Assembly: GCA_903841185.1 (NCBI GenBank) | Contig: CAIMIV010000042.1 | Coordinates: 11,319-75,318 of the forward strand | Source of the DNA: an uncultured bacterium | GTDB taxonomy: Bacteria; Patescibacteriota; Minisyncoccia; Moranbacterales; UBA2206 | DNA length: 64,000 nucleotides | Direction: 5' to 3' | Shown here: piece by piece, positions 1 to 64,000 of the stretch | Layout of the letters: each line of letters starts with the position of its first letter | Numbering within the stretch: the stretch's first letter is position 1 | The notes under the pieces: model-generated | What the model saw: only the letters and a program-made list of their open reading frames with translations | Told to the model about the DNA's origin: nothing | Databases searched by the model: none | Position numbers and translations under genes: made by a program

Positions 1-1
1 T

Positions 2-1111
2 CGTGTGCTGGAAAATATTAAGAAAATAGTGCGGGAAGAAATGAATGCTGTCGGTGGGCAAGAAGTGATGATGACCACTTTGCAACCGAAGGATATTTGG
101 GAAAAGACAGATCGCTGGGATGATGCCAAGGTGGATAACTGGTTCAAGACAAAGCTGGTTAACGGCACCGAGCTGGGTGTGGGGCTTACTCACGAGGAGC
201 CAATAGTGGATGCGGTTAGCAACTATTTGAATTCTTATAAGGATATGCCATTTGCGGTGTATCAGATTCAAAATAAATTTCGCAACGAGCTTAGGGCTAA
301 GAGTGGATTGTTGCGCGGTCGTGAATTTGTGATGAAGGATATGTATACATTTTGTCGCAATCATGAGCAACATGATCAGGAATATGAAAAAATAGTAGCG
401 ACCTATTATAAGGTTTACGATAGATTGGGGTTGGGTGCGATTACTTATCGAACTTACGCCGATGGTGGAATTTTTACCCCACGTTTTAGCGATGAATTTC
501 AAACGCTCAGTGAAGTGGGGGAAGATACGATTTATGTTGACGAGGCCAAGCGAATTGCTATTAATGAAGAAATTTATACTGATGAAAATCTGGCGAAGCT
601 GGGACTTAATAAGAGCGAACTCGTTGCTAAAAAAGGTATTGAAGTTGGAAATACTTTTCATCTGGAATCTAAATATACGGACGCGTTAGGTTTATATTAC
701 AAAGACGAAAAGGGTGAAAAGCAGTCAATTATTATGGGATGTTATGGTATTGGCGTTAGTCGCTTAATGGGAGTAATCGCGGAACTGTTTGCGGATGATA
801 AAGGTTTGATCTGGCCGGAGGCGATTGCACCTTTTCGAGTGCATTTGCTGAGTCTCAATCAAAACGAAAAAGCCCAAGAAATCTATGATGCGCTAAATGC
901 TGCCGGCGTGGAAGTGTTGTTTGATGATCGCGAGGTGAATGCCGGGGTGAAATTTGCCGATGCGGATTTGATGGGGATGCCCTTTCAACTGGTGGTGAGT
1001 GAGAAGAATATGCGGGACAATCGTGTGGAACTTAAAAATAGAAAAACCGGAGCGGTGGAATATATCCCCTTGGATAGTTCGGAGATAGTCAAATATTTTC
1101 AGAACAAATAA
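2..1111 (+). CDS. proS: prolyl-tRNA synthetase, C-terminal portion (5' end lies outside the window)
   Basis: The frame is open from the window edge. It contains class II aaRS motif 2-like RGREFVMKDMYTF, a GCYGIGVSRLMGVIAE motif 3 region and a C-terminal anticodon-binding-like domain, typical of ProRS. Confidence 0.75.
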   Translation, partial: RVLENIKKIVREEMNAVGGQEVMMTTLQPKDIWEKTDRWDDAKVDNWFKTKLVNGTELGVGLTHEEPIVDAVSNYLNSYKDMPFAVYQIQNKFRNELRAKSGLLRGREFVMKDMYTFCRNHEQHDQEYEKIVATYYKVYDRLGLGAITYRTYADGGIFTPRFSDEFQTLSEVGEDTIYVDEAKRIAINEEIYTDENLAKLGLNKSELVAKKGIEVGNTFHLESKYTDALGLYYKDEKGEKQSIIMGCYGIGVSRLMGVIAELFADDKGLIWPEAIAPFRVHLLSLNQNEKAQEIYDALNAAGVEVLFDDREVNAGVKFADADLMGMPFQLVVSEKNMRDNRVELKNRKTGAVEYIPLDSSEIVKYFQNK

Positions 1112-1127
1112 CCCAAGAGAAGAAAGA

Positions 1128-1160
1128 TACCGCTCCGCTAAAACGGGGCGGTAATTATTT
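1128..1160 (+). terminator. rho-independent terminator after proS
   Basis: A 10-bp stem taccgctccg/cggggcggta with loop ctaaaa is followed by a T-rich attattt. Confidence 0.45.
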
Positions 1161-1177
1161 GCGAATTAGAAAAATAT

Positions 1178-2965
1178 ATGAGTAAAAAAGAGAATAAGAA
1201 AAAACAGGAGGGGATTGATTTGAGGCGCTTTTGGACGCGTCTTTGGCGGCTGTTGGAACCCAGTCATAAGCAGATTATAAGATTGCTGTTCTTGACTATT
1301 GTGATAGAGATAATCAGCTTACTGGGTCCATATATGCTGAAATTGGTGATTGATAAAATTACTCATTTTGATGTGGCTCAAATAGGTAGCATCATTGGTT
1401 TGGTTATTGTAACATTTTTGGTTAATCAGTTGGTTTCAGTGACGGATTATTTTCGTGATCGAAGAGTATTTGATGTCTTGACGGATATTATCTCCTACCT
1501 GGCTAATAATGCACACAAAAAAATGGTATTTTTGAGTTTAGGCTATCACGAAAAAGAAAGCACCGGCAGTAAAATCATTAAAATCAGTCGGGGGATTGAT
1601 AAGATTGACAATTTGTTCGGCAATTTTTTCTGGGAAGTGGCGCCCACAATTTTTCAAGTGATTTTTACCGCCATTACGCTGTTTGTCATTGATTGGCGTT
1701 TTGCTATTATTATCATTATCTTTATACCGGCTTTTGTTTTTCTGACTGTGCGGGTTAATAAGATGGTATTTCCCTTTCGCAAAAAGCGTTTCGATGAGCA
1801 AGAAGTGGCTTCCGGGATGATGGCGCAATCTATTATTAATATCAATACGGTCAAATCTTTTGTGCAAGAATGGCGAGAATATGGGCGGTTTTCTCGGGCG
1901 ACGGAAAATATCAGAACAAGTATCTTGGGTGAATATCGCAAGATTTTGAAATACAACTTGTTGCGCAATTTGATCATTGATTTAGGGCGAGGATCAGTGT
2001 TGATGCTTGGCGTGTATTTGGTGATGCGTAGTCAGATTACCTTAGGAAGTTTAGTGTTTGTTTTCACTATCTCGGAAAAAGGTTTGATTTCCCTTTTCCG
2101 TGTTTCGCGATTGTATGATCGCATCATGGAATCCAGTGAAGCGGTGGAAAGATTGTATGTGCTGTCTACGGAAGAATCGGAAATAGAAAACAATCCCCAT
2201 GGTTTCAAACCGAAAAGCATTGAAGGGCAGATTGAATTCAAAGACCTTTCCTTCTATTATAACGATAGCAAAAATAGCGCCATCAGCCATGCCAGTTTTC
2301 AAATTTCTTCCAATTGTGTCACCGCGCTGGTGGGCCCTTCCGGCGGTGGCAAGACCACAGTGGTGCGTATGCTCTATCGGCATTATGATCCCAGCAGTGG
2401 ACAGATTTTGCTGGATGGCAGGGATCTGCGCGAATATGACCTATATGCTTTTCGCAAATTCATGGCTATCGTGCCTCAGGAAGTGGATATTTTTGATACT
2501 AGTGTCAAAGAAAATATTGCTTATGCCAAACCGGGAGCCAGTCAGGAAGAAATCGTGGCGGCGGCGCGCATTGCTAATGCTGAAGAGTTCATTTTGCAAC
2601 TGAATGCCGGTTATGATACGATGGTCGGCGAGCGCGGTATCAAATTGTCCGGCGGGCAAAGGCAACGGATCGGCATCGCGCGGGCCATTCTGGCTAATCC
2701 GAAAATTTTGATTTTCGACGAAGCCACGAGCAATTTGGATTCGCAAAGCGAACGCTTGATCCAGGATGCCATGGACAAGATTTCCAAAAACCGCACGGTG
2801 ATTATGATCGCTCATCGCTTGAGCACCATTCGCAAGGCGGACAAGATTATTGTCTTGGAAAAGGGACGAGTCATCGAATCCGGCAGTCATCACGAATTGG
2901 CCAAATCCGATGGCGGACTGTACCAAAAATTGCTCCAATTGCAGCAAATGGGGGAAGTGGATTAA
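1178..2965 (+). CDS. ABC transporter, fused permease/ATP-binding subunit (exporter half-transporter)
   Basis: Six N-terminal TM helices are followed by Walker A GPSGGGKTT, signature LSGGQRQRIGIARA, Walker B ILIFDEATS and H-loop IAHRL. Confidence 0.85.
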   Translation: MSKKENKKKQEGIDLRRFWTRLWRLLEPSHKQIIRLLFLTIVIEIISLLGPYMLKLVIDKITHFDVAQIGSIIGLVIVTFLVNQLVSVTDYFRDRRVFDVLTDIISYLANNAHKKMVFLSLGYHEKESTGSKIIKISRGIDKIDNLFGNFFWEVAPTIFQVIFTAITLFVIDWRFAIIIIIFIPAFVFLTVRVNKMVFPFRKKRFDEQEVASGMMAQSIININTVKSFVQEWREYGRFSRATENIRTSILGEYRKILKYNLLRNLIIDLGRGSVLMLGVYLVMRSQITLGSLVFVFTISEKGLISLFRVSRLYDRIMESSEAVERLYVLSTEESEIENNPHGFKPKSIEGQIEFKDLSFYYNDSKNSAISHASFQISSNCVTALVGPSGGGKTTVVRMLYRHYDPSSGQILLDGRDLREYDLYAFRKFMAIVPQEVDIFDTSVKENIAYAKPGASQEEIVAAARIANAEEFILQLNAGYDTMVGERGIKLSGGQRQRIGIARAILANPKILIFDEATSNLDSQSERLIQDAMDKISKNRTVIMIAHRLSTIRKADKIIVLEKGRVIESGSHHELAKSDGGLYQKLLQLQQMGEVD

Positions 2966-2986
2966 GAAAAAGACTAAATTGAAATT

Positions 2987-4777
2987 ATGAAAAAAAATAA
3001 GAATCCTTTAATAAACTTGTTGAAATATTCTTGGAGGTATTCGCCAAAAAAGAAATTTTTTGTGCTGTTTGTAATTCTTTCCATCATCGCTAATGCTATT
3101 GGACTGCTGGATATCATTTTGATCGGACGTGTTTTTAACTCCGTGCAATTTGATTCAGCTGATCCGAATTTGTTGACATATATTATAAAAAATTTAGCTT
3201 TGCTTGTGTTGGTGACGTTGGGGTTTTGGATATTTCATGGTATTTCTCGGATTATTGAAACGAAAAACGCCTTCCTGGTCAGAAAAAACTACAAAAAAGA
3301 AATGTTTGATCGCGTGATGGATTTGCCGGTCGAATGGCAGAAGGATAATCACAGCGGGGATACGATCAATAAGATAAATAAGGCTTCTGAGGCTTTGTTT
3401 GCTTTTTCCGAAGAGATTTTTACTGTGGTGCAGAATATTGTCAAATTGACCGGGTCAGTTCTGATTCTGTTCTTTTTTGATTGGAAGATGGCGCTCGTCG
3501 CAGTTTTCGTTTCTGTTCTGGCAGTTCTGACTTCCATAAGATTCGACAGGGTTTTAGAGGAGGGATATGAAAAAGTTTATCGAGCTGAGAATTATTTGGC
3601 TGCAGGCATCCATGATTATGTCAGTAATATTATAACTGTCATTTCTTTGCGATTGAAAGAAAAGGTTTCGCGGGAGATCAATAGCCGGTCGATGACAGCA
3701 TTCGGAGTCTTTAAGAAAAATACAGTGATTAATGAAGTTAAATGGTTTTCTATTGCCATGTATCTTTCGGTTGTTATTTCTGGAGTCTTGATTTACAACG
3801 CCTATGTTTCGTATAAGGCGACGGGGGTGATAGTGATGGGGACGTTGTTTGTTCTATATAGTTATTTGAAAAATGTGGGAGATTTCTTTTTCAATTTTGC
3901 GTGGATGTATAACGTGATGGTGCAGAGGAATACCGCTGTTTCTTTGGCAGAAACCATTTGTGATGAGCATGAAAAAATTACTCTGAAAAATAAAACTTAT
4001 TATTTGCCGGAAAATTGGAAGGTCTTGCAAATTAAGAATTTGAAATTCAGTTACAAGAAGAAGAGTGATGAGGATTATGTCGGAGAGAATATCAATGATA
4101 TTTCAATTTGCTTGGAAAGAAAAACAAAAGTTGCTCTGATTGGAGAAAGTGGCTCCGGTAAGAGCACGGTTCTAGCGCTTATTCGGGGACTGCACAATGC
4201 AGAAAAGGCGAATGTTTATTGCGATGGGAAAAAACTGTCTAATGGGATGGAACATTTCTATGAACACTCGGCTTTGGTGCCGCAGGATCCCGAAATTTTT
4301 AATGCTTCTGTAGAGGAGAACATAACTATGGGCATAAAAAATGAGCTTTCTGAGGTTAAGAACGTTATTCGCTACGCCTGTTTTGATACGGTATTGGCAC
4401 GTTTGAAAAAAGGACTAAAAACTAATGTGCTAGAAAAAGGCGTTTCATTGAGTGGTGGAGAAAAACAGCGCTTAGCTCTGGCGCGCGGGTTGCTCATGGC
4501 TAAAAAATACGACTTTTTACTCTTAGATGAGCCGACCAGTAGCGTAGACAGTGAAAATGAGTTGAATATTTATAAACATATCTTTGAGAATTATAAAGAA
4601 AAGACCATTATTTCTGCCATTCATCGATTGCATCTATTGAGATATTTTGATTACATCTATTTTTTCGAAAAAGGAAAAATAATTGCGGAGGGAAATTTCA
4701 ATACATTATTGAATGATGAAAAATTTAAAATTCTTTGGAGTAACTATTCAAAAAGCCAATCCGATACTAACGCTTAA
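2987..4777 (+). CDS. ABC transporter, fused permease/ATP-binding subunit (probable heterodimer partner)
   Basis: A TM domain precedes Walker A GESGSGKST, signature LSGGEKQRLALARG, Walker B LLLDEPTSSVD and H-loop AIHRL. It lies 21 bp after the previous gene. Confidence 0.85.
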   Translation: MKKNKNPLINLLKYSWRYSPKKKFFVLFVILSIIANAIGLLDIILIGRVFNSVQFDSADPNLLTYIIKNLALLVLVTLGFWIFHGISRIIETKNAFLVRKNYKKEMFDRVMDLPVEWQKDNHSGDTINKINKASEALFAFSEEIFTVVQNIVKLTGSVLILFFFDWKMALVAVFVSVLAVLTSIRFDRVLEEGYEKVYRAENYLAAGIHDYVSNIITVISLRLKEKVSREINSRSMTAFGVFKKNTVINEVKWFSIAMYLSVVISGVLIYNAYVSYKATGVIVMGTLFVLYSYLKNVGDFFFNFAWMYNVMVQRNTAVSLAETICDEHEKITLKNKTYYLPENWKVLQIKNLKFSYKKKSDEDYVGENINDISICLERKTKVALIGESGSGKSTVLALIRGLHNAEKANVYCDGKKLSNGMEHFYEHSALVPQDPEIFNASVEENITMGIKNELSEVKNVIRYACFDTVLARLKKGLKTNVLEKGVSLSGGEKQRLALARGLLMAKKYDFLLLDEPTSSVDSENELNIYKHIFENYKEKTIISAIHRLHLLRYFDYIYFFEKGKIIAEGNFNTLLNDEKFKILWSNYSKSQSDTNA

Positions 4778-4788
4778 ATAATAATTTT

Positions 4789-5286
4789 ATGGAAGTATAT
4801 AAATTAAAGTCAGAAGAATGGCAGGTATATAAGAATTTACGGCTAGAGGCTTTGCAACAAGTTCCAGTAGCCTTCGGCGCCTCATATGAAGAGTCAATGA
4901 GGATGACTAATGATGAGTGGCGAGGAAAATTGGAAAATCCAAAGAGTCATGTTTTTGTCGCTCGAGATGGAGATGATTATGTCGGCATGGCGGCGGCTTA
5001 TCAAGAACAAGGTGAAAAAATGGCACATATTGGTTATATTTGGGGCGTGTATGTGCGGGACACCTATCGCGGACAAAAACTGGGCAAGCAATTGTTGCAA
5101 GCAGTGTTGGATGAATTGATGAGCAACAAGGAAATTGAAAAAGTAAACTTGAACGTGAATGTTGCGCAACTTGCGGCAGTGAAGTTATACGAAACATTTG
5201 GCTTCCAAATTGCTGGCACGTTGCACAAAGAAATGAAGATTGGTAATGAGTATATTGATGAATATGTGATGGAAAGGATATTTTAA
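4789..5286 (+). CDS. GNAT family N-acetyltransferase
   Basis: Size is 165 aa. The acetyl-CoA binding motif region RGQKLGKQLLQAVLDEL is typical of GNAT. Confidence 0.6.
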   Translation: MEVYKLKSEEWQVYKNLRLEALQQVPVAFGASYEESMRMTNDEWRGKLENPKSHVFVARDGDDYVGMAAAYQEQGEKMAHIGYIWGVYVRDTYRGQKLGKQLLQAVLDELMSNKEIEKVNLNVNVAQLAAVKLYETFGFQIAGTLHKEMKIGNEYIDEYVMERIF

Positions 5287-5303
5287 ATGAGTAAAATGAA
5301 TAT

Positions 5304-5882
5304 ATGCATAGAAAAATAATCTTAGCCTCCGGTTCTCCTCGACGCAAGGAGTTGTTGGAGCGATTGGGTTTGGCATTTGAAGTCGTGAGCAGCAATTATG
5401 AGGAGGATATGAGTTTGACTATGTCGCCATTGGAGCTGGCTAAATTTTTGTCGCAGGGCAAGGCGCAGGAAGTAGCTCGCAAATATACTAACCACCTTAT
5501 TATCGCGGCGGATACTTTTGTAGCGTTGGGAACTGAACTGCTGGGCAAGCCTCATACGGAAGCGGCTGCAGAGAAAATGCTGGAAAAAATCAGTGGCCAA
5601 GTGGTGTCGATTATCACCGGTTACACGGTAATGGATAGTGCTAGCAATAAAATAATTTCCGAGGCGGTGGAAGCTCGGGTACATATTAAAAAACTAACTG
5701 AGGAGGAAATTGCCAATTATATCCAAACTAAAGAACCTCTGGATAAGGCCGGTGCTTTTGCGGTGCAGGGCATCGGAGCGGTGATTATTGAAAAAACAGA
5801 AGGGGATTTTTTCGGCATCGTGGGCTTACCTCTCTATGCTTTAGCTAAAACACTCAAAAAATTTGGCGTGCAGGTGATTTAG
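5304..5882 (+). CDS. maf: Maf-like nucleoside triphosphate pyrophosphatase (septum formation protein Maf)
   Basis: The N-terminus IILASGSPRRKELLERLGL and a length of 192 aa fit the Maf family. Confidence 0.8.
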   Translation: MHRKIILASGSPRRKELLERLGLAFEVVSSNYEEDMSLTMSPLELAKFLSQGKAQEVARKYTNHLIIAADTFVALGTELLGKPHTEAAAEKMLEKISGQVVSIITGYTVMDSASNKIISEAVEARVHIKKLTEEEIANYIQTKEPLDKAGAFAVQGIGAVIIEKTEGDFFGIVGLPLYALAKTLKKFGVQVI

Positions 5883-5911
5883 CTGCATAGCGATGAAAAT
5901 CTTCCAGGGTG

Positions 5912-5940
5912 TTGTAAAATAGCGGGAAATGCTGTATATT
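5912..5940 (+). promoter_or_regulatory. candidate sigma70-type promoter upstream of response regulator gene
   Basis: TTGTAA, a 17-nt spacer, then TATATT, about 37 nt upstream of the ATG at 5977. Confidence 0.3.
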
Positions 5941-5976
5941 TAAGAGAGAAACTAAATCTTTAGGAACTATAAAAAA

Positions 5977-6789
5977 ATGACCAAAATTATTATTGTAGAG
6001 GATGACCCGATGATCTCGGAAATCTATCATCGAAAATTTTCTGAATCCGACTTTGAGGTGTTGATTGCCACTAGTGCGGAACAGGCGCTTAATTTGGCGA
6101 AAACCGAGGAGAATGTTGATTTGGTTATGACGGATCTCATTATGCCCAAGATGGATGGCTTTGAATTGATTGAAGCTTTGCGGGGTGGGGATTATGATGA
6201 AAATATCAAAATCATCGTGACCAGCAACCTGAGCGAGCAGGCAGATCGGGAACGGGCGGCGACGCTCGGCGCCAATGGTTTTGTAGCGAAATCGGATTAT
6301 AGTCCCAGTGAGCTGGTGACTGAAGTGGAGAGATTAATGGATCAATATCAGCAACAGCAGAAAAATTCATCTAAGATAGAAAATTCTCAAAAGGGCGAAG
6401 GACATTCCAACGGCAAGAAAGTGTTATTGATTGAGGATGAGGAGATTTTCATCGAGATGTTTGGGGATAAATTGCGGCAAGATGGTTTCATAGTAGAAGC
6501 GGCCAGGAACGGGGCTTGGGGGGTGAAAGAAGTCATGAAAAATCCTTATGATCTTTTGGTGGTCGACATGGTCATGCCGGCCATGACGGGAGAGGAAATG
6601 GTGGCCAGAATCAAACTTAATGAAGATACGAAAAACATCCCCATTATTGTCCTATCAGCTTCTGTTGAGGAAGATGTGGCTAAGCGAGTGAAGGAGATGG
6701 GAGTGCAAGCTTTTTTTGTGAAAACCCAAATCACCCCAAGCATGTTGAGTCGAAAAGTTGAGGAGCTGCTAGGCATATTAGCAGCATAA
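5977..6789 (+). CDS. response regulator with two tandem receiver (REC) domains and no output domain
   Basis: REC1 spans IIIVEDDPM to DLVMTDLIMPKMDG; REC2 spans VLLIEDEE to DLLVVDMVMPAMTG. A Gln-rich linker QYQQQQ lies between them. Confidence 0.75.
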   Translation: MTKIIIVEDDPMISEIYHRKFSESDFEVLIATSAEQALNLAKTEENVDLVMTDLIMPKMDGFELIEALRGGDYDENIKIIVTSNLSEQADRERAATLGANGFVAKSDYSPSELVTEVERLMDQYQQQQKNSSKIENSQKGEGHSNGKKVLLIEDEEIFIEMFGDKLRQDGFIVEAARNGAWGVKEVMKNPYDLLVVDMVMPAMTGEEMVARIKLNEDTKNIPIIVLSASVEEDVAKRVKEMGVQAFFVKTQITPSMLSRKVEELLGILAA

Positions 6790-6862
6790 AAATAATTATA
6801 TATAGACCTGTCGCGTAATAACTCACTACTGCAACTTATTAAGCAACAGATCTAAAAAAGAT

Positions 6863-8182
6863 ATGGAAAGAACATTGATTGAAAAAACCCCCGGTTTAGT
6901 GGGTCAGATAATTAAGTTGAGAGGCTGGGTCAGTATTCGTCGTGACCATGGCAAGCTGATCTTTATTGATTTACGTGATCGCACTGGCAAGATTCAAATG
7001 GTGATTATCCCGGACAAGGAAGAAGCCTACAACGCGGCCAAGGAAGTACGCAATGAATATATTATTGAAGTGGAAGGCTTGGTGAAAGCCCGTCCGGGAG
7101 GAGCCAAGAACGAAAAAACCCCCACCGGTGGCGTGGAGATTGAGGTGGAAAAATTATTGGTGATTACCAAACCAGAGGTGGAATTTCCTGTTAATATCGC
7201 GGATGAAGAAATGAATTTGCAACTGGAAACTTTGCTGGATAATCGGACGGTTACTTTGCGCAACGAAAAAATCAAAGCTATTTTCAAGATCTATGCCGAG
7301 ATGGTGGGTGCTTATGCCAGATTTATGAAAGGCGAGAGTTTTGTGGAAATCAAAACGCCTAAAATTCTTAATTCCGCCACGGAAGGAGGGGCAAATTTTT
7401 TCAAAATAAAATATTTTGACCAGGATGCCTATCTGGCGCAAAGTCCGCAGTTCTATAAGCAAGCCGGAGCGGCGGTTTTTGAACGTGTGTTTGAAATAGG
7501 TTCTGTTTTTCGCGCCGAGCCTCACTATACGACCAGGCACGTCAATGAATATATTGGACTGGATGCAGAAATGGCTTTTATCGACAGTTTCGAGGAGGTG
7601 ATGGACGAGCTGGAAAAAACTATGCAATATGTGATAGGTGAAATTGCCAAAAATTGTCCAGCAGAGCTGGCTCTATACGGAGTGGAAATCTCGCCGGTAG
7701 AAAAAATCCCCAGAATGAAATTGACAGAAGCTTTGGAAATTTTAGATAAAGAATATGGGAAAAAAATGGAAGACGTGGATATTGATGCGGAAGGGGAACG
7801 CTTGATTTGCGAATGGGTGAAGAAAAATCACAACAGTGATTTCGTGTTTTTGACGCACTATCCGACCAACATCCGGCCGTTTTATTCTATGCCCAGTCCT
7901 GATCCGCAATACACCGAAACTTTTGACTTGTTATTTATGGGCGTGGAAATCGCCAGTGGTGGCCAGCGGATTCATGACTACAACCAACTGGTGGCCAGCA
8001 TGAAAAAACATCATCTCAATCCGGAAGATTTTGCGCATTATTTGGATATTTTCAAATATGGCATTCCTCCACATGGCGGATGGGGATTGGGTTCAGAGCG
8101 CATCGTGCAAAAAATTCTTGGCTTGGGCAGCATCAAAGAGGCGGTGCTTTTCCCGCGAGACGTGAAAAGACTGACGCCCTAA
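6863..8182 (+). CDS. aspS: aspartyl-tRNA synthetase, archaeal/eukaryal type (type 2, probably non-discriminating)
   Basis: Size is 439 aa. Motifs TPKILNSATEGGANFF, FRAEPHYTTRHVNE, GGQRIHDY, YGIPPHGGWGLGSERI and C-terminal FPRDVKRLTP match archaeal-type AspRS closely. Confidence 0.85.
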   Translation: MERTLIEKTPGLVGQIIKLRGWVSIRRDHGKLIFIDLRDRTGKIQMVIIPDKEEAYNAAKEVRNEYIIEVEGLVKARPGGAKNEKTPTGGVEIEVEKLLVITKPEVEFPVNIADEEMNLQLETLLDNRTVTLRNEKIKAIFKIYAEMVGAYARFMKGESFVEIKTPKILNSATEGGANFFKIKYFDQDAYLAQSPQFYKQAGAAVFERVFEIGSVFRAEPHYTTRHVNEYIGLDAEMAFIDSFEEVMDELEKTMQYVIGEIAKNCPAELALYGVEISPVEKIPRMKLTEALEILDKEYGKKMEDVDIDAEGERLICEWVKKNHNSDFVFLTHYPTNIRPFYSMPSPDPQYTETFDLLFMGVEIASGGQRIHDYNQLVASMKKHHLNPEDFAHYLDIFKYGIPPHGGWGLGSERIVQKILGLGSIKEAVLFPRDVKRLTP

Positions 8183-8232
8183 ATAGCCAATAATCTTATT
8201 GCCCAACAGGTTTAATAAAAACAAAAAAAATT

Positions 8233-9405
8233 ATGCACACAGAACACTTGGACGAAAATAAATTGCGCCTAACCAGTTTTGTTACTTTCTTGATGGGCTT
8301 TGCCCAAGCCATGTTGGCCTACATCCTGTCTTCCTATTTTAAGTTGGCCAGCGGTACTGAGAGTATCGGCATATTCTACGGTTTTTCCTATATCGTTTTT
8401 TTGTTGATAGTGCTCAATTTGCATAAGCTGGTGCGCTGGTGGGGGAAAGCGAGTATTTTTTATTTTTCCCTGCTGGCAAAAATTGTTATTTTGACCTTGC
8501 TGATTTTCGTGGATCCCTCCAAAATGGCTGTTTTTTTGATGATGCTATACATTATTTTTGGCAGTCTGGAATGGGTGGCGTTGGATACGATTGTGGAAAG
8601 TTTTTCCGTGGACCGAATGTCCGGACGAATTCGCGGTTTGCATTTGACGATTGTCAATGCGGGATTTTTGTTTGGGCCGTTTGTTTCAACTTTCATTTTG
8701 GGGAAGATGGATTTTTACGGGGTTTTTGTCATGGCGCTAGTTTTTAACTGCTTTGTTTTTATCTTCTCTTTGATAGGCTTCCGTCATGTGAATCATAAAT
8801 TTGAGCAAAAATTGAAGATAGCCGATGTCTTGCGGAAAATTGTGGTGCGAAAAAATATTCTGCGCATCTACTATATCTCATTGGTACTTGATTTTTTCTA
8901 CGCCTTGATGACCATCTATACCCCTATTTATCTGAAGGATCTGGGTTATTCTTGGGAGCAGATTGGTGTTATTTTCACTATCATGCTATTGCCTTTTGTG
9001 GTGGTGCAATATCCGATGGGCCGGTTGGCGGACAAGCGAACCGGGGAAAAAGAATTTATCATTTTATCGCTTTTGGTGATGGCCGCCTCCACTATCGCGA
9101 TTTATTTCATCGGTACGGGAACGGTTTTTCTTTGGGCACTGGTGCTCTTTGTTACCAGAATCGGAGCGGCTCTTTTGGAAATTCTGCGGGATTCTTATTT
9201 TTTCAAAAAAATTGATGCGGCTGACGTCGACATTATCGGCTTCTTTCGTACTTCGGTTCCGGTGGCCTATATTGCCGCCACGCTGTTTTCCGCCTTGATC
9301 GTTTTTTTCTTATCCATGCGATATGCTTTTATTTTGTCCGGACTGGTGACGCTTTCTGCTTTGTATCCGGCTTTTAAGCTCCGGGATAATAAAGCGGAGA
9401 AATAA
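8233..9405 (+). CDS. MFS transporter
   Basis: About 12 predicted TM helices. An MFS motif A-like MGRLADKRTGEKE lies between TM helices. Confidence 0.6.
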   Translation: MHTEHLDENKLRLTSFVTFLMGFAQAMLAYILSSYFKLASGTESIGIFYGFSYIVFLLIVLNLHKLVRWWGKASIFYFSLLAKIVILTLLIFVDPSKMAVFLMMLYIIFGSLEWVALDTIVESFSVDRMSGRIRGLHLTIVNAGFLFGPFVSTFILGKMDFYGVFVMALVFNCFVFIFSLIGFRHVNHKFEQKLKIADVLRKIVVRKNILRIYYISLVLDFFYALMTIYTPIYLKDLGYSWEQIGVIFTIMLLPFVVVQYPMGRLADKRTGEKEFIILSLLVMAASTIAIYFIGTGTVFLWALVLFVTRIGAALLEILRDSYFFKKIDAADVDIIGFFRTSVPVAYIAATLFSALIVFFLSMRYAFILSGLVTLSALYPAFKLRDNKAEK

Positions 9406-9540
9406 ATTATAGAGTGGAAAAAATGGAGAATACCCCCATTTCAAGGTTATTTGGAGTAATTTGAAAAAAAAGAGAATTAGTGCTATGATAGATGAGTATT
9501 TAACCTCATTGGCGGGCAAGACAGATGGATATTTTGAATT

Positions 9541-10263
9541 ATGATTTATAACGTAAAAACGGACAAATTTGAAGGCCCCATGGAGTTGCTCTTGGAGCTG
9601 ATTGAAAAGGAAAAGCTCAGTATCACTGAACTGAGTTTGGCGCATGTCGCCAATCAATATCTGGAATATATCCGGCAGGAAGAGGGCATTAAGTTGGAGC
9701 ATTTGGCGGAATTTCTGGCGGTCGCTGCTAAGCTGATTTTGATAAAATCCAGAGCGCTTCTGCCTATGCTGGAGTTCACAGAAGAAGAGGAGGAGGAAAT
9801 CAAGGATCTAGCTCAACAACTGGCGGAATATAAAAAGTTCAAAGAGGCGTCGCTGGTGCTGGGCAATATGAGTGAGGCGGGAAAGATTAGTTATAACCGA
9901 CCTAATTTTGTCGGAGTGCAAACTATTTTCTATCCCCCGGAGGATATTAATATCTATGATTTCAGAAAATATTTTCAGCTGGTGTTGCAAGAAATTCCCA
10001 TTATTGAAAAGCTAGACGAAGAAACGGTGCGCGAAGTGATTACGCTGGAAGAGAAGATTAATGACCTGCAGAACACGTTGCGACAAAGAGTGGAAATGTC
10101 CTTTGCGGAACTGACACAGGGTGCTGTGGACAAAATTGACGTCATTCTCTCCTTTCTGGCGATGCTGGAAATGGTGAAGCAACGTATTATTGACGTGGAG
10201 CAGGGTGAGCTATTCCAGGAAATACGACTAAAACATAAAACTGTTAATAATAGTAGTGTATAA
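9541..10263 (+). CDS. scpA: segregation and condensation protein A
   Basis: N-terminus FEGPMELLLELIEKEKLSITELSLAHVANQYLEYI and a length of 240 aa fit ScpA. Confidence 0.8.
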   Translation: MIYNVKTDKFEGPMELLLELIEKEKLSITELSLAHVANQYLEYIRQEEGIKLEHLAEFLAVAAKLILIKSRALLPMLEFTEEEEEEIKDLAQQLAEYKKFKEASLVLGNMSEAGKISYNRPNFVGVQTIFYPPEDINIYDFRKYFQLVLQEIPIIEKLDEETVREVITLEEKINDLQNTLRQRVEMSFAELTQGAVDKIDVILSFLAMLEMVKQRIIDVEQGELFQEIRLKHKTVNNSSV

Positions 10264-10296
10264 AAGTTAAAAGATACAATAATCAAGACACAATAA

Positions 10297-10346
10297 CCCT
10301 GCCTACCGGCAGGCAGGCAAACAAATCTCATCCGCCAGCTGGCGGA
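10297..10346. repeat. two short GC-rich palindromic hairpin sequences in the scpA-scpB spacer
   Basis: ccctgcctaccggcaggcaggcaaa is identical over 25 nt to 29464-29488. tccgccagctggcgga is identical over 16 nt to 22502-22517. Confidence 0.5.
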
Positions 10347-10398
10347 CAATAATCAAAATTTGTTTATTAAATATTGTTTGTACCTTGTTTCTTGGTAA

Positions 10399-10953
10399 TT
10401 GATTATTGTTTTTATGGATCAAGAAAAAATAAAATCTATTCTCGAGAGCGTGCTGTTTGTGAGCGGCGAGGCTATTAGCGTGGCCAAGCTGGTGAAGATT
10501 ACGGGTGTAGTTGAAGAGGAAATTGAAGCGGCTATCATATCCTTGCAAGCAGATTATGGAAAAGATCGGGGCATAGTAATCATCCGCAAAGAGCAGGAGT
10601 TACAAATGGCCACTAATCCCGAAAATGCGGCTATGGTGGATCAATTGATTAAAAGTGAGATTCAAGAAAATCTCAGCCGAGCCGCTTTGGAAGTGTTGTC
10701 CATCATCGCGTATCGGGGACCAATTACGCGCGTCGAAGTGGAGGCCATTCGCGGAGTCAATTGCAGTTTCACGGTTCGATCGCTCATGATGCGAGGTCTG
10801 TTGGAGCGCATGGAAAATCCCAAGGATAATCGGGGCTATTTGTATAAAATTTCTTTTGATTTTTTGCGCAAGCTGGGCATCGATAGTATTGACAAATTGC
10901 CTGATTACGAAACGCTTTCTGTGGATGCGCGAATAGAAAGCATTATTGCCTGA
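10399..10953 (+). CDS. scpB: segregation and condensation protein B
   Basis: SILESVLFVSGEAISVAKLVKITG and the ScpB winged-helix pattern; it follows scpA. Confidence 0.8.
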   Translation: MIIVFMDQEKIKSILESVLFVSGEAISVAKLVKITGVVEEEIEAAIISLQADYGKDRGIVIIRKEQELQMATNPENAAMVDQLIKSEIQENLSRAALEVLSIIAYRGPITRVEVEAIRGVNCSFTVRSLMMRGLLERMENPKDNRGYLYKISFDFLRKLGIDSIDKLPDYETLSVDARIESIIA

Positions 10954-10991
10954 CGGCAATTTAAAATTATAAATTTAAATTTTTTTCGCAT

Positions 10992-12032
10992 ATGTTACAA
11001 GCAATCATCACTTTTCTCATCATGCCCTTAGCGCCATTTTGGTTCTATGGGGATATGGCGGCTAGTTTGCAAAATGAGCCTGTTTCCAACGGGGAGGTTT
11101 TTCAGTTGGATCAGCGGGCTTCCGCGGCTTCTCTAGAGGAGACGACCTTTGATTCTGAAGCCTTGGCGAGTCACAGTATTTTCCCGGTGGATTCTGCGCT
11201 GGCCGCCGGACTGGTTCCTATAAGAAAAGCGGATGTAGCTGATCTCAAGGTTTGGGCGGGGTCCTCCGTGGCTATTGATGTGGATACCGGCACGATCATT
11301 CACTACGATGACGGTCGAAAGCGAACGCAGATTGCCTCGCTCACAAAAATGATGACAGCTGTTTTGGCAGTAGAAAATATCAAAGACCTTAACGAAGACG
11401 TGGTGATTACCAAGGAGGCCTTGAATATGGTCGGCACAGTAGTGGGTTGTCCGACGAGTGTTTTTTGCAACGGAAATCGGATGTACGTGGGGGAAAAAGT
11501 GCGGGCTATGGATCTTTTGAAAGTGATGCTGATGAACAGTGCGAATGATTCCGCTACGGCGCTGGGCATTCATATCGCCGGTACGCCCGAAAAATTTGTG
11601 GAAATGATGAACAAAAAAGCCAAAGACTTGGGATTGAAAGACACGAATTTTTGTACTCCCTCAGGACTGGAAATCGATGGCAAAGAGGATCAATGTTATT
11701 CGTCAGCCTATGACATCGCTCGCATTGCCGCCTATTCTTTGAAATATGATGTTATTTGGGATATTATGAAAATTCCGGAAGGCAAATTCTATTCTACTGA
11801 TGGAAAATATGTGCATGAACTGAAAAATACGGATATGCTATTAAATACCCTGCCCAATTGTATTGGAGGAAAGACGGGTTTTACTCCTTTGGCGGGCAAA
11901 TCGCTTATGTTGGGCACGGAAGATCCTACTGGAAAGCACAAAGTCATAGCGGTGTTGCTCAATGATGAACAACGTTGGGATGATATGCGAACCTTGGTCG
12001 GTTGGGTATTTAATAATTATAAATGGCAATAA
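10992..12032 (+). CDS. D-alanyl-D-alanine carboxypeptidase (S11 peptidase, PBP5-like)
   Basis: SxxK motif IASLTKMMTA, SxN motif SANDSA, KTG motif KTGFT, and an N-terminal signal/TM segment. Confidence 0.75.
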   Translation: MLQAIITFLIMPLAPFWFYGDMAASLQNEPVSNGEVFQLDQRASAASLEETTFDSEALASHSIFPVDSALAAGLVPIRKADVADLKVWAGSSVAIDVDTGTIIHYDDGRKRTQIASLTKMMTAVLAVENIKDLNEDVVITKEALNMVGTVVGCPTSVFCNGNRMYVGEKVRAMDLLKVMLMNSANDSATALGIHIAGTPEKFVEMMNKKAKDLGLKDTNFCTPSGLEIDGKEDQCYSSAYDIARIAAYSLKYDVIWDIMKIPEGKFYSTDGKYVHELKNTDMLLNTLPNCIGGKTGFTPLAGKSLMLGTEDPTGKHKVIAVLLNDEQRWDDMRTLVGWVFNNYKWQ

Positions 12033-12033
12033 T

Positions 12034-13134
12034 ATGGAAATTGCACAAATACAAAACATCCCTATCGTGATGAATGTGTTGAAAGTGTTGGTAACCGGTT
12101 TTTCCGCGTTTGTACTGGCCTTTGTTTTTACTCCGCTGCTAACGAATTTCTTATACAATAATAAGATTGGCATCAAGATTAAGAAAAATTCCGTCGATGG
12201 AGAGAAGTTGACCTATGTCAGTCAAATGCATAAAAGCAAGGAAGGCACACCCACGATGGGAGGAATTTTGATCTGGCTAACAGTGACTATCCTAATCTTT
12301 GCTTCGCACTACATCTTTCCATTCCTAGCTCAATGGTTAGGTATTGATTTCATTGCTCGGCTGGATTTTTTACACCGCTCAGAAACTTGGCTGCCTCTGT
12401 TTGCGCTGGTTTCGGCAGGAATTTTGGGTCTTTTTGATGATTGGATGAGCGTCAAGGGGATTGGAAAAAATAAAGGTGGCGGGATGCGCTTTATGATGCG
12501 TTTTGGCTGGTTGATTTTGATTGCTATTTTAGGGGCGTGGTGGTTCTATTTCAAACTTAATTGGAATATTATTCACATTCCGGCTGTGGGCAACTTTGGT
12601 ATTGGGCTGTGGTATATACCCCTTTTTATTTTCGTTATTCTATTTACAGCTGTCTCATCTAACGAGACTGATGGATTGGATGGACTTAATGGGGGGATCA
12701 TGCTGATTGCTTTCAGCTCCTTCGCCTTGATTTCCTTTTTTCACAATATGATGGACATGGCGGCTTTTTGTGCGGCGATTTCCGGCGCTCTCCTGGCTTT
12801 TTTGTGGTTTAATATTTACCCCGCTCGATTTATTATGGGGGACACCGGCGCCATGGCCTTAGGTACGGCCTTAGGAGTGGTGGCTTTGATGACCAACTCA
12901 GTACTGGTACTTTTCGTGATTGTTTTTATCTATATTATTGAATCCGGATCAGTTTGTATTCAGCTGACATCTAAAAAATTATTCAAGAGAAAGGTTTTTC
13001 TAGCCGCTCCAATCCATCATCACTTTGAGGCCTTGGGATGGCCGGAAACCAAGGTGACTATGCGGGCCTGGATTTTTACCGTAGTGACGGCTACTATCGG
13101 CACTATCATCGCTATTTTAGGAATGGGAAAATGA
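12034..13134 (+). CDS. mraY: phospho-N-acetylmuramoyl-pentapeptide transferase
   Basis: KEGTPTMGGILIWL, NETDGLDGL, FIMGDTGAMALG, about 10 TM helices. The start is taken at the ATG at 12034 in place of the longer upstream ORF that overlaps the previous gene. Confidence 0.85.
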   Translation: MEIAQIQNIPIVMNVLKVLVTGFSAFVLAFVFTPLLTNFLYNNKIGIKIKKNSVDGEKLTYVSQMHKSKEGTPTMGGILIWLTVTILIFASHYIFPFLAQWLGIDFIARLDFLHRSETWLPLFALVSAGILGLFDDWMSVKGIGKNKGGGMRFMMRFGWLILIAILGAWWFYFKLNWNIIHIPAVGNFGIGLWYIPLFIFVILFTAVSSNETDGLDGLNGGIMLIAFSSFALISFFHNMMDMAAFCAAISGALLAFLWFNIYPARFIMGDTGAMALGTALGVVALMTNSVLVLFVIVFIYIIESGSVCIQLTSKKLFKRKVFLAAPIHHHFEALGWPETKVTMRAWIFTVVTATIGTIIAILGMGK

Positions 13135-13185
13135 ACGCACAGAGTGCGTAAGGATAAATTTTTAATTTTTAATTTTTAAAGTACT

Positions 13186-14223
13186 ATGGAGATTAAAAAA
13201 ATACAAGACATGGACATTGCCGGCAAGAATGTTATTTTGCGGGTGGATTTTAATGTGGCCATGGAAGACGGCAAGGTAAAAGAAATGTTTAAGATTATAG
13301 CGGCCAAAGAAACAATTGACTATTTGCTCAGTCGCGATTGTCAGATAGCGCTGATTACTCATCTGGGAAGGCCTGATGGCAAAGTGGATTCGAAATTTTC
13401 TCTGGATCAAATTGCTACGGAGGTGGAAATTATCCTGGGGAGAAAAGTGACTTTTGTTCCGGACTGCATTGGAGAAAAAGTGCAAGCCGCCCTGGAAAAT
13501 TTGGAGGAAGGCGTGCTGCTGCTGGAAAATGTCAGATTTTATGCGGGTGATGAAACCAATGACGCCGCCTTTGCCGGCCAACTGGCGGAGCATTTTGAGG
13601 TGTTTGTGCAGGATGCCTTTAGTGTTTGTCATCGCGACCAGGCTTCAGTGACGGGCATCGCCAAGGTCTTGCCGAGCTGTGCCGGCTTTCGCTTGCTGGA
13701 AGAACTCCATGGCATGACCATTATCAAAGATCATCCCGTGCATCCGGCGGTGGCCATTATCGGTGGCGCTAAGATTGAAACCAAACTTCCGGTGATTAAA
13801 TTTTTTGAAGAAAAATATGATTATATTTTGGTGGGCGGGAAAATTGCCAACGAAGCCTTGGATCAGAAAATTGAATTTTCCGAGAAAGTAATTTTGCCGG
13901 TGGATTTTGTGGATGACCGTCTAGACATCGGACCCAAGACAGTGGAAAAATTCAAAGAGATTATTGCTACGGCCAAGACCATTGCTTGGAACGGGCCGAC
14001 CGGAAAATTTGAAGAGGAAAAATATGCCGTCAGTTCCAATGCGATTTTGGAAGCGGTGATTGACAGCGGGGCTTTTGTTTTGGTGGGCGGAGGAGAAACG
14101 CTGGAAATTTTGGAGAAAAATATCGCCATGGATAAAATCTCCTTTGTTTCCACCGGTGGCGGGGCGATGCTGGACTATTTGTCCGGAGCGGCGATGCCGG
14201 GCATTGATATTTTGCAAAAATAG
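13186..14223 (+). CDS. pgk: phosphoglycerate kinase
   Basis: N-terminal GKNVILRVDFNV, ALITHLGRPDGK, and C-terminal STGGGAMLDYL. Confidence 0.85.
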   Translation: MEIKKIQDMDIAGKNVILRVDFNVAMEDGKVKEMFKIIAAKETIDYLLSRDCQIALITHLGRPDGKVDSKFSLDQIATEVEIILGRKVTFVPDCIGEKVQAALENLEEGVLLLENVRFYAGDETNDAAFAGQLAEHFEVFVQDAFSVCHRDQASVTGIAKVLPSCAGFRLLEELHGMTIIKDHPVHPAVAIIGGAKIETKLPVIKFFEEKYDYILVGGKIANEALDQKIEFSEKVILPVDFVDDRLDIGPKTVEKFKEIIATAKTIAWNGPTGKFEEEKYAVSSNAILEAVIDSGAFVLVGGGETLEILEKNIAMDKISFVSTGGGAMLDYLSGAAMPGIDILQK

Positions 14224-14240
14224 ATTATAAAGTAGTAAAA

Positions 14241-14272
14241 ACCGCCTCTAAAAAAGATAGGGCGGTTTTTAA
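14241..14272. terminator. bidirectional rho-independent terminator between convergent genes
   Basis: A perfect 8-bp stem accgccct/agggcggt is flanked by an A-run upstream and a T-run downstream. Confidence 0.6.
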
Positions 14273-14279
14273 TTTGGAA

Positions 14280-16490
14280 TTAGCTAAGGGGAATAATCTT
14301 TAATTCAGTTTCAGTGGAGAAATAGAAGAGATTATTTTTTTCATCTAGGAGGATACTGATCGCTTGTTGCAATTCTGGAAAATAATATTGCTTGATGATT
14401 TGGCCATCTTTGTCGAAATAGACGGCTCTTGCGTTGGCTTTATCAAGAATAAGCATATTGCCATTTTCACTTTCGATGGACAAGCGGAACATCTCCAAAG
14501 GCGTAGTGGTAGTTTCCAATGCAAAGGGCTCTTTTTTGCCTCGGAACAATTTGGTCAGCGCATCTTTTTTAGCGACAAAGACATTTTCATTGATGGAAAA
14601 GTCCATGACGCTGGCTAAATCAAAATCTTCTTTGAGCCAATTGGTTTTTTCGCCAAAGCCACCTTCTGCTCGGGGATAGCGATAGATCTGGTTGGCTTGG
14701 GAGTCTGCCAAATAGAGATAGGTGAGATAGGTGCCCATAGCCACTATATTAGCTGTTGCCGGAATGGTGATGGCATTCTCTTGAAAATTTCCTGAGGTGG
14801 GGCTGAAGGATAATACTTGCTTGTTTTTATTGATGAGAAAGATTAGATTAAGGTCGGCCATGCCTTGGGCGTAGGCGGGTGCGGAAAAACTGGGTGGCAA
14901 AGCAGATTTAGTATTTTTAGCCACATCAATAATTTCCTGAGCAGTGATGATATAGAGCCGGTCATTTAACTTGAGAGTGTTGATAATCGCATTGGTGGTA
15001 TAGACGCTAGTAGCATTTTCCACACGCGTCACATTCTTATCTTTTTCCAAGGGGAGGGCAATGGTTTCCACTATATCGGGAACGGCGGCGGTGTTTTTTT
15101 GCGCCGCTCGTTCATTGAGAAATTGCGCTACAAAAAAAGGCACTATAAAAATGAGGACTAAAACCAAGAGGCCATAGAGTCGTTGTTGATAGTCCATGCG
15201 CAAAACAATGCGTTTGATTTTTTGCAGGCTGGGGGTTAGTTTGGCAGAAAGTGGTTGGAGGACTTGAACTAGGTTTTTTCCCCAGGAAAGTAAGATAGCG
15301 GTATTTTTTTTCGGCCAAACTCGTTGAAAAAGGGAAGTTTTTTCTTTGGGGGGCAGGGATGTTATGACATGGGCAGCTTTTTTTGAAGATGCCGGCTGGG
15401 CATTGGCGGCACTTTGCTTGGGAGTGTATTTTTGCAGTTGACGTTTTCCGCTCCGTGCTACTGTTAGAATCATTTCTTTGGAAAGAGTGGCTTTTTTGAG
15501 GAGGAGTTGACTGGTGTTTTGCAAGAGGAGGGTCACTTTTTCTGTGTAGGGAGTGGTGGGTTCTTTTGGATAATTCTCAGTTTCATAATGATCTTCTTTG
15601 ATATAGATATGTCCGGTTTTTTGATCAATAAACTCAGCTTGAGATTTTTTAATTTCCTCTTGTAATTCTCCCTCCGCTATTGCGAGATTATGATCTTTTT
15701 TGCTGACGGGATGCTTGAAAGCATCATTACTGAAAGCATTAAGTGGCTGAGTGGAGGTTTTTTTGAGAGGAATTTTTTTGAGAGGGGTTTCTTTAGCGCT
15801 AAAATCCACCACCAACACCGCGGCTTTTTCCAACTCTGAACCCAGGGCAGTGCGCAGGAATTGCACGAACTCTTCCTTGGAAAAGCGGAGCGCACTTTTT
15901 TTGATTTCTTCTAGGGAAAAAATGTCAAAAATACTGGAGGTGGTGATAATAAGTTTATCCTCTTCCTCCATTCTGCCACTGGAGACATTGACAAATGTCT
16001 TCAGCGGGTTAGGCTCTCTATCTAGTGGAGAAAGGCCATCGCTGATATCGGTGAAAATTTTAGAGCGCAACAAAAAAGCCGAAGCATTGCCTGCTTGAGA
16101 AAAATGCAATCCATTTTTTTCTGTCACCGCAATCAGGGCATTGAGGTTGCCCAGCCAATCAATATTTTCGTGCTCAGCCAGATTGGAAAGAGCCAGATTG
16201 GCTTTGTGCAATGAGGCTTCCAGGCTTTCGATGGGTCCGCGTTTGGGCTTAGAAAAATATTCCTTTTTAATGATGGAAACCAAATAGTTGACGATATAGG
16301 AAGAATCTTCCGAAGAGTTTGTGACCTCGAAAACTCCTACTAACGTTCCCAGGTTATGACTATCGATGTTTTCCGGCTCCTGGATGAGAATCTGAATGTA
16401 GGGGCATAATTTCTTGTCATGACATACCAAAATACTTTCAAATTCTGGTTTGACTTCGACAATCCGATTGTGGGGTTTTTTTCTGGTCAT
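14280..16490 (-). CDS. membrane protein with N-terminal cytoplasmic PP2C-like (PPM-fold) domain, one TM helix and a C-terminal extracytoplasmic domain
   Basis: 736-aa ORF. The segment LNALIAVTEKNGLHFSQAGNASAFLLRSKIFTDISDG resembles the PPM GDSRAYLLR region but has Asn in place of the metal-binding Asp. The TM segment is LYGLLVLVLIFIVPFFVAQFL. Confidence 0.45.
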   Translation of the reverse strand: MTRKKPHNRIVEVKPEFESILVCHDKKLCPYIQILIQEPENIDSHNLGTLVGVFEVTNSSEDSSYIVNYLVSIIKKEYFSKPKRGPIESLEASLHKANLALSNLAEHENIDWLGNLNALIAVTEKNGLHFSQAGNASAFLLRSKIFTDISDGLSPLDREPNPLKTFVNVSSGRMEEEDKLIITTSSIFDIFSLEEIKKSALRFSKEEFVQFLRTALGSELEKAAVLVVDFSAKETPLKKIPLKKTSTQPLNAFSNDAFKHPVSKKDHNLAIAEGELQEEIKKSQAEFIDQKTGHIYIKEDHYETENYPKEPTTPYTEKVTLLLQNTSQLLLKKATLSKEMILTVARSGKRQLQKYTPKQSAANAQPASSKKAAHVITSLPPKEKTSLFQRVWPKKNTAILLSWGKNLVQVLQPLSAKLTPSLQKIKRIVLRMDYQQRLYGLLVLVLIFIVPFFVAQFLNERAAQKNTAAVPDIVETIALPLEKDKNVTRVENATSVYTTNAIINTLKLNDRLYIITAQEIIDVAKNTKSALPPSFSAPAYAQGMADLNLIFLINKNKQVLSFSPTSGNFQENAITIPATANIVAMGTYLTYLYLADSQANQIYRYPRAEGGFGEKTNWLKEDFDLASVMDFSINENVFVAKKDALTKLFRGKKEPFALETTTTPLEMFRLSIESENGNMLILDKANARAVYFDKDGQIIKQYYFPELQQAISILLDEKNNLFYFSTETELKIIPLS

Positions 16491-16494
16491 AGAT

Positions 16495-16680
16495 TCTTTA
16501 GTAACTGTCTAATATCTCACCGCCATAAAATGGCTTGCCGGCTGAAATCCCGAAATTTCGGCTGCAAAACCTGTAAGCCTCGTCAGGTTGTCACAAACAG
16601 CCATTCATCACCTTCTAGGTTTTTCGCTCGAAATTTCAGGATTTAAACTCGACATGAGATATTAGACAGTTACTTAGATT
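16495..16680. ncRNA. candidate structured ncRNA (6S-like extended hairpin) or MITE-like element with 22-bp terminal inverted repeats
   Basis: agtaactgtctaatatctca at the 5' end pairs with tgagatattagacagttact at the 3' end. A second nested 16-bp stem (gaaatcccgaaatttcg / cgaaatttcaggattt) and an apical hairpin (aacctg..caggtt) lie inside. The element sits between divergent genes. Confidence 0.35.
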
Positions 16681-16861
16681 CGTCTTTATTATAGCATAAA
16701 TTACCCAGAGAGGATATTTTTTGTGCCTGAGCGAGGGAAAGGATAGGAAATACCTCTATATTGTAGCATTTCTATGGGTTTACTTTTTGCCTGACAACCA
16801 CTATACTATATACATAGATAGCTTGTAACGTAGACCATTATAAATATTTAAGATTAACTCT

Positions 16862-17461
16862 ATGTCGTCAGAAGTTTTAGAAATCCTTTTTGGTTCCAAA
16901 GAAAAAGCGCGTCTGTTGAGATTTTTTTTGCAGAATCCCGGTCAAGACTATGCTTACGCTGAGGTAGTGCGGAGAAATATGTTTCGAGGGAATGTTAAAA
17001 AGGAAATGGAGAGCTTAAAAAAGATAAAGTTTATTTTAAGTCGTACTAAGAAAGGCAAAATTTCCTATGTTTTGAATCAGGAGTTTAGTTTTTATCCGGA
17101 GTTGAAAAATCTGATTTCCAAATCCAACGTCTATCCTCAATGCAAAAGCATCGCTACCGTGGAGAAAATCGGCAATATCAAGCTGGCAGCTATTAGTGGA
17201 GTGTTTATTAATTATCCCAAAAGCAAAGCGGATATGATTATTGTAGGGGATGATATCAAACGTACTAAGTTGAAGAGCTTGATGTCCAATTTGGAAGCGG
17301 AGATTGGCAAGGAAATTGATTTTGTATTGATGAACGGAGAAGAGTTTAAATATCGTTTGAATATGCTGGATAAATTTATTTTGGAATTTCTGGAAGGTCC
17401 GCATGAAGAGCTGATTAACAAGATTCCCGGACTGAAACATTTTATTGCTAAACGGAGATAA
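16862..17461 (+). CDS. hypothetical protein with possible N-terminal winged-helix domain
   Basis: 199-aa ORF with good coding texture. N-terminus SKEKARLLRFFLQNPGQDYAYAEVVRR is wHTH-like. Confidence 0.45.
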   Translation: MSSEVLEILFGSKEKARLLRFFLQNPGQDYAYAEVVRRNMFRGNVKKEMESLKKIKFILSRTKKGKISYVLNQEFSFYPELKNLISKSNVYPQCKSIATVEKIGNIKLAAISGVFINYPKSKADMIIVGDDIKRTKLKSLMSNLEAEIGKEIDFVLMNGEEFKYRLNMLDKFILEFLEGPHEELINKIPGLKHFIAKRR

Positions 17462-17547
17462 TTATAAGAGCTACGCCTTTTATCACTCAGTAACCGTATT
17501 TTCAAATATAGTCGCTGAATTCAAATGCGTAAGACATAAATTAAAAA

Positions 17548-18633
17548 ATGACCTATTTCTTAATAATAATTCTTACCTTGATCATTGCCGGGTTTTTACT
17601 GTGGCTGAGTTTTTTTCTGCAGAGTAGTCAGAGAAATAAAAATAGTGATATTGGGGCTATCGCGGAGCGTCTCAAGATGTTGTCCGAGCAAAACAATGAT
17701 TTGCGCAATATGATGGATCGCAAACTTTCCGAGACGCATCGTACCACGCAGGCGCAAATCAATCAGACCATTCAAACCGTGCAGGGCATCAGCGGGCAAT
17801 CTCACAAGCTCATCAGCGATGTTACGGAAAAACTGACTAAATTAGATGAAACTAATCGGCAGGTGGTGAATTTTTCGGCCCAGTTGCAAAGTTTGCAAGA
17901 TATTTTGAAGAATCCCAAGCAACGTGGTATCTTGGGAGAATATTTTTTGGAAGAAACTCTGAAAAATGTCCTGCCGCCCAATTCCTATCAGATGCAATAT
18001 GCTTTTGCGAACAACGTGATTGTGGACGCCGTGGTTTTTGTTAAAGATAAACTGGTGCCTATCGATTCCAAATTTTCCTTGGAGAATTACGAGCGCATTT
18101 TGAATGCCACCAGCACCAAAGAGAAGGAGGATCTGGAAAAGGTGTTCAAGCAAGATCTCAAAAATAGAATCGATGAAACTTCGAAATATATCAAGCCGGA
18201 AGAGGGGACAATGGATTTTGCCTTCATGTTCATTCCCTCCGAAGCCATCTATTATGATTTGCTCATCAATAAGGTGGGGGCGGTGAAAGTGAATACGCGT
18301 GATTTGATTGAATATGCCTTTCAGGACAAAAAAGTGATTATTGTTTCCCCGACTTCTTTTTTGGCCTATCTGCAAACAGTGTTGCAAGGTTTGCGCGCTT
18401 TTCAAATTGAGGAAAGTGCCAAGGAGATTCGGGTGAATGTGGAAAAATTAGGCAAGCATATTCTGGCTTTTGAGGAGTATATGCGCAAGGTGCAAGGCAG
18501 TCTGGGGACGACGGTCAATCATTTTAATGTGGCCTATAAGGAACTGGGTAAAATAGATAAGGACGTTTCTCGAATAACTAAAGCGGAAAAAACAATCGAG
18601 CCGGTAATGCTGGATAAACCGATCGTGGATTAA
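17548..18633 (+). CDS. rmuC: DNA recombination protein RmuC
   Basis: An N-terminal TM helix and a coiled-coil are followed by KQRGILGEYFLEETL and the IDSKF nuclease-like core typical of RmuC. Confidence 0.7.
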   Translation: MTYFLIIILTLIIAGFLLWLSFFLQSSQRNKNSDIGAIAERLKMLSEQNNDLRNMMDRKLSETHRTTQAQINQTIQTVQGISGQSHKLISDVTEKLTKLDETNRQVVNFSAQLQSLQDILKNPKQRGILGEYFLEETLKNVLPPNSYQMQYAFANNVIVDAVVFVKDKLVPIDSKFSLENYERILNATSTKEKEDLEKVFKQDLKNRIDETSKYIKPEEGTMDFAFMFIPSEAIYYDLLINKVGAVKVNTRDLIEYAFQDKKVIIVSPTSFLAYLQTVLQGLRAFQIEESAKEIRVNVEKLGKHILAFEEYMRKVQGSLGTTVNHFNVAYKELGKIDKDVSRITKAEKTIEPVMLDKPIVD

Positions 18634-18637
18634 TGTT

Positions 18638-19057
18638 ATGGATAAAAAGGTGTTGCGGAAAATGGGAGGAAGGAAGATAGAGAAGTTACGCTTAGTGTGG
18701 CAGTCTTTTTTCAGGCAGGAATATTTCCAAAGCCATATCGTGATTTGGCTTTTAATTTTGAGTGGCATTACCAATATTATCAATTGGCTGATTTTACGCA
18801 TCTGGGTGCAACCGGTGGATTTCTCAATTATCTTGCATTATAATGTGTATTTCGGGGTGGATTCAATTGGGGACTATCGCCAGGTGTATGTTTTGCCATT
18901 CATTGGGTTGATTCTATGGGGGATTAATTTTATGTTGTCGTTATATTTTTATCAGCAAAAAGAGCGCATCGCCAGCTATATTCTGCTCATCGCTATGCTT
19001 ATGGTCCAATTGAGTTTGATAGTGGCCGCAACCAGTGTGATTTTAATTAACTATTAA
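18638..19057 (+). CDS. small integral membrane protein
   Basis: 139 aa with four predicted TM helices; no recognisable motif. Confidence 0.4.
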   Translation: MDKKVLRKMGGRKIEKLRLVWQSFFRQEYFQSHIVIWLLILSGITNIINWLILRIWVQPVDFSIILHYNVYFGVDSIGDYRQVYVLPFIGLILWGINFMLSLYFYQQKERIASYILLIAMLMVQLSLIVAATSVILINY

Positions 19058-19125
19058 AAACTTGGCGGAGGTTGTCACTTCCTAACTCTTAGGAACAAAA
19101 ACTTTCGGCAGACGCAAAAAAAACG

Positions 19126-20142
19126 ATGGCAAAATACCTCATTTCTTTTCTCTTGGCTTTTCTGCTGACCGTTGCTTTTATCTTTTTGCTGAAATCTTTT
19201 ACCGGCAAGATTAAGTGGCGAGGGCGGGTTTCGGCGCGACACATTAATAGAGTAGATGTTTTTCGGGTGGGCGGCATAGCGATGATAATCGCTTTTAATT
19301 TAGCGCTACTGCTGAATAATGCTTTGGTGATCACACCGGCTTTGTCGGGCGTGATGTTAGCCTCGCTATTTGTTTTGGTGGTGGGAATTTGGGACGACGT
19401 GCGGGAAGTTTTTTGGAAAACCCAACTTTTCTATCAAGTAGCCATTGCCATGCTGGTGTATATTTTTGGTTTGCGGATTTATGCCATCACCAATCCGCTG
19501 GGAGGCGTCATAGGGTTCGATAGCAGTTGGGGAATCATAATTTCAGTGCTTTTAGTAATCGCTTGGATTGTGACCATTATCAATTCCATGAATTGGCTGG
19601 ATGGCATTGACGGTCTTTCCGGAGGGGTGTCTTTTATTTGCGCTATGACCATGGTTGTCCTCAGTCTCACGCCCGACGTCAACCAGCCGCCCGTGGCTAT
19701 TATAGCATTGGCTGTGGCCGGATCTATTCTGGGATTCTTGGTGTTTAATTTTTATCCTTCCATCATCATCGCCGGCACATCCGGATCGATGTTTATGGGA
19801 TTTTCCTTGGCCATTTTGGCTATTTTTGCCGGAACCAAAATTGCCACGGCCATTCTGGTGCTGGCTTTGCCTATTATTGATTTTGTCTGGGTGATTGGGG
19901 AGCGTCTAAAAAAGAAAAAATCTATTTTCAAAGCGGATAAGAATCATCTGCACTATAAATTGATGGAATTGGGCTGGTCGCAAAGAAAAATTGCTTTGTA
20001 TTATTATGCTGTCACGTTAGTCATTGCTATCGTGGCTTTAAATACGCGCGTGATTGGGAAAACCATTACCTTGTTAGCGGCTATGATTGTCATGACCAGT
20101 GCTCTTTTTTTTATCAATAAAAAATTGGCTCAAAAAAAGTAA
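19126..20142 (+). CDS. glycosyltransferase family 4, WecA/TagO/MraY-like undecaprenyl-phosphate sugar-1-phosphate transferase
   Basis: NSMNWLDGIDGLSGG, polytopic membrane protein, 338 aa. Confidence 0.7.
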   Translation: MAKYLISFLLAFLLTVAFIFLLKSFTGKIKWRGRVSARHINRVDVFRVGGIAMIIAFNLALLLNNALVITPALSGVMLASLFVLVVGIWDDVREVFWKTQLFYQVAIAMLVYIFGLRIYAITNPLGGVIGFDSSWGIIISVLLVIAWIVTIINSMNWLDGIDGLSGGVSFICAMTMVVLSLTPDVNQPPVAIIALAVAGSILGFLVFNFYPSIIIAGTSGSMFMGFSLAILAIFAGTKIATAILVLALPIIDFVWVIGERLKKKKSIFKADKNHLHYKLMELGWSQRKIALYYYAVTLVIAIVALNTRVIGKTITLLAAMIVMTSALFFINKKLAQKK

Positions 20143-20159
20143 ATATCTTTCTGTAAATG

Positions 20160-20192
20160 CAAAACCCCACAACATATAGTTGCGGGGTTTTG
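20160..20192 (+). terminator. rho-independent terminator
   Basis: Stem ccccacaac/gttgcgggg (one mismatch) followed by tttt. Confidence 0.45.
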
Positions 20193-20287
20193 CTATTAGA
20201 AAGTAGTAATATACTTAATTATGCAGTGGCCTGAAGCCACTAAGGAACAAGGTTATGTCTCATCATAGCTCTATCTTCTAGAAAAAA

Positions 20288-20881
20288 CTATGAGAGAGAG
20301 GGCACTCTAACGGCATATTTGTGTAGATTCTGGAGTTGCTTTTCGTTGAGAATTTTCGCTCTTCCGATGGCCTCTTGAATCAAATCTTTAGAAAATTCTA
20401 CTGAAGTTCCCACGTGGACAGAGCCAGAATGAGAAACTTTCTTTCGCAGATAGTCTTCGATGTAGATCTTGTGTTCAGCACTGAGCGTCGCATCTTGGTT
20501 TTTTTCCAGATAATTGGCCAGCGCTCGACGCGCCAATACAGTTTTTCCGTCTCCTCGTCCAGCGGTTTCCACAAAAGATTTTTCAGTCTCTTGGCTAGTC
20601 GCCTTAGGAGTTTCTTTTACATCGCCCTTCTTGGCAGTCGCAGTTTCCGCTACTTGATCGGTCGTAACAGCTAGATTTTCCGGGGAAGTGCTTTCTTCCA
20701 CGGCAGTTTCCTTAGTCAGCATAGACTGTTCGCTTCTCTTGGAGTAGGAATAGATGCCACCGGCGATAGCTACTACAATCAAAATGCTGATGATAACCCG
20801 GAGGTTATCTTGCAACCATTGCTTGGCTGTGGCTTGATTGATTTCTTCGTCAATATTGATATTATCTTGCATTTGTTTCAC
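20288..20881 (-). CDS. membrane-anchored hypothetical protein
   Basis: 197 aa with N-terminal TM helix VIISILIVVAIAGGIYSY, a low-complexity linker and a C-terminal globular domain. Confidence 0.45.
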   Translation of the reverse strand: MKQMQDNINIDEEINQATAKQWLQDNLRVIISILIVVAIAGGIYSYSKRSEQSMLTKETAVEESTSPENLAVTTDQVAETATAKKGDVKETPKATSQETEKSFVETAGRGDGKTVLARRALANYLEKNQDATLSAEHKIYIEDYLRKKVSHSGSVHVGTSVEFSKDLIQEAIGRAKILNEKQLQNLHKYAVRVPSLS

Positions 20882-21674
20882 CTACCTTTCTATTTTTAAT
20901 TTGTTAAGGGGCTTGCGTTGAAGCTATTTGCCCAAATAAAGGGGTTTCCTTGAGGGAAGACACCTGAATTCAAGACAATTCGACCAAAAATGTGTCTGTT
21001 TCTAAATTCTAGCAAAGCTGCCAGCGACGTCAACTAGACAAAAGGCTGTATTTTAGGTGTAATAGCGGGCGAATTTTCCCGTCTCGACTCGTGGAGGCGA
21101 CCACTCGCCGACCCGAGGCGGATAATTTTTAATTTCCAATTTTTAAAATAATGTTTAAATTTTTAATTTTCAATCCTAAATCGGGTATGATAAAAACTAA
21201 ATCTCAATCCCGAGGACTCAGGACCAAATGTCTAAATAATTAAAATTTTAAAAATTACAAAGTTATGCGGGACGTCGAATGTGAGAAAGAAAAATATGGA
21301 TAGAGGAAAATTTTTTCTAAAAAAGGGATGTGAGAAAATAAAAAGGAGGGGGTAAAAAATATTTTTTTATGTCAGAAAAAAAGAATTTATTTTTAGGGAA
21401 AAAAAATAGTCCGGCAAAATTATTTTTCACAGATTGAAAGAAAAAATAAAATGTTTATTTTAACGCAGTAAATATCGAAGAATAAAAAAAATATTTTTTG
21501 TGAAAAAATTTGGAGGCTGTGGATAACTTCTTCTATTGCAAAAAAAACTATTTGTTCTATAATTTAGATAGACAAAAATATTTTTTAAATAAAAAATAAA
21601 TTTGTTGAAATAAAAAAGGTCGAACAATGTATTATAAAGATAAAAATAAAATAGAAAGGAAGGTGAAATAAAAT

Positions 21675-21887
21675 ATGGCAGTAAAAAAAGCAGCAGCTAA
21701 AAAAGTTGCGAAAAAGGTTGTAAAAAAAGTAGCAGCTAAAAAAGTTGTGAAAAAGGTTGTAAAAAAAGTAGCAGCTAAAAAAGTTGTGAAAAAAGTAGCA
21801 GCTAAGAAAGTTGCTAAGAAGGTTGTGAAAAAAGCTGTAAAAAAAGCAGCTCCAAAGAAAAAAGTTGTAGCAAAAAAGAAGAAATAA
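21675..21887 (+). CDS. lysine/alanine-rich histone H1-like nucleoid protein
   Basis: 70 aa composed almost entirely of AAKKV/VVKKV repeats, encoded by ~45-bp tandem DNA repeats. A bidirectional terminator follows. Confidence 0.6.
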   Translation: MAVKKAAAKKVAKKVVKKVAAKKVVKKVVKKVAAKKVVKKVAAKKVAKKVVKKAVKKAAPKKKVVAKKKK

Positions 21888-21984
21888 TCTTTTTTTAGAT
21901 AAACTATCAACTTCTATCCAATCTACGCAGATATTATGCTTAACAGCAAATAACTATGATTGATTGAGGCAGAAGTCATACACT

Positions 21985-22012
21985 AAAAAACCCGCTATCA
22001 CGCGGGTTTTTT
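21985..22012. terminator. bidirectional terminator between H1-like gene and prmC
   Basis: aaaaaa cccgc tatcac gcggg tttttt. Confidence 0.6.
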
Positions 22013-22024
22013 AGTTGGCTAAAT

Positions 22025-22945
22025 TTAAACCGTGATTTGACAGAGGCGCCATTTTTGTGCCAGGTCTTTATGAAATGCGATGTGCGCTTGCGGAAGACGC
22101 TTTCGGATTAGCACCGGCAGTTGTCTTTTTTGCTCCGGACTGATCTCCATGTAACATGTTACATGTACCAAGGCATGAGTATTTTTTAGAGTTTCCATTT
22201 GCTGCAGCAGCTCCTCATAGTGTGCCAGTCCGGCAGCGGCGCTGTAGAGAGCGGATCGCGGTTCATATTTTTGCACGGTGGGGTGGGTGGCGGCATAGAT
22301 TTCGTCGGAGAGATAGGGGAGGTTGGCCAAGATTATCATCTTGGAATTTTCAATGTTCAATTTACAATTTTCAATTAGTGTTTCAAGAAGATTTCCTTGT
22401 AAGAATTTTATTTTTTTGGCCACGCCGTGGGTCTGGGCGTTTTGCTGTGCAACCGTTAGCGCTGCATTAGAAATATCCACGGCGAAGAATTTTGAATTTT
22501 GTCCGCCAGCTGGCGGATTGAATTTCGAATCAATGATTAAATTTTTTAAGATAGAAATAATAATATTGCCCGACCCAGTTCCCACGTCTACAATCATTTG
22601 ATGTTTGATGTTTGATGTTTGATGTTTGCTGGATATTTCCTGCAAGGCCATCTCGACCATCAATTCGGTCTCAGGACGGGGGATGAGCGTATCTGGGGTC
22701 ACAGCGAATGACAGGCCAAAAAACTCCCTGTAGCCCAGAATATAGGCCAAGGGCTCATCGCTCATTCTTCGCGTAATTTTTAAGTCTAAATTTTTAATTT
22801 TTAATGATGGAAGGACATATTCCGGGTAGGTCAGGACGAACTCGCGCGACTTTCCAATTTCTGCCGCAATCAGCACATCCAAGTCCAAGCGGTCAATTTT
22901 CCCGGCATATTTTTTCTGCAGGTCCGCGATGGTGGTCTTTGTCAT
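22025..22945 (-). CDS. prmC: peptide chain release factor N5-glutamine methyltransferase
   Basis: EPLAYILGYREFFGLSFAVTPDTLIPRPETE, SAM motif VDVGTGSGNI, and NLPY in place of NPPY. Confidence 0.75.
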   Translation of the reverse strand: MTKTTIADLQKKYAGKIDRLDLDVLIAAEIGKSREFVLTYPEYVLPSLKIKNLDLKITRRMSDEPLAYILGYREFFGLSFAVTPDTLIPRPETELMVEMALQEISSKHQTSNIKHQMIVDVGTGSGNIIISILKNLIIDSKFNPPAGGQNSKFFAVDISNAALTVAQQNAQTHGVAKKIKFLQGNLLETLIENCKLNIENSKMIILANLPYLSDEIYAATHPTVQKYEPRSALYSAAAGLAHYEELLQQMETLKNTHALVHVTCYMEISPEQKRQLPVLIRKRLPQAHIAFHKDLAQKWRLCQITV

Positions 22946-22954
22946 AATATTTTT

Positions 22955-23815
22955 TTAATCCAGTGGGCTTTTGATAGTCTGCAAATTAGTATTGGCCACC
23001 CTGGTGTAGATCTGTGTCGTTTCAAGGCGTGCATGACCCAGCAACTCTTGGATATAGCGAATGCTCGTGCCGGCTTCTAAAAGGTGAGTGGCGAAAGAAT
23101 GGCGCAAGCTGTGGCAAGAAACTTTTTTAGCAATGCCGGCCAGCTCAACTGCTTTTTTAACTATTTTTTCAGCACTTTCAGCAGTCAGATGTCCTTGTCC
23201 ACCAGCTCCAGTAAATAAATAGTCATTTGGCTTCTTCAGGGTTAATTGTTTTTGTAATGTTGGAATGAGTTTTTCAGATAACAGTGTGCAACGATCTTTT
23301 CCTCCCTTACCTTGGCGAACCATAATCATTTTTCTATCCAAATCAAAATCGCACATTCGGATTTTGATTGTCTCACTAACGCGCAGACCTGCCGAATACA
23401 TTAGTGATATCAAAAAATTATGTTTGGGGTTAGTTGTTTTCTCGAGCATTCGTTCAATCTCTTCTTTACTAAGGATTGTCGGCAGATAGTTGGTTTTTTT
23501 GGCACCTTTTATATCAAAGAAAAATTTGCGTTTCAATATTTGACGGTAATAGAATTTAAGGGCATTAAGTGCAACATTCAGGGTGGAATTGGCACAGTCC
23601 TTGTCTTTCAAAGAGATTAGGTATTGGCGAATGTCATCATTGGTTACTAGTTTGGGGCTTTTATCAGTAAATTGCAAAAAAAGCTTATTATAAAGTACAT
23701 AAGACTTTATAGTTTTTGGGCTAAAACCCCTGATTCTCAACTCTTGTTCTAAATTATACAGAGGGTCTCGTTCTTGAGTTGTTGTTTTTCCATCCATATG
23801 ATAGTATGTGTTCAT
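22955..23815 (-). CDS. tyrosine site-specific recombinase, XerC/XerD-like
   Basis: Catalytic residues in RVSE, KGGKDR, HSLRHSFATHLL, LLGH and QIYTRV. Size is 286 aa. Confidence 0.8.
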   Translation of the reverse strand: MNTYYHMDGKTTTQERDPLYNLEQELRIRGFSPKTIKSYVLYNKLFLQFTDKSPKLVTNDDIRQYLISLKDKDCANSTLNVALNALKFYYRQILKRKFFFDIKGAKKTNYLPTILSKEEIERMLEKTTNPKHNFLISLMYSAGLRVSETIKIRMCDFDLDRKMIMVRQGKGGKDRCTLLSEKLIPTLQKQLTLKKPNDYLFTGAGGQGHLTAESAEKIVKKAVELAGIAKKVSCHSLRHSFATHLLEAGTSIRYIQELLGHARLETTQIYTRVANTNLQTIKSPLD

Positions 23816-23894
23816 ATGATAGTTATGATTACATCAAAATCATAGCATAAACCATTGCTCAAGCCAATAACTTAGCAGGTACGAATAAAACTAG

Positions 23895-24189
23895 TTATCG
23901 GAAATAATTTATCACCTATGAATGAAAAATACAAAAAAATAGCCTTATCAGCATATATTCTTACAGCTGCCTATTTATCGACCGTATATAATTTCATTGG
24001 TCTCGTGGGGGCTGATTTTATCTTGGCGATTTTGGTTGCGATTTTACTAAATAGCTTTTTAGCATATCTGATATGGTCGAGTGATAAAACGCGAAAGTAT
24101 TCGGCTATTATTTTGACGATATTATTGTTGTTGGCCGCTCTTCATTTGTTGCCAGTATTTTAAAGGTGGTGATAAATTACATCCGATAA
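23895..24189. repeat. 295-bp unit bounded by 22-bp inverted repeats, enclosing a small ORF
   Basis: Left ttatcggaaataatttatcacc (23895-23916) against the reverse complement of right ggtgataaattacatccgataa (24168-24189) matches at 20 of 22 positions. The enclosed ORF starts 2 nt after the left IR and stops 5 nt before the right IR. Confidence 0.45.
23918..24163 (+). CDS. small membrane protein (2 TM)
   Basis: 81 aa with two hydrophobic helices. Confidence 0.45.
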   Translation: MNEKYKKIALSAYILTAAYLSTVYNFIGLVGADFILAILVAILLNSFLAYLIWSSDKTRKYSAIILTILLLLAALHLLPVF

Positions 24190-24386
24190 CAAAGAATATC
24201 TGGTTCAAAAAATTTGCCACAACTAAAACTAAAAGGAGGGCAAATTTTTCTCTCCCAAATCCCGCACTTTTCCGTTTTGTTGTAATTTAGAGTATAATGA
24301 GATGAATAAATAAATAAGAATATTAAGGTTTTGTGCCTAAAAGCCAAAGTGCAGGACTTCAGATATTCTTAAACGTTAAACGAAAT
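24187..24386 (+). repeat. copy 1 of a ~200-bp island repeat
   Basis: Begins taacaaagaatatctggttc and ends cttaaacgtta. Contains the hairpin aaaaatttgcc..ggcaaattttt with AAGGAGG in the loop and a tagagTATAATgag -10-like box. It is more than 90 percent identical to copies at 24886 and 29396. Confidence 0.7.
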
Positions 24387-24440
24387 TTTGTTCAAAAATA
24401 TTTTTTCATTTTTTATTGAGCCTTTTTGAAATTTTTTTAG

Positions 24441-24486
24441 AAAAAAGAAAGCCCCAGGTGGAATTGAATTTTCCACGAGGGGCTTA
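24441..24486 (-). terminator. rho-independent terminator for minus-strand small gene
   Basis: Hairpin agccccaggtggaa..ttccacgaggggct with a T-run on the minus strand. Confidence 0.45.
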
Positions 24487-24506
24487 GTTGTTGGCGTGTA
24501 ATGCGC

Positions 24507-24749
24507 TTATAAGTAACAAACGGGTCCGTTCTCACCTTTTTTTGTGTAAATTAGTGAAACCATTTGTGCAATAAGGCAGACCAGAAAAAATTCATACCTG
24601 CTTCCATTGATTTTTGGAATGTCAAATACCACGCTTGTGATTGCACTTAACATTCCAATGGTCCCCATAATTACGCCGATCCAGGCAAAAAACGTGTTAT
24701 TTTTATGCCAAATTTCTTTCATTATGACATCCTCCTTTTCGAGTTTCAT
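24507..24749 (-). CDS. small membrane protein
   Basis: 80 aa, two TM helices, followed by a terminator. Confidence 0.4.
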   Translation of the reverse strand: MKLEKEDVIMKEIWHKNNTFFAWIGVIMGTIGMLSAITSVVFDIPKINGSRYEFFLVCLIAQMVSLIYTKKGENGPVCYL

Positions 24750-24885
24750 GGTTTAATGTACTGTTTAACACCAAAATTAGCGTTCAAAGTAGCATAGCAG
24801 AAAACCAGTAACCCGTCAAGCCCACGGCCAAAAAATTTCAAAAAGGCTCTTTTAATAAGGAATATATTTTTGAACAAAACATCGT

Positions 24886-25088
24886 TTAACAAAGAATATC
24901 TGGTTCAAAAAATTTGCCGCAGTTAAAAACTAAAAGGAGGGCAAATTTTTCTCTCCCAAATCCAGCACTTTTCCGTTTTGCTGTAATTTAGAGTATAATG
25001 AGATTAACAAAGTAAATAGGAATATCAAGGTTTTGTGCATAAAAACCAAAGTGCAGGACTTCAGATATTCTTAAACGTTAAGTGAAAT
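24886..25088 (+). repeat. copy 2 of the ~200-bp island repeat
   Basis: Near-identical to copy 1 and lies upstream of the + strand ORF at 25216. Confidence 0.7.
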
Positions 25089-25215
25089 AAATCTTTATCT
25101 TTGTGGAAATTTCGAGCCAGGTTGCGTTGAACCAAGACGAAAATTTGATTTTTTTAAAAGTTTTTCCGCCACAGGCGGGATTATTTGGGGCTATTTTATT
25201 TTTAAATATAAAAAT

Positions 25216-26001
25216 ATGGAAAAAATTAACAAAAGCACAACACTGTTATTAAGTTCTTTTGCATTACTTCTGGTGCTAATCATTGCTGGGGTCATATCTT
25301 TCAAAAAAGAAATATCAACCTTAAAAAAAACACAGCAGTCATTATTACAAGAGAATGCGAAACTAAAGCAGGTCACAATTACTGATTCTCCTCAAAAAGC
25401 TCCCGTTGCTGAAATAACGGTTGGCAGTCCATGCGATGTGAATAATGGAAATATTTTAAATTCTAAGGGTCTGCAATGTTATTTTTATGATAGCTTAGAT
25501 TCAAGTGGAAATGAAATATTTCCTCGACACGGGGTATGGATTAAGCCTGATTTACGAAATATGCAAATTGATTCAAAGCTATATGAAATATATTTTAAGT
25601 CATGGAAAAAATATGTAAGTCCGGATAAAACTATTAGTTTTTCTTACCCACAAAACTGGAAAGTTGATGAGTCAAGTTGGAAGGATGGTAACTTATCTAT
25701 ACAATCAAGTGACTATTCACCGATATCAATTTCTAAGATTGAAAATAATGCTATTACAATAGAGCAGAGAATTAGTGATGATGAAAATGATAGACCATTT
25801 GAGAGAACTATTATCGAATTAAATGGCGTTAGTGGCACGAGACTCGACATCGCCCCAAAAGATAATTTAAGTGACCAAGAGCAAATAAAATTCTATTTTC
25901 AAAAGGATAAATATTACGTTGAATTAAGTGTTGCAAAAGCTGGATATGCTGCGTATGATTTTCCGACAGAATATTTATTGAGTACGATAAAAATAAAATA
26001 G
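25216..26001 (+). CDS. secreted or membrane-anchored hypothetical protein
   Basis: 261 aa with an N-terminal signal/anchor helix and no recognisable domain. Confidence 0.5.
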   Translation: MEKINKSTTLLLSSFALLLVLIIAGVISFKKEISTLKKTQQSLLQENAKLKQVTITDSPQKAPVAEITVGSPCDVNNGNILNSKGLQCYFYDSLDSSGNEIFPRHGVWIKPDLRNMQIDSKLYEIYFKSWKKYVSPDKTISFSYPQNWKVDESSWKDGNLSIQSSDYSPISISKIENNAITIEQRISDDENDRPFERTIIELNGVSGTRLDIAPKDNLSDQEQIKFYFQKDKYYVELSVAKAGYAAYDFPTEYLLSTIKIK

Positions 26002-26117
26002 CCCCAAATAATTGTTTTGCCATTCTGCAAAACAAAAACTTTTAAAAAAAATCAAATTTTCTATTAGCATGGATAAAGTTTGTGCTAATAAAAATGAAGA
26101 TAAAAATTTACATCACT

Positions 26118-26298
26118 TAACACGGCATATGCGGTTCAAAAATTTTGCGCTATTATATTTCAAGGAGTGCAAAATTTCCTCTCCCAAATTGCGCTGACGG
26201 AATGGCAAGTTTAGTGATATAATCAAGATAAGCGAAATTAACAAAATAATCAATCAATCCACGGCGCAACTTCGCATGTGCCGATACGTTAGACGAAA
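26118..26298 (+). repeat. diverged copy 3 of the island repeat
   Basis: Shares the start tacatcacttaac, a hairpin with compensatory changes (aattttgc/gcaaaatt), AAGGAG in the loop, ctctccc and a gtgaTATAATc box. It ends cgttagacgaaat. Confidence 0.5.
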
Positions 26299-26435
26299 TA
26301 AATTTATTTTATTTTTTAAATTCGCTTTTTATAATAAGAAAAAATAAGTTTTTTTATCTATTTATATAGGGGTAAAAAGGTGTTTTCTCCGCTGAGGCTG
26401 CGAAAACGGATTTATTAATATAATTTGTTTATATT

Positions 26436-28172
26436 ATGCAAAAAAATAACGAGATTGATTCATTAAAATTCAGCTGGGGTGATTTGGCGCGAGCGATTTT
26501 ATATTTATTTGGGGAAAAGAAAAATGAATATCTTTTTTCTTTGTTTGTCGTGGCTGTATTTAATTTATACGTAATTGTGCCGCCTTTGATAATTGGAAAA
26601 GTGATTGATTTTTTCAGCACATACAAATCAGGTGAATCGTTGAATACTTTTTATTTTTATGTGATTTTTCTGGGAATTTTCATTGGCGCCGTGCATTATT
26701 TCAATCTCTCCGCAATCCAGAAATTTCTACGTCTTAGCAACGAGTTAGTTTATAAGATTCGCGTCCAGGGCTTTGAGAAGTTATTGGAACAATCACTGTC
26801 CGAGCATGGTGAAGAAAATACAGGCGCCAAAAATCAAAAGATTCAAAATGGCGTGACGGCTTTTAATTTGTTTTCCGAAGCCTTGAATGACAGAATACTT
26901 CCCTCAATAGCGACGCTAGTCGGTGTTTTTGGCGTATTTTTGTATTTGAATTTTATCTATAATATTATTCTGATCGCTTATTTAATTGGCTTTGTCTACA
27001 TCCTTAGATTTTTCAGAAAGAAATTCGTAATGCTTCATTATGAAAAGAGTTTAGCTATGGAAAAATCAAGTGGTACTTATATTGAAGGTTTGAGCAATAT
27101 TACCACGATTAAGGCTAGTGGTGCAGAAAAAAATTTCAAAAGATCAGTCAGCAAAAACGAAGAGGCACGTAATTTTTTTGATCAAGAGATTTTGCGTGTC
27201 CGTGTAAATCAGTGGAAGTTATTTAACATTTATAACGGTATTTATACGGGAATATTTTTGTTTGTTATTGGTAGGGATGTAATCGCTGGCGTGGTTTCGA
27301 TCGGATCAATTGCAATTTTGTTGGCTTATTTAGAGAAAATAACCGACGCATCTGGCAAAGTGCTTGGTATGTATGGCTATTTAATTGACAAAAGAACATC
27401 TATCGCCCGCATGATGACTATTTTTTGGGCTGATAACAATATTTTAACTGGCGAAAAAGAATTCCCAGTCGATTGGCAGGAGATAAAATTAAGCAATGCG
27501 AGTTATGCTTATAAAAATGAAAAAAACACTAAAACTAATATTAACGGTGTCAATCTGGTGATTCAAAAAAACCAAAAAGTTGGCATCATTGGCACAACTG
27601 GCAGTGGCAAATCAACGCTTGTAAAATTATTGCTTGGCCTATACCCGCTTGATAAAGGAGAATACAAAATCGGCACAACTAATTTTTATGACATCAAGCA
27701 TGATGAAATATTCAAGCACATAGCAATTGTCTTACAAGAGTCGGAAATGTTCAATATTTCACTCAAAGAAAATATTGCGTTAAGTGAAAAAATTGATGAA
27801 GGGCGTTTATTGCACGCGATCAACATTGCTCAATTGGATGAGGTGGTGAAAAGCTTACCTAATGGCTTTGAAACTTTAATCGGGGAAAAGGGATACCATC
27901 TTTCTGGCGGCGAACGCCAACGCGTCGGCATTGCTCGAGCGATTTATAAAGATCCTGAAATTATGATTTTTGACGAAGCTACTTCATCACTTGATGTGCA
28001 AACAGAAAAGAAAATTCAAAAAGCACTTTTGGACAATCTTCAGCAAAAAACTATTATCATAGTCGCACATCGAACGAATACCCTGGAAAAAGTAGATGTT
28101 ATCTATAAAGTGGAAGGTGGAAAAATTGTTCAACAAGGAAGTTATGAGGAGTTTTTTGGTATTCACCAATGA
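26436..28172 (+). CDS. ABC transporter, fused permease/ATP-binding subunit
   Basis: TM domain plus GTTGSGKSTL, LSGGERQRVGIARA, IMIFDEATSSLD and VAHR. Confidence 0.85.
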   Translation: MQKNNEIDSLKFSWGDLARAILYLFGEKKNEYLFSLFVVAVFNLYVIVPPLIIGKVIDFFSTYKSGESLNTFYFYVIFLGIFIGAVHYFNLSAIQKFLRLSNELVYKIRVQGFEKLLEQSLSEHGEENTGAKNQKIQNGVTAFNLFSEALNDRILPSIATLVGVFGVFLYLNFIYNIILIAYLIGFVYILRFFRKKFVMLHYEKSLAMEKSSGTYIEGLSNITTIKASGAEKNFKRSVSKNEEARNFFDQEILRVRVNQWKLFNIYNGIYTGIFLFVIGRDVIAGVVSIGSIAILLAYLEKITDASGKVLGMYGYLIDKRTSIARMMTIFWADNNILTGEKEFPVDWQEIKLSNASYAYKNEKNTKTNINGVNLVIQKNQKVGIIGTTGSGKSTLVKLLLGLYPLDKGEYKIGTTNFYDIKHDEIFKHIAIVLQESEMFNISLKENIALSEKIDEGRLLHAINIAQLDEVVKSLPNGFETLIGEKGYHLSGGERQRVGIARAIYKDPEIMIFDEATSSLDVQTEKKIQKALLDNLQQKTIIIVAHRTNTLEKVDVIYKVEGGKIVQQGSYEEFFGIHQ

Positions 28173-28232
28173 CCTCAAACATGATAAAATAAAGATAAGT
28201 TTCACTGCCTATTTTAATAAAATACAAAATTC

Positions 28233-29255
28233 ATGTCCAAAAACAATCATAAAATTAGCATAAAAGACGAATTGACCGAATTTCTGCTTTACACAGCCCC
28301 AAGTGGCAAGGTAAAAGTAGAAATTTACTTTCATGACGAAAATATTTGGCTTACCCAAGACAAAATGGCCAAATTATTTGGCGTGCAACAACCAGCTATT
28401 GCCAAACACTTGAAGAATATTTTTGAAAGCGGTGAATTGCTGGAAAATTCAGTTCATTCCATTTTGGAATATACTGCCAGCGATGGCAAAAAGTATCAAA
28501 CCAAATTTTATAATCTTGACGCCATAATTTCCGTTGGATATCGGGTAAATTCAGCTCAAGCTACTCAATTTCGCATCTGGGCAACAGAAAGGCTTAAAGA
28601 GTACATCATAAAAGGTTTCACCATAGATGATGAGAGATTGAAGAATGGAAGATATTTTGACAAAGATTATTTTCTCGAACTTTTGGAAAGAGTCCGTTCA
28701 ATTCGTGCTAGTGAGCGAAAAATTTATCAGCAAATTACGGATATTTTTGCTGAATGTAGTATGGATTACAGTCCAACATCAGAAATTGCTAAAAATTTTT
28801 ATGCAATGATTCAAAATAAATTCCATTTTGCTATTACTGGCAAAACTGCAGCTGAGATTATTTATGAGACGGCTGACAAGCAAAAACCATTTATGGGACT
28901 TAAGACTTGGAAAAATTCACCAAATGGCAGAATTATCAAATCCGACACAGTTATCGCTAAAAATTATCTTAACGAGGATAAAATAAAAAAACTGGAAAGA
29001 GGCATTGTCGGCTATTTTGATTACATTGAAAGATTGATTGAGAATCACACCGCTCTCACGATGGAAAAGTTGGCGGAATCTGTAAATAACTTTTTGGAGT
29101 TTAACAAGTACGAAGTGCTTGAAGGAAAGGGCACGATTTCTCATGCCCAAGCAGAACAAAAAGCGTTTCAAGAATATGACGAATATAATAAGACGCAGGC
29201 AATAGAATCTGATTTTGACAAACTTGTAAAATCTTTACCGACTGGAGAAAAATAA
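28233..29255 (+). CDS. RhuM-family virulence/DNA-binding protein
   Basis: N-terminal VKVEIYFHDENIWLTQDKMAKLFGVQQPAIAKHL and the AIISVGYRVNS region match the RhuM family. Confidence 0.65.
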   Translation: MSKNNHKISIKDELTEFLLYTAPSGKVKVEIYFHDENIWLTQDKMAKLFGVQQPAIAKHLKNIFESGELLENSVHSILEYTASDGKKYQTKFYNLDAIISVGYRVNSAQATQFRIWATERLKEYIIKGFTIDDERLKNGRYFDKDYFLELLERVRSIRASERKIYQQITDIFAECSMDYSPTSEIAKNFYAMIQNKFHFAITGKTAAEIIYETADKQKPFMGLKTWKNSPNGRIIKSDTVIAKNYLNEDKIKKLERGIVGYFDYIERLIENHTALTMEKLAESVNNFLEFNKYEVLEGKGTISHAQAEQKAFQEYDEYNKTQAIESDFDKLVKSLPTGEK

Positions 29256-29395
29256 GGAGTTTTGAATTTTAGGCATTCCCGCCAGAGGCGGACAGGCATC
29301 CCTGACCCCTCTGCCCAAAATCCAAAACAAAAAAACTTATTTAATCTATTTAGAATAAAAAGCGAATTTAAAAAAGAAAATAAATTTACATCGTC

Positions 29396-29615
29396 TAACA
29401 AAGAATATCTGGTTCAAAAAATTTGCCGCAGTTAAAAATACAAGGAGGGCAAATTTTTTTCTCCCCTGCCTACCGGCAGGCAGGCAAATCCCGCACTTTT
29501 CCATTTTGTCGTAATTTAGGGTATAATAGGATTAATAAATAAATAGGAATATTAAGGTTTTATGCATAAAAACCAAAGTGCAGGACTTCAGATATTCTTA
29601 AACGTTAGGTGTAAT
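29396..29615 (+). repeat. copy 4 of the ~200-bp island repeat carrying a 22-bp palindromic insertion
   Basis: Same as copies 1 and 2, except that ctgcctaccggcaggcaggca is inserted after ctccc. The same 25-mer occurs at 10297. Confidence 0.7.
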
Positions 29616-29652
29616 TTATTTAAAATCCCTTAAAAAATAAATTAAGAAAAAT

Positions 29653-29955
29653 ATGACAACAATAAATGAGTTTCAAGAAATGTGTGCCAAGGTGGTGGGG
29701 GAGATTGACGCAAAATATGGCATTGCTCGTGACCCGCATTTTAGCTTCACACAATTTATGGAAGAAGTTGGTGAACTGGCGAAAGAGATAAATAAGCCGA
29801 AGTTGCGCAACAAAGAAATGGATCGGGAAAATTTGAACGGTGAATTTGCCGACGTCATCTTGCAGTTTTTCACACTTGCCAGTATGCTAGAAGTAGATGT
29901 GGAAAAGGCAGTTGAAGCTAAAATGGCGATACTGAAAGAGCGACATGATTTATAA
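29653..29955 (+). CDS. MazG-like nucleotide pyrophosphohydrolase domain protein
   Basis: 100 aa with the EEVGELAKEI...EFADVILQ pattern of the MazG/NTP-PPase all-alpha fold. Confidence 0.55.
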   Translation: MTTINEFQEMCAKVVGEIDAKYGIARDPHFSFTQFMEEVGELAKEINKPKLRNKEMDRENLNGEFADVILQFFTLASMLEVDVEKAVEAKMAILKERHDL

Positions 29956-29972
29956 TTTTAAATTACAATCCT

Positions 29973-30392
29973 ATGGGAAGGGAACAACCGCCGACATTTG
30001 ATCCGCGTGATGAGAAATATAAAAAAGTGGAGGATTTGCCGGAAGAAGAGCAGGAGAATTTTGTAAAAGTGAATGGTGGATTTATTACGCAAAAGGCCAA
30101 GCGCTTTGAGGACGCGGTTTTGAAGCAGGAGGAATTGCTTAATCCAAAGATCTTTAGGGGAAAAACTGCTGACATAATTCAAAATAGCTTGAAGGAGTCA
30201 CCGGAGGAATATATAAAGCACCATCGGCGACTAAGGCGGTGTAAAGCGTGGGCCGCTGGAGAGGAAGCCGCTGTGGCCGAAAAAAATATTATGCCGAATG
30301 AGGAGACTATTCCGGAAGACGCTAGTACGGCGGATGGACAGTCAGCTTTGACAGAAGAGGAATTGTCTGAAAAAACATGCAAAAGAATATGA
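29973..30392 (+). CDS. hypothetical acidic protein
   Basis: 139-aa ORF with no motif; its 3' end overlaps the next gene. Confidence 0.35.
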   Translation: MGREQPPTFDPRDEKYKKVEDLPEEEQENFVKVNGGFITQKAKRFEDAVLKQEELLNPKIFRGKTADIIQNSLKESPEEYIKHHRRLRRCKAWAAGEEAAVAEKNIMPNEETIPEDASTADGQSALTEEELSEKTCKRI

Positions 30393-30778
30393 AAAAAGAT
30401 AACAGAAAAAATAGCCGGCGCAGCCTGGTTTTTGTATTAGGTGCTATTTTGTGGTTGAGTGTTATTTTTTTATTTTCTGCCGAGCCGAATTTGCGCTCAC
30501 CTTTTTCCTATAACGTAGATTTCGTTTTACGCAAAATAGCGCACATTGTGGAATATCTTATTTTGACGGTGCTGGTATGGAAGGCTTTGTTGCCGCGAGC
30601 CAAAGGCAACTTGTTGCTGGCGGTTTTTTTGATAGTCTTGAGCGCGGCGGTTTTGGATGAATGTCATCAATTGTTTGTCGCAGGGCGGGAAGGCACGCTC
30701 CGCGACGTGTTGTTTGACGCGGGGGGAATTTTCATTGCTTGGTATTTTATTATTAGAAAAAAAAATGAAAAAAGATAG
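30377..30778 (+). CDS. VanZ-like membrane protein
   Basis: Hydrophobic helices and LDECHQLFVAGREGTLRDVLFDAGG typical of the VanZ family. Confidence 0.55.
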   Translation: MQKNMKKDNRKNSRRSLVFVLGAILWLSVIFLFSAEPNLRSPFSYNVDFVLRKIAHIVEYLILTVLVWKALLPRAKGNLLLAVFLIVLSAAVLDECHQLFVAGREGTLRDVLFDAGGIFIAWYFIIRKKNEKR

Positions 30779-31790
30779 CATCATTGAATTGGAGATGGGT
30801 GGCGGGGGAGAAAAATCATCGCAACTGATTGCGCAGATCCGGAAAAATTTCACGGTGAAGTCCAAATGGAAAAATAGCGCCGATGATGGAGCTGTTTTTG
30901 ATCTTGGTATAAATAATGTGGAGACGCCCCGCCAGGGCGTCTCCACAGCGTCGGATAAATTGGTGTTCACCACGGATGCTTTTATTGTGGATCCGATTTT
31001 TTTTGCCGGCGGCGACATTGGCAAGATTGCTATGTGTGGCACCATCAATGATTTATGCGTGATGGGCGCGCAGCCGATTGGCATTGGTTTGAGTGTGGTA
31101 ATTGAAGAAGGCTTTCCCGTAGATGATTTGGAAAAAATTATGCAGTCTATTGGAAAAATTTCCCAGGAAACCGGCGTGCCGATTGTGACGGGCGACACTA
31201 AGGTGACGGAAAAAGGCAAGCTCGACAAAATTGAAATTACTACATCGGGTGTCGGTTTGGCTAAAATAATAATCAATAATGGTGGAGCCAAGGTGGGCGA
31301 CGCCGTGATTGCCTCGGGCAATCTCGGCGAACACGCGGTGGCGCTTTTGGCGAGCCGCTTTAATTATAAAACAAAAATCCAGAGCGATTGTCAGCCCTTG
31401 ATTAAAGAAATTCAGAATGTTTCCCCGTATCTTACCTCGTGCAAAGACCCGACCCGCGGAGGTATGGCGGCGGTGCTTAATGAAATCGCGGAAAAATCTA
31501 AAGTAAAAATTGTTCTGGAGGAAGAGCTGTTGCCGTTTGCCAAGGAAACGGTGGCACTTTCCGGACTCTTGGGCATTGATAAATTTTCCTTTCCTTCTGA
31601 AGGGCGCTTTGTGGCCACGGTGCCGGAAAAACAGGCCAAAAAAGTGATTAAAATGCTGCAAAAATTCAATCCCGAGGCTAAAATTATCGGCCACGTGGAG
31701 CGTGGACGAGGCGTGCACCTGCAAACATCGCTAGGCAGCAGCAAAAAAATCGAAGTACCGCGAGGAAAGCTAATCCCGCGAATTTGTTAG
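30765..31790 (+). CDS. hypE: hydrogenase maturation protein HypE
   Basis: PurM-like fold, N-terminal ELEMGGGGE, and the C-terminal PRIC motif carrying the thiocyanate-carrier cysteine. The start is taken at the ATG at 30765. Confidence 0.8.
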   Translation: MKKDSIIELEMGGGGEKSSQLIAQIRKNFTVKSKWKNSADDGAVFDLGINNVETPRQGVSTASDKLVFTTDAFIVDPIFFAGGDIGKIAMCGTINDLCVMGAQPIGIGLSVVIEEGFPVDDLEKIMQSIGKISQETGVPIVTGDTKVTEKGKLDKIEITTSGVGLAKIIINNGGAKVGDAVIASGNLGEHAVALLASRFNYKTKIQSDCQPLIKEIQNVSPYLTSCKDPTRGGMAAVLNEIAEKSKVKIVLEEELLPFAKETVALSGLLGIDKFSFPSEGRFVATVPEKQAKKVIKMLQKFNPEAKIIGHVERGRGVHLQTSLGSSKKIEVPRGKLIPRIC

Positions 31791-33119
31791 AAAATATATA
31801 ATCTGCCCAAATGAAAGTCCAGCGTCGCCACGCGGAATTTGCACAACCGGTATCCTTGAGGAGGAGCCGGTTTTTTTATTTTCAAAATATTCAGAAATTA
31901 TTTTGTTGTTGGCGATTCCGCCGGCGATAAAGATTTGTGGTGAGCAACTTTTGGATTGCAGTTCAATAATCTCGCTCAAGCCTTCAGCGATGTAGCGCTG
32001 GGCAGTCGCAGCCAGCCTCCTTTTGTCTTTGTTTATATTTTTAATTAGATATTCAAACAAATAAGTTGTATTCAGTATGTAATGTTTTTTTGAAAATTTA
32101 GTCATTGAAAATTCATTGTAAATTGTAAATTGTAAATTGGAAATTGAAGGGCTTTCCATAACTTCAATCTTTGGTTTTATATCCATATAGGGCTTACCGG
32201 AGTTGCTTTCTAAGAGGTCTATCGCTTCGTGTTTGTAGGTTCTCTTATTGTCGCAAAAACCCAGTAGCAGCGAGACGGCATCTAGGATGCGACCCGTGCT
32301 GGAAGTTTCCAGACAATTAAAATTTTGTTGAAGTTGATTATACAGAACTTCAAATTCCTGCGCGGAATAATATTTTTTCGCGAAATTGTAGATAAAGTTT
32401 TTTTGAGATTTGAGATTTGAGATTTGAGATTTGTTTGTCCCTTGTTTTTTGTAGCTTGTGATTTTATCAAGTATCGCGATTAGCATTCTCGCCGGCTCCT
32501 GAATAGCCAACTCTCCTCCCAGCAATATTTGATTTTCCAAATGCCCAACGCGCTCATTGGAAATTTTAAATTTTAAATTTGTAATTTTAAATATCTCTCC
32601 TCCCCAAATTTTCTCATCTAATCCATACCCCGTTCCATCGAGAGCAATTCCGAAAAAGTTTTGAGTTTTGAGTTTTGAGTTTTGAGATTTGTTTGTATCT
32701 TGTGTCTTGTATCTTGTATCTTGCGTGAGCTCTCCCAATTGGGAGAAGATATGGGCCACGTGGTGTTGAACCTGGACATGCTCAGCTTTAAATTTTTTTG
32801 CTAATTCCTTTCCCCATAAAGTGGTGTTCATATCCGGGTGCAGGTCAGTGATGATGACATCCGGCGTAACGGATGTTTTTTTGAGAAACGCTAGGACAGT
32901 CTTTTGAAAGGCCTTGAAATTAGCGTCTTCTTGGAGATCGCCAAAATCAGGGGAGAAAAAAAGTTGACCATTTTTGAAAAAGGAAAAATTGCCAGCCGAT
33001 TCGGCTCCTAGAGAGAGGATTTGTTGAATGGTGGAATGAGGGTATTTAAAAATTTGCATGATTCGGGTAAAAAGATTATATATGTATGTAGTGTATAATA
33101 GAAATAATGAATTTGACAA
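31770..33119 (-). CDS. HypF-like carbamoyltransferase, Kae1/YgjD-like domain only
   Basis: TDLHPDMNTTLW and VQHHVAH match the HypF C-terminal domain. No acylphosphatase, Zn-finger or YrdC domain is present. Heptanucleotide tandem repeats encode low-complexity inserts. Confidence 0.55.
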   Translation of the reverse strand: MSNSLFLLYTTYIYNLFTRIMQIFKYPHSTIQQILSLGAESAGNFSFFKNGQLFFSPDFGDLQEDANFKAFQKTVLAFLKKTSVTPDVIITDLHPDMNTTLWGKELAKKFKAEHVQVQHHVAHIFSQLGELTQDTRYKTQDTNKSQNSKLKTQNFFGIALDGTGYGLDEKIWGGEIFKITNLKFKISNERVGHLENQILLGGELAIQEPARMLIAILDKITSYKKQGTNKSQISNLKSQKNFIYNFAKKYYSAQEFEVLYNQLQQNFNCLETSSTGRILDAVSLLLGFCDNKRTYKHEAIDLLESNSGKPYMDIKPKIEVMESPSISNLQFTIYNEFSMTKFSKKHYILNTTYLFEYLIKNINKDKRRLAATAQRYIAEGLSEIIELQSKSCSPQIFIAGGIANNKIISEYFENKKTGSSSRIPVVQIPRGDAGLSFGQIIYFLTNSRD

Positions 33120-33270
33120 ATCACGTCACTGTGTTATAAATAAGATTAAGAAGAAAAAAACTATGAATTATTCTTATACACAACAAAATAACTGGCGGCA
33201 TATTCAACTCTTGTAGGAAGAGCTTGGTTATGTTTTGTTATGTATAAAAACAATCACACATAAATATCCA

Positions 33271-33296
33271 ACCCCTTCCTGGAAGGGTTTTTTTGT
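33271..33296 (+). terminator. plus-strand intrinsic terminator-like hairpin
   Basis: cccttc ctg gaaggg followed by ttttttt. Confidence 0.4.
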
Positions 33297-33403
33297 ATGC
33301 AAAAAAGGTTTTTCTTGGAAGGCAGTTCTTTTAAAAGGTCTATTTCAATAGATAAATTGTTTGTCAAAAATTTAAGTGTGTCTGAGGCACAAGGAGGTGG
33401 AAA

Positions 33404-34195
33404 ATGGGTAAATATGGCGCATGGCAAGTGGGTGCAGGCATGGCGACATTGGGAGATTTGTCAATACCAATTACCCGGGACAAGCCGGGGGTATATGCTC
33501 GCGGAGAATATGGCGCGTTTTCTTCGGAAAGACGTGTAGCGATTTCAGGAGTGTGTTTGTTTGACGCTCGTTGGAGCGTGGAGTTCTCTACGGGCGGTGT
33601 GCGGTCAATCGCTTTGCCGTTGGATCGCTCGCGGGTACAAGATCGTATCCGGGAGCGGGGTTTTGAAGTCTCGCGGGTGATTTTTCCGTTGACGCTGACG
33701 GATTATCACACCAAGCTGTTGCATTTTGTTGCCAATACGGTGGAAAAATTGCAACCGGAAAAGTTGCTTTTCCATATTCCAATTGATGAATATTACGTGT
33801 ATATCCAGGAACTGGAAACGTTGATTGGGGGTGTGATTCCCGATGCCCAGGAGATTCTGGCGGGTTTTGCCGGGAAAGTGACGGACTGTTTTCGGGCAGA
33901 AATGCAGCGGGTCAAATTCGAGCGCTTTGAATTGATCCGGCCGATGCAGTGTGGCGCGGCGGATACGGAGCAATCCTATGCTATGCCCTACCAACAGCCA
34001 GAAGTTTTTGGCACAAACAAGGAGGCAATTTATGCTATTGAGGACCTGGTCGAAATGAAGATTGCTTTATTGACAGAGCAATGTCAGGGATACACCGTGC
34101 CAGTGAAATTCTGCGTGCTGGATATCCCGCATCCCTACGTAACTTTTTCAAAGAAGAATGTTATGCGGGGTGACATGGCAACGGTTTCTCTCTAG
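33404..34195 (+). CDS. hypothetical protein (higher GC than surroundings)
   Basis: 263 aa. A strong SD aggaggtg lies 7 nt upstream. No recognisable motif. Confidence 0.5.
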   Translation: MGKYGAWQVGAGMATLGDLSIPITRDKPGVYARGEYGAFSSERRVAISGVCLFDARWSVEFSTGGVRSIALPLDRSRVQDRIRERGFEVSRVIFPLTLTDYHTKLLHFVANTVEKLQPEKLLFHIPIDEYYVYIQELETLIGGVIPDAQEILAGFAGKVTDCFRAEMQRVKFERFELIRPMQCGAADTEQSYAMPYQQPEVFGTNKEAIYAIEDLVEMKIALLTEQCQGYTVPVKFCVLDIPHPYVTFSKKNVMRGDMATVSL

Positions 34196-34336
34196 GGAGT
34201 GGTCTTCATGGCGACATGTCTAACCATACCTCATCTGTTATTATTACAGATGAGGTATGGTATATTAAATGAATGCAGGAGTTTTAAAAATTAACAATAG
34301 GCCTATTGTGTAATGAGTTGCGTAACAGGTCTAATA

Positions 34337-35328
34337 TTTGTTTTATGAAAATTACAAAGTACAATGTGGATACATATATCCAGGGGAGTGTCTTTTTTGG
34401 CACCGGGGGTGGCTTGCCGGGTGATTTGCACCAAAAAATATTTCAAGATTTACTGGACAGTACGGATGAAATCAATGCGCATCCATTGGAAGCATTCCCG
34501 GATGAGGCGATATTGGTTTCGGCGTATGGCGTGGGCGACCCGTCAAAAATTCCGGAGAATTTCGTGGACAAGGTGCGAGAGGGATTTGCAAAATATAAAA
34601 AATTGACAGGCATAAAAATTGCCGGAATTGTTCCAGGGGAAATCGGTGCAGAGGGATTGGCTTTTCAAGTGGGGGCGTGTGTGGATCTGCCTATTGTGGA
34701 CGCCGATCTTGTAGGTGGGAGAGCTGCTCCGGAAATACAACTAGATGTTTTTAGTGTTTTCGGATTGCCAATAGTCCCAGTGGTTTTGTATGCCATGAAT
34801 GACAAGAGTATTTTTCTGGAAGGCAATTTTAGCGCGCAGGAAATAGAGCATATTTCACGTAATTTCTTCGCGCAAAATGGAGACAGCGGCTTCTTGATCG
34901 GTTATGGCATGTCAGCAGGAGAATATAAGAAATATGCGATGGCAGGCACTTTGTCGCAGACGATGCGAGCAGGGGAATTATTGCACGCTAAAAATAGCGC
35001 CGGCCTGGTAAGTTTGTTTGACGGGAAGATTATGAGCGAGGGGGTTATAGAGGCAGTAGAATTGAAGAGTCAGGATGGTTTTTTGGTAGGAAAAATTAAG
35101 CTCGCAGGAGGCGTGATGGAGGTCAAGAATGAGAACATTTCTTTTTTGCAAAAAAATGGTTCATTGGTGCAAGCACCGGACATCCTGATATTGCTTGCTG
35201 ATGATGGCACTCCTATACATAATACAAAAATAGCTGCCATGGTTGGACAGCACGTACGATTGATTTATCTGCCGGCGCAGGGATACTGGAATAGTGTCAT
35301 AGGGCGAGAACTATGGGAATTGCGGTAG
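34337..35328 (+). CDS. hypothetical protein, possibly DUF917-like
   Basis: A GTGGGLPGD glycine-rich N-terminus. The family assignment is tentative. Confidence 0.4.
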
Positions 35329-35428
35329 TGAATTATTACGCAGCAGGTCTGGCTTATAGATATTCAAAACATAAAAAATGTGGTAGAATATAAGTATTAA
35401 AAAGAGTGAAGAAAAAATAAAAAATATT

Positions 35429-36199
35429 ATGGAAGAAAATATTAAAAAACCCCGAGTAGCCATTGTCAGTCTGACGTCTTGTGAAGGTTGTCAATTTGCT
35501 CTCCTGGACTTGGGAGAGAAGTTTATCGAATTTGCCACGCAGGTGGAGTTGGTGGATTTTCGTTTGATCGAGGATGAGGAAGATGACGGCCGGGAATTGG
35601 ATTTGGTGTTGGTGGAAGGCAATCCGGTGACGGAAGCTAATTTGAAAACATTGCAGTCGCTGCGCAAAAGAAGCAAGCTTTTAGTGGCCTTAGGAAATTG
35701 TGCGGCCATGGGAGGAGTGCCCGAAATTAAAAATTATCACGAAGGAGTGAACACCATCAAGCACGTCTACAAATATATTCATGGCATTAACAACCCTGAA
35801 ATCAGAGAGATTGATAATTTTGTGAAAGTGGATTTCACTTTTCCGGGATGTCCGATTACGGGAGAAGAATTTTTGCAATATATCCCGTTTCTTTTACGCG
35901 GTGAGATTCCCACAATTCCCGATCAACCGGTGTGTGTGGAATGTCGCGCGGCTGGCAATCGCTGTTTGCTGCTCGATAAGAAGCCTTGTTTTGGTCCGAT
36001 GATCCAAGGAGGGTGTGGCGCGGTTTGTCCCACTTCACGTATGACCTGCCAAGGTTGTCGCGGTTTGCGCCCCACGGGAAATGTCAAGGCGATGCGAGCG
36101 GCGCTTAAGAATATGATTAGTGACCATGAGTTTGAAAATATCGCGGAGATTTTCGGTTTGCGCGATGATATTGAGGCTAGGGAAAAAGAAACGAAATAA
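35429..36199 (+). CDS. NiFe hydrogenase small subunit (group 3-like, delta-type)
   Basis: N-terminal SLTSCEGCQ and GNCAAMGG, plus C-terminal Fe-S cysteine clusters CVECRAAGNRC and CGAVCPTSRMTCQGC. Confidence 0.8.
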   Translation: MEENIKKPRVAIVSLTSCEGCQFALLDLGEKFIEFATQVELVDFRLIEDEEDDGRELDLVLVEGNPVTEANLKTLQSLRKRSKLLVALGNCAAMGGVPEIKNYHEGVNTIKHVYKYIHGINNPEIREIDNFVKVDFTFPGCPITGEEFLQYIPFLLRGEIPTIPDQPVCVECRAAGNRCLLLDKKPCFGPMIQGGCGAVCPTSRMTCQGCRGLRPTGNVKAMRAALKNMISDHEFENIAEIFGLRDDIEAREKETK

Positions 36200-36244
36200 A
36201 TTTAGTTAACTAATTAGGAGGAATAATCACTACTTATCAAAAAT

Positions 36245-37504
36245 ATGCAAATAAAAATCAATCATATTGCAAAGATGGAGGGACATACCGGCTTTATGGC
36301 CAGTGTCATTCATGGGGATGTGCGGAGTGCTAAATTGGAAGTGCAAGAAGGCATCCGCCTGATTGAAGGTGTGTTGATTGGCCGGCACTATGTGGACATG
36401 CCTATTATCGCTCAGCGCATCTGTGGCATCTGTCCGGTAGTGCACAATCTGACTTCCATCAAAGCCTTGGAGAATGCGATGGGGGTGACAGTGACGCCGG
36501 AAACAGAGAAGTTGCGTTCCGTCATGGAGTTGGGACAATTTATTCATTCTCATGCACTGCATCTTTTCTTTTTGTCGTTGGCCGATTTCTTGGATATGGA
36601 TAATGACATCCAGCTGATCAGCACTTATCCGGAAGAAACCAAAATTGCGGTGCGGTTGCGAGAGTTTGGTATGAGCATCGTCAAAGTGATTGGTGGGAGA
36701 GTGATTCATCCGATGAACAACGAGGTGGGCGGATTCAAAAAAGCGCCTGACGCAGAAGCTTTGCGCAAGATTGTGGAGAATAGTGAAGCTATTTTACAAG
36801 ACGCCTTGGCCTTGGGGGAATTTTTCAGAACCATAAAAATTCCGGATTTTCAAAGAAAAACCGAATATATCGCTTTGGGAAAGAAGGGAGAATATGCTAT
36901 TTATGCCGGGGATATTATTTCTTCGGAAGGGTTGCACATCGGTGTGGATAAGTTTGAAAATAATTTCCAGGAATTGCAAAAACAAAAAGAGGTGATTAAG
37001 CGCGTGGAGCATGAGGGCAAGAGTTATATGACCGGGGCCATCGCTCGCATCAATTTGAATCGCGATAAGCTCAATCCTCAAGCGAGTGCCTATTTGGACA
37101 GTTTGGGATTTGTTTTTCCGGATTACAATCCTTTTCATAATATCCTGGCGCAAATGGTGGAAGTGATTCATTGTGTGGAAGAAACCAGTCGCAAATTGAA
37201 AGAAATTTTGCAGAGTGATTTGGAAAAAGTGGTTACACAGCCTTATGAAGTGGCGGAAGGCGTGGGTGTCGCGGCCGTGGAAGCTCCGCGCGGAACACTC
37301 TATTATCACGTGGAAGTGGATGGTAATGGTTATATTAAAAATGCCAACATCATCACTCCCACCGCGCAGGTGCTGGCTAATCTGGAAGATGATATTGCGG
37401 ATTATATCAAGCAAATTATCGATTTGGAAGACGGGACGCGCCAAAAGAAATTACGGGCTTTCATTCGGGCGTATGATCCCTGTATTTCTTGCGCGGTACA
37501 CTAG
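36245..37504 (+). CDS. NiFe hydrogenase large subunit
   Basis: L1 motif RICGICPVVH and L2 motif DPCISCAVH at the extreme C-terminus, with no C-terminal extension. Confidence 0.9.
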   Translation: MQIKINHIAKMEGHTGFMASVIHGDVRSAKLEVQEGIRLIEGVLIGRHYVDMPIIAQRICGICPVVHNLTSIKALENAMGVTVTPETEKLRSVMELGQFIHSHALHLFFLSLADFLDMDNDIQLISTYPEETKIAVRLREFGMSIVKVIGGRVIHPMNNEVGGFKKAPDAEALRKIVENSEAILQDALALGEFFRTIKIPDFQRKTEYIALGKKGEYAIYAGDIISSEGLHIGVDKFENNFQELQKQKEVIKRVEHEGKSYMTGAIARINLNRDKLNPQASAYLDSLGFVFPDYNPFHNILAQMVEVIHCVEETSRKLKEILQSDLEKVVTQPYEVAEGVGVAAVEAPRGTLYYHVEVDGNGYIKNANIITPTAQVLANLEDDIADYIKQIIDLEDGTRQKKLRAFIRAYDPCISCAVH

Positions 37505-37632
37505 ATGCGAATGGGGTGCGAATGTTAAGAAAATAAATGCGAATAGTATATAATTTAATAATTTTTTTAATAAGTTGTTTGTGTTGAAATTAGAATAAAT
37601 TCGTTTTAGCATTAGCAATTATTTGCGAATAT

Positions 37633-38007
37633 ATGACAGAACTAAACCAGGTGTACAAATGTAATATCTGTGGCAATATGACCGAGGTCATCCATGTTGG
37701 CGGCGGGGAGTTGGTGTGTTGCGGAGCGGCGATGGAGCTGCAAGTGGAAAGAAATGATGAGGAGAGATATGAAAAACATAATCCAATAGTTGAGAGAGTG
37801 GAAGGTGGCATAATTGTGACTGTGGGAAGCATGCCTCATCCCATGGAAAGCGAGCATTATATCGAATGGATTGAAGTCATTACGGAACACCGCACTTACC
37901 GAAAAAATTTAGAGCCGGGTGGAGTGCCGGAAGCTGAATTCTTCTTTGAGGCGGAACATTTTGAAGTGCGAGCCTATTGTAATCTGCATGGAATGTGGGT
38001 GGCCTGA
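37633..38007 (+). CDS. dfx: desulfoferrodoxin (2Fe superoxide reductase)
   Basis: An N-terminal desulforedoxin-like domain KCNICGNMTEV...LVCCG is followed by a neelaredoxin domain with His/Cys ligands (HNP, HPMESEH, CNLHGMW). Confidence 0.8.
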   Translation: MTELNQVYKCNICGNMTEVIHVGGGELVCCGAAMELQVERNDEERYEKHNPIVERVEGGIIVTVGSMPHPMESEHYIEWIEVITEHRTYRKNLEPGGVPEAEFFFEAEHFEVRAYCNLHGMWVA

Positions 38008-38053
38008 AGATATTATCCCAGCACTAATTCCGATATAGTTTGTAGGTAATATG

Positions 38054-38173
38054 GGGATGCGTGTGCGAATTCGCCTCCGGCTAGGTTGAAATTTAATAAA
38101 TTAATTCAAGTGCGAATTAGTGCGGGATGCTTATTTTTATAGCTACTCGTTCCTCGCAGATAAAAATAGCATG
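38054..38173 (+). promoter_or_regulatory. partial copy of a structured leader element shared with nusG and rplK
   Basis: gtgcgaattcgcctccggcta ... tgcgaattagtgcgggatgc, then the stem tatttttat/ataaaaata enclosing the ATG at 38171. Confidence 0.4.
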
Positions 38174-38446
38174 CATGATTTTTTTCTGGCCAAACAAATA
38201 TTGGAAAAAATTAGAGAGATAGTCATGGAAAAGAAGTTGGAAAGAATTTCCAAGGTGTCGCTGGAAATTGGCAGTATTGTTTTGGCGCATGACAATCTGC
38301 CGGAACACCTGGAGGATATTAATATTGAAAATCTGGTATTCGGATTGAAAAGTTTTGCGAAAGACACCGCGCTGGCGCAAGTGGAATTTGATGTCCAAAA
38401 AGTGGCGGGAGAAAGTTGGAAAATAACCAGTATTGAGGTAGAATAA
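38171..38446 (+). CDS. HypA-like protein lacking the C-terminal zinc-finger
   Basis: The N-terminus MHDFFLAKQILEKI resembles the HypA MHE(L/M)S start. Length is 91 aa with no CxxC pairs. Confidence 0.35.
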   Translation: MHDFFLAKQILEKIREIVMEKKLERISKVSLEIGSIVLAHDNLPEHLEDINIENLVFGLKSFAKDTALAQVEFDVQKVAGESWKITSIEVE

Positions 38447-38537
38447 AATCATATAACATAAAATATATAATACAAAACATACAACATGAAACAACTTCTG
38501 AAGAAGGACTTGTTACATGCTAGATGTTGCATATCAC

Positions 38538-39554
38538 ATGACCAAGATTGCAATCAATGGCTTCGGTCGCATCGGCAGACCGGCCTTCAAAATCGCTTTT
38601 GAAAAGTCTCGCCAAGGCGGAATGGAAGTGGTGGCGATTAATGACCTGACAGATTTGAAAACCGTGGCGCATCTGCTCAAATATGATTCCAGCTATGGAC
38701 AATACAATCGCAGTGTGGAAGTGGATGAGACTAGTTCAGAGCTGATTATTGATGGACAAAGAATAAAATATCTGATGGAACCTGATCCGGAAAAGCTTCC
38801 TTGGGGAGAATTGGGAGTGGAGATTGTTTTGGAATGTACGGGAATTTTTGAAGATCGGGAAAAATCGCAAAAGCACCTGGCTGCGGGAGCCAAAAAAGTG
38901 ATTCTTTCTGCTCCGCCGAAAGGAGATATTCCGGTATATTTGATTGGTATTAATGAAGAGAAATATAATCCCGAACAGGATCATATTATTTCTAACGGCT
39001 CTTGCACGACCAATTGTTTGGCGCCGATGATAAAAATTTTGGACGAAAATTTTGGCGTAGAAAAAGGTTTTATGACTACTACGCATTCCTATACCAATGA
39101 TCAACGCTTGCAAGATTTGCCGCATCGTGATTTGCGAAGAGCCAGGGCGGCAGCGTTGAATATTATCCCAACCACTACCGGTGCTGCCAAGACGGTAGGA
39201 CTAGTAATGCCGCATCTGGAGGGAAAGTTAGATGGCATCTCTCTGCGCGTGCCGACTCCTGTGGTGTCAATTGTGGATTTCATTTGTACATTGAAAAGAG
39301 ACACTAGCGTGGAAGAATTAAATACTGCCTTTCGAGCGGCAGCTCAGGAGCAGCTAAAGGATATCTTGGCAGTGGAGGAGGGGCAACTGGTTTCTATGGA
39401 TTTCAAGGGCAACCCGCATTCAACGATTGTGGATTTGCCATTGACCATGGCCAATGGCAACCTGGTCAAGGTGGTGGGTTGGTATGATAATGAGTGGGGA
39501 TACTCAAATAGGTTGGTGGAGATGGCCGAATTAGTAGGAAGTAAATTGGCATAA
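38538..39554 (+). CDS. gapA: glyceraldehyde-3-phosphate dehydrogenase
   Basis: KIAINGFGRIGR Rossmann motif and catalytic SNGSCTTNCLAP. Confidence 0.9.
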   Translation: MTKIAINGFGRIGRPAFKIAFEKSRQGGMEVVAINDLTDLKTVAHLLKYDSSYGQYNRSVEVDETSSELIIDGQRIKYLMEPDPEKLPWGELGVEIVLECTGIFEDREKSQKHLAAGAKKVILSAPPKGDIPVYLIGINEEKYNPEQDHIISNGSCTTNCLAPMIKILDENFGVEKGFMTTTHSYTNDQRLQDLPHRDLRRARAAALNIIPTTTGAAKTVGLVMPHLEGKLDGISLRVPTPVVSIVDFICTLKRDTSVEELNTAFRAAAQEQLKDILAVEEGQLVSMDFKGNPHSTIVDLPLTMANGNLVKVVGWYDNEWGYSNRLVEMAELVGSKLA

Positions 39555-39702
39555 TGTAATTTTAATAGTAATTTTTGTAACAAAATTTTTAATTTCCAAT
39601 TTTTAATTTTATAAATAAATCTTAATTTCTAAATTTTTAAACATTAGAAATTAAAACATTATTTAAAAATTACAAAATTAAAAATTATAAAATTATATTC
39701 TC

Positions 39703-41274
39703 ATGTACGACATCATCATAAAAAACGGCACCCTAATTGATGGCAGTGGTGAGCCGATGTATCGAGCGGATATTGGTATTAAGGATGATCGGATAGTGAA
39801 AATCGGAAAATTGCAAAATGAAAAAGGCGAGATTGAAATCGACGCCTCAGATCGTTTGGTTTGTCCGGGATTTGTGGATGTGAATAATCATAGTGATGTG
39901 TATTGGCGAATTTTTTCTAATCCGGAATTGGAAAGTCTCGTTTATCAAGGAATAACCACTATTGTGGGCGGCAACTGCGGCACCTCCCTGGCTCCGCTTT
40001 TGGGCGCCAAAGCGATTGAATCTTTGCAAAAGTGGTCTAATATTGATACAACTAGCTTGAATTGGCTGACAATGGAAGAATTTTTGGATGAAGTGGAAAA
40101 AAGAAAGTTGGCAGTCAATTTTGCCACTTTAGTGGGTCATGCGACGGTGCGTCGAAGGCTGGTAGGGGATGATATGCGCAGCCTTCATTTGAATGAGATT
40201 GATTTTTTAGCCAAAAAAATAAAGGTGGCCATCAAGGATGGGGCGCTGGGCATGTCTTCCGGGCTGGTATATACGCATGCCAGGAGCACTACGGAAGAGG
40301 AATTGTTGGCTTTGGCGAAAGTAATCAAAAAATATGATGGCGTGTACGTGACGCATATGCGCAATGAGGGAGCGGGCCTGCTGGAGTCGGTGGAAGAATC
40401 ATTGGAGATTGCCAGGAAAACAAAAGTTAAATTGCATATTTCTCATCTCAAGGCGGTCGGTGAAGAGAATTGGGGATTAATGGACGCGGCCTTAAATATG
40501 ATTACCCAGGCCAGGGATAATGGTGTCGACGTCACTTTCGATGTCTACCCCTATACTAATATTGGATCAGTACTCTATACCTTGCTGCCTATTTGGGTAA
40601 CGGATGGCGGCAAGAAGATGATGCTTAATCGCTTGAAAGATCCTGCGTTGCGTGTTCGAATAATTGATGATATGAGGGCTTCCGGAGTGGATTATGCTAA
40701 GATTGAGATTGCCAGTTCTTCTTTGGACAAAACCTTGGCTCGCAGAAAAATCGCCGAAATTGCGGCGTCGCAAGAAAAGTCAGTGGAAGAGGCGGTGTTG
40801 GACACTTTGGTTGCTTCGGACGGCCGGATGATTATCTCCATGGATGTTTTAAGCGAAGAAAATATCCAAAAGGCTCTAGTGCATCCCGCTTCAATGATTT
40901 CTACTAATGGAGCAGGGTATCGTGATATCCACGGCCGAACAGGCGAAGTGGTGCATCCCAGAAGCTTTGGGTCTTTTCCTCGAATTTTCCCCGAATATGT
41001 TTTAGGGAAAAGAATTTTGCGCTGGGAAGAGGCTGTGGCTAAAATGACTTCCCTTCCGGCGGAGAAATTTGGCATTGAAAAAAGAGGTCGGTTGAAAGAA
41101 AAATATTATGCCGATATCGTTATTTTCAATCGGGATGAAATTAGAGATTTGGCCACGACAGAGAACCCCTATCAATATAGCCAAGGCATTGATTTCGTGC
41201 TGGTTAACGGACAGGTCCTTTTGCAAGAAGGCCGGTATAATGGGAACAAGGCGGGGGAGGTAATAAGAAGGTAA
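39703..41274 (+). CDS. D-aminoacylase / N-acyl-D-amino-acid deacylase (amidohydrolase family)
   Basis: N-terminal IIKNGTLIDGSG, PGFVDVNNHSD metal-binding motif, 523 aa. Confidence 0.7.
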   Translation: MYDIIIKNGTLIDGSGEPMYRADIGIKDDRIVKIGKLQNEKGEIEIDASDRLVCPGFVDVNNHSDVYWRIFSNPELESLVYQGITTIVGGNCGTSLAPLLGAKAIESLQKWSNIDTTSLNWLTMEEFLDEVEKRKLAVNFATLVGHATVRRRLVGDDMRSLHLNEIDFLAKKIKVAIKDGALGMSSGLVYTHARSTTEEELLALAKVIKKYDGVYVTHMRNEGAGLLESVEESLEIARKTKVKLHISHLKAVGEENWGLMDAALNMITQARDNGVDVTFDVYPYTNIGSVLYTLLPIWVTDGGKKMMLNRLKDPALRVRIIDDMRASGVDYAKIEIASSSLDKTLARRKIAEIAASQEKSVEEAVLDTLVASDGRMIISMDVLSEENIQKALVHPASMISTNGAGYRDIHGRTGEVVHPRSFGSFPRIFPEYVLGKRILRWEEAVAKMTSLPAEKFGIEKRGRLKEKYYADIVIFNRDEIRDLATTENPYQYSQGIDFVLVNGQVLLQEGRYNGNKAGEVIRR

Positions 41275-41277
41275 TGT

Positions 41278-43812
41278 TTGAATAGTATGAATCCTAATCC
41301 GAAAAGTTTTGAATTTACTTCGTACAAAATAAATAAAGAAAAGTCAGCAATAATTTTTTCTTATGAGATGGCTTTTTTTAATGCTGCTCCAATTCAATTC
41401 TCTGAAACAATTTCTTTTAGAGAATCTTTTTCGCTTGAAAATATTCCGGCAGAACTTTTAGAAAATTTATTGCAAAGTGTGCACATTGCACTCGGCGTAA
41501 GTTATTATAAATTATATTGTCCTAAGGAAATAAAAATTAATTCTATTCTCTCCCAAAAACAAGCTGAATTTTGGAATACGGTATATCGCAAGGGTTTGGG
41601 GGAGTTTTTTTATCGCAATCAAATTGATTCTGCGGGGCTGATAAATTTTCCTTTTGAAAAAGAAAAAAATGAAAAAGTATATCGACTAAAAAGAAAGACT
41701 AGATCTCTAGTGGGTATTGGTGGCGGAAAAGATTCTATTGTGGCAGTCGAGTTGCTACGAGAGCAGGGAGATGATGTGACAGCTTTTTTGGTGGAGACGC
41801 AACGGGAGGATAGCATTTCGCAGAATGTTGTATCCAAACTAGAAATTGGCTCAATTAAAATTGAGCGAAAATTGGACGAAAAACTTTTTGGAACATTTGA
41901 GGGAGCGTATAATGGTCATGTGCCCATTTCTTCTATCTTTGCTTTTCTAGGCTATTTAACGGCGATCTTGTACGATTATTCGCAAGTAGTGGTAGCTAAT
42001 GAATATAGTAGTAATTTTGGAAATATTATTTATGAAGGTCAGGAAATAAATCACCAATGGAGCAAATCTATGGAATTTGAAAAACTCTTTCAAGACTATA
42101 CTCGAGAAAATATTTGTCCAGACGTGCTTTATTTTTCTCTGTTGCGACAATTTTACGAAATTCGCATTATGGAGATGTTTGTTAAATATAAAAAATATTT
42201 CCCTATTTTTACCAGTTGCAACCGTAATTTCAGGGTGCATAAGGATAGGCCACAATCTTTGTGGTGCGGGGAATGTCCTAAATGTGTCTTTGCTTGGATT
42301 CTTTCGTCAGCTTTTTTAGAAAAAGAAGAATTGATTTCTATTTTCCATAAAAATCTCTACGATGACAAAAATCTTCTTCCACTATTCAAAGATATTTTAG
42401 GTTATGGCGAGATGAAACCTTTTGATTGCGTGGGAACTTTTGAGGAGTCTCGAGTGGCCTTGCACATGGCCAAGGAAAAATTTCCAGACAGTTTTATTGT
42501 GCAAAATTTGGAAGAAAAATTAGGTAACCAAGACGAGCATAAGCGCATTGTCTTCGGGACAAACGTTGCTCCAACGCTGCCAGACAAGTATAAATTATAT
42601 GGCGTAAAAAACGTGCTTATTGTTGGCTATGGAAAAGAAGGCCAGACGACTGAAAAATATTTGAAAAAATATTTCCCCCAAATAGCGATAGCGGTTGCGG
42701 ATGAAAAAGACGGCGAAAATTATTTAGATAATCAAAATGGTTATGATTTGGCAATAAAAACTCCAGGTTTACAAAAAGAAAAAATAACCATCCCATATAC
42801 CACCGCCACGAACCTGTTTTTTTCTCAGACAAAAAATAATTTGAAAATCGGAGTGACGGGTAGCAAAGGGAAAAGCACTACGGCATCGCTTATCTTTGTT
42901 ATCCTGAAGGAAGCTGGAAAAAAAGTGCGCTTAGTAGGAAACATTGGTGAGCCGATGTTGGAAACTCTACTAGAATCTCTGGATGAAGAAGAAATTTTTG
43001 TGATTGAACTTTCTAGCTATCAATTGGATGATCTGCACTATTCTCCAGAAATAGCTGTGGTGACCAATCTTTTTTCCGAGCATATGAATTATCATGGCAG
43101 TGTAGAAAATTATTATTTAGCTAAACAGAATATTATTAAATATCAGAATGTGGATAACCATTTTATTTTTAATGCTGCTAACGCTGATTTACAATCATGG
43201 ATTTCTCTGGCAAAAGCCAAAAAAGTAGCTTTTAATGAAATTGAAATTGCGCAGATAAAAAGTTCCCTCCTGGGTGATCATAACGCGGACAATATTAAAG
43301 CTGCTATGGCGGTGGCTGATGTTTTGGATATTCCTGATGATATCGTTGTAAGCGCGATAGAAAAATTTCAGCCACTTTTGCACCGTATGGAATTTGTGGG
43401 GGAATTCCGGCAGATAAAATTTTATAATGATGCCAATGCCACAATTCCGGAGGCCACCATAGGAGCCATAGGAGCTCTCCCTGAGGTGGAAACAATCTTT
43501 TTGGGAGGATTGGATAGGGGTTATGATTTTTCTAGCTTGGCGCAAATTATTGACGCGTCAGGAATAAAGAATATAGTATTTTTCCCTGATAGTGGCAGAA
43601 AAATAGAAGAGACATTGCAGATGATTAATCCTACAAAAAAATATAATGTTTTACATACGAAAGATATGGAGGAAGCGGTGCGGTTTGCCTATGCTAATAC
43701 AGGAAATGGAAAAGTTTGCTTGCTTTCAACAGCTTCTCCAAGCTATAGCATTTGGAAAAATTTTGTAGAAAAAGGAGAAAAATTCAAAGAGGCAATTGCA
43801 TGCCTAAAATAG
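41278..43812 (+). CDS. murD: fusion protein: N-terminal PP-loop ATP-pyrophosphatase-like domain plus C-terminal UDP-N-acetylmuramoylalanine-glutamate ligase (MurD)
   Basis: N-domain GIGGGKDS (SGGxDS PP-loop) and CGECPKC. C-domain VLIVGYGKEGQ, Mur ligase P-loop IGVTGSKGKSTT and a Mur C-terminal domain. Confidence 0.7.
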   Translation: MNSMNPNPKSFEFTSYKINKEKSAIIFSYEMAFFNAAPIQFSETISFRESFSLENIPAELLENLLQSVHIALGVSYYKLYCPKEIKINSILSQKQAEFWNTVYRKGLGEFFYRNQIDSAGLINFPFEKEKNEKVYRLKRKTRSLVGIGGGKDSIVAVELLREQGDDVTAFLVETQREDSISQNVVSKLEIGSIKIERKLDEKLFGTFEGAYNGHVPISSIFAFLGYLTAILYDYSQVVVANEYSSNFGNIIYEGQEINHQWSKSMEFEKLFQDYTRENICPDVLYFSLLRQFYEIRIMEMFVKYKKYFPIFTSCNRNFRVHKDRPQSLWCGECPKCVFAWILSSAFLEKEELISIFHKNLYDDKNLLPLFKDILGYGEMKPFDCVGTFEESRVALHMAKEKFPDSFIVQNLEEKLGNQDEHKRIVFGTNVAPTLPDKYKLYGVKNVLIVGYGKEGQTTEKYLKKYFPQIAIAVADEKDGENYLDNQNGYDLAIKTPGLQKEKITIPYTTATNLFFSQTKNNLKIGVTGSKGKSTTASLIFVILKEAGKKVRLVGNIGEPMLETLLESLDEEEIFVIELSSYQLDDLHYSPEIAVVTNLFSEHMNYHGSVENYYLAKQNIIKYQNVDNHFIFNAANADLQSWISLAKAKKVAFNEIEIAQIKSSLLGDHNADNIKAAMAVADVLDIPDDIVVSAIEKFQPLLHRMEFVGEFRQIKFYNDANATIPEATIGAIGALPEVETIFLGGLDRGYDFSSLAQIIDASGIKNIVFFPDSGRKIEETLQMINPTKKYNVLHTKDMEEAVRFAYANTGNGKVCLLSTASPSYSIWKNFVEKGEKFKEAIACLK

Positions 43813-44018
43813 CAGGCAAACAGAGGAAAATGGGGTTTTAGAATTTGAATCCTGTGTTTGATGTAGTGCGTTGCTTTGCCTACATGCCTATGATAGGATA
43901 AAAGTGTTGAAAATATCGGATTGTTGCTGTATGATGAAATAAATAGCGTATAATGTTGGAATAAATAACCCTCCTTGCGGCAAGCTGCGGGGAATTAACT
44001 CTAAAAGTATAAAATGAT

Positions 44019-46496
44019 ATGGAAAATTATCCGCCACACGTAAACTCCAGTTTTAAAGTTGAATCTGTAGTAGAAAAAGATGCCAGCTCTAAATTTACAG
44101 TGAAAATGATGGATGCTGTCAGTATAGTCAGCATTTTTATGCTTTTTTTCGGCTTGCCAATCTTTTTCACCGGGCTATCGCTGCAAGGTATCGTTTTTGA
44201 AAAACAAATGTATTTCTATTTCTGGACACTCCTGGCTTTGATTTGTTGGGCAGGCAAGGGAGTGCTTTTGGGCGAGATGAAAATTCGGCGAACCCCGTTG
44301 GATATTCCAATTTTGTTGTTTTGGGTGGTGTACTTATTGGCAACCGTAATCTCTGTTGACCGCTGGCACAGCTTTGTAGGCCTATCAGTTGATCCATCAC
44401 GAGGTTTCATGAATGTAACAGCTTTGGTGTTGGTATATTATGTCATTATGAGCAATTTCAGTGAAAAAATGTTTCGCTGGATTGTGGGAGCGATTACTTC
44501 TTCCAGTCTGATTGTGTTTGTTTGGTCAACTCTGGGTATTTTGGGCGTTAATTTTTTACCGGCAAAGATAGCCGCATACGCGCCGCTGAGCCTGTTGGGA
44601 ACAGTTTCCAGTTTGGGAATATTTCTGGGCATCATGTTGCCAATTGTTATTACGATCTTGTTTAAGGTACGGGGCAATGATGCAATGCGCAAATGGCTTA
44701 AGAATAGCCTAACAGTGGTGCTTTTGCTTGACTTAGCGCTGAATGTTTTTTTGCTGTTAGCCTTGTATGGATTTGTATCTTGGGTTGTCTTTATGATAGG
44801 TATTGGTTTCTTTTTGATATTTATCTTAGCTAGGATTGTGCGTCCGATCGAGAGTTGGTCATGGGTGCTGATTACAACTTTTATCCTGCTGATGGTTATT
44901 TGGATGTCGGGGGACAGTTTCAAAATAGTGCAGATTAATTTACCGACAGAGGTTAGTCCGGCATATAATCTTTCTTGGCAAGTAGCGAAAGATTCTGTGA
45001 GAAATAATTTTTTCCTGGGAACAGGCGCGGCTTCGTATGGCTATGATTTTTCTTTGTACAAACCGCAAGATTTCAATTTGAATCAGTTGTACAATCTGCG
45101 CTTCTATCAAGGCACGGGAATTGTTTTTGAAGCGCTTTCGACAATCGGTGTAATAGGAATATTGGCATTGGCTTTGATATTGCTATCTTTCATTAGTCTC
45201 AGTGTATTTTATTTGATTGTGCGGAAAGAAAAAGACAAGGTCTATTCTTTGGGATTTGTAACAGCAGCCTTGATTTTCCTTATGTCCGCTGTTTTGAACC
45301 GTGTGGAAGGATCATTGCTGATAGTCGGCAGCCTATTGGCTGTCGTGTCCTTGGCGGTTTTGATTCGGGAGAGTGACTCGGAGGAGAGATTTTTAAAATT
45401 ATCGCTTAAGGCCTCACCTAAATATGCTTTGACGCTAGCGTTTATTTTTATAGTGGTTAGTGCCGGCGTGGCCTACTCATTCGTTTTTGTGGGAAAAATG
45501 TATATCGCAGATTTGTATGCCGGAGCAGCCATGCGTCAAGCGCAAGTCACTGAAGACGGTTCTATTGCGAAAATATTGCGGGCGGCCAATCTGAATAGCA
45601 AAGAGGATAAATATTATACAAACATCGGACAACAGTATATGGTTTTGGCTAATAGTGAAATGCTTAAGCCGAGTGAACAGCGAGACGTGACGGCGGTGCA
45701 GAATTATTTAAATAATTCTATTATGGCTGTGACTCATGCTCGCGATTTGGTGCCTAATGACGTGGCTACTGTGGAAGCTTTGGCGCAAGTGTATGAAAAT
45801 GCCGGTATGTATGTGGCCGATCCTGGGTATGTGGCTGATTCGTTGAAATGGGCAGAAGATACGTATAATCAAGCGTTGAAATTAGAGCCGAACAATCCGA
45901 ATTTTAACTTGGAACTGGGGAAAATCAAGCTTAGCCAAACGGCAATTGCAAAGACTGATGATGAAAAGAAACAACTAGTGGGTCAGGCTAAGGACTTATT
46001 CCAAAAATCAATTGATGAAAAAAATAATTTCGCTCCGGGATATTATCAATTGGCCCTTGCTCAATCAGCGCTGAATGACCTTGATGCGGCCATTGAAACG
46101 ATGGGTAAAGCCAAATATTTTGATAGTGCTAATATTAACTATTTCTTTAGCCAGGCTAGATTGTATCAGCAAAGAGGCAAAGGTGATGACAATAAAACTG
46201 CTGAAGCTATTTTCAAGCAAATTCTGGGCGTGAATGACAAGGAGATCAATACACATTTCAGTTTGGCGATGTTATATGAGAAAATGAATGAAAGAGATCA
46301 GGCGATTACTGAGTACAATCGCGTGATTGAATTGTTGCCAGCGGATAACAAGGACGTGACAGACAAGGTCAAGGCAATGATTGAAAATGTGAAGAACGGA
46401 GTTTCTAATTTGCAAACCAAGGCGGCGGATGTCGCGACTGAATCAGTGCAGTCCGCTGCTCCAGCTCAACCAGCTGCGTCAAAGGTGAATCCATAG
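44019..46496 (+). CDS. O-antigen ligase/oligosaccharyltransferase-like polytopic membrane protein with C-terminal TPR repeats
   Basis: About 12 TM helices with a Wzy_C-like large loop, and a C-terminal ~350 aa with TPR-like repeats. Confidence 0.55.
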   Translation: MENYPPHVNSSFKVESVVEKDASSKFTVKMMDAVSIVSIFMLFFGLPIFFTGLSLQGIVFEKQMYFYFWTLLALICWAGKGVLLGEMKIRRTPLDIPILLFWVVYLLATVISVDRWHSFVGLSVDPSRGFMNVTALVLVYYVIMSNFSEKMFRWIVGAITSSSLIVFVWSTLGILGVNFLPAKIAAYAPLSLLGTVSSLGIFLGIMLPIVITILFKVRGNDAMRKWLKNSLTVVLLLDLALNVFLLLALYGFVSWVVFMIGIGFFLIFILARIVRPIESWSWVLITTFILLMVIWMSGDSFKIVQINLPTEVSPAYNLSWQVAKDSVRNNFFLGTGAASYGYDFSLYKPQDFNLNQLYNLRFYQGTGIVFEALSTIGVIGILALALILLSFISLSVFYLIVRKEKDKVYSLGFVTAALIFLMSAVLNRVEGSLLIVGSLLAVVSLAVLIRESDSEERFLKLSLKASPKYALTLAFIFIVVSAGVAYSFVFVGKMYIADLYAGAAMRQAQVTEDGSIAKILRAANLNSKEDKYYTNIGQQYMVLANSEMLKPSEQRDVTAVQNYLNNSIMAVTHARDLVPNDVATVEALAQVYENAGMYVADPGYVADSLKWAEDTYNQALKLEPNNPNFNLELGKIKLSQTAIAKTDDEKKQLVGQAKDLFQKSIDEKNNFAPGYYQLALAQSALNDLDAAIETMGKAKYFDSANINYFFSQARLYQQRGKGDDNKTAEAIFKQILGVNDKEINTHFSLAMLYEKMNERDQAITEYNRVIELLPADNKDVTDKVKAMIENVKNGVSNLQTKAADVATESVQSAAPAQPAASKVNP

Positions 46497-46583
46497 CTTT
46501 TTTATTGCGTGCAACTGACCTAAATGATATAATAAAACCACGGAAAAAGAATAAATTCCCTAAACTAAAAAACAAAGAAAAAC

Positions 46584-49500
46584 ATGTCGCAAGCTGAGGA
46601 ATCATGCTCGATTTTTGAAAAATATAAACTGCACAAAAATTACTTCTTGTTGTTTGTAGTTTTTTGTGTCTTTGCCTTACTCAAATATCTTTCTCGATAC
46701 GAATCTTTGAGCAATTTTGTCATGGGGGCAATAGCCGTTTCCCCCTTCATCCTAACCACTGCTTTTCTCACTTGGGTCTATCTGAAGGATCGCAAGAACC
46801 ATGTCTTGTATAAGCTGATGATGAAGCAGGATGTTTTTCTCAAACTGGCTTTCAAATTGACTCTATCAGTTCTGGTGATATTGGTGGTTTTGTTTCCGGG
46901 CGATTGGAAACCGCTGTTGAATTTTTTTGATGTCGTCCGCCGGTCATTTTCCCTGGAGATGTATTTTCTTATTGCCTCATATCTCGCCGCCTTCATTCTC
47001 GCCGGCGAACTGATTTCTTTTTTTGTACGCTTGTATCAAATCAGTGTAGGCACCTATCATCACAAGATTTATCATGTTTTTAAAAAAACCCTCTACTCGA
47101 CTTTTTTTGTTTTTTTCCTGTTATTGCTTTTTTCCGTCCTGACTTATCCGCAAGCTTTCTATCCGATTACCGACGCTGTGTCCGATGTCATGTTCACCGT
47201 TAGTCAAGGTACCGTGGCTTTGTCTAAGTTATCCGGCGGGGAATTGCAAAGCAATACTTCGCTACTTAATCTGGCTAAGAATGCTTTTTCCAAAACTTCC
47301 TCCAATCTAGTCCGCAAGATGGATACAACTCAGTCGGATCTGGCCAAGTCTGTAGCACTCAGCCGGGATGCCCTTGTGCAATCGGTAGCGGACACTTCCA
47401 AAAATCTGACCGAATCGACTAATGGCAAAGTATCTTCCGATGGCGGCAAGATCAGTGGGGCGGTGGTTCTGTCCGGCAAAGGTTCTGACTTGACAGTGGA
47501 GGGCACCACTATCACTAAAGACATTCTACCGGATGCATCGTTGTCATATAATTTGGGCAGCGCAGGCAAGACTTGGAACACGGTGTATGCTCATCGCCTC
47601 ATCGGAGCGTCCCCGGTTTTCATCGGCACCGGTTCTTCCGCTCAAGGTTTGACTAATGATGGCGACCTAGTCGTGTCAAGCGATTTGGAAGTGCGAGGGA
47701 AAATTTATGCCACGCAAATTATCGGACCGGTTTCGAACACAAATAAATTTGAAGGCGGAATAATAACCAGTAGCATCGTTCCGGATGGATCAAATATCAA
47801 CCTCGGCAGCGCCAGCAATCATTTTTCCACGGTCTATGCCAACAGTCTCGTGGGTGTGCCTTTGAATTTTCTGCCGCTGATCGGTGGCACGCTTTCCGGT
47901 AATTTGAATTTAGGCAATCATAGTTTTACCACTTTCAATTCAGTCCTAGTGGACAATCTCAATGCGGATTTGTTGGATGGCAGTCAGGCCAGTGCTTTTG
48001 CCATGCTCAACGGCAGAAGTGGCGGACAAACAATCACTGGCGACACAGCGGCCGGCGGTAATCTGACCTTGTCTTCTACGAACAATGCTGCCAAAGGCAA
48101 AATAGTTTTTGGCAATTCTGCCTATGATGAAAAATCTAATCGATTGGGAATTGGCACAAACACTCCGGGCGCTCTGCTGCACCTGAACAATGCCACTGCC
48201 GGCCAAAAATCTTTGATCATCCAAGGTGCGCAAAACCAATCCGCTAATTTGGTGGAAATCTATGGCTATGATTCCGGTGGCATTCCGAATGGCCAGACTT
48301 TTGACAACGCGCCGGTTTTTGATGACGCGCATACCTTTGACAACGCACCGTCTTTGATCAATCTAACTTTTGATAATAATCCTTCTAGTCTATCTGCCAT
48401 CGCCAATTACAACAGCAGTTCAGCCTACAGCGCTTACAACAATTCGCATTCGTTGAAAATATATGCCTACAAAATAATCAACGGAATTAAAATTTTTAAT
48501 CCGACGCCGATTGTAACTGCATTGAATGACGACAACAGCGGTCGTACCTACACTATCAGCTGGTCTTGGTCGCCAGCCACGGATGCGGATGGTTATCGCA
48601 TCTTCAAATCCATTAGTGACGGCTCAGCTAATTTTGATAAATTCACGGATGTAGTCGGCACGAGTTTCTACGACACTGGCGCCACTGATTTTTCTCAAGA
48701 CGGAACCTTTGACGGACGCACGAGCTTGGCCTATGCGGTCAATTACAATACCGGTTCAAGCTACGCGGCTAACGGCAGTCAGCATCAATTAGTAGTGTAT
48801 GCCTATGAATTGCATAATGGCGTCAAAATTTTCAATAACGCGCCGTTGCACATCATCCCACAGATTGATTCCAGTGGTCGAAATTTTTCTCTGGATTATT
48901 CGTGGACAGCGGCCAGTGGCGCCGACGGTTATCGGGTGTTTGACTATGACAGCTCCGCCGGAATCTATGTCAGTCGCTATGCAGACATCACGACTACGAA
49001 CTTCCATGATGCCGGTCAAAATGATTTCACGAGCAGCGGAACATTCAATGGATCTACGAGCTATACCGACGGCCATGTAGTCAATTATGGCTCCGGTTCG
49101 AGCTACGTTGCCAATGGCCAAGAACACGGCGTACGCGTCTATGCATATAAAGAATATGCCGGCACCAAGATTTTCAATCCGGATTATGCGCAAGCCCAGT
49201 TTACTGACAATAACAGCGGTCAGCACTATACCATCGATTGGTCATGGACGGCGGCCGCGGGTGCCACCGGTTATCGCGTGTTTGATTTCGACAGTGGCAA
49301 CAGCATCAATTTTGATAAATATAGCGATGTCACTAATTCCAATTTCCAAGACGCCAGTCCCGGCAGCTTCACTCACACTGGTACTTTTGACGGCATGACG
49401 GAATATACCGGTTCGATGATGGCTTCTATTTCCAAAGACGGCATTATCGACGCCGCTGGTTTTTCCATCAATGGCGTGGCGCTTAGCGTTTCCGGCTGGG

Positions 49501-52500
49501 GGAATATTGGTGGCAATCTAGCCGATCAAACTGATTTGGTGTCAGCCTTGGGAGCCAAATTGAGTCTCACAGGCGGCACGATGAGTGGTATCTTGAATTT
49601 ACCCAGCAATGGTTTGATAGTCGGCACTACTCAGATAGTCGCCCTTAACGGAGCGGTGGGCATTGGCACAGCGACCCCGTCAGCCAGTTATCAATTGACC
49701 GTCAATGGCGATGTCAATGTGACTAACGGCCTGTTGCGTTTTTCCGGCACGCAGATCGGACTTAATAATTTGAAAAATGTCGCAGTCGGTTCGCCCGCGG
49801 TCAATCAAGTACTGGCGTTCAATGGCACCAATTGGGTCAATACCACCTTAAGCAGTGTTTCCGCGGGCAATGTCGTGTCTTTCTATTTGCAAACTCAAGC
49901 TGGTGACATTTCACCTTTCAAGCAATTGCAAGCTACTCCGGGCGCGGGTTCTGAGGTGGATGTGCATGCCACAGTCAGCAACAACCTGAGCAGTCCAACT
50001 TTGCTGGAAGAATATATCTCTTCCGCCGCGGGACTTGGTGGCAATCAAATTGATGGCGGGGAGTGGGAATTTGACACCTTCGGTTTCGTTTCCGATGCAA
50101 GCGGCGATTCGGAAATTCAAATCGATGTTTTTACGCGAGCTACCAACGGCACCGAGACCTATCTATTCACCGCCAATACCGGATCAATCACCGGCACTAC
50201 CGCTGATGCACAAGCGATGGCAGTCAATTCGACTCAATCAGCTTTCAGCATCGCACCCAGTGACCGTTTAGTGGTCAAATATTCGGCTAAAACGGATTTG
50301 CTCAGCGGAACAACAATCCATCTTTTGCATAACGGTCAAGATCATTATTCACATTTTCATACGCCAATGCTCACGCGCCATAATGATATGGCCGGTTTGC
50401 AAGGCGGAACCAATCAGCAATATTATCATCTAACATCTTCTGAATACACCGGGACAGGGACAGGGACTTTTGTGCGGCAATCTTCACCGGCTTTCACCGG
50501 CACAACGACCGGTATCACCGCAACTATGGTGGGGTTGGGGAATGTGCCGAATTTGGCGTTCAGCGGTTCCAATACGGGCGACAATGCCGTCAATTCTCTG
50601 TATAGTGGCTTGATTACTAATGCCACGCACACAGGTGACGCGACGGGCGCAAGCGCTTTGACCGTGGTGGGCATCAACGGCACGCAATTGTCAGCATTAG
50701 CGACCGGCATTTTGAAAAACACCACCACCACTGGCGTGCCGAGTATCGCCGTGGCGGGAGATTTTCCGACTTTGAATCAAAACACCTCCGGCACCGCCGC
50801 CGGACTTTCTGCTATATTGGTATCTACCAGTGGCGGTTCTGGCATTAACAATTCCGGCACTTTGACTTGGGGCACAGGTGGCACCTTGGGAACAAATGCT
50901 TTCACGAGCACAGCCTATGCGCCATTGGCTTCACCGACATTTACGGGAGACATAAATTTCCCTGGTTCTGGGGTTTGGAATTCGAGTGGCAACGTGGGGA
51001 TTGGGACGATTTCGCCAAACGCACTACTAGATATAAATCATATTGGTGCAATTGCTATTCCCGGCTTTAATATTGCGGCAACAGATGCAAACAATGCCTA
51101 TCAATTAAAAATCTTGGGCCACACAGGAGGGGTCTCTCATACACAAATTGTAACGGACAATTCCAATAGCAGATTAACAGTAATGGCAGGAGCGCAAAAT
51201 GACTTTGCTCCACGCATGTTCTTTATTGGTGCGCAAGATGCAACAACATCCTTGCGAGGTTGGGGAACATTTGATTATGGTTCAAATTTATATGATTTAG
51301 ATACTGCAGAGTTCCAAGTAAGACAGGTCTCCACTGGTGGGTTCACTACCATGTTCAGATCAGTTGGAAAAGCTGGGTCATTATTTCCTTCTGGAACAGT
51401 TGGAATAGGAAGTTCTGTCATATCTGTCGCCAAATTTTCGGTAGAAAATACCGGAACTACGGATTCTTTTTTAGTTAACGATGAGGCGAGTGACACAACG
51501 CCGTTTGTAATTAATACAGATGGTAACGTTGGTATTGGGAGGACAAGTCCGGGCTATAAATTAGATATTTCTACGCCAGGAAATTCTGATGCACAATTAC
51601 ATATTAATTCATCAAATCCTTATAGTGATACGGGAGGGTATATTAGTAGCGGAGCGGCGGCTAATCTAGGTTTGGCAGGAGGAACCGCACTTAGTGGTGG
51701 GGCATGGAAAGTTAAAACAACTACCGGAGCTTCACTTATAAATTTGGGTTCAGGCGCAATGACTTTTTATACAAATGACACAAGTGCTGCTACTCCCGGA
51801 GATATCTTGAGCCTGTCAGCCCGTATGAAAATAACCAATACCGGCAACGTCGGCATCGGGGCGACGAGTCCTCTATACAAATTTGATGTATCAAATGACG
51901 GAGTAGCGAAATCCTTGCTCCACTTTTCTCAGAGCGGAACGGACGTTGGTGGATGGTTAACATCTGTGGGTGACGGTAATTTTTATATGTCATCTGGCAT
52001 GGAATATGATGCGGGAGCTGGTGGCTGGATTCAAAAATCATCAAACGGAGTTGGCAATATCATTGGCGGTGATTCGCCAGGACTGTCATTTTACACGACA
52101 AGCGGAACGGCAGTTGGATCTGTTGCAACCCTTGCTGTACGTATGAGAATAGATACGAGTGGTAACGTCGGGATTGGAACGACGGCTCCATCAACTAATT
52201 TTGAAGTTTATAGTCCCACAGTGACAAATGGTATTGTTATCCCTTTGAGAGTTAATGGAAGAATTGGAAATACGAGCGGTCAAGATGGAGTGGGAATGGA
52301 TTTTAATGGCATTTGGGATTCTTCCGGATCTGCTTTTACATTGGGTAGAATTGTCGGCAGAGAATATGGTGGTTATAAAGGAGGTTTATCTTTTTTGGTT
52401 AACAATAATGGAGCTACTGCTCCCAATTCTGCAGTAATGTCCGAGGCAATGAGAATGGATAATGTCGGTAACGTGGGGATTGGGACATCGAGTCCTGTGG

Positions 52501-55500
52501 CGAGGTTAGATGTTTCGCCAACAGTTATTACCACCACTGACCTGAAGGGGATGAATAGTGGATTGGTCTATAACGGTGGATCTACTATGACGAATTATTA
52601 CGGCCATTACATTGCCACCCCATCCGGAACAGGAATCATTACAAATAAATATGCCTTAGTAACTGAAGCTGGAGCTGGCAACGTTGGCATCGGCACGACG
52701 AGTCCAACAAACATCTTGTCTCTCGGCAACGGGGCAGCGCAAAAATTTTGGATTGAAAACTCAGTCAGTGGAACTGTCGGTCGAGCCTTGACTGTCGCTG
52801 CTGGCGGGACTGTCGCTGGCGGGACTGACATTGCGGGTGGCAATCTGATTTTGCAATCCGGTCTTGGCACGGGCACTGGCGCTAGTGCAATTTCTTTTCA
52901 AACCGGCACAACTCTCACAACCGGCACAACTTTGCAGACAATGTCTACAAAGATGACGATTTTGGGGAATGGGAATGTGGGGATTGGAACGACGAGCCCG
53001 GCAACTTTAGCGCATGTGAATCTTTCATCGGCTGCGGTGGGGACAGCGTTATATTCTTCTAATTCTGCGCTGACCCTTTCTAATCAGGATAATTCCGTGT
53101 CAGCAGATTACGTGGTTGCTGATGGAACTGCTACGCCAGGGTATCGAGGAGTTATAAGAGGTATCAGGGCGCGTGGAACTTTGGCATCTCCCACTGTGCC
53201 AGTATTAAATGATATTGTCTTTTCAGTTTTGGGTGGTATTTATGATGGTGCATCGGTTTTAAATACGGCTGCCGTAGACCTTAAAGTTGATGGTACTGTG
53301 TCTTCTGGTGTAGCTCCGCAGAGAATATCTTTTAGTACAAAGACCGGCGGGAGTGGTGGATTTGTTGAAAGGCTGACAATAAAAAATGACGGACTTATCG
53401 GGATTGGCACGACGAGCCCGGCGAGTTCTTTGAATATTGCATCATCCTTAGTGAGCACTGCTAATTATGGAACTTTGTCGGTGGGATCTTCTCCATGGGA
53501 CGGATCAACTAGTGGTAAGTTTGTTGGAGGCAGTAGTGGCACCCTAATTGCGGTTAATGCTCCTAATGTTGCAGGACTTGGATTGATTGATCTCCAATCA
53601 TTCGGCGTCAGTAGATTCAGAGTGGATTCAACGTCTGGTGTTACGATTGGAAATGCCAGTGCGGGTGCACAAAACGGTACTCACATAAGTGACCTGATGA
53701 TTTACCCTACTAGCGCTATCAATCTGACGGCCGAAGGCAGTCCAAACCTGATTATGAATGCTAATTCGTTTACAATTACTGGTGGGTATGCTACGCAAAG
53801 ATTTAATTTATTTAACCAATCAACTATCACAGCTGTTTCAGCTTTAAACATTTCAACCGAAGCGGATACATTGAATATAGCCGGCGCACCAATTTCCGCT
53901 GGTTCGGCCACGATCGCCAAATCAATTGGACTGCGGATTTCCGCCGGGACCTCGGTCGCCGCGGGGGTGACGAACGCGTACGGTTTGTATGTTGATGCTC
54001 CAACTGGTGCGAGTAATAATTATGCAGCGGTATTTAATACCGGCAATGTGGGGATTGGGACGACGAGTCCCGGATATAAATTATCAGTGGCGACACCAGG
54101 AGTGACGGCTTCACAGATGCAGATTAATTCAGCCAATCCGGCGGATGATACGGGGATGTATCTGACTTCAGCAGCGTCTGGCAATGGATTTGTTTCGGCA
54201 GGGGCTGCTTATAATGGCAGCGCTTGGGTCGCGAAGTCTGCGACCGCTTGGTCATTTGGTGGCGGAGCGTCTGGTATCAGTTGGTCTTATGATACTGGAT
54301 TAACTGCAGGCAATACTTTTACACAATCGACACGATTGAAAATTGGCACGACAGGACTGATTAGTATAGGGACTGGCAATTTATTAGCTGGGCTGGACGT
54401 TCAAAATAGCATTACTGCTACTTCGGCAGTGGCTTATGGAACAAGGCTTCAGCAAACATTAACCGCGGCGGCTAACAATGATGCGCTTGATGCCGTTTAT
54501 ATTAATCCAACTTTTACAGATGGGGCGAATACAGGCGTGACACATAACGGATTAATCGTAGTAAGTGGCAATGTCGGTATCGGGACAACGACGCCGGCCT
54601 ATACACTGGATGTCAAAGCCGCCGGCACTGGCGTCATTGCTCGCTTCAATAATAATAACAGCACCGGATGCACAGTTGCTGATGGCGGAACGATCACTTG
54701 CACTTCCGATGTCAGGCTAAAAAAGAACATCAATGATTTGAATTATGGATTGAACGAAATCATGTCTTTGCGTCCGGTTGACTATAATTGGAGATATCAA
54801 AATGACAATGGCCAAAAATATCTAGGTTTCATCGCTCAAGAAGTGGAACAACTGTTGCCACAGTTAATTATGACAGACGCTAACGGCTACAAAGAACTTA
54901 ACACAATCGGGCTTATTCCAATCCTGACTAAATCCGTGCAAGAGCAGCAGACTGAAATTGGTGTGCAGACGCAATCAATTGCGTCTCTACAGATCAAGAC
55001 TGATAGCAACATCACCACTCTGACGGATCTGCAAAAATCAGTTGACACGCAATTGAATGTGGTGGGCAAGAGTTTGAATGTGATTAACACGCAGATCAGC
55101 GCCCAGGCGCAATCGATTGCGTCGCTGCAAGGCAAATTGGATGATCAGGAAACGAGATTGAAAGATCAAGAAGCTTTGTCAATTACTTTGCAAGCACAAA
55201 TTGCCAAATTGCAAGAACTGGTTAATCCGGATGCACTGGCATTGCTAAGCAGCAAACTGGATGCTATCTCAGAATTTATTACGATTTCTGACGGAAAATT
55301 TGATTTACTGCAAGGCACATTGAAAGCTAGTGGTGTGGAGACGGGCAAATTGGTGATTTCTGTTTCTGCGGGATCTGAAAACAACACTATCGGTGAAGCG
55401 GTTATTTGTCCGGCCGGTAAAAAAATAGACTCGACTATCCTCGCGGGAGGGACTGATTATAACAAATGTATTCTGGATGACGCAAGTTCTGATGGCAAGA

Positions 55501-55682
55501 GCGTGAAGGTGAAAGCTAGCGCGGTGACCAAGGATTCCAAAGTTTTCGTAACAGCTAAGACTGTTTCCGATAAGCCTTTGGCTGTTTCTGTGATTGAAGA
55601 CGGCAAGGGCTTTACAGTGGAAACCAAAACAGTAGTCAGTGAAGATCTGAAATTTGACTGGTGGATCGTAGGTGCAAAATAA
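46584..55682 (+). CDS. giant membrane-anchored cell-surface fibre protein with C-terminal phage tail-fibre-type intramolecular chaperone (peptidase S74) domain
   Basis: 3032 aa. Five to six N-terminal TM helices, three FN3-like repeats (W-S-W-xxA-DGYR-F), about 20 NVGIGT(T/S)SP repeats, TSDVRLKKNI...LRPVDYNW S74 autoproteolytic motif, and a coiled-coil tail. Confidence 0.7.
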   Translation: MSQAEESCSIFEKYKLHKNYFLLFVVFCVFALLKYLSRYESLSNFVMGAIAVSPFILTTAFLTWVYLKDRKNHVLYKLMMKQDVFLKLAFKLTLSVLVILVVLFPGDWKPLLNFFDVVRRSFSLEMYFLIASYLAAFILAGELISFFVRLYQISVGTYHHKIYHVFKKTLYSTFFVFFLLLLFSVLTYPQAFYPITDAVSDVMFTVSQGTVALSKLSGGELQSNTSLLNLAKNAFSKTSSNLVRKMDTTQSDLAKSVALSRDALVQSVADTSKNLTESTNGKVSSDGGKISGAVVLSGKGSDLTVEGTTITKDILPDASLSYNLGSAGKTWNTVYAHRLIGASPVFIGTGSSAQGLTNDGDLVVSSDLEVRGKIYATQIIGPVSNTNKFEGGIITSSIVPDGSNINLGSASNHFSTVYANSLVGVPLNFLPLIGGTLSGNLNLGNHSFTTFNSVLVDNLNADLLDGSQASAFAMLNGRSGGQTITGDTAAGGNLTLSSTNNAAKGKIVFGNSAYDEKSNRLGIGTNTPGALLHLNNATAGQKSLIIQGAQNQSANLVEIYGYDSGGIPNGQTFDNAPVFDDAHTFDNAPSLINLTFDNNPSSLSAIANYNSSSAYSAYNNSHSLKIYAYKIINGIKIFNPTPIVTALNDDNSGRTYTISWSWSPATDADGYRIFKSISDGSANFDKFTDVVGTSFYDTGATDFSQDGTFDGRTSLAYAVNYNTGSSYAANGSQHQLVVYAYELHNGVKIFNNAPLHIIPQIDSSGRNFSLDYSWTAASGADGYRVFDYDSSAGIYVSRYADITTTNFHDAGQNDFTSSGTFNGSTSYTDGHVVNYGSGSSYVANGQEHGVRVYAYKEYAGTKIFNPDYAQAQFTDNNSGQHYTIDWSWTAAAGATGYRVFDFDSGNSINFDKYSDVTNSNFQDASPGSFTHTGTFDGMTEYTGSMMASISKDGIIDAAGFSINGVALSVSGWGNIGGNLADQTDLVSALGAKLSLTGGTMSGILNLPSNGLIVGTTQIVALNGAVGIGTATPSASYQLTVNGDVNVTNGLLRFSGTQIGLNNLKNVAVGSPAVNQVLAFNGTNWVNTTLSSVSAGNVVSFYLQTQAGDISPFKQLQATPGAGSEVDVHATVSNNLSSPTLLEEYISSAAGLGGNQIDGGEWEFDTFGFVSDASGDSEIQIDVFTRATNGTETYLFTANTGSITGTTADAQAMAVNSTQSAFSIAPSDRLVVKYSAKTDLLSGTTIHLLHNGQDHYSHFHTPMLTRHNDMAGLQGGTNQQYYHLTSSEYTGTGTGTFVRQSSPAFTGTTTGITATMVGLGNVPNLAFSGSNTGDNAVNSLYSGLITNATHTGDATGASALTVVGINGTQLSALATGILKNTTTTGVPSIAVAGDFPTLNQNTSGTAAGLSAILVSTSGGSGINNSGTLTWGTGGTLGTNAFTSTAYAPLASPTFTGDINFPGSGVWNSSGNVGIGTISPNALLDINHIGAIAIPGFNIAATDANNAYQLKILGHTGGVSHTQIVTDNSNSRLTVMAGAQNDFAPRMFFIGAQDATTSLRGWGTFDYGSNLYDLDTAEFQVRQVSTGGFTTMFRSVGKAGSLFPSGTVGIGSSVISVAKFSVENTGTTDSFLVNDEASDTTPFVINTDGNVGIGRTSPGYKLDISTPGNSDAQLHINSSNPYSDTGGYISSGAAANLGLAGGTALSGGAWKVKTTTGASLINLGSGAMTFYTNDTSAATPGDILSLSARMKITNTGNVGIGATSPLYKFDVSNDGVAKSLLHFSQSGTDVGGWLTSVGDGNFYMSSGMEYDAGAGGWIQKSSNGVGNIIGGDSPGLSFYTTSGTAVGSVATLAVRMRIDTSGNVGIGTTAPSTNFEVYSPTVTNGIVIPLRVNGRIGNTSGQDGVGMDFNGIWDSSGSAFTLGRIVGREYGGYKGGLSFLVNNNGATAPNSAVMSEAMRMDNVGNVGIGTSSPVARLDVSPTVITTTDLKGMNSGLVYNGGSTMTNYYGHYIATPSGTGIITNKYALVTEAGAGNVGIGTTSPTNILSLGNGAAQKFWIENSVSGTVGRALTVAAGGTVAGGTDIAGGNLILQSGLGTGTGASAISFQTGTTLTTGTTLQTMSTKMTILGNGNVGIGTTSPATLAHVNLSSAAVGTALYSSNSALTLSNQDNSVSADYVVADGTATPGYRGVIRGIRARGTLASPTVPVLNDIVFSVLGGIYDGASVLNTAAVDLKVDGTVSSGVAPQRISFSTKTGGSGGFVERLTIKNDGLIGIGTTSPASSLNIASSLVSTANYGTLSVGSSPWDGSTSGKFVGGSSGTLIAVNAPNVAGLGLIDLQSFGVSRFRVDSTSGVTIGNASAGAQNGTHISDLMIYPTSAINLTAEGSPNLIMNANSFTITGGYATQRFNLFNQSTITAVSALNISTEADTLNIAGAPISAGSATIAKSIGLRISAGTSVAAGVTNAYGLYVDAPTGASNNYAAVFNTGNVGIGTTSPGYKLSVATPGVTASQMQINSANPADDTGMYLTSAASGNGFVSAGAAYNGSAWVAKSATAWSFGGGASGISWSYDTGLTAGNTFTQSTRLKIGTTGLISIGTGNLLAGLDVQNSITATSAVAYGTRLQQTLTAAANNDALDAVYINPTFTDGANTGVTHNGLIVVSGNVGIGTTTPAYTLDVKAAGTGVIARFNNNNSTGCTVADGGTITCTSDVRLKKNINDLNYGLNEIMSLRPVDYNWRYQNDNGQKYLGFIAQEVEQLLPQLIMTDANGYKELNTIGLIPILTKSVQEQQTEIGVQTQSIASLQIKTDSNITTLTDLQKSVDTQLNVVGKSLNVINTQISAQAQSIASLQGKLDDQETRLKDQEALSITLQAQIAKLQELVNPDALALLSSKLDAISEFITISDGKFDLLQGTLKASGVETGKLVISVSAGSENNTIGEAVICPAGKKIDSTILAGGTDYNKCILDDASSDGKSVKVKASAVTKDSKVFVTAKTVSDKPLAVSVIEDGKGFTVETKTVVSEDLKFDWWIVGAK

Positions 55683-55861
55683 TAAGCATATTTTGCCTTA
55701 GAGCCGAAAAAGTTTGACCCGGTTGCGTCTTTGCCCTATACTATAAAGGCTATTCCAGAAGATCTTTTGGAGACTGAATTTGGCAGGGACTATAGACAAA
55801 TTTTTTATATCTGTTATAATAAATTACAGTTTTTAGAAAGCAGAATTAGGGTAAAAATTAT

Positions 55862-55935
55862 GGGCCCTTAGCTCAGTTGGCTAGAGCGCCTCGTTTGCAC
55901 CGAGGAGGTCGGGAGTTCGAATCCCCCAGGGTCCA
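55862..55935 (+). tRNA. tRNA-Ala (anticodon UGC)
   Basis: Cloverleaf with acceptor GGGCCCU/AGGGUCC, anticodon loop uuUGCac and T-loop GTTCGAATC. Confidence 0.9.
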
Positions 55936-56065
55936 CACTTCGACTCATCTTGATTTACATCAAGATTCGCTCAGTGTAAACACCAGCCAATGAATATTCA
56001 TTGAGCTTGAGAAACAACACTGAGTCGAAGTACCATGAGCTTGTCGAATGGCAAGCGTAGTAACT

Positions 56066-56341
56066 ATGGAAATTATTGAAAAAGAGGGTCTCTGGTATGT
56101 TTATATAGCCAGAGCAAGAACAAATAAATACTACGTAGGAATCAGCAATAATGTTGAAAAAAGAATAGACAAGCACAATAGTGGGAACGGTTCCAATATG
56201 GCAAAGCAACAAGGACCATTTTGCTTGGTTTATAAATCTGGGTCATTTATAAACAAATCAGAAGCAAGAAAGAGAGAGGCTCAAATAAAAAAATGGAGTA
56301 GAGTTAAAAAAGAGAATCTCTTGAATGGAGAGTGGAAATAA
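56066..56341 (+). CDS. GIY-YIG nuclease superfamily protein (UPF0213/YhbQ-like)
   Basis: LWYVYIARARTNKYYVGISNNVEKRIDKHN...IKKWSR. Confidence 0.75.
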   Translation: MEIIEKEGLWYVYIARARTNKYYVGISNNVEKRIDKHNSGNGSNMAKQQGPFCLVYKSGSFINKSEARKREAQIKKWSRVKKENLLNGEWK

Positions 56342-56349
56342 AATAGCAC

Positions 56350-56431
56350 GGGCGTATAGCTCAGTTTCCGCCGGTAGGCGGACCAGCCTATGGCTGGGGT
56401 CGAAAAATGACGAGGCCTCTGGTTCGAGTCC
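56350..56431 (+). pseudogene. partial duplicate of tRNA-Ile with an internal 41-nt GC-hairpin insertion
   Basis: The first 19 nt are identical to tRNA-Ile (gggcgtatagctcagtt). Then comes tccgccggtaggcgga ccagcctatggctgg, then tgacgaggcctctggttcgagtcc identical to the tRNA-Ile 3' half. No 3' acceptor strand follows. Confidence 0.4.
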
Positions 56432-56460
56432 GAGAAAAGCAGTTCACAATATAAAATGTA

Positions 56461-56534
56461 GGGCGTATAGCTCAGTTGGTTAGAGCGCGTCACTGATAAT
56501 GACGAGGCCTCTGGTTCGAGTCCAGATATGCCCA
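56461..56534 (+). tRNA. tRNA-Ile (anticodon GAU)
   Basis: Cloverleaf with anticodon stem cguca/ugacg, loop cuGAUaa, T-loop GTTCGAGTC and acceptor gggcgua/uaugccc. Confidence 0.9.
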
Positions 56535-56661
56535 CCTATGTTTTTTGTTTATGTTGACAACATTATTTTTATAGTATACACTTATATATAGAAAAGCCTT
56601 CAGGGGCTTTTTAAAAAACCGTAAAAACGCTTTTAAGTAAAAAAGGCTTAAATAAAAGAAA

Positions 56662-56847
56662 ATGTCTAATATAACAATGTTTTTGAAAGAGGCTAAATCG
56701 GAATTGCTAAAGGTTAATTGGCCCAGCAAAAACCAAATCATTAATTATACTATTTTGGTCATCGGCATCAGCATTGCCGGCGCTATCTTTTTGGGAAGTT
56801 TAGATTTTGGATTTAGTTATTTATTAAAAACATTTATCATTAAATAA
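56662..56847 (+). CDS. secE: preprotein translocase subunit SecE
   Basis: 61 aa with a single C-terminal TM helix and ELLKVNWPSK, immediately upstream of nusG. Confidence 0.8.
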   Translation: MSNITMFLKEAKSELLKVNWPSKNQIINYTILVIGISIAGAIFLGSLDFGFSYLLKTFIIK

Positions 56848-56853
56848 ATGCTG

Positions 56854-57010
56854 GCATCCCGCAACGAATTCCATAATAGTTTTGTGTTATGGAAAAATTT
56901 GTTTGCAGATTCGCCTGCGGCTACACTAAATTATAAAAATTAAAGATTAATTAGCGAATTCGTGCGGGACGCTCATATTTGTAGCTGCTCGTACCTCGCA
57001 AACAAATATG
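56854..57010 (+). promoter_or_regulatory. structured ~155-nt leader element upstream of nusG
   Basis: A long-range stem pairs gcatcccgcaacgaattc with gaattcgtgcgggacgc. The proximal stem catatttgt/acaaatATG contains the start codon. Confidence 0.45.
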
Positions 57011-57553
57011 GCGAAACAAACCCAACATCACGGAAGAGCGTGGTATGTGATTCATACCTACAGTGGCTATGAAGACAATGTGGCGCGCAACCTGAAACAA
57101 AGAATCGAATCGATGGATATGCAGGATTTGATTTTTGATGTCATGGTTCCGATTGAAAAGAAAATCAAGATCAAAGCGGGCAAGCGCACGGTGATTGAAG
57201 AGAAGATCTATCCCGGCTATGTGCTAGTGGAGATGATTGTCACCGATGCTTCCTGGTACGTGGTGCGAAACACGCCGAACGTCACTGGATTTATCGGACT
57301 CGGTACTACTCCAACCCCGGTGGATACAGCTGAAATTGAGATGTTGAAGAAACGCATGGGTGTGTCTGAACCGAAATATAAGATTGACGTGGCCGTGGGC
57401 GATTCCATCAAAGTGGTGGATGGACCCTTCAAGGATTTTGATGCCAAGGTGGATGAGGTGGATGAGGCTAAGGGCAGAGTGAAAGTTCTGGTGTCTATCT
57501 TCGGTAGAGAAACCCCGGTGGAACTAGACTTTTTACAGATACATAAATTATAA
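57008..57553 (+). CDS. nusG: transcription termination/antitermination factor NusG
   Basis: NGN domain WYVIHTYSGYE and a KOW motif. Confidence 0.9.
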   Translation: MAKQTQHHGRAWYVIHTYSGYEDNVARNLKQRIESMDMQDLIFDVMVPIEKKIKIKAGKRTVIEEKIYPGYVLVEMIVTDASWYVVRNTPNVTGFIGLGTTPTPVDTAEIEMLKKRMGVSEPKYKIDVAVGDSIKVVDGPFKDFDAKVDEVDEAKGRVKVLVSIFGRETPVELDFLQIHKL

Positions 57554-57567
57554 GAAATGTAGGTGTG

Positions 57568-57725
57568 GCGTCCCGCAAAGAATTCCAAAATAGCTTCTAT
57601 ATTGTGGATAAATTTGTTTGCGAATTCGCCTTACGGCTACGTGCAGTTTTAACTAAAAAAATTAATTAGCGAATTCGTGCGGGATGCTCATATTTGTAGC
57701 TACTCGTACCTCGCAGACAAATATG
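57568..57725 (+). promoter_or_regulatory. structured ~155-nt leader element upstream of rplK
   Basis: About 90 percent identical to the nusG leader, with the same two stems. The rplK ATG (57723) lies in the 3' strand of the proximal stem. Confidence 0.45.
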
Positions 57726-58148
57726 GCAAAAAAGATTAAAACAGTTATTAAGTTACAAATCGGAGCCGGGAAAGCAAATCCAGCGCCTCCAGTTGGTCCG
57801 GCTTTGGGTCAACATGGTTTGAATATTCAAGAATTTTGCACCAAATTTAATGAAGCTACCAAGGCTCAAATGGGAGACATTATCCCGGCAGAAATCACAG
57901 TCTATGAGGATCGCACTTTCTCATTTGTCCTAAAAACTTCTCCGGCTTCTGACTTGTTGCGCAAAGCAGCTGGCGTACCGAAAGGAGCTGGCAACCCATT
58001 GAAAGATAAGGTAGGGAAAATCAGTGAAGCGCAACTGCGAGAAATTGCCGAAAAGAAGTTGACTGATTTGAACGCCAATGATGTAGAAGCCGCCATGAAG
58101 ATCATTGCTGGCACAGCGAGATCTATGGGAATCAAAATCGAAGGATAG
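57723..58148 (+). CDS. rplK: 50S ribosomal protein L11
   Basis: [32 protein letters not shown]. Confidence 0.9.
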
Positions 58149-58149
58149 A

Positions 58150-58230
58150 CCCGATGCGAAACTACGAAACATGCATGAATCTACGAACTGTTCGTAGATT
58201 CGCATTTCATTCGTAGGTTCGAATCGGTTT
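58150..58230 (+). promoter_or_regulatory. nested stem-loop structure between rplK and rplA (candidate L1 autoregulatory site)
   Basis: Perfect 11-bp hairpin gaatctacgaa ctg ttcgtagattc, nested inside cgaaactacgaa..ttcgtaggttcg and atgcgaa..ttcgcat pairings. Confidence 0.35.
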
Positions 58231-58296
58231 AATAATTTAATTTATGTGGAAGAAGTTTATACAAGAAAATAACTTCGCTAATACCACGACAAATAT

Positions 58297-58971
58297 ATGA
58301 GACACGGAAAAAAACATCGTGCAGTAGCCGAGAAAATCGACAAGAACACCATCTATTCCTTGGAAGAAGCGGTGAAGATGATGAAGGAAAACAAGATGGC
58401 TAAATTTGATGAATCAGTGGAGGTGCACATCAAAACTAGCGTGGATCCCAAGAAAGGTGATCAACAAGTTCGTTCTACAGTAGTGTTGCCACATGGCACA
58501 GGCAAGACCAAGATTGTTGCCGTTATCACTTCCACCAGCGTGGAGGAAGCTAAATTGGCCGGAGCTGACATCGTGGGTGGAGAAGAATTAATTGAAAAAT
58601 TTGCTAAAAAAATTGATTTTGACGTCTTAGTAGCTACTCCGGAAATGATGCCCAAGCTGGCGCGCGTGGCGAAAGTGCTGGGGCCAAAGGGTTTGATGCC
58701 AAATCCCAAAACAGAAACCGTGACCACCAAAATCAAGGAAGCAGTGGAAGCTTTGAAAAAAGGACGAGCGGCTTTCAAGAATGATGATTCCGCTAATATC
58801 CATCAAGCTGTGGGAAAACTTTCCTTCGATGATGCAAAAATCATTGAAAATATCAAGGCTTTTGTAGAAGCCGTGGAAAGAGCCAAGCCAGCCGGTTCTA
58901 AAGGAAAACTGATTACCAACATCACTCTTTGCTCTACTATGGGCAATGGCATCCGAGTGAAAATGGCCTAA
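58297..58971 (+). CDS. rplA: 50S ribosomal protein L1
   Basis: MRHGKKHRAVAEKIDKNTIYSLEEAV and the L1 fold. Confidence 0.9.
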   Translation: MRHGKKHRAVAEKIDKNTIYSLEEAVKMMKENKMAKFDESVEVHIKTSVDPKKGDQQVRSTVVLPHGTGKTKIVAVITSTSVEEAKLAGADIVGGEELIEKFAKKIDFDVLVATPEMMPKLARVAKVLGPKGLMPNPKTETVTTKIKEAVEALKKGRAAFKNDDSANIHQAVGKLSFDDAKIIENIKAFVEAVERAKPAGSKGKLITNITLCSTMGNGIRVKMA

Positions 58972-58989
58972 TATTCATATAGCACAATA

Positions 58990-59024
58990 AAAAACACTGA
59001 TTACTGAAATAATCAGTGTTTTTT
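58990..59024 (+). terminator. rho-independent terminator after rplA
   Basis: cactgatta ctgaaa taatcagtg followed by tttttt. Confidence 0.7.
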
Positions 59025-59103
59025 CAATTGTTGGTTTGTTGACCTGGCTTAAATTTGTTGCTAAAATAAGATGGTGTTTAATCGGCCTAAAAAATAAATA
59101 GAA

Positions 59104-59664
59104 ATGGAAAAAAGCAATAAGATTGTCATTGGCCTCTTGGGAGAAAGTGGATCCGGCAAAGACACGGTGGCGAAATATCTGCACGAAAAATATGGCGCCA
59201 AGTTGATGCGTTTTGCGGATCCCATCAAAGAGACATTGAATATTTATTTTGAAAAAAGTTCCCGGGAGGATCAGCAATGGCTGGCCTTGGAATTCCGCAA
59301 GCGGTTTGGAGCAGACATTCTGTCACGCGCGCTGGCAAAAAAAATTGCCGATACGGACGGCATTATTGTGATTAATGGGATTCGTTTTTGGGAGGATTAT
59401 GATTTCGTAGAAAGCTTTGGGCATGGAAAAACTCTCTATATCACGGCTGATCAACAGTTGCGCTGGGAAAGAATCACTACGCGCCATGAAAAATCGGATG
59501 ACGTCATGAGCTTGGCACAATTTCAAGAGCTGGAAAGAGGGGAGACAGAAGTGCATATCCCGGAGATCGGGACGAAGGCCGATTGCATCATTTGCAATGA
59601 AAAAGATTTAGCCTTTTTGCTGCAAGAAACGGACGTGTTTATGCGCAGCGTGATGTCTCAATAA
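59104..59664 (+). CDS. P-loop nucleoside/nucleotide kinase family protein
   Basis: Walker A GLLGESGSGKDT. At 186 aa it fits a dNMP/dephospho-CoA-kinase-like fold. Confidence 0.5.
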   Translation: MEKSNKIVIGLLGESGSGKDTVAKYLHEKYGAKLMRFADPIKETLNIYFEKSSREDQQWLALEFRKRFGADILSRALAKKIADTDGIIVINGIRFWEDYDFVESFGHGKTLYITADQQLRWERITTRHEKSDDVMSLAQFQELERGETEVHIPEIGTKADCIICNEKDLAFLLQETDVFMRSVMSQ

Positions 59665-59767
59665 GACCATGAAATCCCTCGCTAAAAGAGGGATTTTTTG
59701 ACTAAAAAAGCGAAAAAGGGTACGCTTGAAAGACGCAGAAGTGCCGATAAAATTTAAGATAGTCAGA

Positions 59768-60325
59768 ATGAAAAAGCAAACTATTATTGCCGTGTTGGGG
59801 CTTCCCGGATCAGGAAAATCAGTGGTGATAGACTATTTGATAAAAAAGTATGGCTGGCCGAAGATCTATTTCGGTGAGGTGACTTTTGATGAAATGCGCA
59901 GACTGGGTTTGGAGGTTAATGAAAAAAATGAAAGGCGGGTGCGGGAAGGATTGCGCAAAAAATTTGGCGAATTGTGCTATGCCAAGCGAGTGGCAAAAAA
60001 GATTTTGCAATTGGGTTCGGCACCTATCATTTTGTTGGAAAGTATGTACTCTTGGCCGGAATATTTATTTTTGAAAAAGAAATTTGGAGAGCAATTCCAG
60101 ACTATCGCGGTCTATGCTGCGCCGGAAAAAAGATATGCTCGACTGAAGGAGAGAAAGGTGCGTCCGCTGACTCCCCAGGAAGCCCAAAGTCGAGACTATT
60201 CCCAGATTGAGAATCTGTCCCAGGCGGGACCCATCGCCATGGCGGATCAGCTGATAATCAATGAGAGTTCCAAGAGGAGTTTATATAGCCAAATTGACCA
60301 GCTGATCGTGGAAGAAAATAATTAA
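59768..60325 (+). CDS. P-loop nucleoside/nucleotide kinase family protein (paralogue)
   Basis: Walker A VLGLPGSGKS. Similar size and architecture to the preceding gene. Confidence 0.5.
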   Translation: MKKQTIIAVLGLPGSGKSVVIDYLIKKYGWPKIYFGEVTFDEMRRLGLEVNEKNERRVREGLRKKFGELCYAKRVAKKILQLGSAPIILLESMYSWPEYLFLKKKFGEQFQTIAVYAAPEKRYARLKERKVRPLTPQEAQSRDYSQIENLSQAGPIAMADQLIINESSKRSLYSQIDQLIVEENN

Positions 60326-60404
60326 ATATAAGGTTTTTGACTAAGATGGTTAAAAAATAGTATAATGGAATAACTATAAACAGTAAGACTAGAGGCATAA
60401 AAAT

Positions 60405-61382
60405 ATGATAAACAATGAAGTTAAGGGTGGAATAGAAGGAGGCATTAATTATCTCCCTTTTGGTGAGAGAATTCCTGATTTGCAATATCAAGAATTGCTT
60501 AAAAAAATTAAAACAATAGGAAAAGATAAGGTACCTATTCATGCAAGACTTGATGAAAATGCTAATTCCGGTCATCAGAATTCAAAAGAAATAACAGGAG
60601 CTATGTTGCAATTTGAAATGAATAATGGTTTTCCTGTTTTGACAGAGCGTGATTTGAGTAAATCATTTTATGGATCAATAGGCGAACTGGTGGCGTTTTT
60701 AAATGGACAAAGCACATTGAGTGGTTTGAAAGAATATGGTTGCCCGGAAGTTTTTTGGAGAGATTGGGTTACAAAGGAAAAATGTGCAATATTTGGTTTG
60801 CCAGAGGGTGATTTGGGCGATGGATCCTATGGAGCTTCTCTGGGGTGTTTTCAATCCGCAAAAGGAGAATTTGATCAAATCAGTGCTGTTCAAAGGCAAA
60901 TGGAAAAAATGCCGTTTCTAAGAACTCACGTTCTGACGACATGGAATCCACCGCTATCAATGGGGGATGAAGAACAAGGCTTCAAGCGCAAAGTTGTTGT
61001 CGCTCCTTGTCACGGCAATTTCATTCATTTCGTACTTTTTGATGAGCAAAAAGAATTAGAAATGACACATACACAGCGATCAGCTGACGTTCCGGTAGGC
61101 TTGCAGTTCAATCTTATTGAATGGTCCGCTCTCGGACTAATGGTGGCACATCTGTTGGGTTATAAATTTACTAAGTATACTCACTTCCTATCCAATCCGC
61201 ATTATTATGACGTTCAAGCCGAATCTGTGGATAAAATTTTGGCCATTGAGCCAAGTCCTTTTCCAACGGTGACACTGAAACCAAATAGGAAAGTTACAAG
61301 GCTCCAGGATTTTCGTAAAGAGGATTTTGTGCTTGAAGATTATGATCCAAATCCTTGGTTTAAAATTCCGACACCGGTATAG
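60405..61382 (+). CDS. thymidylate synthase family protein (divergent ThyA-like)
   Basis: TTWNPP, catalytic VVAPCHG, QRSADVPVGLQFNLIEWSALGLMVAHLL and YDPNPWFKIPTPV align with the ThyA core, after an extended N-terminus. Confidence 0.7.
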   Translation: MINNEVKGGIEGGINYLPFGERIPDLQYQELLKKIKTIGKDKVPIHARLDENANSGHQNSKEITGAMLQFEMNNGFPVLTERDLSKSFYGSIGELVAFLNGQSTLSGLKEYGCPEVFWRDWVTKEKCAIFGLPEGDLGDGSYGASLGCFQSAKGEFDQISAVQRQMEKMPFLRTHVLTTWNPPLSMGDEEQGFKRKVVVAPCHGNFIHFVLFDEQKELEMTHTQRSADVPVGLQFNLIEWSALGLMVAHLLGYKFTKYTHFLSNPHYYDVQAESVDKILAIEPSPFPTVTLKPNRKVTRLQDFRKEDFVLEDYDPNPWFKIPTPV

Positions 61383-61409
61383 GTCAAATAATTTACAAAT
61401 ATTATTGAT

Positions 61410-61850
61410 ATGAATAAAAGCGGATTAGACTTAAAGAATGCTCGCAAGGAGGAGCAGATTGCAGTGATGAAAAAAATTATTTCTGACGGAGTGTGTCCTT
61501 TTTGTCATGATTTTGTTGATAAAGAAAAACCAGCTTATCATTCCAATCCTGTTTTAGTAGAGACTGATTTTTGGGTGGTAACGAGAAATGCTTGGCCGTA
61601 TGAGCACACAAAAGAACATTTAATCCTTGTGATTAAACGCCATATTCTAACTCCCGAGGAGATGAAAAGTGAAGAGATTTTGGATTTATGGAATATTATT
61701 AAAAAAGTCAAGCAAGAACTTAAGATAACTCATAGTACTTTCTTGATGCGTTCGGATAGCACTGGTATGACAGGTGCAACCGTTCAGCATTTGCATGCCC
61801 AATTGGTTGTTGCTGGTGGCAAGGAACCGGTCATTACGAGGGTCGGCTAG
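61410..61850 (+). CDS. HIT family hydrolase
   Basis: Histidine triad VQHLHAQLV and an upstream CPFC zinc motif. Confidence 0.65.
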   Translation: MNKSGLDLKNARKEEQIAVMKKIISDGVCPFCHDFVDKEKPAYHSNPVLVETDFWVVTRNAWPYEHTKEHLILVIKRHILTPEEMKSEEILDLWNIIKKVKQELKITHSTFLMRSDSTGMTGATVQHLHAQLVVAGGKEPVITRVG

Positions 61851-61915
61851 GATTGCAAGTTTATGAATTTAAAAAGCCCGTCGGTAAAACCGATGGGCTT
61901 TTTTTGCATCCCGTG

Positions 61916-62770
61916 CTATTTAACCAAAATAAGTTCAATCCCGGCATTCTTGAGAATATCTTCAGCATCAGAAAGGGAATAACCACTTTCGTAATAAACT
62001 TTTTTGATGCCAGCTTCTGCTACCAGTTTGGCGCAAGTTGGGCAAGGAAACGTGGTAACATACAAATTAGTGTTATTTAGACTGATTCCGTCTCTAGCAG
62101 CTTTTCCGACTAGGGATGCTTCTGCATGAATAGAATTGGATAAATGATGATTTTCTCCGGCATCAAAGCACATTCTCAAGTCTCCATAAACAGCCATGTT
62201 TTCTTGGGTGGGCACATGGCGATTGAATGCCGAAAGTATGATGGAGCCTTTTGTGTCTGTGATGAGAGCACCAATTTGCCTCCACCAATTGGCACTTTTT
62301 TCTTTTAGCGCCTTGGCTTTGCTCATGAGCTCTGCATGTGCTTTTTCCTGTGTAATGATTCTGTCGCTGGAAACTTCCAGCTCTTGGGTGGACACCGGCT
62401 TGTTCCATCTCAAGAAGACATTTTCAAATTCAACTTTTTCATGCGGAAGGAATTCTTTTGCAAACCAATGAGACACATCCTCATCTGGCATAACAATAAC
62501 AATATTTTCCTCTTTTGCGTTCTTCAAATCACTTAAATTATCTAATGTCAATAAATCAACTTTTTTTAAGATAGCTGATTTTTTAATGAAATGATAAATA
62601 GTCTCTTGATCAATTGACCGTAAATCTCTTTTTAGGTTTTCAAATTTGTCCCATTTTTTCAGAATGGTGTCATCCAGAATATAAAGATGATCTGGATATT
62701 TTTTGAATAATTCTAGGTATTTAATGTGAATAACAGGAACCAAAGCGATTAAGATTTTTTTTTCAGACAT
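61916..62770 (-). CDS. dCMP/cytidine deaminase domain protein with ~140-aa N-terminal extension
   Basis: C-terminal zinc motifs HAEASLV and PCPTCAKLV. The N-terminal half has no recognisable motif. Confidence 0.65.
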   Translation of the reverse strand: MSEKKILIALVPVIHIKYLELFKKYPDHLYILDDTILKKWDKFENLKRDLRSIDQETIYHFIKKSAILKKVDLLTLDNLSDLKNAKEENIVIVMPDEDVSHWFAKEFLPHEKVEFENVFLRWNKPVSTQELEVSSDRIITQEKAHAELMSKAKALKEKSANWWRQIGALITDTKGSIILSAFNRHVPTQENMAVYGDLRMCFDAGENHHLSNSIHAEASLVGKAARDGISLNNTNLYVTTFPCPTCAKLVAEAGIKKVYYESGYSLSDAEDILKNAGIELILVK

Positions 62771-62787
62771 CCGTGTGATATAAGAAA

Positions 62788-63375
62788 TTATAGCTTATTG
62801 TTGTATAAGAAATTTTCTATTGATTTTTGTAATTCTTTTGCCAGATCTTCACCTCCTTTAATGGTTAGTAATCTAATTCGTGCAGTAGTGGAAGTTGTTG
62901 ATTGCGGCTTCAAGTTGATAATTTTTTTACAGAACTTGCTGTGTTCTTCTTTTACATCTTCAAAAAAACTCTTGTCCTTCTTATTGGATGCCGTGGATTC
63001 TGATATGACAAGAATATCTGGTTTGATAGTCCTAATCAATTTTCCATGATCTGTTTTTGATTCTTTCATGACAATCAAATCGACATGTTTCAAATGGGAG
63101 ATCATCTTGACCCTTTCTTTTTCCGGAACTATAGGACGATTAGGACCCTTGCGATATTTCACTACTTCATCAGTATCAACAGCCACAATTAACACGTCTC
63201 CAAGCTTTTTGGCTTTTTGAAGATATTGAGCGTGTCCTTCATGAATAAGATCCCACACGCCTTGTGTTAATACGATTTTGTAATTATTCTTCTTGAGAAT
63301 GGTTGCTATTTTGCCTATATCTTTTGTGGGAATAAGTCTTCCACTTCCCAAAATACCTGATATTGTAGTATTCAT
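62788..63375 (-). CDS. cytidylyltransferase-like nucleotidyltransferase (RfaE domain II / TagD-like)
   Basis: TQGVWDLIHEGHAQYL (HxGH) and NRPIVPEKERVKMISHLKHVDLIV. Confidence 0.6.
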   Translation of the reverse strand: MNTTISGILGSGRLIPTKDIGKIATILKKNNYKIVLTQGVWDLIHEGHAQYLQKAKKLGDVLIVAVDTDEVVKYRKGPNRPIVPEKERVKMISHLKHVDLIVMKESKTDHGKLIRTIKPDILVISESTASNKKDKSFFEDVKEEHSKFCKKIINLKPQSTTSTTARIRLLTIKGGEDLAKELQKSIENFLYNNKL

Positions 63376-63512
63376 AAGCGCTTGCAGTTATCATTTTTTT
63401 GTATAGTTATACTAGCACTTAGATATAATATTGGCAATACATTACCTTTTTGGTATAATAAATCAATAGACTTATTATACAACAGGTTTAATAACAAAGA
63501 TTAAGAAATAAT

Positions 63513-63986
63513 ATGATTTCACTTATCGTAGCGGTTGGAAAAAATAGGGCAATTGGACGTAATAACCAGTTGCTGTGGAACATTCCCGAGGACATGGCTC
63601 ATTTCAAAAAGATTACTACCGGCCACACGGTGATTATGGGGGACAGAACTTATCTTTCCATCGGCAAACCGTTGCCGAATCGAAAAAATATTGTTGTGAC
63701 ATTGAACAAAGATTTTGTGGCGGCTGGTTGTGAGGTGAGATTTGATTTGGATGAGGTTTTGCGAGAATATAAAAATAGTGCTGAAGAAGTTTTTATCATT
63801 GGCGGAGGAATAATTTATAAACTAGCTTTGCCAATGGTGGATAAATTGTACCTGACGGTGGTGGACGACGCTCCGGCAGATGCAGACACCTTCTTCCCGG
63901 ACTATGCCGAGTTTAGTCAGGTTATCAAGGAGGAGCAGGCGGATAATGGAGAGTATAAATTTTCCTTTCTAGAATTAACGAAATGA
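63513..63986 (+). CDS. folA: dihydrofolate reductase
   Basis: MISLIVAVGKNRAIGRNNQLLWNIPEDMAHFKKIT and VIMGDRTY. Confidence 0.85.
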   Translation: MISLIVAVGKNRAIGRNNQLLWNIPEDMAHFKKITTGHTVIMGDRTYLSIGKPLPNRKNIVVTLNKDFVAAGCEVRFDLDEVLREYKNSAEEVFIIGGGIIYKLALPMVDKLYLTVVDDAPADADTFFPDYAEFSQVIKEEQADNGEYKFSFLELTK

Positions 63987-64000
63987 AATAGCCTATGAAA

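What the first reader, a model, noticed from the sequence alone, without database searches (positions are those of the whole stretch)
22955..30780. Cassette-like accessory island: a divergent tyrosine recombinase followed by cargo genes separated by four copies of a ~200-bp repeat
The Xer-like recombinase is on the minus strand, with its start at 23815. Immediately downstream on the plus strand lies a string of accessory genes: two small membrane proteins, a secreted protein, an ABC exporter, a RhuM-like protein, a MazG-like protein, a hypothetical and a VanZ-like protein. The spacers at 24187, 24886, 26118 and 29396 are copies of one ~200-bp element with the same start (acatcg.ttaacaaagaat) and end (cttaaacgtta). 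This integrase-divergent-from-cargo layout with repeated inter-cassette elements resembles an integron or shufflon-like gene-capture platform. The repeats are much more uniform than classical attC sites, so this may instead be a promoter-bearing modular linker or MITE family.
Basis: partly seen in the sequence, partly recalled or inferred. Interest (0 to 1): 0.7.

Follow-up and report, generated by a model that had tools for sequence, protein, structure and literature searches.

The report
Integron-like cassette array with Xer recombinase
Next to a Xer-type recombinase gene, an uncultured Moranbacteria (CPR) bacterium carries a row of swappable accessory-gene cassettes separated by foldable repeat sites: an integron-like gene-capture system built from chromosome-resolution (Xer/dif) parts, for which I found no published description.

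Summary
Four copies of a 190-228 bp element (24179-24386, 24879-25088, 26110-26299, 29388-29615) separate gene blocks just upstream of a divergent tyrosine recombinase. None occurs elsewhere in the window.

The element behaves as a recombination site, not a linker. Each copy starts ACATC-N4-AAC and ends GTT-N4-GAAAT. The N4 and flank after each GTT are the reverse complement of the start of the NEXT copy, not of its own. That is the integron signature of crossover at G/TT.

In 6 related Patescibacteria loci with at least 2 kb upstream, and 120 metagenome stretches chosen by the site motif, the same sites lie upstream of and divergent from recombinase homologues, with different cargo. An inner 11-bp stem covaries.

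The recombinase is closest to integron integrase IntI4 but lacks the IntI-specific domain, so this is not a canonical integron. The insertion site is a dif-like 28-mer (GGTACGAATAA-AACTAG-TTATCGGAAAT). Each repeat is a pair of inverted dif-like half-sites, like the CTX-phage attP hairpin. The locus is not at a GC-skew switch.

Best reading: a Xer/dif-derived, integron-like cassette platform. I found no description of it in the paper library.

The parts
22955..23815 (-). Tyrosine recombinase, 286 aa. Xer-like and IntI-like but without the IntI-specific insertion.
   Evidence: PF00589 and Phage_int_SAM_4. NCBIfam XerA_Arch 234 bits (cut-off 220); integrase_gron 229 bits (below 265), matched in two stretches. 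Best PDB hit is IntI4 (2a3v), 169.6 bits, with 12 aa where IntI4 has 54. More than 100 Patescibacteria homologues at 54-100% identity.
23816..23877 (.). Conserved intergenic region between the recombinase start codon and the insertion site. It includes the inverted repeat TATGATT-ACATCAAA-ATCATA at 23824-23844. Probable recombinase promoter/operator or accessory binding region; this role is inferred.
   Evidence: Alignment by eye of the upstream regions of 13 related loci.
23878..23905 (+). attI-like, dif-like 28-mer: GGTACGAATAA | AACTAG | TTATCGGAAAT. The conserved-to-variable junction falls at G(23894)/TT.
   Evidence: It is the only such site in the window. The left part is conserved and the sequence diverges right after GTT in about 25 loci. 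Counting by eye against the E. coli dif sequence (string present in the library), 9/11 and 8/11 arm positions are identical.
23895..24190 (+). Cassette 1: 81-aa membrane protein (23918-24163), flanked by a 23-nt inverted repeat.
   Evidence: I17: 23894-23916 / 24168-24190, 91% complementary.
24179..24386 (+). Site 1 (208 nt): ACATC-CGAT-AAC-A-AAGAATATCTG ... CAGATATTCTT-AAAC-GTT-AAAC-GAAAT. The interior holds a terminator-like hairpin and a TATAAT box.
24376..24890 (+). Cassette 2: 80-aa membrane protein on the minus strand (24507-24749). A diverged copy of this cassette, duplicated, is in L001.
   Evidence: I5, I2; N4 4/4, flank 17/20.
24879..25088 (+). Site 2 (210 nt).
25078..26121 (+). Cassette 3: 261-aa secreted or membrane-anchored protein (25216-26001).
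   Evidence: I15; N4 4/4; weak PsbP_2.
26110..26299 (+). Site 3 (190 nt), the divergent copy. Its inner stem carries compensatory changes (CGGCATATGCG / CGCATGTGCCG).
26289..29399 (+). Cassette 4 with two genes: ABC exporter (26436-28172) and RhuM-family protein (28233-29255). It is flanked by a 50-nt, 90% inverted repeat. Its 5' leader recurs at the start of other cassettes in L001 and L016.
   Evidence: I1; N4 4/4, flank 19/20.
29388..29615 (+). Site 4 (228 nt). It carries a 20-nt GC-rich palindrome insert (about 29463-29482).
29605..29978 (+). Terminal unit: MazG-like protein (29653-29955). Only a weak, possible remnant of a right-hand inverted repeat (29953-29978, read by eye) and no following site.
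   Evidence: no partner for GTTAGGT downstream. The remnant is my reading of the sequence and is tentative.

Best explanation
This is a chromosomal gene-cassette array served by the adjacent Xer-family tyrosine recombinase. It works like an integron but is built from Xer/dif-type parts.

Shown.
(1) A conserved dif-like 28-bp site lies 35-140 bp upstream of the recombinase gene. Sequence conservation between genomes stops exactly at its G/TT, so this is the insertion point.
(2) Each cassette begins with TT-N4-GAAAT-flank and ends with the reverse complement, flank'-ACATC-N4'-AAC. The two ends of a cassette were therefore once joined across a crossover at or next to GTT.
(3) Cassettes are separated by 85-816 nt sites. 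The ends of each site (ACATC-N4-AAC-A-L'' ... L'-A(A/T)AC-GTT-N4-GAAAT) are two inverted dif-like half-sites, and their inner 11-bp arms covary.
(4) Cargo differs completely between related genomes, while site types are shared.

Inferred.
- A circular cassette, probably single-stranded, folds its two inverted half-sites into a hairpin that mimics a dif-like duplex with a bulged central region, as integron attC and CTX-phage attP(+) do.
- The recombinase exchanges one strand with the duplex attI-like site at AA^C/G^TT.
- Replication resolves the junction.
- Site-by-site recombination excises or reshuffles cassettes together with their downstream site.
- Long-type sites may also terminate transcription of the upstream cassette and promote the next one.
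For: Window.
- The R' N4 of each site is the reverse complement of the R'' N4 of the next site in 4/4 junctions counting attI. Flanking inverted repeats run 23-50 nt.

All loci pooled (105 distinct sites, 83 distinct cassettes).
- Next-site N4 match is perfect in 51/83 cases (mean 3.33/4). Own-site match is perfect in 9/105 (mean 1.76/4).
- Complementarity of the 20-nt flanks is 13.4/20, against 6.8 when partners are shuffled (maximum 7.8 in 500 shuffles).

Structure.
- The inner stem is 90.5% paired, and 9 of its 11 pairs change on both sides. For the whole tested structure, 0/500 shuffles reach the observed values on four of the five measures (8/500 on the count of pairs with a change on both sides), and slid controls give 19-39% paired.
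- The consensus fold of 16 short sites is Y-shaped, with 20/30 pairs compensatory.

Position.
- attI is conserved up to GTT and diverges after it in about 25 loci, whose recombinases are 42-90% identical. One contig ends exactly at GTT (L008).
- Site-end motifs: 110 upstream and divergent from the recombinase, 6 elsewhere, with similar amounts of DNA on both sides.
- Seven contigs of 221-788 kb each gave one stretch.

Cassettes.
- 63/74 cassette ORFs are co-oriented with the array.
- Cargo is of accessory type: GNAT, NUDIX, SnoaL, Fic, HD, HAD, methylases, transporters.
- In 3 of 4 informative pairs, homologous cassettes in different contexts keep their downstream site but not their upstream one.
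- A sister species (backbone 75-86% nt identity) has entirely different cassettes, but its 208-nt sites are 88-94% identical to the window's.

Recombinase.
- Closest solved relative is the integron integrase IntI4.
Against: - No recombination product (circular cassette, alternative order within one population) was seen. Three samples of the same strain show the same order over the first two cassettes and the start of the third.
- The recombinase lacks the IntI domain that in integrons reads the extrahelical bases of folded attC.
- It is unusually conserved: 85-90% aa identity in five related genomes whose neighbouring prmC is only 50-60% identical (89% vs 56% for L001), and it is often syntenic with prmC. 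It may therefore be a housekeeping Xer that the cassettes merely exploit.
- Mismatch types in the stems show no strand asymmetry: G.T vs A.C is 7:10 and 34:27. Folding of one particular strand is therefore not demonstrated.
- Nine long sites have matched inner arms 400-816 nt apart and some enclose ORFs. That also fits a duplex, dif-module-like mechanism.
- The regex used to collect sites presupposes the end motifs, and the stem subset was chosen by best match. This inflates the percentage paired.
Confidence: 0.75

Rival explanations
1. The 28-mer is the genuine chromosomal dif site of a single-recombinase Xer system encoded next to it (from my own knowledge, as with XerS/difSL). The cassettes are parasitic integrative elements exploiting Xer (IMEXs) that piled up there. 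On this view the platform is a by-product of chromosome dimer resolution, not a dedicated capture system.
For: - The 11-6-11 site is dif-like and directly upstream of the gene in about 25 loci.
- NCBIfam files the protein under XerA.
- No second recombinase is present in the window.
- The recombinase is far more conserved than neighbouring prmC and is often syntenic with it.
- Smyshlyaev et al. 2021 (PMC8138268) treat the 'Cand' recombinases of candidate phyla as Xer-related.
Against: - The locus is not at a replichore switch. GC skew has the same sign on both sides in the window and in L001, L005, L010, L011 and L014, and genes on both sides of the window locus are mostly on the + strand.
- The cassettes carry no replication, packaging or transfer genes.
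- Cargo and co-orientation look like adaptive cassettes.
- Only 64 kb of this genome was seen, so a second Xer/dif pair elsewhere is not excluded.
Confidence: 0.25
2. The array is a chain of dif-module-like units, as on Acinetobacter plasmids. Duplex dif-like sites alternate in orientation, bounding 'D modules' (the cassettes) and 'C modules' (the repeat bodies). They move by ordinary double-strand Xer recombination between sites with matching spacers. No single-strand folding is involved.
For: - Every unit is bounded by inverted arms of one type.
- The 5' end of each repeat is a regular 11-6-11 site (columns).
- Some 'C modules' are 400-816 nt long and contain ORFs of 78-158 aa.
- Empty 'D modules' of 79-90 bp exist.
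- There is no strand asymmetry in stem mismatches.
- The dif-module rules are described in PMC13141974.
Against: - All units have one orientation (110 vs 6 motifs), whereas dif modules invert.
- The 3' site has an 8-9 nt spacer against 6 nt in attI and in the 5' site. Duplex partners would therefore be mismatched in both spacer length and sequence.
- Covariation of the 4 variable spacer bases between the two ends of a body, the 20-50 nt complementarity of cassette flanks beyond the arms, and the covarying internal hairpins all have no role in a duplex mechanism.
- A dedicated recombinase gene and an attI are present, and the array is chromosomal.
Confidence: 0.2
3. It is a canonical integron: IntI, attI and attC sites.
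For: - The layout and polarity are those of an integron.
- AAC...GTT ends and the G/TT crossover signature are present.
- IntI4 is the best solved-structure relative.
- In the window itself all four R' fit GTTRRRY and three of four R'' fit RYYYAAC.
Against: - The IntI-specific additional domain is absent: 12 aa in place of 54, and TIGR02249 scores below its cut-off.
- Across the family only 39/105 R' and 25/105 R'' fit the consensus, and only 46/105 sites are within 57-141 nt.
- The sites carry conserved ACATC/GAAAT extensions and dif-like arms.
Confidence: 0.04
4. The repeat is a MITE-like or promoter/terminator linker that spread between genes and has no link to the recombinase.
For: - A perfect TATAAT at a conserved position, flagged in copies 3 and 4 by the promoter scan and present in all four copies by eye.
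- An A/T-flanked GC hairpin that looks like a bidirectional terminator.
Against: - The repeat is confined to one locus per genome, always upstream of and divergent from the recombinase and in one orientation.
- The flanks of a copy are not complementary to each other but to the neighbouring copies. This rules out insertion into palindromic targets.
- Promoter-like hits in the region are not enriched (28 found, 24.7 expected).
- Short-type sites lack the TATAAT segment.
Confidence: 0.04

Closest known systems
Integrons (IntI / attI / attC), especially sedentary chromosomal integrons
   Same: - The recombinase gene is divergent from an insertion site, followed by an array of mostly single-gene, co-oriented cassettes.
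- Each cassette ends in an imperfect-palindrome site with AAC...GTT ends.
- The crossover at G/TT means the bases after GTT belong to the next cassette.
- The inner stem covaries.
- Cargo consists of small accessory enzymes.
- Sites are near-uniform within a lineage.
- The recombinase's best solved relative is IntI4.
   Different: - There is no IntI-specific additional domain.
- The four bases after GTT are free rather than RRRY.
- The sites carry conserved ACATC/GAAAT extensions and dif-like arms, are longer (median 158 nt, up to 816) and have a conserved Y-shaped interior.
- Cassette-specific complementarity extends 20-50 nt beyond the core.
- Some sites carry promoter-like and terminator-like elements.
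- The host is Patescibacteria.
CTX-phi type IMEX: attP(+) hairpin integrated at dif by XerCD (PMC4246890)
   Same: - The attachment region is two dif-like sequences in inverted orientation, about 100-150 nt in all.
- They can fold into a hairpin that reconstitutes one dif-like duplex with an irregular central region.
- The partner is a duplex dif-like site.
- The recombinase is Xer-type.
- Successive insertions at the same site make tandem arrays.
   Different: - The units are 0.1-4 kb gene cassettes with no phage or replication genes.
- There is one recombinase, not XerC + XerD, and its gene sits at the site.
- The site is not at the terminus.
- Many different cassettes share the site family.
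Acinetobacter plasmid dif modules (pdif sites; PMC13141974)
   Same: - Small accessory modules, including empty ones, are bounded by inversely oriented dif-like sites.
- Modules alternate between those flanked by one arm type and those flanked by the other.
- Content is shuffled between relatives.
   Different: - The array here is chromosomal and unidirectional, with a dedicated adjacent recombinase and attI.
- One of the two site types has an 8-9 nt spacer.
- One module class is almost always a conserved non-coding foldable element.
Single-recombinase Xer systems (archaeal XerA/dif; XerS/difSL; the 'Cand' Xer-related group of Smyshlyaev et al. 2021, PMC8138268)
   Same: - The protein family assignment: NCBIfam XerA_Arch above its cut-off, and PDB XerA structures 4a8e and 5hxy as the next-best hits.
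- The target is a 28-bp 11-6-11 site.
- From my own knowledge, in XerS systems the site lies next to the gene.
   Different: - The site is not at a skew switch.
- It is followed by a cassette array.
- The protein scores higher against IntI4 than against XerA, XerD or XerH.

Membership tests
Integron | Integrase carries the IntI-specific additional domain around patch III (Messier & Roy 2001, as cited in PMC9668308) | tested here: not met
   query residues 196-207 (12 aa) stand where IntI4 has residues 186-239 (54 aa). TIGR02249 scores 229 against a cut-off of 265, in two stretches. Homologues next to arrays in metagenome loci align over about 265 aa without extra length.
Integron | Tyrosine recombinase gene adjacent to, and divergent from, an attI insertion site | tested here: met
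   a conserved site lies 35-140 bp upstream. The sequence diverges after GTT in about 25 loci.
Integron | Cassette sites are imperfect inverted repeats R''-L''...L'-R' with conserved AAC and GTT triplets, conserved in structure rather than sequence | tested here: met
   AAC/GTT is invariant in 67/67 sites. The L stem is 90.5% paired, with 9/11 pairs changed on both sides.
Integron | Core consensus RYYYAAC / GTTRRRY | tested here: not met
   25/105 and 39/105 sites fit. The window's own copies fit in 3/4 and 4/4.
Integron | Crossover between G and TT, so the end of R' matches the R'' of the following cassette | tested here: met
   the next-site match is perfect in 51/83, the own-site match in 9/105. 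The exact phosphodiester bond (G/TT or GTT/N) cannot be resolved, because GTT is invariant.
Integron | attC length about 57-141 nt | tested here: inconclusive
   46/105 sites fall within this range. The median is 158 nt and the range 85-816.
Integron | Recombination of the folded bottom strand; Pc promoter driving the array | not testable with these tools
   Mismatch-type asymmetry was inconclusive. The promoter scan was not informative.
Xer/dif chromosome dimer resolution | Xer-family recombinase | tested here: met
   NF040815 XerA_Arch scores 234.3 against a cut-off of 220. XerA structures score 140-144 bits.
Xer/dif chromosome dimer resolution | 28-bp site with two 11-bp arms and a 6-bp spacer resembling dif | tested here: met
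   Arm identity to E. coli dif is 9/11 and 8/11, counted by eye; the dif string is confirmed present in the library.
Xer/dif chromosome dimer resolution | Site located at the replication terminus (GC-skew and gene-orientation switch) | tested here: not met
   skew has the same sign on both sides of the locus in the window and in 5 of 6 other loci. In the window, genes on both sides are mostly on the + strand.
Xer/dif chromosome dimer resolution | Sole Xer of the genome; FtsK-dependent resolution | not testable with these tools
   Only 64 kb of the genome is available. There is no second homologue in the window.
CTX-phi type IMEX | Two inverted dif-like sites about 90-150 nt apart that can fold into one hairpin site | tested here: met
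   The definition is from PMC4246890.
CTX-phi type IMEX | Element is a phage, satellite or island with its own replication or morphogenesis genes | tested here: not met
   cassettes encode single accessory proteins. There were 0 matches in viral contigs and none in the phage collection.
Acinetobacter dif modules | Alternating C and D modules bounded by inversely oriented complete pdif sites with 6-bp spacers | tested here: inconclusive
   The alternation of arm types is met. The 5' sites are 11-6-11, but the 3' sites have 8-9 nt spacers.
Acinetobacter dif modules | Modules occur in either orientation (inversion between flanking sites) | tested here: not met
   110 motifs in one orientation against 6 others; almost no hits on the other strand.
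MITE / generic promoter module | Copies dispersed through the genome next to unrelated genes | tested here: not met
   one locus per window and per 221-788 kb contig.

The most novel reading that the evidence does not exclude
Patescibacteria (CPR) widely carry a previously unrecognised class of gene-capture platform. A single Xer-like recombinase, sister to integron integrases but lacking their extra domain, recombines CTX-attP-like folded double-dif sites into a dif-like attI next to its own gene. This would be a living intermediate, or an independent parallel, between Xer/dif chromosome resolution, IMEX integration and integrons. It would show how integrons could have arisen.
Probability: 0.45. 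Interest if true: 0.92.

Novelty: new variant of a known kind. Interest (0 to 1): 0.82.

Why it matters
- Origin of integrons. Integrons are the textbook bacterial gene-capture device, but their origin is unresolved: where IntI, attI and attC came from, and how cassettes are made. Here the platform logic of an integron is combined with plainly dif-like sites and a recombinase without the IntI domain. The proposed Xer-to-integron path therefore becomes testable with real sequences.
- Accessory gene exchange in CPR bacteria. These organisms have tiny genomes and few recognised mobile elements. One hypervariable locus per genome, found in at least 120 metagenome stretches, would be a main route by which they exchange accessory genes.
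- Assembly. The locus also explains recurrent contig breaks next to this recombinase in MAGs.
- Tools. A small recombinase acting on structured sites could be of practical interest.

Tried and rejected
- Rfam. A gathering-threshold search of the window and five related loci, and a permissive search on the array, gave no family for the repeat. It is not a known RNA.
- Other collections. blastn of a repeat copy against the plasmid and phage collections gave no match. A viral-contig pattern scan gave 0 hits.
- Promoter/terminator scan. Not enriched over shuffles, so the promoter idea rests only on a conserved TATAAT.
- Search for a partner of the last R' (GTTAGGT) downstream. None found. I read a weak remnant after MazG by eye only.
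- Mismatch-type asymmetry (G.T vs A.C), to decide which strand folds. No asymmetry.
- tblastn of all window cassette proteins and distal flank proteins against all fetched loci. Only prmC hits. This shows cargo turnover but gave no shared distal boundary.
- Invertible-switch or shufflon reading. Rejected because all copies share one orientation.
- Insertion of a MITE into palindromic targets. Rejected because own-flank complementarity is at background level.
- Literature. Ten searches; those aimed at integron-like arrays in Patescibacteria/CPR found no description of such arrays. The library is incomplete, so prior description elsewhere cannot be excluded.
- Not done: structure prediction, and a full phylogeny of the recombinase against IntI, XerC, XerD, XerA, XerH and XerS.

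Full report
OBSERVATION

The repeat is real. The repeat finder, direct reading and alignment show four direct copies at 24179-24386, 24879-25088, 26110-26299 and 29388-29615.
- Three copies are close. The third is divergent.
- Probes from the repeat hit only these copies, against 0.00-0.04 expected by chance.
- A profile HMM finds nothing else in the 64-kb window.
- The array (23-30 kb) has 32-37% G+C, against 40-47% around it.

WHAT THE REPEAT ENDS SAY

Every copy starts ACATC-N4-AAC-A followed by an 11-nt arm (L''). Every copy ends with the complementary arm (L'), then A(A/T)AC-GTT-N4-GAAAT.

The decisive point is which sequences are complementary. The N4 and the following 20-50 nt after the GTT of one copy are the reverse complement of the sequence leading into the ACATC-N4-AAC of the NEXT copy, not of its own:
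- site 0 GTTATCG with copy 1 CGATAAC;
- copy 1 GTTAAAC with copy 2 GTTTAAC;
- copy 2 GTTAAGT with copy 3 ACTTAAC;
- copy 3 GTTAGAC with copy 4 GTCTAAC.

Inverted repeats of 23, 30-42, 25 and 50 nt flank the four gene blocks (I17, I5/I2, I15, I1). Each gene block is therefore a unit whose two ends were once joined. The join lies at or next to the invariant GTT. This is exactly the pattern that crossover at G/TT produces in integron arrays.

An element inserted into palindromic targets would show the opposite pattern. It is excluded, because own-site complementarity is at background level.

RELATED GENOMES

The recombinase has more than 100 homologues at 54-100% identity. All that carry names are from Moranbacteria, Parcubacteria or Patescibacteria.

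I fetched their contexts.
- All six loci with at least 2 kb upstream of the gene (L001, L005, L009, L010, L011, L014), and also L151, carry the same kind of sites. The sites are always upstream, divergent, and in one orientation.
- Contigs often break 80-230 bp upstream of the gene. One (L008) ends exactly at GTT.
- The region between the start codon and GTT is conserved. The sequence differs from the base after GTT onward. That defines an attI-like insertion point.
- Cargo is entirely different. None of the window's cassette proteins recurs in any other locus.
- L001 carries cupin, an AAA_33 kinase, a duplicated small membrane-protein cassette and Fic.
- L151 is a sister species with 75-86% backbone nucleotide identity. 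It has four other cassettes, yet its 208-nt sites are 88-94% identical to the window's.
- Three samples of the window's own strain show the same order over the first two cassettes and the start of the third.

METAGENOME SCAN

It gave none in viral contigs.
- Seven contigs of 221-788 kb each contributed a single stretch.
- Nineteen stretches also contain a recombinase homologue at 39-80% identity, always divergent and upstream.
- Over all loci with a recombinase, 110 site-end motifs are upstream-divergent and 6 lie elsewhere. The amounts of DNA are comparable: 152 kb upstream and 178 kb downstream.

POOLED STATISTICS

These are based on 105 distinct sites and 83 distinct cassettes.
- Sites are 85-816 nt long (median 158).
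- Cassettes are 17-4027 bp long (median 690).
- Next-site N4 match is perfect in 51/83 cases (mean 3.33/4). Own-site match is perfect in 9/105 (mean 1.76/4).
- Flank complementarity is 13.4/20, against 6.8 with shuffled partners (maximum 7.8).

Structure.
- The L stem is 90.5% paired, and 9 of its 11 pairs change on both sides. For the whole tested structure, 0/500 shuffles reach the observed values on four of the five measures, and slid controls give 19-39% paired.
- RNAalifold on 16 short sites gives a Y-shaped fold: the R and L stems plus two hairpins. Twenty of 30 pairs are compensatory.
- Caveats: the sites were collected with a regular expression that presupposes the end motifs, and the stem subset was chosen by best register.

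Cassettes.
- ORFs are co-oriented with the array in 63/74 cassettes.
- They encode GNAT, NUDIX, SnoaL, Fic, HD, HAD, methyltransferases, a C5 DNA methylase, a P-type ATPase and similar proteins.
- In 3 of 4 informative pairs, homologous cassettes found in different contexts keep their downstream site but not their upstream one. This fits a mobile unit of 'gene + following site'.

THE RECOMBINASE

Pfam gives Phage_integrase plus a SAM-like N domain.

NCBIfam scores:
- XerA_Arch 234 bits (cut-off 220);
- integron integrase TIGR02249 229 bits (cut-off 265), matched in two stretches;
- XerD 193 bits;
- XerC 187 bits.

Against solved structures:
- the best hit is the Vibrio integron integrase IntI4 (2a3v, 169.6 bits);
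- then XerA (144 and 140 bits);
- then XerD (89.5 bits).

The IntI4 alignment breaks where IntI4 has residues 186-239 and the query has only 12 residues. The IntI-specific additional domain defines integron integrases (PMC9668308; PMC8138268). It is therefore absent.

The protein is strikingly conserved. It is 85-90% identical in five related genomes whose adjacent prmC is only 50-60% identical.

THE SITES ARE dif-LIKE

The attI junction in the window is GGTACGAATAA-AACTAG-TTATCGGAAAT (23878-23905). It is the only such site in the window.
- Against E. coli dif, GGTGCGCATAA-TGTATA-TTATGTTAAAT (string confirmed in the library), the arms match at 9/11 and 8/11 positions by my count.
- Across about 25 loci the consensus is (G/A)GTNCGNATAWA | AACNAG | TT-N4-GAAAT.
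- The segment TT-N4-GAAAT that starts every cassette is thus a XerD-arm-like half-site.
- Each repeat consists of two inverted dif-like sites. The 5' site is a regular 11-6-11 site. The 3' site has an 8-9 nt spacer. They are separated by 60-700 nt.

This is the architecture of the CTX-phage attachment region. That region has two inverted dif-like sites, about 150 nt in all, is used as folded (+)ssDNA, undergoes one strand exchange, and is completed by replication (PMC4246890). In form it also resembles the alternating C and D modules of Acinetobacter plasmids (PMC13141974).

IS attI THE CHROMOSOMAL dif?

Probably not in this genome.
- GC skew keeps the same sign on both sides of the locus in the window and in five of six other loci.
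- Genes on both sides of the window locus are mostly on the + strand.
- The locus is therefore not at a replichore switch.
- Only 64 kb of the genome is available, so a dual role cannot be excluded.

MECHANISM

Shown:
- the insertion point;
- the unit boundaries;
- the complementarity rules;
- the covariation;
- the association with the recombinase;
- the cargo turnover.

Inferred:
- that the adjacent recombinase catalyses the exchange;
- that the site acts as a folded single strand.

I favour folding for four reasons.
1. Between the two ends of a repeat body, the four variable bases next to the conserved arm covary.
2. Cassette flanks are complementary far beyond any protein-binding arm.
3. 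The two half-sites differ systematically in spacer length: 1 nt against 3-4 nt between the L and R boxes, which gives a bulge in the hairpin.
4. A duplex 3' site (8-9 nt spacer) would be mismatched with attI (6 nt).

Against folding, or neutral to it:
- there is no G.T versus A.C asymmetry in stem mismatches;
- nine long sites keep matched arms 400-816 nt apart, and some enclose ORFs.

Long loops are unproblematic in a fully single-stranded circle. They also fit a duplex, dif-module-like mechanism.

Long-type sites contain an A/T-flanked GC hairpin and a conserved TATAAT. They may therefore insulate and drive individual cassettes. This is only a lead.

COMPARISON AND NOVELTY

The system works like an integron but fails the defining IntI-domain test, and the strict core consensus holds only in part. 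It shares:
- site architecture with CTX-phi attP;
- module geometry with dif modules;
- protein family with XerA and the 'Cand' Xer-related recombinases, which the literature assumes to be housekeeping.

The literature searches aimed at integron-like arrays in Patescibacteria/CPR found no description of such arrays. The repeat matches no Rfam family. It has no relative in the plasmid or phage collections.

I rate it a new variant of a known kind: a site-specific-recombination cassette platform. Interest is high because it links Xer/dif, IMEX integration and integrons in one system.

Noticed in passing
window 46584-55682 (+): A single 3032-aa ORF in a region where GC skew drops to about 0 and G+C rises to 47-51%. 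It is a giant protein of unknown type.
   Followed up: no
window 21675-21887 (+): A 70-aa ORF made almost entirely of K/A/V repeats (AAKKVAKKVVKK...), encoded by 27/39-nt tandem repeats in a 29% G+C stretch. It looks like a histone-H1-like or nucleoid protein.
   Followed up: no
window 55862-55936 and 56461-56536 (+): tRNA-Ala(TGC) and tRNA-Ile(GAT), the pair usually found in rRNA spacers, stand alone here. No rRNA was detected anywhere in the window.
   Followed up: no
window about 29463-29482 (inside site 4); also L001 about 3640 and about 2380: The GC-rich palindrome CCTGCCTACCGGCAGGCAGG is inserted in one site copy and recurs in a related genome's array. There a deletion between two copies seems to have truncated a site after the Fic cassette. 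It is possibly a small REP-like element.
   Followed up: partly
window 26288-26370; L001 6943-6860 and 3730-3650; L016 upstream of the recombinase: The same leader of about 85 nt (GTTAGACGAAATAAATTTATTTT.TTTTTTAAATTCGC...TATTTATATAGGGG) begins cassettes with unrelated genes: ABC+RhuM, SSF+ProRS, Fic. It is a shared 5' module of unknown role.
   Followed up: partly
L001 6930-3829: A block bounded by sites contains a sodium:solute symporter and a prolyl-tRNA synthetase-like gene. Its ends are not complementary (N4 2/4, flank 10/20). It is either a fused multi-cassette block or backbone trapped between two arrays.
   Followed up: no
L001 9262-8766; L009 9329-8514; L073, L118 and others: Sites of 400-816 nt have perfectly matched inner arms and inserts. 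Some inserts encode 78-158 aa ORFs. The L001 insert has a tRNA-T-arm-like string, but no tRNA or Rfam hit.
   Followed up: partly
L003 1086-1963; L151 5510-6334: In some relatives an AbiEii/DUF6922 toxin-antitoxin pair or a Bro-N gene is inserted between the recombinase and prmC. The 3' side of the recombinase gene is therefore also a variable spot.
   Followed up: no
window 32387-32470 and 32659-32717, inside the minus-strand ORF 31770-33119: Runs of GAGATTT/GAGTTTT heptamer repeats lie within a 449-aa ORF. Related AAATTT-type repeats occur at 22340-22380 inside prmC. These are in-frame low-complexity inserts in otherwise conserved genes.
   Followed up: no
L007, L008, L012 (record titles): Three GTDB representative MAGs that carry this Moranbacteria-type recombinase (80-87% identity) are titled 'uncultured Bdellovibrionales bacterium'. 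This is probably a mislabel or a binning problem in the public records.
   Followed up: no

What the first reader, a model, noticed from the sequence alone, without database searches (positions are those of the whole stretch)
23895..24189. 22-bp inverted repeats precisely bracket the first cargo ORF next to the recombinase
ttatcggaaataatttatcacc lies 2 nt before the ATG. Its near-perfect inverse (20 of 22) lies 5 nt after the stop of the 81-aa membrane-protein ORF. The right repeat abuts the first 200-bp element. IR-bounded segments beside a tyrosine recombinase are the signature of invertible switches or mini-cassettes.
Basis: seen in the sequence. Interest (0 to 1): 0.55.

Follow-up and report, generated by a model that had tools for sequence, protein, structure and literature searches.

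The report
Integron-like cassette boundary in CPR bacterium
The two inverted 22-bp repeats are the ends of the first mobile gene cassette in an integron-like gene-capture array of an uncultivated Candidatus Moranbacteria bacterium, and the neighbouring recombinase lacks the protein domain thought to be essential for integrons.

Summary
The repeat is real: 23894-23916 and 24168-24190 match 21/23, with none expected by chance. It is not special to the first ORF. All four complete cargo blocks downstream of the recombinase (22955-23815, minus strand) have their own inverted repeat. So do 28 non-identical cassettes from 12 related loci (15-68 nt, median 28).

Left arms start GTTAnnnGAAAT. Right arms end ACATCnnnTAAC. 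Each right arm runs into a 67-212 nt element with attC grammar (R''-L''...L'-R').

Three comparisons show that the mobile unit is ORF plus downstream element, cut within GTT:
- a 100%-identical duplicated cassette;
- three different first cassettes behind an identical attI;
- a same-strain variant that precisely lacks cassettes 3 and 4.

The repeat therefore marks a cassette's two ends. In an excised circle they would pair and extend the site's stem.

No inversion was seen in 8 assemblies or 40 inter-cassette matches.

The recombinase is closest to integron integrases but lacks their 41-residue I2 insertion. I found no description of this system in the searchable literature.

Verdict: the "mini-cassette" reading is right and the "invertible switch" reading is wrong. 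The system looks like a new integron variant in CPR bacteria. The folded single-strand mechanism is inferred, not shown.

The parts
22955..23815 (-). Tyrosine recombinase (286 aa). IntI-like/XerA-like and catalytically intact, without the IntI-specific I2 insertion. Transcribed divergently from the array.
   Evidence: Pfam Phage_integrase 9e-39 plus SAM_4. NCBIfam XerA/integron-integrase model 234 bits, above the 220 cut-off; integrase_gron 229 bits, below the 265 cut-off. Best PDB hit is VchIntIA 2a3v, split around IntI residues 186-239. A 41-residue gap against IntI1 is shared by the whole family, with R-K-HxxR-H-Y invariant.
23816..23894 (+). attI-like region: 79 nt between the recombinase ATG and the G of the first GTT. 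It holds a conserved palindrome (TATGATTACATCAAAATCATA) and a GCCAA block, and ends ...ATAAAACTAG.
   Evidence: Conserved among relatives up to ...CTAGTT and variable immediately after. The junction sits at a fixed 79-80 nt (close clade) or 103 nt (~55% identity clade) from the ATG. Three different first cassettes follow an identical attI. A candidate minus-strand promoter TTGGCT-17-TATGAT lies at 23867-23839.
23895..23916 (+). Left arm of cassette 1, the finding's left repeat. It is the R' half (TTATCGG AAAT) plus a cassette-specific stem extension.
23918..24163 (+). Cargo ORF of cassette 1: 81 aa, with hydrophobic stretches that by eye look like about three transmembrane segments (no TM predictor was run); no family match.
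   Evidence: The identical protein occurs on 14 contigs, always in the same orientation in the places shown.
24168..24190 (+). Right arm of cassette 1, the finding's right repeat. It is the stem extension plus the R'' box (ACATCCGATAAC).
24187..24378 (+). attC-like element 1 (TAAC...GTTA, 192 nt). It has an inner L-box stem AAGAATATCTG/CAGATATTCTT and a 4-nt bulge AAAC before GTTA. Cassette 1 as a whole spans 23895-24375.
   Evidence: In the circular-junction form it folds into one continuous hairpin.
24376..25077 (+). Cassette 2: arms 24375-24437 and 24830-24890, an 80-aa ORF at 24507-24749 on the minus strand with its own promoter-like and terminator-like signals, and element 2 at 24887-25080.
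   Evidence: (I2, I3). The same frame and element occur with different cargo in L007; similarity starts at ACGTTA|AACG and ends at CGTTA|.
25078..26288 (+). Cassette 3: arms 25077-25101 (continuing to 25204) and (from 25988) 26097-26121, a 261-aa ORF at 25216-26001, and the divergent element 3 at 26118-26291 with a compensated L box (CGGCATATGCG/CGCATGTGCCG).
   Evidence: (I4, I5, I9). Absent from the same-strain variant L075.
26289..29604 (+). Cassette 4: 50-68 nt arms 26288-26355 and 29329-29399, two ORFs (ABC transporter 26436-28172 and RhuM-family 28233-29255), and element 4 at 29396-29607.
   Evidence: (I1, I6). Absent from the same-strain variant L075. The frame is shared with an L026 cassette that has different cargo.
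29605..29972 (+). Terminal cassette 5: left arm 29604-29629, a MazG-like ORF at 29653-29955, a decayed right arm (~29957-29972), and no element.
   Evidence: (PF03819 MazG).

Best explanation
The 22/23-bp inverted repeat marks the two ends of the first gene cassette in an integron-like array of a Candidatus Moranbacteria (CPR/Patescibacteria) chromosome.

Shown:
- The array consists of a divergent tyrosine recombinase gene, a conserved attI-like site ending in ...CTAG|TT, and then cassettes.
- Each cassette is made of TTAnnnGAAAT plus a specific left arm, the cargo, a specific right arm plus ACATCnnnTAAC, an attC-like element, and a final G.
- The mobile unit is cargo plus its downstream element, cut within GTT.

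Inferred:
- When a cassette is excised as a circle, its 5' end is joined to the end of its own element. The two arms then lie on either side of the element and base-pair.
- The folded single strand would form one long hairpin: the extension, a conserved 2-nt non-Watson-Crick spot, an 11-bp R arm (TTAnnnGAAAT, 10/11 identical to the XerD arm of dif), a central region with a 3-4 nt bulge, and an L arm.
- That hairpin would imitate a duplex Xer-type core site. The neighbouring recombinase would recombine it with attI by exchange at G|TT.
- Because the enzyme lacks the I2 domain that lets classical IntI hold a 7-bp R box through extrahelical bases, it would need a full-length duplex arm. That would explain why complementarity here extends well beyond 7 bp.
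For: Architecture:
- Four elements with R''-L''...L'-R' grammar follow the ORFs, all in one orientation relative to the recombinase. This holds in the window and in relatives whose recombinases are 39-90% identical.

Cassette boundaries and mobility:
- A duplicated cassette in L009 is 100% identical from ACGTTAGGCG through the ORF and the whole downstream element to AAACGTTAG. The upstream elements of the two copies are unrelated.
- Window cassette 2 and its L007 copy share sequence exactly from GTTA to GTTA.
- Four contigs with 480 nt of identical recombinase and attI carry three different first cassettes, diverging right after ...CTAGTT.
- A same-strain contig (99.9% identity) lacks cassettes 3 and 4 precisely, with the junction AAACGTTA|GGTG.

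Pairing:
- 28 non-identical cassettes have inverted repeats of 15-68 nt. Positions 12-22 pair in 23-28 of 28 using 2-4 base identities, against 4-10 of 16 for the array neighbour.
- In an unbiased set defined from L boxes only, the triplet is complementary in 10/15, against 16/210 for non-self pairings.
- The L box has 15 distinct sequence pairs with 2-4 pair types at 7 of 12 positions: 11.5/12 for self pairing against 8.8/12 for cross pairing.
- Circular-junction folds are 7.6-21 kcal/mol more stable than array-context folds.

Enzyme:
- The closest solved structure is an integron integrase. The catalytic residues are intact and the I2 insertion is absent.

Other:
- The attI junction sits at a fixed distance from the ATG.
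- Cargo is mostly co-oriented with the array: 20 co-oriented, 5 opposite, 3 empty.
- The array is AT-richer than its flanks.
- The XerD-arm sequence of dif was checked in PMC2731167.
Against: - No experiment or read-level data show folding, single-strand exchange or circles.
- In classical integrases the I2 domain is reported to be essential (PMC9668308, PMC4792948), so an I2-less enzyme acting on hairpins is unproven.
- In array context the element's fold is not better than shuffled sequence (z -1.3 and -1.8).
- The bottom strand is more stable in only 3 of 4 cassettes.
- Three cassettes have only an 8-9 bp R box and no extension.
- The cassette 3+4 deletion lies within 44 nt that are identical in elements 2 and 4, so homologous recombination could have produced that one event.
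- Cassettes were selected for complementarity, which inflates positions 5-14.
- The recombinase might also be, or only be, the cell's Xer enzyme (the 'Cand' subgroup, PMC8138268).
- IntegronFinder's attC model could not be run.
Confidence: 0.75

Rival explanations
1. The same cassette array, but with conventional duplex chemistry. Each R' junction would be a 28-bp dif-like site (L' arm 11 bp, ~6-bp centre, R arm TTAnnnGAAAT). A Xer-type enzyme would recombine it as double-stranded DNA, like IMEX elements or Acinetobacter pdif modules. The inverted copies (R'' side plus extension) would be by-products or accessory sites.
For: - The enzyme has Xer/XerA architecture and lacks I2.
- The R arm matches the XerD arm of dif at 10 of 11 positions.
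- An 11-6-11 site can be drawn at every R' junction.
- ORFs and elements are each flanked by inverted sites, as in pdif modules.
- Classical IntI can still perform duplex-duplex reactions (PMC4792948).
Against: - It leaves three things unexplained: the compensatory covariation of L''/L' within elements, of nnn across cargo, and of the 15-68 nt cassette-specific extension.
- Centres and outer L-arm bases differ between sites in a single array and between attI (AAACTAG) and the elements (vvvvAAACG). Two-strand exchange would therefore create mismatches.
- The locus is not at a GC-skew switch, so attI is not a terminus dif.
- The mobile unit contains one element, not a module bounded by two sites.
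Confidence: 0.15
2. Invertible switch. The recombinase would flip the 295-bp segment, or the ~200-bp promoter-bearing element, between its inverted repeats to turn expression on and off.
For: - Inverted repeats lie next to a tyrosine recombinase.
- One window ORF, and 5 of 25 cargo ORFs overall, face the other way.
- The elements contain a TATAAT-type motif.
Against: - Cassette 1 has the same orientation in 8 assemblies.
- 0 of 40 inter-cassette matches are inverted.
- About 35 element copies share one orientation.
- The fixed AA versus TG asymmetry between the arms, in 26 of 28 cassettes, would be swapped by inversion.
- The arms are cassette-specific beyond 12 nt, so one enzyme could not recognise them all as duplex inversion sites.
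Confidence: 0.03
3. The repeats act at another level. They might pair the 5' and 3' UTRs of each cassette mRNA for stability or processing, or be terminal inverted repeats of MITE-like insertions unrelated to the recombinase.
For: - The arms reach to within 1-12 nt of start codons and overlap stop codons.
- The cassette 'frames' are conserved around unrelated cargo.
- 'Empty' frames exist.
Against: - There are no target-site duplications and no transposase.
- Boundaries coincide with the conserved GTT core and with the attI junction next to the recombinase gene.
- The arms begin with the conserved recombinase-type 11-mer.
- Minus-strand cargo would not carry the arms in its mRNA in the same way.
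- No known RNA family matches.
Confidence: 0.05

Closest known systems
Sedentary chromosomal integrons (e.g. the Vibrio cholerae superintegron with VCR-type attC repeats)
   Same: - A divergent tyrosine recombinase gene with an attI site next to it.
- An array of mostly co-oriented, mostly unknown-function cassettes, each made of an ORF plus a 3' imperfect-palindrome site.
- R''-L''...L'-R' grammar with a GTT core and the crossover at G|TT.
- Site structure conserved while sequence co-varies.
- Array-specific, highly similar repeat families.
- Cassette content that varies between strains.
- AT-rich cargo.

   Different: - The recombinase lacks the IntI-specific I2 insertion, and the W157 equivalent is R.
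- The triplet after GTTA is unconstrained (T at position 5 in 11 of 28), not RRR.
- Complementarity extends 15-68 nt beyond or around the R box, against 4-12 nt in the R46 cassettes.
- There is a fixed 2-nt mismatch instead of the classical extrahelical bases.
- The spacer between the R and L boxes is partly paired.
- Elements are often ~190-210 nt and carry a TATAAT-type motif.
- The host is a CPR bacterium.
Archaeal integrons (Ghaly et al. 2022, PMC9668308)
   Same: Integron-type cassette arrays outside the classical bacterial phyla, found in metagenome-assembled genomes, including ultrasmall lineages.
   Different: The archaeal IntIs are reported to have the defining additional domain. Here it is absent.
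Xer/dif systems with one recombinase (XerA, XerS, XerH), and elements that exploit them (IMEX, Acinetobacter pdif modules)
   Same: - The enzyme's size and architecture, and its NCBIfam assignment to the XerA-type model.
- An 11-bp arm nearly identical to the XerD arm, with the crossover at the arm/centre border.
- The site lies next to the recombinase gene, as for XerS/difSL (stated in the abstract of PMC2731167).
- Modules are flanked by inverted sites, as in pdif modules.
   Different: - The locus is not at the replication terminus.
- The sites are long structured palindromes with covariation rather than 28-bp duplex sites.
- The mobile unit carries one site at its 3' end.
- The arrays are hypervariable between near-identical strains.
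Invertible DNA switches and shufflons (FimB/E, Rci, Bacteroides invertons)
   Same: Short inverted repeats flank a small segment next to a tyrosine recombinase gene.
   Different: No flipped forms were found. The arms are asymmetric in a fixed way. The rearrangements observed are insertions, deletions and duplications.

Membership tests
Integron | Tyrosine recombinase of the IntI clade encoded next to the array and transcribed divergently from it | tested here: inconclusive
   The gene is adjacent and divergent. The best solved-structure match is VchIntIA (E 8.5e-49), ahead of XerA and XerD. However, TIGR02249 integrase_gron scores 229 bits, below its 265 cut-off, while the XerA-type model passes. 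No phylogeny was done.
Integron | IntI-specific additional domain (I2 helix around patch III), reported as necessary for activity | tested here: not met
   IntI residues 186-239 of 2a3v correspond to 12 residues here, and the W157 equivalent is R. There are gaps of 31 + 10 residues against IntI1. The gap is shared by all 8 family members aligned; the longer proteins differ only at the N-terminus.
Integron | attC sites: imperfect inverted repeats R''-L''...L'-R' with structure conserved and sequence variable | tested here: met
   Element ends read nnnTAAC-A-[L''] ... [L']-AAAC/ATAC/AAC-GTTAnnn. There are 15 distinct L-box pairs with compensatory changes at 7 of 12 positions. Lengths are 67-212 nt, with some longer. 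IntegronFinder's attC covariance model was not available.
Integron | R' core GTTRRRY / R'' RYYYAAC | tested here: inconclusive
   GTT and AAC are invariant. In the window, 4 of 5 cores fit GTTRRRY (GTTAAAC, GTTAAGT, GTTAGAC, GTTAGGT); GTTATCG, the finding's own core, does not. Across 28 cassettes, position 5 is T in 11.
Integron | Cassette = cargo plus its own 3' attC, with the crossover at G|TT, so the cassette's 5' end complements its own R'' | tested here: met
   Exact duplicate in L009. Shared cassette in L007. attI junctions. Precise absence of cassettes 3 and 4 in a same-strain contig. Own-arm complementarity 10/15 against 16/210.
Integron | attI site beside intI where cassettes are inserted | tested here: met
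   The conserved 79-80 nt (or 103 nt) region ends in ...CTAGTT. Three different first cassettes sit behind a 100% identical attI.
Integron | Extrahelical bases and an unpaired central spacer that impose bottom-strand choice | tested here: inconclusive
   There is a 3-4 nt bulge between the R and L boxes, and a conserved non-Watson-Crick spot at arm positions 10-11. These are not the classical G/T extrahelical bases. The spacer is partly paired.
Integron | Recombination of folded single-stranded attC with replicative resolution | not testable with these tools
   Only indirect support: covariation, and non-homologous centres between attI and the elements.
Xer/dif chromosome-dimer resolution site | 28-bp duplex site (11-6-11) at the replication terminus | tested here: not met
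   GC skew is positive across the whole 64-kb window, with no switch at 23.8 kb. An 11-6-11 site can be drawn at R' junctions, and the R arm matches the XerD arm at 10/11, but the position argues against a dif role.
pdif-type modules | Discrete modules bounded by two inversely oriented conserved 28-bp Xer sites | tested here: not met
   The arms are cassette-specific beyond 12 nt. The duplicated unit carries one element at its 3' end only.
Invertible switch / shufflon | The segment is found in both orientations between its inverted repeats | tested here: not met
   One orientation in 8 assemblies. 0 of 40 inverted matches. The arm asymmetry is fixed. Raw reads were not available.

The most novel reading that the evidence does not exclude
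CPR bacteria carry a natural I2-less integron. A Xer/IntI-like recombinase would capture and shuffle hairpin-type gene cassettes without the domain considered indispensable for attC recombination. It would use sites whose stems are extended to a full Xer-type duplex arm and marked by a fixed 2-nt mismatch. This would be either the ancestral pre-I2 state of integrons or an independent invention. Either way it would give a concrete answer to the 'which came first, I2 or attC' paradox raised by Escudero et al. 2016.
Probability: 0.45. Interest if true: 0.88.

Novelty: new variant of a known kind. Interest (0 to 1): 0.72.

Why it matters
- **Definition of integrons.** Integrons are the textbook gene-capture system, and their integrase is defined by the I2 insertion that reads extrahelical bases of folded attC sites. 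The field has an explicit chicken-and-egg problem: how could I2 evolve without attC sites, and attC sites without I2 (PMC4792948)? Here attC-like cassettes show clear signs of site-specific turnover in nature and sit next to an IntI-like enzyme with no I2. That makes the question experimentally approachable with the enzyme, attI and cassette sequences in hand.
- **Reach of cassette capture.** The system extends cassette-based gene capture to the Candidate Phyla Radiation, whose recombinases of this type have been filed as presumed housekeeping Xer proteins (PMC8138268).
- **Detection.** It suggests that tools requiring the I2 motif miss a class of integron-like platforms.
- **Cassette origin.** The conserved 'frames' around unrelated cargo and the 'empty' cassettes may also bear on the unsolved origin of gene cassettes.

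Tried and rejected
- **Known RNA family.** Rfam gave nothing for the elements or arms at gathering or E<=1 thresholds.
- **Fold of element 1 in array context.** It is not better than shuffled sequence. The structure only becomes strong once the cassette's own 5' end is joined on.
- **Promoter scan.** The total number of sites is at chance level (28 against 24.7). The TATAAT motif inside the elements is suggestive only and is absent from the short elements.
- **Terminus/dif idea.** Rejected from GC skew.
- **Second recombinase in the window.** None found.
- **Viral or plasmid-like carriage of the junction motif.** No match in viral contigs.
- **Automatic attC detection in R46 with strict RYYYAAC/GTTRRRY rules.** This failed, so the control was read by eye and rests on two cassettes.
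- **Longer family members.** They do not carry an I2-like insertion; the extra length comes from N-terminal start calls.
- **Literature.** Searches for CPR, Patescibacteria, Parcubacteria or Moranbacteria integrons, and for XerA-linked attC arrays, found no description. Papers outside the searchable library could still exist.

Full report
**1. The observation**

The inverted repeat is real. The repeat finder reports arms 23894-23916 and 24168-24190, 23 nt long and 91% complementary (I10).

The left arm ends 1 nt before the ATG of an 81-aa hydrophobic ORF (23918-24163). The right arm starts 4 nt after its stop codon and overlaps the start of the first ~200-bp element.

**2. The repeat is one case of a rule**

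A tyrosine recombinase gene lies at 22955-23815 on the minus strand (Pfam Phage_integrase plus SAM_4). Downstream of it there are four related elements, at 24187-24378, 24887-25080, 26118-26291 and 29396-29607.

Each of the four complete cargo blocks has its own inverted repeat (I10, I3, I9, I1; up to 50-68 nt for the fourth). The fifth, terminal block keeps only a decayed right arm (section 8).

All left arms begin GTTAnnnGAAAT. All right arms end ACATCnnnTAAC. The triplet nnn is complementary across the cargo, not across the element.

Each element starts TAAC-A-[11-12 nt] and ends with the complement of that stretch followed by AAAC/ATAC-GTTA. This is the R''-L''...L'-R' grammar of integron attC sites.

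**3. Relatives**

- An exact 32-mer of the element occurs in 8 CPR genomes: Moranbacteria, Parcubacteria and one Nomurabacteria.
- Homologues of the recombinase are almost all ~286 aa and come from Moranbacteria or Patescibacteria.
- Wherever upstream DNA is available, elements lie upstream of and divergent from the recombinase gene, all in one orientation. This holds down to 39-57% protein identity.
- The first GTT junction lies at a fixed 79-80 nt from the start codon in the close clade (79 nt in the window) and 103 nt in the ~55% clade.
- The intervening sequence is conserved up to ...ATAAAACTAGTT and variable immediately after. This is attI-like behaviour.

**4. What moves**

Four independent comparisons define the mobile unit.

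- (a) In L009 a cassette is present twice at 100% identity, from ACGTTAGGCG through the ORF, the right arm and the entire downstream element to AAACGTTAG. The two upstream elements are unrelated.
- (b) Window cassette 2 and a cassette in L007 (recombinase 44% identical) share sequence from ACGTTA|AACG to CGTTA| and not beyond.
- (c) Four metagenome contigs with 480 nt of 100% identical recombinase plus attI carry three different first cassettes, diverging right after ...CTAGTT.
- (d) Contig L075 from another sample of the same strain (99.9% identity) reads recombinase, c1, c2, element 2, then GTTA|GGTG and the MazG cassette. Cassettes 3 and 4 (~4.5 kb) are precisely absent.

So the unit is cargo plus its downstream element, cut within the conserved GTT. 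This is integron cassette anatomy.

**5. Why the arms are complementary**

With a G|TT crossover, the bases after GTT at a cassette's 5' end belong to that cassette. On circularisation they are joined to the end of its own element. Left and right arms are therefore the two sides of one stem in the excised form.

Folding the circular junctions gives one continuous hairpin: extension, one mismatch, R box, 3-nt bulge, L box. These folds are 7.6-21 kcal/mol more stable than the array-context folds. The array-context fold of element 1 is not better than shuffles.

Pairing statistics:
- Over 28 non-identical cassettes from 12 loci, the repeats measure 15-68 nt, with a median of 28.
- Positions 12-22 are complementary in 23-28 of 28 with 2-4 base identities per position. 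Against the array neighbour the figure is 4-10 of 16.
- Position 10 is A/T in 26 of 28 and position 11 is A/G in 27 of 28. On the top strand that reads A·A and A·C; on the bottom strand it reads T·T and T·G.
- That set was selected for complementarity, so I repeated the test on cassettes defined only from consecutive L-box-verified elements. The triplet plus G is complementary in 10/15, against 16/210 for non-self pairs. Most failures are intervals with a missed intermediate element.
- Three cassettes have only the 8-9 bp R box, so the extension is usual but not obligatory.
- The L box shows 15 distinct sequence pairs with compensatory changes at 7 of 12 positions: 11.5/12 self against 8.8/12 cross.
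- Divergent elements coexist in a single array with a single enzyme. This argues that the enzyme reads structure rather than sequence.

**6. No inversion**

- Cassette 1 has the same orientation in all 8 assemblies that carry it.
- All 40 inter-cassette similarities are co-oriented.
- About 35 element copies share one orientation.
- The fixed AA versus TG asymmetry of the arms would be exchanged by inversion.

**7. The enzyme**

- The best solved-structure match is the Vibrio integron integrase 2a3v (E 8.5e-49), ahead of XerA (6.6e-41) and XerD (2.3e-24).
- The match is split: IntI residues 186-239 correspond to 12 residues here, and W157 is R.
- Against IntI1 the identity is 30% end to end, with gaps of 31 + 10 residues at the I2 position.
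- All family members aligned share the gap. R, K, HxxR, H and Y are invariant.
- NCBIfam places it above cut-off in the 'XerA / integron integrase' model and below cut-off in integrase_gron.
- The literature treats the additional domain as defining and necessary (PMC9668308; PMC4792948). It files CPR enzymes as a Xer-related 'Cand' subgroup (PMC8138268).

**8. Mechanistic reading (inferred)**

- The conserved 11-mer TTAnnnGAAAT matches the XerD arm of dif (TTATGTTAAAT; PMC2731167) at 10 of 11 positions in the TTATGTGAAAT variant seen in L018, L023 and L026.
- The G|TT crossover falls at the arm/centre border, as for Xer.
- The folded site then reads: R arm (11 bp, with the fixed mismatch at its outer end), a centre (C·G, a 1 x 3-4 nt internal loop, 4 covarying bp), and an L arm (RTATSYG).
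- An I2-less enzyme cannot clamp a 7-bp R box through extrahelical bases, so it would need a full duplex arm. This would explain why complementarity here runs well past 7 bp. In the classical R46 array it is 4 nt (oxa2) and 10/12 nt (aadA1) (small control).
- The centres of attI (AAACTAG) and of the elements (vvvvAAACG) differ, and element centres differ within one array. This is easier to reconcile with single-strand exchange than with two-strand exchange.
- GC skew is positive across the window, so the locus is not at a terminus and attI is unlikely to be the chromosomal dif.
- The same skew puts the bottom strand of the sites on the leading-strand template. From memory, this is the orientation usual in sedentary integrons.

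**9. Other features**

- The array is AT-richer than its flanks (33-35% against 40-45% GC).
- Cargo is mostly co-oriented with the array: 20 co-oriented, 5 opposite, 3 empty.
- Cargo is typical cassette fare: small membrane proteins, an ABC transporter, RhuM, MazG, and in relatives cupin, kinase, HAD, methylase and Fic.
- The terminal MazG cassette has a decayed right arm and no element.
- Cassette ends ('frames', ~100-190 nt on each side, including the repeat) are shared at 80-94% between cassettes with unrelated cargo. 'Empty' 41- and 113-nt cassettes exist. How cargo enters the frame is unexplained.

**10. Comparison and novelty**

The system works like a sedentary chromosomal integron and meets most structural criteria: attI, attC grammar, cassette anatomy and turnover. 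It fails the defining protein criterion (I2). It also departs in its core consensus, its stem extension and its mismatch mark.

I therefore do not file it as a canonical integron. I file it as a new variant of that kind. A duplex Xer-type mechanism remains a live rival (~0.15).

I found no description of such arrays in CPR bacteria, or of XerA-type enzymes linked to attC arrays, in the searchable library. Work outside that library cannot be excluded.

Noticed in passing
window 24375-24437 / 24770-24890 and 26288-26421 / 29260-29399; L007 (oriented) 6906-7535; L026 upstream region 7168-8761: Cassette 'frames'. The first ~100-190 nt and last ~100-150 nt of cassettes, including the inverted repeat, are 80-94% identical between cassettes whose cargo ORFs are unrelated. 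Cargo seems to be exchanged or inserted inside a conserved frame.
   Followed up: partly
L001 (oriented) 54-94; L020 upstream region 572-684 and 5985-6025: 'Empty' cassettes. A left arm is followed directly by its right arm (41-nt and 113-nt spans) with no ORF, between normal elements.
   Followed up: no
window 29957-29972: The last (MazG) cassette ends in a decayed copy of its right arm (TTTTAAATTACAATCCTATGG) fused to the ATG of the next ORF, with no element. The array end appears fossilised.
   Followed up: partly
window 29465-29485: Element 4 carries a 20-nt G+C-rich palindromic insert (CCTGCCTACCGGCAGGCAGG) that elements 1-3 lack. Related elements in L007, L013 and L021 carry inserts of 200-700 nt.
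   Followed up: no
window 24278-24300, 24980-25000, 26194-26223, 29498-29527: Each ~190-210 nt element contains a TATAAT hexamer reading toward the next cassette (CTGACG-18-TATAAT in element 3, TTTCCA-18-TATAAT in element 4). This could be a per-cassette promoter. It is absent from the short (67-145 nt) elements.
   Followed up: partly
window 23824-23867: The attI-like region holds a conserved palindrome (TATGATTACATCAAAATCATA) and an invariant GCCAA block. On the minus strand these read TTGGCT-17-TATGAT with an upstream TG, a candidate promoter for the recombinase gene.
   Followed up: partly
L009 733-11765: In a relative with an 89%-identical recombinase, the recombinase plus array (~8 kb) sits between prfA (RF-1) and prmC, genes that from memory are usually adjacent. 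Far from the recombinase there are large 'cassette-like' intervals that contain a prolyl-tRNA-synthetase-like gene and a sodium:solute symporter.
   Followed up: no
L011 1086-1963: In another close relative (90%), an AbiEii/DUF6922 pair is inserted between the recombinase gene and prmC, and an IS (rve) lies just beyond.
   Followed up: no
window 21675-21887: A 70-aa ORF made almost entirely of AKKV repeats (Lys/Ala-rich, histone H1-like composition), with a mirror ORF on the other strand.
   Followed up: no
window 22598-22625: A short tandem repeat (TGATGTT x3-4) lies inside the prmC-like methyltransferase gene.
   Followed up: no

What the first reader, a model, noticed from the sequence alone, without database searches (positions are those of the whole stretch)
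24187..29615. The island repeat contains a conserved hairpin with compensatory substitutions, an AAGGAGG loop and a downstream TATAAT box
In copies 1, 2 and 4 the stem is aaaaatttgcc/ggcaaattttt. In the diverged copy 3 it is aattttgc/gcaaaatt, so pairing is kept despite sequence change. All four loops end in AAGGAG(G/T), followed by ctctccc. About 45 nt later comes a (t)agagTATAAT or gtgaTATAAT -10-like box. Covariation suggests a functional RNA or DNA structure (terminator plus promoter unit, small RNA, or recombination site), not neutral repeat decay.
Basis: seen in the sequence. Interest (0 to 1): 0.5.

Follow-up and report, generated by a model that had tools for sequence, protein, structure and literature searches.

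The report
Integron-like cassette recombination sites in CPR bacteria
The four repeats are the folded recombination sites that close each gene cassette in an integron-like array beside a Xer-like recombinase lacking the hallmark integron-integrase domain, and I found no published description of this platform, which recurs across Patescibacteria (CPR) bacteria.

Summary
Four about 210-nt direct repeats each carry the hairpin, the AAGGAG loop end, CTCTCCC and a TATAAT.

The repeats are attC-like recombination sites. Each has an R-box pair (NNN-TAAC / GTTA-NNN), an 11-bp second stem and a three-way junction. The TATAAT sits in the loop of the other arm.

A 286-aa tyrosine recombinase (22955-23815, minus strand) lies divergently upstream. 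An about 80-bp attI-like region follows it, and its conservation across relatives stops exactly at AGTT.

The variable triplet to the right of each repeat is complementary to the triplet to the left of the next repeat. That is the integron cassette signature.

The same architecture recurs in over 200 sites across many Patescibacteria phyla, with massive covariation. A homologous recombinase sits divergent and upstream in 13 of 14 loci where one is in range.

The recombinase lacks the IntI-specific domain. The sites are longer than canonical attC (85-300 nt), share conserved sequence motifs, and cassettes carry 18-66+ nt terminal inverted repeats.

Promoter function of the TATAAT is plausible but unproven. 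Hairpin 1 does not fit an intrinsic terminator. I found no published description.

The parts
22955..23815 (-). Tyrosine recombinase of 286 aa. It is Xer/IntI-like and lacks the IntI-specific extra domain.
   Evidence: Pfam Phage_integrase 9e-39 plus Phage_int_SAM_4. NCBIfam NF040815 scores 234 bits (cutoff 220), and TIGR02249 integron integrase scores 228.9 bits, below its cutoff of 265. The best PDB hit is VchIntIA 2a3v, matched in two pieces: query 195-208 faces 2a3v 185-240. It is the only copy in the window.
23816..23896 (+). attI-like region. It is conserved among relatives up to ...ATAAAACTAG|TT, with the G at 23894. It contains the palindrome ATGATT-ACATCAA-AATCAT near 23826-23846.
   Evidence: In the alignment of 7 loci (recombinase 60-100% identical), conservation stops exactly after AGTT(R). 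Homology between the window and L001, L004, L007, L009 and L138 ends at 23905-23912.
23895..24375 (+). Cassette 1. Its 81-aa membrane-like ORF is at 23918-24163, and site copy 1 is its 3' part.
   Evidence: The 5' end TTATCGGAAATAATTTATCACC is complementary to GGTGATAAATTACATCCGATAA, 23 nt at 91% (I12). ORF.
24179..24386 (+). attC-like site, copy 1. Left box ACATC-CGA-TAAC; stem 2 AAGAATATCTG / CAGATATTCTT; right box AAAC-GTTA-AAC-GAAAT.
24208..24249 (+). Arms are 24208-24218 and 24239-24249, and the loop ends in AAGGAG at 24233-24238.
24293..24298 (+). TATAAT box of copy 1, inside the loop of hairpin 2. The hairpin 2 stem is CCCGCACTTT / AAAGTGCAGG.
24376..25077 (+). Cassette 2. Its 80-aa ORF is at 24507-24749 on the minus strand, and site copy 2 spans 24879-25088.
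   Evidence: Inverted ends at 24375-24437 and 24830-24890 (I2 and I3). Triplets AAC / GTT.
24908..24950 (+). Hairpin 1 of copy 2. The TATAAT of this copy is at 24994-24999.
25078..26288 (+). Cassette 3. Its 261-aa ORF is at 25216-26001 with a weak PsbP_2 hit, and site copy 3 spans 26110-26299.
   Evidence: Inverted ends span about 130 nt, 25077-25204 against 25988-26121 (I10, I6, I5). Triplets AGT / ACT.
26140..26177 (+). Hairpin 1 of the diverged copy 3, AAATTTTGC / GCAAAATTT. TGATATAAT, an extended -10-like box, is at 26215-26223.
   Evidence: Promoter scan: CTGACG-18-TATAAT with a TG.
26289..29604 (+). Cassette 4. It holds an ABC transporter (578 aa, 26436-28172) and RhuM (340 aa, 28233-29255), and site copy 4 spans 29388-29615.
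   Evidence: 50-nt inverted ends at 90%, 26288-26337 against 29350-29399 (I1). Triplets GAC / GTC. Pfam.
29417..29458 (+). Hairpin 1 of copy 4. A 19-nt palindrome is inserted at 29466-29484, and the TATAAT is at 29522-29527.

Best explanation
The repeat is the attC-type recombination site of an integron-like gene-cassette array in a Candidatus Moranbacteria (Patescibacteria/CPR) chromosome.

**Layout (shown).** The order is recombinase gene (minus strand), an attI-like region, then four cassettes on the plus strand. Each cassette ends in one repeat.

**Anatomy of a site (shown).**
- Outer R stem: NNN-TAAC pairs with GTTA-NNN.
- An asymmetric bulge, A on one side and AAAC on the other.
- An 11-bp stem 2.

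**Mechanism (inferred).**
- The recombinase recombines folded single strands, probably the bottom strand, at the AAC|GTT core. This excises a cassette as a circle and inserts circles at attI.
- On circularisation the cassette's own 5' end completes its site. That is why the sequence to the right of repeat N is complementary to the sequence to the left of repeat N+1.
- Pairing in hairpin 1 is kept because the strand has to fold. Its sequence is otherwise free, apart from a conserved AAGG at the 3' end of the loop, whose role is unknown.
- In long-form sites such as these four, the hairpin 2 loop carries a -10-like box. It may transcribe the next cassette.
For: **Cassette signature**
- In the window, the right triplet of repeat N is complementary to the left triplet of repeat N+1: AAC/GTT, AGT/ACT, GAC/GTC. 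The attI-side TCG matches CGA. The surrounding 28-nt flanks are 19-25 of 28 complementary.
- Family-wide, 26 of 61 consecutive pairs and 31 of 66 are complementary, against 7-8% for random pairs.

**Platform**
- The recombinase sits directly upstream and divergent.
- The attI-like region is conserved in 7 loci, and conservation ends exactly at AGTT.
- Window-to-relative synteny runs from the recombinase side to 23905 and stops there. Beyond that point only the repeats match.
- A recombinase homologue lies within 8 kb in 14 of 119 scanned loci. It is divergent and upstream of the array in 13 of those 14.
- No locus of 84 has sites on both strands.

**Structure**
- Hairpin 1 shows double changes in 5/5 pairs, hairpin 2 in 6/6, and stem 2 in 11/11.
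- 93% of cells are paired, against 35-47% when the partners are slid.
- Stem 2 was also found from sequence anchors alone: 79 of 178 are 11/11 complementary, against 4% in the control.

**Strand**
- The bottom strand folds better in 99 of 113 sites.
- A.C mismatches on the top strand outnumber G.T by 27 to 11.

**Cassette properties**
- Median cassette length is 1044 bp. The largest ORF is co-oriented with the array in 21 of 24.
- Reconstituted circular junctions fold at -44 to -84 kcal/mol, against -29 to -46 in the array context.
- One cassette is first in the L040 array and at least fifth in the L051 array, at 81% identity.
- Array GC is 0.34, against 0.41-0.43 in the flanks.
Against: - No recombination has been observed. 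Two other assemblies of the same population show the same first two cassettes, so there is no direct sign of turnover within the population.
- The recombinase lacks the IntI-specific domain. The literature describes that domain as necessary for integron recombination (PMC9668308, PMC8138268).
- About half of the 'consecutive' site pairs fail the triplet rule. Likely reasons are missed intermediate sites or decayed arrays, but neither was proven.
- The bottom-strand advantage could partly reflect G over C composition.
- The role of the long cassette-specific inverted repeats is unexplained by the canonical integron model.
- The promoter role of TATAAT rests on consensus only. The cassette after copy 1 has its ORF on the opposite strand.
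Confidence: 0.8

Rival explanations
1. Terminator plus promoter unit. Hairpin 1 would stop transcription of the upstream cassette. The TATAAT would restart it, so the repeat is mainly an expression insulator.
For: - A perfect TATAAT is present in 4 of 4 copies.
- Copy 3 has TG-n-TATAAT with CTGACG 18 nt upstream. Copy 4 has TTTCCA-18-TATAAT.
- -10-like boxes recur in the hairpin 2 loop of three long-form subfamilies, while neighbouring bases vary.
- An A-run precedes the hairpin and a T-run follows it in the window copies.
Against: - The terminator scan does not call hairpin 1. Its loop is 17-28 nt and its stem has only 2-3 G-C pairs.
- Short-form relatives keep hairpin 1 but have no T-run and no -10 box. 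Neither feature therefore belongs to the conserved core.
- Promoter-like hits are not above chance in the region.
- This idea does not explain the terminal boxes, the triplet rule, or the link to the recombinase.
Confidence: 0.3
2. A structured non-coding RNA, either a small RNA or a cis-regulatory element, is encoded by each repeat. Covariation would then reflect RNA folding.
For: Covariation is strong in three helices. Single-stranded motifs are conserved: GGTTC, TCCACCC, CAWAT, AAGG.
Against: - No Rfam family matches at E up to 1.
- The better-folding strand is antisense to the cassette genes.
- Most short forms have no promoter-like box.
- An RNA does not explain why the flanks of successive copies are complementary, nor why conservation breaks at attI.
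Confidence: 0.07
3. Duplex Xer/dif-type recombination (IMEX-like). The recombinase would be the cell's Xer enzyme, attI would be dif, and cassettes would pile up by ordinary double-strand site-specific recombination. No single-strand folding would be involved.
For: - The recombinase is of Xer length and lacks the IntI domain.
- CPR recombinases of this kind have been classed as Xer-related ('Cand' subgroup, PMC8138268).
- The sites carry conserved sequence motifs, unlike canonical attC.
Against: - GC skew stays positive (+0.07 to +0.25) across the whole 64 kb with no switch at the array. The locus is therefore not at a terminus.
- Duplex sites need no intrastrand pairing, yet three helices covary. 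There are 57 different stem-2 arms and 27 hairpin-1 arms.
- The strand asymmetry also argues against it.
- The sites are 85-300 nt long, not about 28 bp.
Confidence: 0.1
4. A miniature transposable element (MITE-like) with terminal inverted repeats, copied into intergenic palindromes.
For: The repeat has terminal inverted repeats (TAACAAAGAATATCTG ... CAGATATTCTTAAACGTTA). It occurs in many genomes at high identity: 92% between the window and L001, where flanking genes are 68-75%.
Against: - Insertion into a palindrome would make the two flanks of one repeat complementary. Instead the flanks of one cassette are complementary. Same-element triplets match in only 16 of 150.
- There are no target-site duplications.
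- All copies in a locus share one orientation.
- Copies cluster next to the recombinase.
Confidence: 0.03

Closest known systems
Sedentary chromosomal integrons (for example the Vibrio cholerae superintegron with VCR-type attC sites; IntIA structure 2a3v)
   Same: - A divergent tyrosine recombinase, then attI, then an array of mostly one-gene, co-oriented cassettes.
- Each cassette ends in a similar imperfect-palindrome site.
- The core is a conserved AAC...GTT.
- The cassette's 5' end is complementary to its own R'' box.
- The bottom strand folds better.
- Sites within one array are highly similar.
- The array has lower GC than its flanks.
- The bottom strand appears to lie on the leading-strand template. 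This is inferred from skew; that natural integrons have this orientation is from my own recollection of the literature.
   Different: - The recombinase lacks the IntI-specific insertion.
- Sites are 85-300 nt with a three-way junction.
- Single-stranded sequence motifs (ACATC, GGTTC, TCCACCC, CAWAT, ACWTC) are conserved across phyla.
- There is a 1x4 asymmetric bulge where the usual extrahelical bases would be.
- Cassette ends are inverted repeats of 18-66 nt and more, beyond the R box.
- Many sites carry a -10-like box.
- The hosts are Patescibacteria.
Archaeal integrons (Ghaly et al. 2022, PMC9668308)
   Same: Cassette arrays with folded attC sites exist outside the classical bacterial hosts. 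Many of those arrays have no detectable integrase nearby. Some of my pattern hits lie in MAGs labelled Woesearchaeota or Altiarchaeum.
   Different: Archaeal IntIs are reported to retain the IntI-specific domain. The enzyme here does not. Whether the archaeal-labelled hits are real or binning errors was not tested.
Xer recombinases and dif / IMEX elements; the 'Cand' subgroup of simple tyrosine recombinases (Smyshlyaev et al. 2021, PMC8138268)
   Same: The enzyme has the size and domain layout of XerA/XerC/D. It scores above the NCBIfam XerA cut-off. CPR enzymes of this type were grouped as Xer-related.
   Different: The locus is not at a skew switch. The sites are long folded structures rather than 28-bp duplex sites. 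The array shows cassette logic rather than whole-element integration.
pdif modules of Acinetobacter plasmids
   Same: Gene modules are bounded by Xer-type sites.
   Different: pdif sites are 28-bp duplex sites in alternating orientation. Here all sites are direct repeats of 85-300 nt with internal structure. This comparison was not tested beyond those features.

Membership tests
Integron (IntI + attI + attC cassette array) | Tyrosine recombinase with a complete catalytic domain, encoded next to the array and divergent from it | tested here: met
   Pfam Phage_integrase 9e-39. R..K..HxxR..H..Y motifs are visible in the translation. The gene is divergent and adjacent here, and in 13 of 14 other loci.
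Integron (IntI + attI + attC cassette array) | IntI-specific additional domain around patch III | tested here: not met
   In the alignment to VchIntIA, 12 query residues (195-208) face about 54 residues (185-240). TIGR02249 scores 228.9, below its cutoff of 265, in two stretches. All close homologues are 280-290 aa.
Integron (IntI + attI + attC cassette array) | attI: a conserved site next to intI where conservation ends at the G|TT crossover | tested here: met
   Seven loci share about 80 bp ending ...ATAAAAnnAGTT and then diverge. Synteny breaks at 23905.
Integron (IntI + attI + attC cassette array) | attC with R''(RYYYAAC)...R'(GTTRRRY) and an inner L''/L' stem | tested here: met
   NNNTAAC / GTT(A/G)NNN with an invariant AAC/GTT. 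The 11-bp stem 2 covaries at 11/11 pairs and was also found from anchors alone.
Integron (IntI + attI + attC cassette array) | Extrahelical bases in the L box that mark the recombined strand | tested here: inconclusive
   There are no clear single extrahelical bases in stem 2. Instead there is a conserved asymmetric bulge (A against AAAC) and a CA/AA mismatch outside the R box.
Integron (IntI + attI + attC cassette array) | Cassette boundary rule: the start of a cassette is complementary to the R'' box of its own attC | tested here: met
   4 of 4 in the window. Family-wide 26/61 and 31/66, against 7-8% by chance.
Integron (IntI + attI + attC cassette array) | attC conserved in structure but not sequence, 57-141 nt long | tested here: not met
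   Lengths are 85-300 nt. Sequence motifs are conserved across many phyla.
Integron (IntI + attI + attC cassette array) | Site-specific recombination of the folded bottom strand | not testable with these tools
   Only indirect evidence: the bottom strand is more stable in 99 of 113 sites and there is a wobble bias of 27 to 11.
Xer/dif chromosome dimer resolution site (and IMEX) | An about 28-bp duplex site at the replication terminus (GC-skew switch) | tested here: not met
   Skew is positive throughout the 64 kb. The sites are 85-300 nt.
Intrinsic terminator | G+C-rich short-loop hairpin followed by a T-run | tested here: not met
   The scan does not call it. Short forms lack the T-run.
Sigma-70-type promoter | -35 and -10 hexamers at 16-18 nt spacing, giving a transcription start | tested here: inconclusive
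   The -10 is perfect in 4 of 4 copies. The -35 passes the scan's cut-off only in copies 3 and 4. -10-like boxes recur in relatives. No expression data are available.
Known structured RNA family (Rfam 15) | Match to a covariance model | tested here: not met
   No match at E up to 1 over 23700-29800.
MITE / transposon | Terminal inverted repeats with a target-site duplication, inserted independently | tested here: not met
   Flank complementarity spans cassettes, not repeats. Orientation is uniform within each locus.

The most novel reading that the evidence does not exclude
Patescibacteria carry a phylum-spanning, previously undescribed class of integron. Its integrase is a Xer-like 'Cand'-type recombinase without the IntI domain. 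Its cassette sites are long three-way-junction DNA structures with conserved sequence motifs. Its cassettes carry long terminal inverted repeats.

This would be either the ancestral state from which classical integrons evolved or an independent invention of the same logic. The optional modules inside the sites (the AAGG loop and a -10 box) would make each site a self-contained expression unit.
Probability: 0.5. Interest if true: 0.88.

Novelty: new variant of a known kind. Interest (0 to 1): 0.8.

Why it matters
**Where cassette systems exist.** Integrons are defined by an integrase with a special extra domain, and surveys look for that domain. They are thought absent or rare in many lineages. 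A cassette platform run by a plain Xer-like enzyme across the CPR superphylum would mean those surveys miss a whole class. It would also give these tiny-genome, host-dependent bacteria a dedicated route for swapping accessory genes.

**How integrons arose.** It bears on two open questions:
- How integrons arose from Xer-type recombinases.
- What the extra domain is really needed for.

The system has the cassette logic without the domain. Its sites have conserved sequence motifs that could replace structure-only recognition.

**Where cassettes come from.** The long cassette-specific inverted repeats may be a clue to how cassettes are made, or to how they fold out of duplex DNA.

Tried and rejected
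- **Rfam search** of 23700-29800 at E up to 1: nothing.
- **MITE idea:** rejected on the flank pattern.
- **dif/terminus idea:** rejected, since there is no skew switch.
- **Hairpin 1 as terminator:** the scan does not call it.
- **Further site after copy 4:** I searched for a partner of copy 4's right flank and found none, so the array ends there.
- **Short-form covariance model R1 on the window:** it did not span the long-form sites. It gave only weak partial hits (E 0.06-0.9), including an internal pseudo-left-half inside each repeat.
- **First two regex attempts at right-end detection:** both failed through offset errors and were redone.
- **MAFFT alignment of the long hairpins (A4):** it was not structurally consistent, being one column out of register in some rows. 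I therefore counted pairs with a register-free script instead.
- **Viral contigs:** only 4 pattern hits, not followed up.
- **Other assemblies with the identical recombinase (L136, L137):** these are the same array, so they give no evidence of turnover within the population.
- **Small ORF after AAGGAG:** there is no start codon at a suitable distance (sequence).
- **Literature:** seven searches found no description of CPR integrons or of these sites.

Full report
**1. Observation**

The region holds four direct copies of an about 210-nt repeat on the + strand: 24179-24386, 24879-25088, 26110-26299 and 29388-29615.
- The stem AAAAATTTGCC / GGCAAATTTTT is in copies 1, 2 and 4.
- The stem AAATTTTGC / GCAAAATTT is in copy 3. 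It carries one true double change and one change to G.T.
- The loops end in AAGGAG(G/T), and CTCTCCC follows the 3' arm.
- A TATAAT lies about 44 nt after the 3' arm.

The 24-nt motif occurs 4 times against 0 expected. No further copies exist in the 64 kb.

**2. What the repeat is**

- Each copy starts ACATC-NNN-TAAC-A-AAGAATATCTG.
- Each copy ends CAGATATTCTT-AAAC-GTTA-NNN-GAAAT.

The outer pair TAAC/GTTA and an inner 11-bp pair therefore close the whole element. Both strands are predicted to fold that way, with z of -4.2 and -4.6.

The NNN triplets are not complementary within a copy. The triplet to the right of copy N is complementary to the triplet to the left of copy N+1: AAC/GTT, AGT/ACT, GAC/GTC. 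The triplet left of copy 1 (CGA) matches GTTATCG at 23894.

The complementarity continues outward for 23 to about 130 nt and is specific to each inter-repeat segment (I1, I2, I3, I5, I6, I10, I12). This is the signature of integron cassettes: the first bases of a cassette complete its own attC when the cassette is a circle.

Directly upstream and divergent lies a 286-aa tyrosine recombinase, 22955-23815 on the minus strand.

The segments between repeats hold one or two genes each:
- an 81-aa membrane protein
- an 80-aa protein on the opposite strand
- a 261-aa protein
- an ABC transporter plus RhuM

**3. Relatives**

Homologues of the recombinase come from Candidatus Moranbacteria and other Patescibacteria. 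All are 280-290 aa.

I fetched the loci of homologues at 77-89% identity (L001, L004/5, L007, L009).
- The same repeat forms arrays next to the recombinase gene and on the opposite strand.
- The cargo is entirely different: Cupin_2, AAA_33, PQ-loop, HAD, a type I methylase, Fic, Bro-N and others.

Comparing the window with L001:
- The recombinase-side genes are collinear at 68-75% nucleotide identity up to 23905.
- Beyond that point only the repeats match, and they match at 92%.

Aligning the region between the recombinase start and the first cassette in seven loci shows an about 80-bp conserved stretch. Two of these, L008 and L011, have a recombinase 60-78% identical. The stretch ends ...ATAAAAnnAGTT, and similarity stops at once after it. 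That is what an attI-cassette junction looks like.

**4. Distribution**

I scanned one genome per species with the left-box pattern ACATCNNNTAACANNNNATATNNGGTT.

Most hits are in Patescibacteria: Moran-, Saccharibacteria, Uhr-, Magasanik-, Falkow-, Staskawicz-, Campbell-, Nomura-, Kuenen-, Berkel-, Peregrinibacteria, WWE3 and Komeilibacteria. A minority are in MAGs with other labels. With 18 specified bases in about 600 Gb, some hits are chance.

The common form is about 88-112 nt. In order it reads:
- ACATC-NNN-TAAC-A
- stem 2, 5' arm
- GGTT(A/C)
- hairpin 1
- TCCACCC-AWATT
- hairpin 2
- ACWTC
- stem 2, 3' arm
- AAAC-GTT(A/G)-NNN-GAAAT

The window's copies are a long form. Hairpin 1 has a long A/T-rich loop, and the hairpin 2 loop is expanded to about 80 nt.

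A covariance model built from 32 short forms found 214 sites (E up to 0.001) in 100 loci. There are up to nine per 8 kb, and all sites within a locus lie on one strand.

**5. Is the structure selected?**

Yes.
- **32 short forms aligned by sequence only:** hairpin 1 shows double changes in 5/5 pairs and hairpin 2 in 6/6. 87% of cells pair, against 24-40% when the partners are slid.
- **150 model-aligned sites:** 93% pair against 35-47% slid, and 24 of 26 pairs show double changes. The caveat is that this alignment is fitted to the model.
- **Stem 2, checked without using complementarity to find it:** from sequence anchors alone, 79 of 178 are 11/11 complementary against 4% in the control, with 57 different arms.
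35 of 35 distinct long forms keep at least 8 of 9 Watson-Crick pairs, with 27 different arm sequences. Non-cognate arms reach 9/9 in 7%.

The only conserved loop bases are AAGG just before the 3' arm, present in about 30 of 35. Short forms lack it, so it is not part of the core.

**6. Cassette logic family-wide**

- The triplet rule holds in 26 of 61 consecutive pairs (regex set) and 31 of 66 (model set), against 7-8% for random pairs. Where it holds, 18-27 of the 28 flanking bases are complementary. Failures are probably due mostly to undetected intermediate sites, but this is not proven.
- In 25 clean cassettes the median length is 1044 bp. The largest ORF is co-oriented with the array in 21 of 24. 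Ungapped terminal inverted repeats run 18-66 nt.
- Joining each window cassette's 3' site to its own 5' end gives one long hairpin. These fold at -44 to -84 kcal/mol, against -29 to -46 for the hybrid sites in the array.
- One cassette is the first in the array of L040, next to the recombinase. At 81% identity it is at least fifth in the array of L051. That is evidence of movement.
- A recombinase homologue (40-50% identity, no large insertion) lies within the 8-kb locus in 14 of 119 loci. It is divergent and upstream of the sites in 13 of those 14.

**7. Which strand folds?**

- The bottom strand folds better in 99 of 113 unique sites, with either DNA or RNA parameters.
- Mismatches in stem 2 that would be G.T on the bottom strand outnumber the reverse by 27 to 11.
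- GC skew is positive across the whole window. By inference the bottom strand is therefore the leading-strand template. From my own recollection of the literature, natural chromosomal integrons have this orientation.
- The absence of a skew switch also argues against attI being a terminus dif site.

**8. The recombinase**

- The catalytic motifs are intact.
- The best solved relative is the Vibrio integron integrase 2a3v (E 8.5e-49), ahead of archaeal XerA-type enzymes. The alignment is split: about 54 residues of IntIA (185-240) face 12 residues here.
- NCBIfam places it just above the XerA/'integron integrase' cut-off and below the integron-integrase cut-off.
- The extra domain is treated as defining and necessary for integron integrases (PMC9668308; PMC8138268).
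- CPR enzymes of this kind were grouped as Xer-related 'Cand' recombinases with a presumed housekeeping role.

So the system works like an integron but fails one defining membership test.

**9. Terminator, promoter, RNA**

- **Terminator:** hairpin 1 is not called by the terminator scan. In short forms it has no T-run.
- **Promoter:** the TATAAT is perfect in all four copies.
  - Copy 3 has an extended -10 (TGATATAAT) plus CTGACG at 18 nt, and copy 4 has TTTCCA at 18 nt.
  - Copies 1 and 2 have only TTTCCG (3/6).
  - Promoter-like hits are not enriched overall, 27 against 24.1.
  - Related long forms keep -10-like boxes at this place in three subfamilies (TAGAGTATAAT; TTTAGTGATATAAT; GTGCGATAAAAT) while neighbouring bases change.
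  - A cassette-internal promoter is therefore plausible, at about 0.4, but untested.
  - The cassette after copy 1 carries its only sizeable ORF on the other strand.
- **RNA:** no Rfam family matches.

**10. Comparison and novelty**

The closest known systems are sedentary chromosomal integrons.

Shared features:
- the order of the platform
- the attI junction
- the AAC/GTT core
- the cassette boundary rule
- the bottom-strand bias
- co-oriented small cassettes

Differences:
- no IntI domain
- sites of 85-300 nt with a three-way junction and conserved single-stranded motifs
- an asymmetric bulge rather than clear extrahelical bases
- long cassette-specific terminal inverted repeats
- optional AAGG and -10 modules
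- the host group

Seven full-text searches found no description of integrons or such sites in Patescibacteria. That library is incomplete, so prior description cannot be excluded.

I class this as a new variant of a known kind.

**11. Shown versus inferred**

Shown:
- the anatomy
- the covariation
- the cassette rule
- the attI break
- the recombinase adjacency and its missing domain
- the distribution

Inferred:
- that this recombinase acts on these sites
- that the folded bottom strand is the substrate
- that the crossover is at G|TT
- that the TATAAT is a promoter

Unexplained:
- the AAGG motif
- the conserved junction motifs
- the long terminal inverted repeats

Noticed in passing
window 10299-10317 and 29466-29484; L001 2363-2381 and 3619-3637; L098 224-243: A 19-nt GC-rich palindrome, CTGCCTACCGGCAGGCAGG, is inserted in copy 4 of the repeat and at a second, unrelated place in the window (4 strand-matches against 0.01 expected). 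It also sits inside sites of other genomes at different positions. It looks like a tiny mobile palindrome.
   Followed up: partly
window 24303-24386, 25007-25088, 29532-29615: The short-form model finds a weak internal second 'left half' inside each long repeat: ...TAAATAAGAATAT, then a GGTTTTGTGCCTAAAAGCC hairpin resembling short-form hairpin 1. Scores are E 0.06-0.2. The long form may be a short site with an inserted or fused module, or it may have an alternative fold.
   Followed up: no
window 24179-25088 versus L001 6915-8435: The repeats are 91-93% identical between the window and L001, while the orthologous flanking genes are only 68-75% identical. The sites (or their cassettes) are therefore either exchanged between lineages or under very strong constraint.
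   Followed up: partly
L004 3962-4036 (minus strand): A right box (CAGATATACTGAAACGTTATCGGAAAT) is followed after 17 nt by a left box (ACATCCGATAACAAGTAATATCTGGTTAC). This looks like an 'empty' cassette of about 45 nt, or a duplex-palindrome form of the core site.
   Followed up: no
window 23826-23846: The conserved palindrome ATGATT-ACATCAA-AATCAT lies between the recombinase start codon and the attI crossover and is invariant in most relatives. It could be an operator or an extra recombinase-binding site. It contains the ACATC motif found in the sites.
   Followed up: no
loci L016, L017, L021, L030, L033, L057, L058, L059, L064, L065 and others: Near-identical sites and cassette ends occur in MAGs labelled Gammaproteobacteria, Bdellovibrionales, Woesearchaeota, Altiarchaeum, Nitrospirae and Mycoplasmatota. 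One example is ...AAAAGAAAAGGAATACATCAGCTAAC.... This is either binning contamination by CPR contigs or transfer across phyla and domains.
   Followed up: no
L138 1086-1963 and L139 1068-1938: In a relative with a 90% identical recombinase, an AbiEii/DUF6922 pair is inserted between the recombinase gene and prmC. These two genes are adjacent in the window.
   Followed up: no
window 46584-55682: A single ORF of 3032 aa lies in a stretch with raised GC (0.46-0.48) and near-zero GC skew, unlike the rest of the window.
   Followed up: no
window 30657-37504: HypE-like (AIRS), HypF-like, and NiFe-hydrogenase small and large subunit genes lie just beyond the end of the array.
   Followed up: no
window 24000-30000: The array has clearly lower GC (0.34-0.35) than its flanks (0.41-0.43).
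   Followed up: yes
PDB entry 9i5v chain 14: A 401-residue chain named 'Ribosome-associated translation inhibitor RaiA' matches the recombinase catalytic domain at E 5.8e-18. The name looks inconsistent with the sequence.
   Followed up: no
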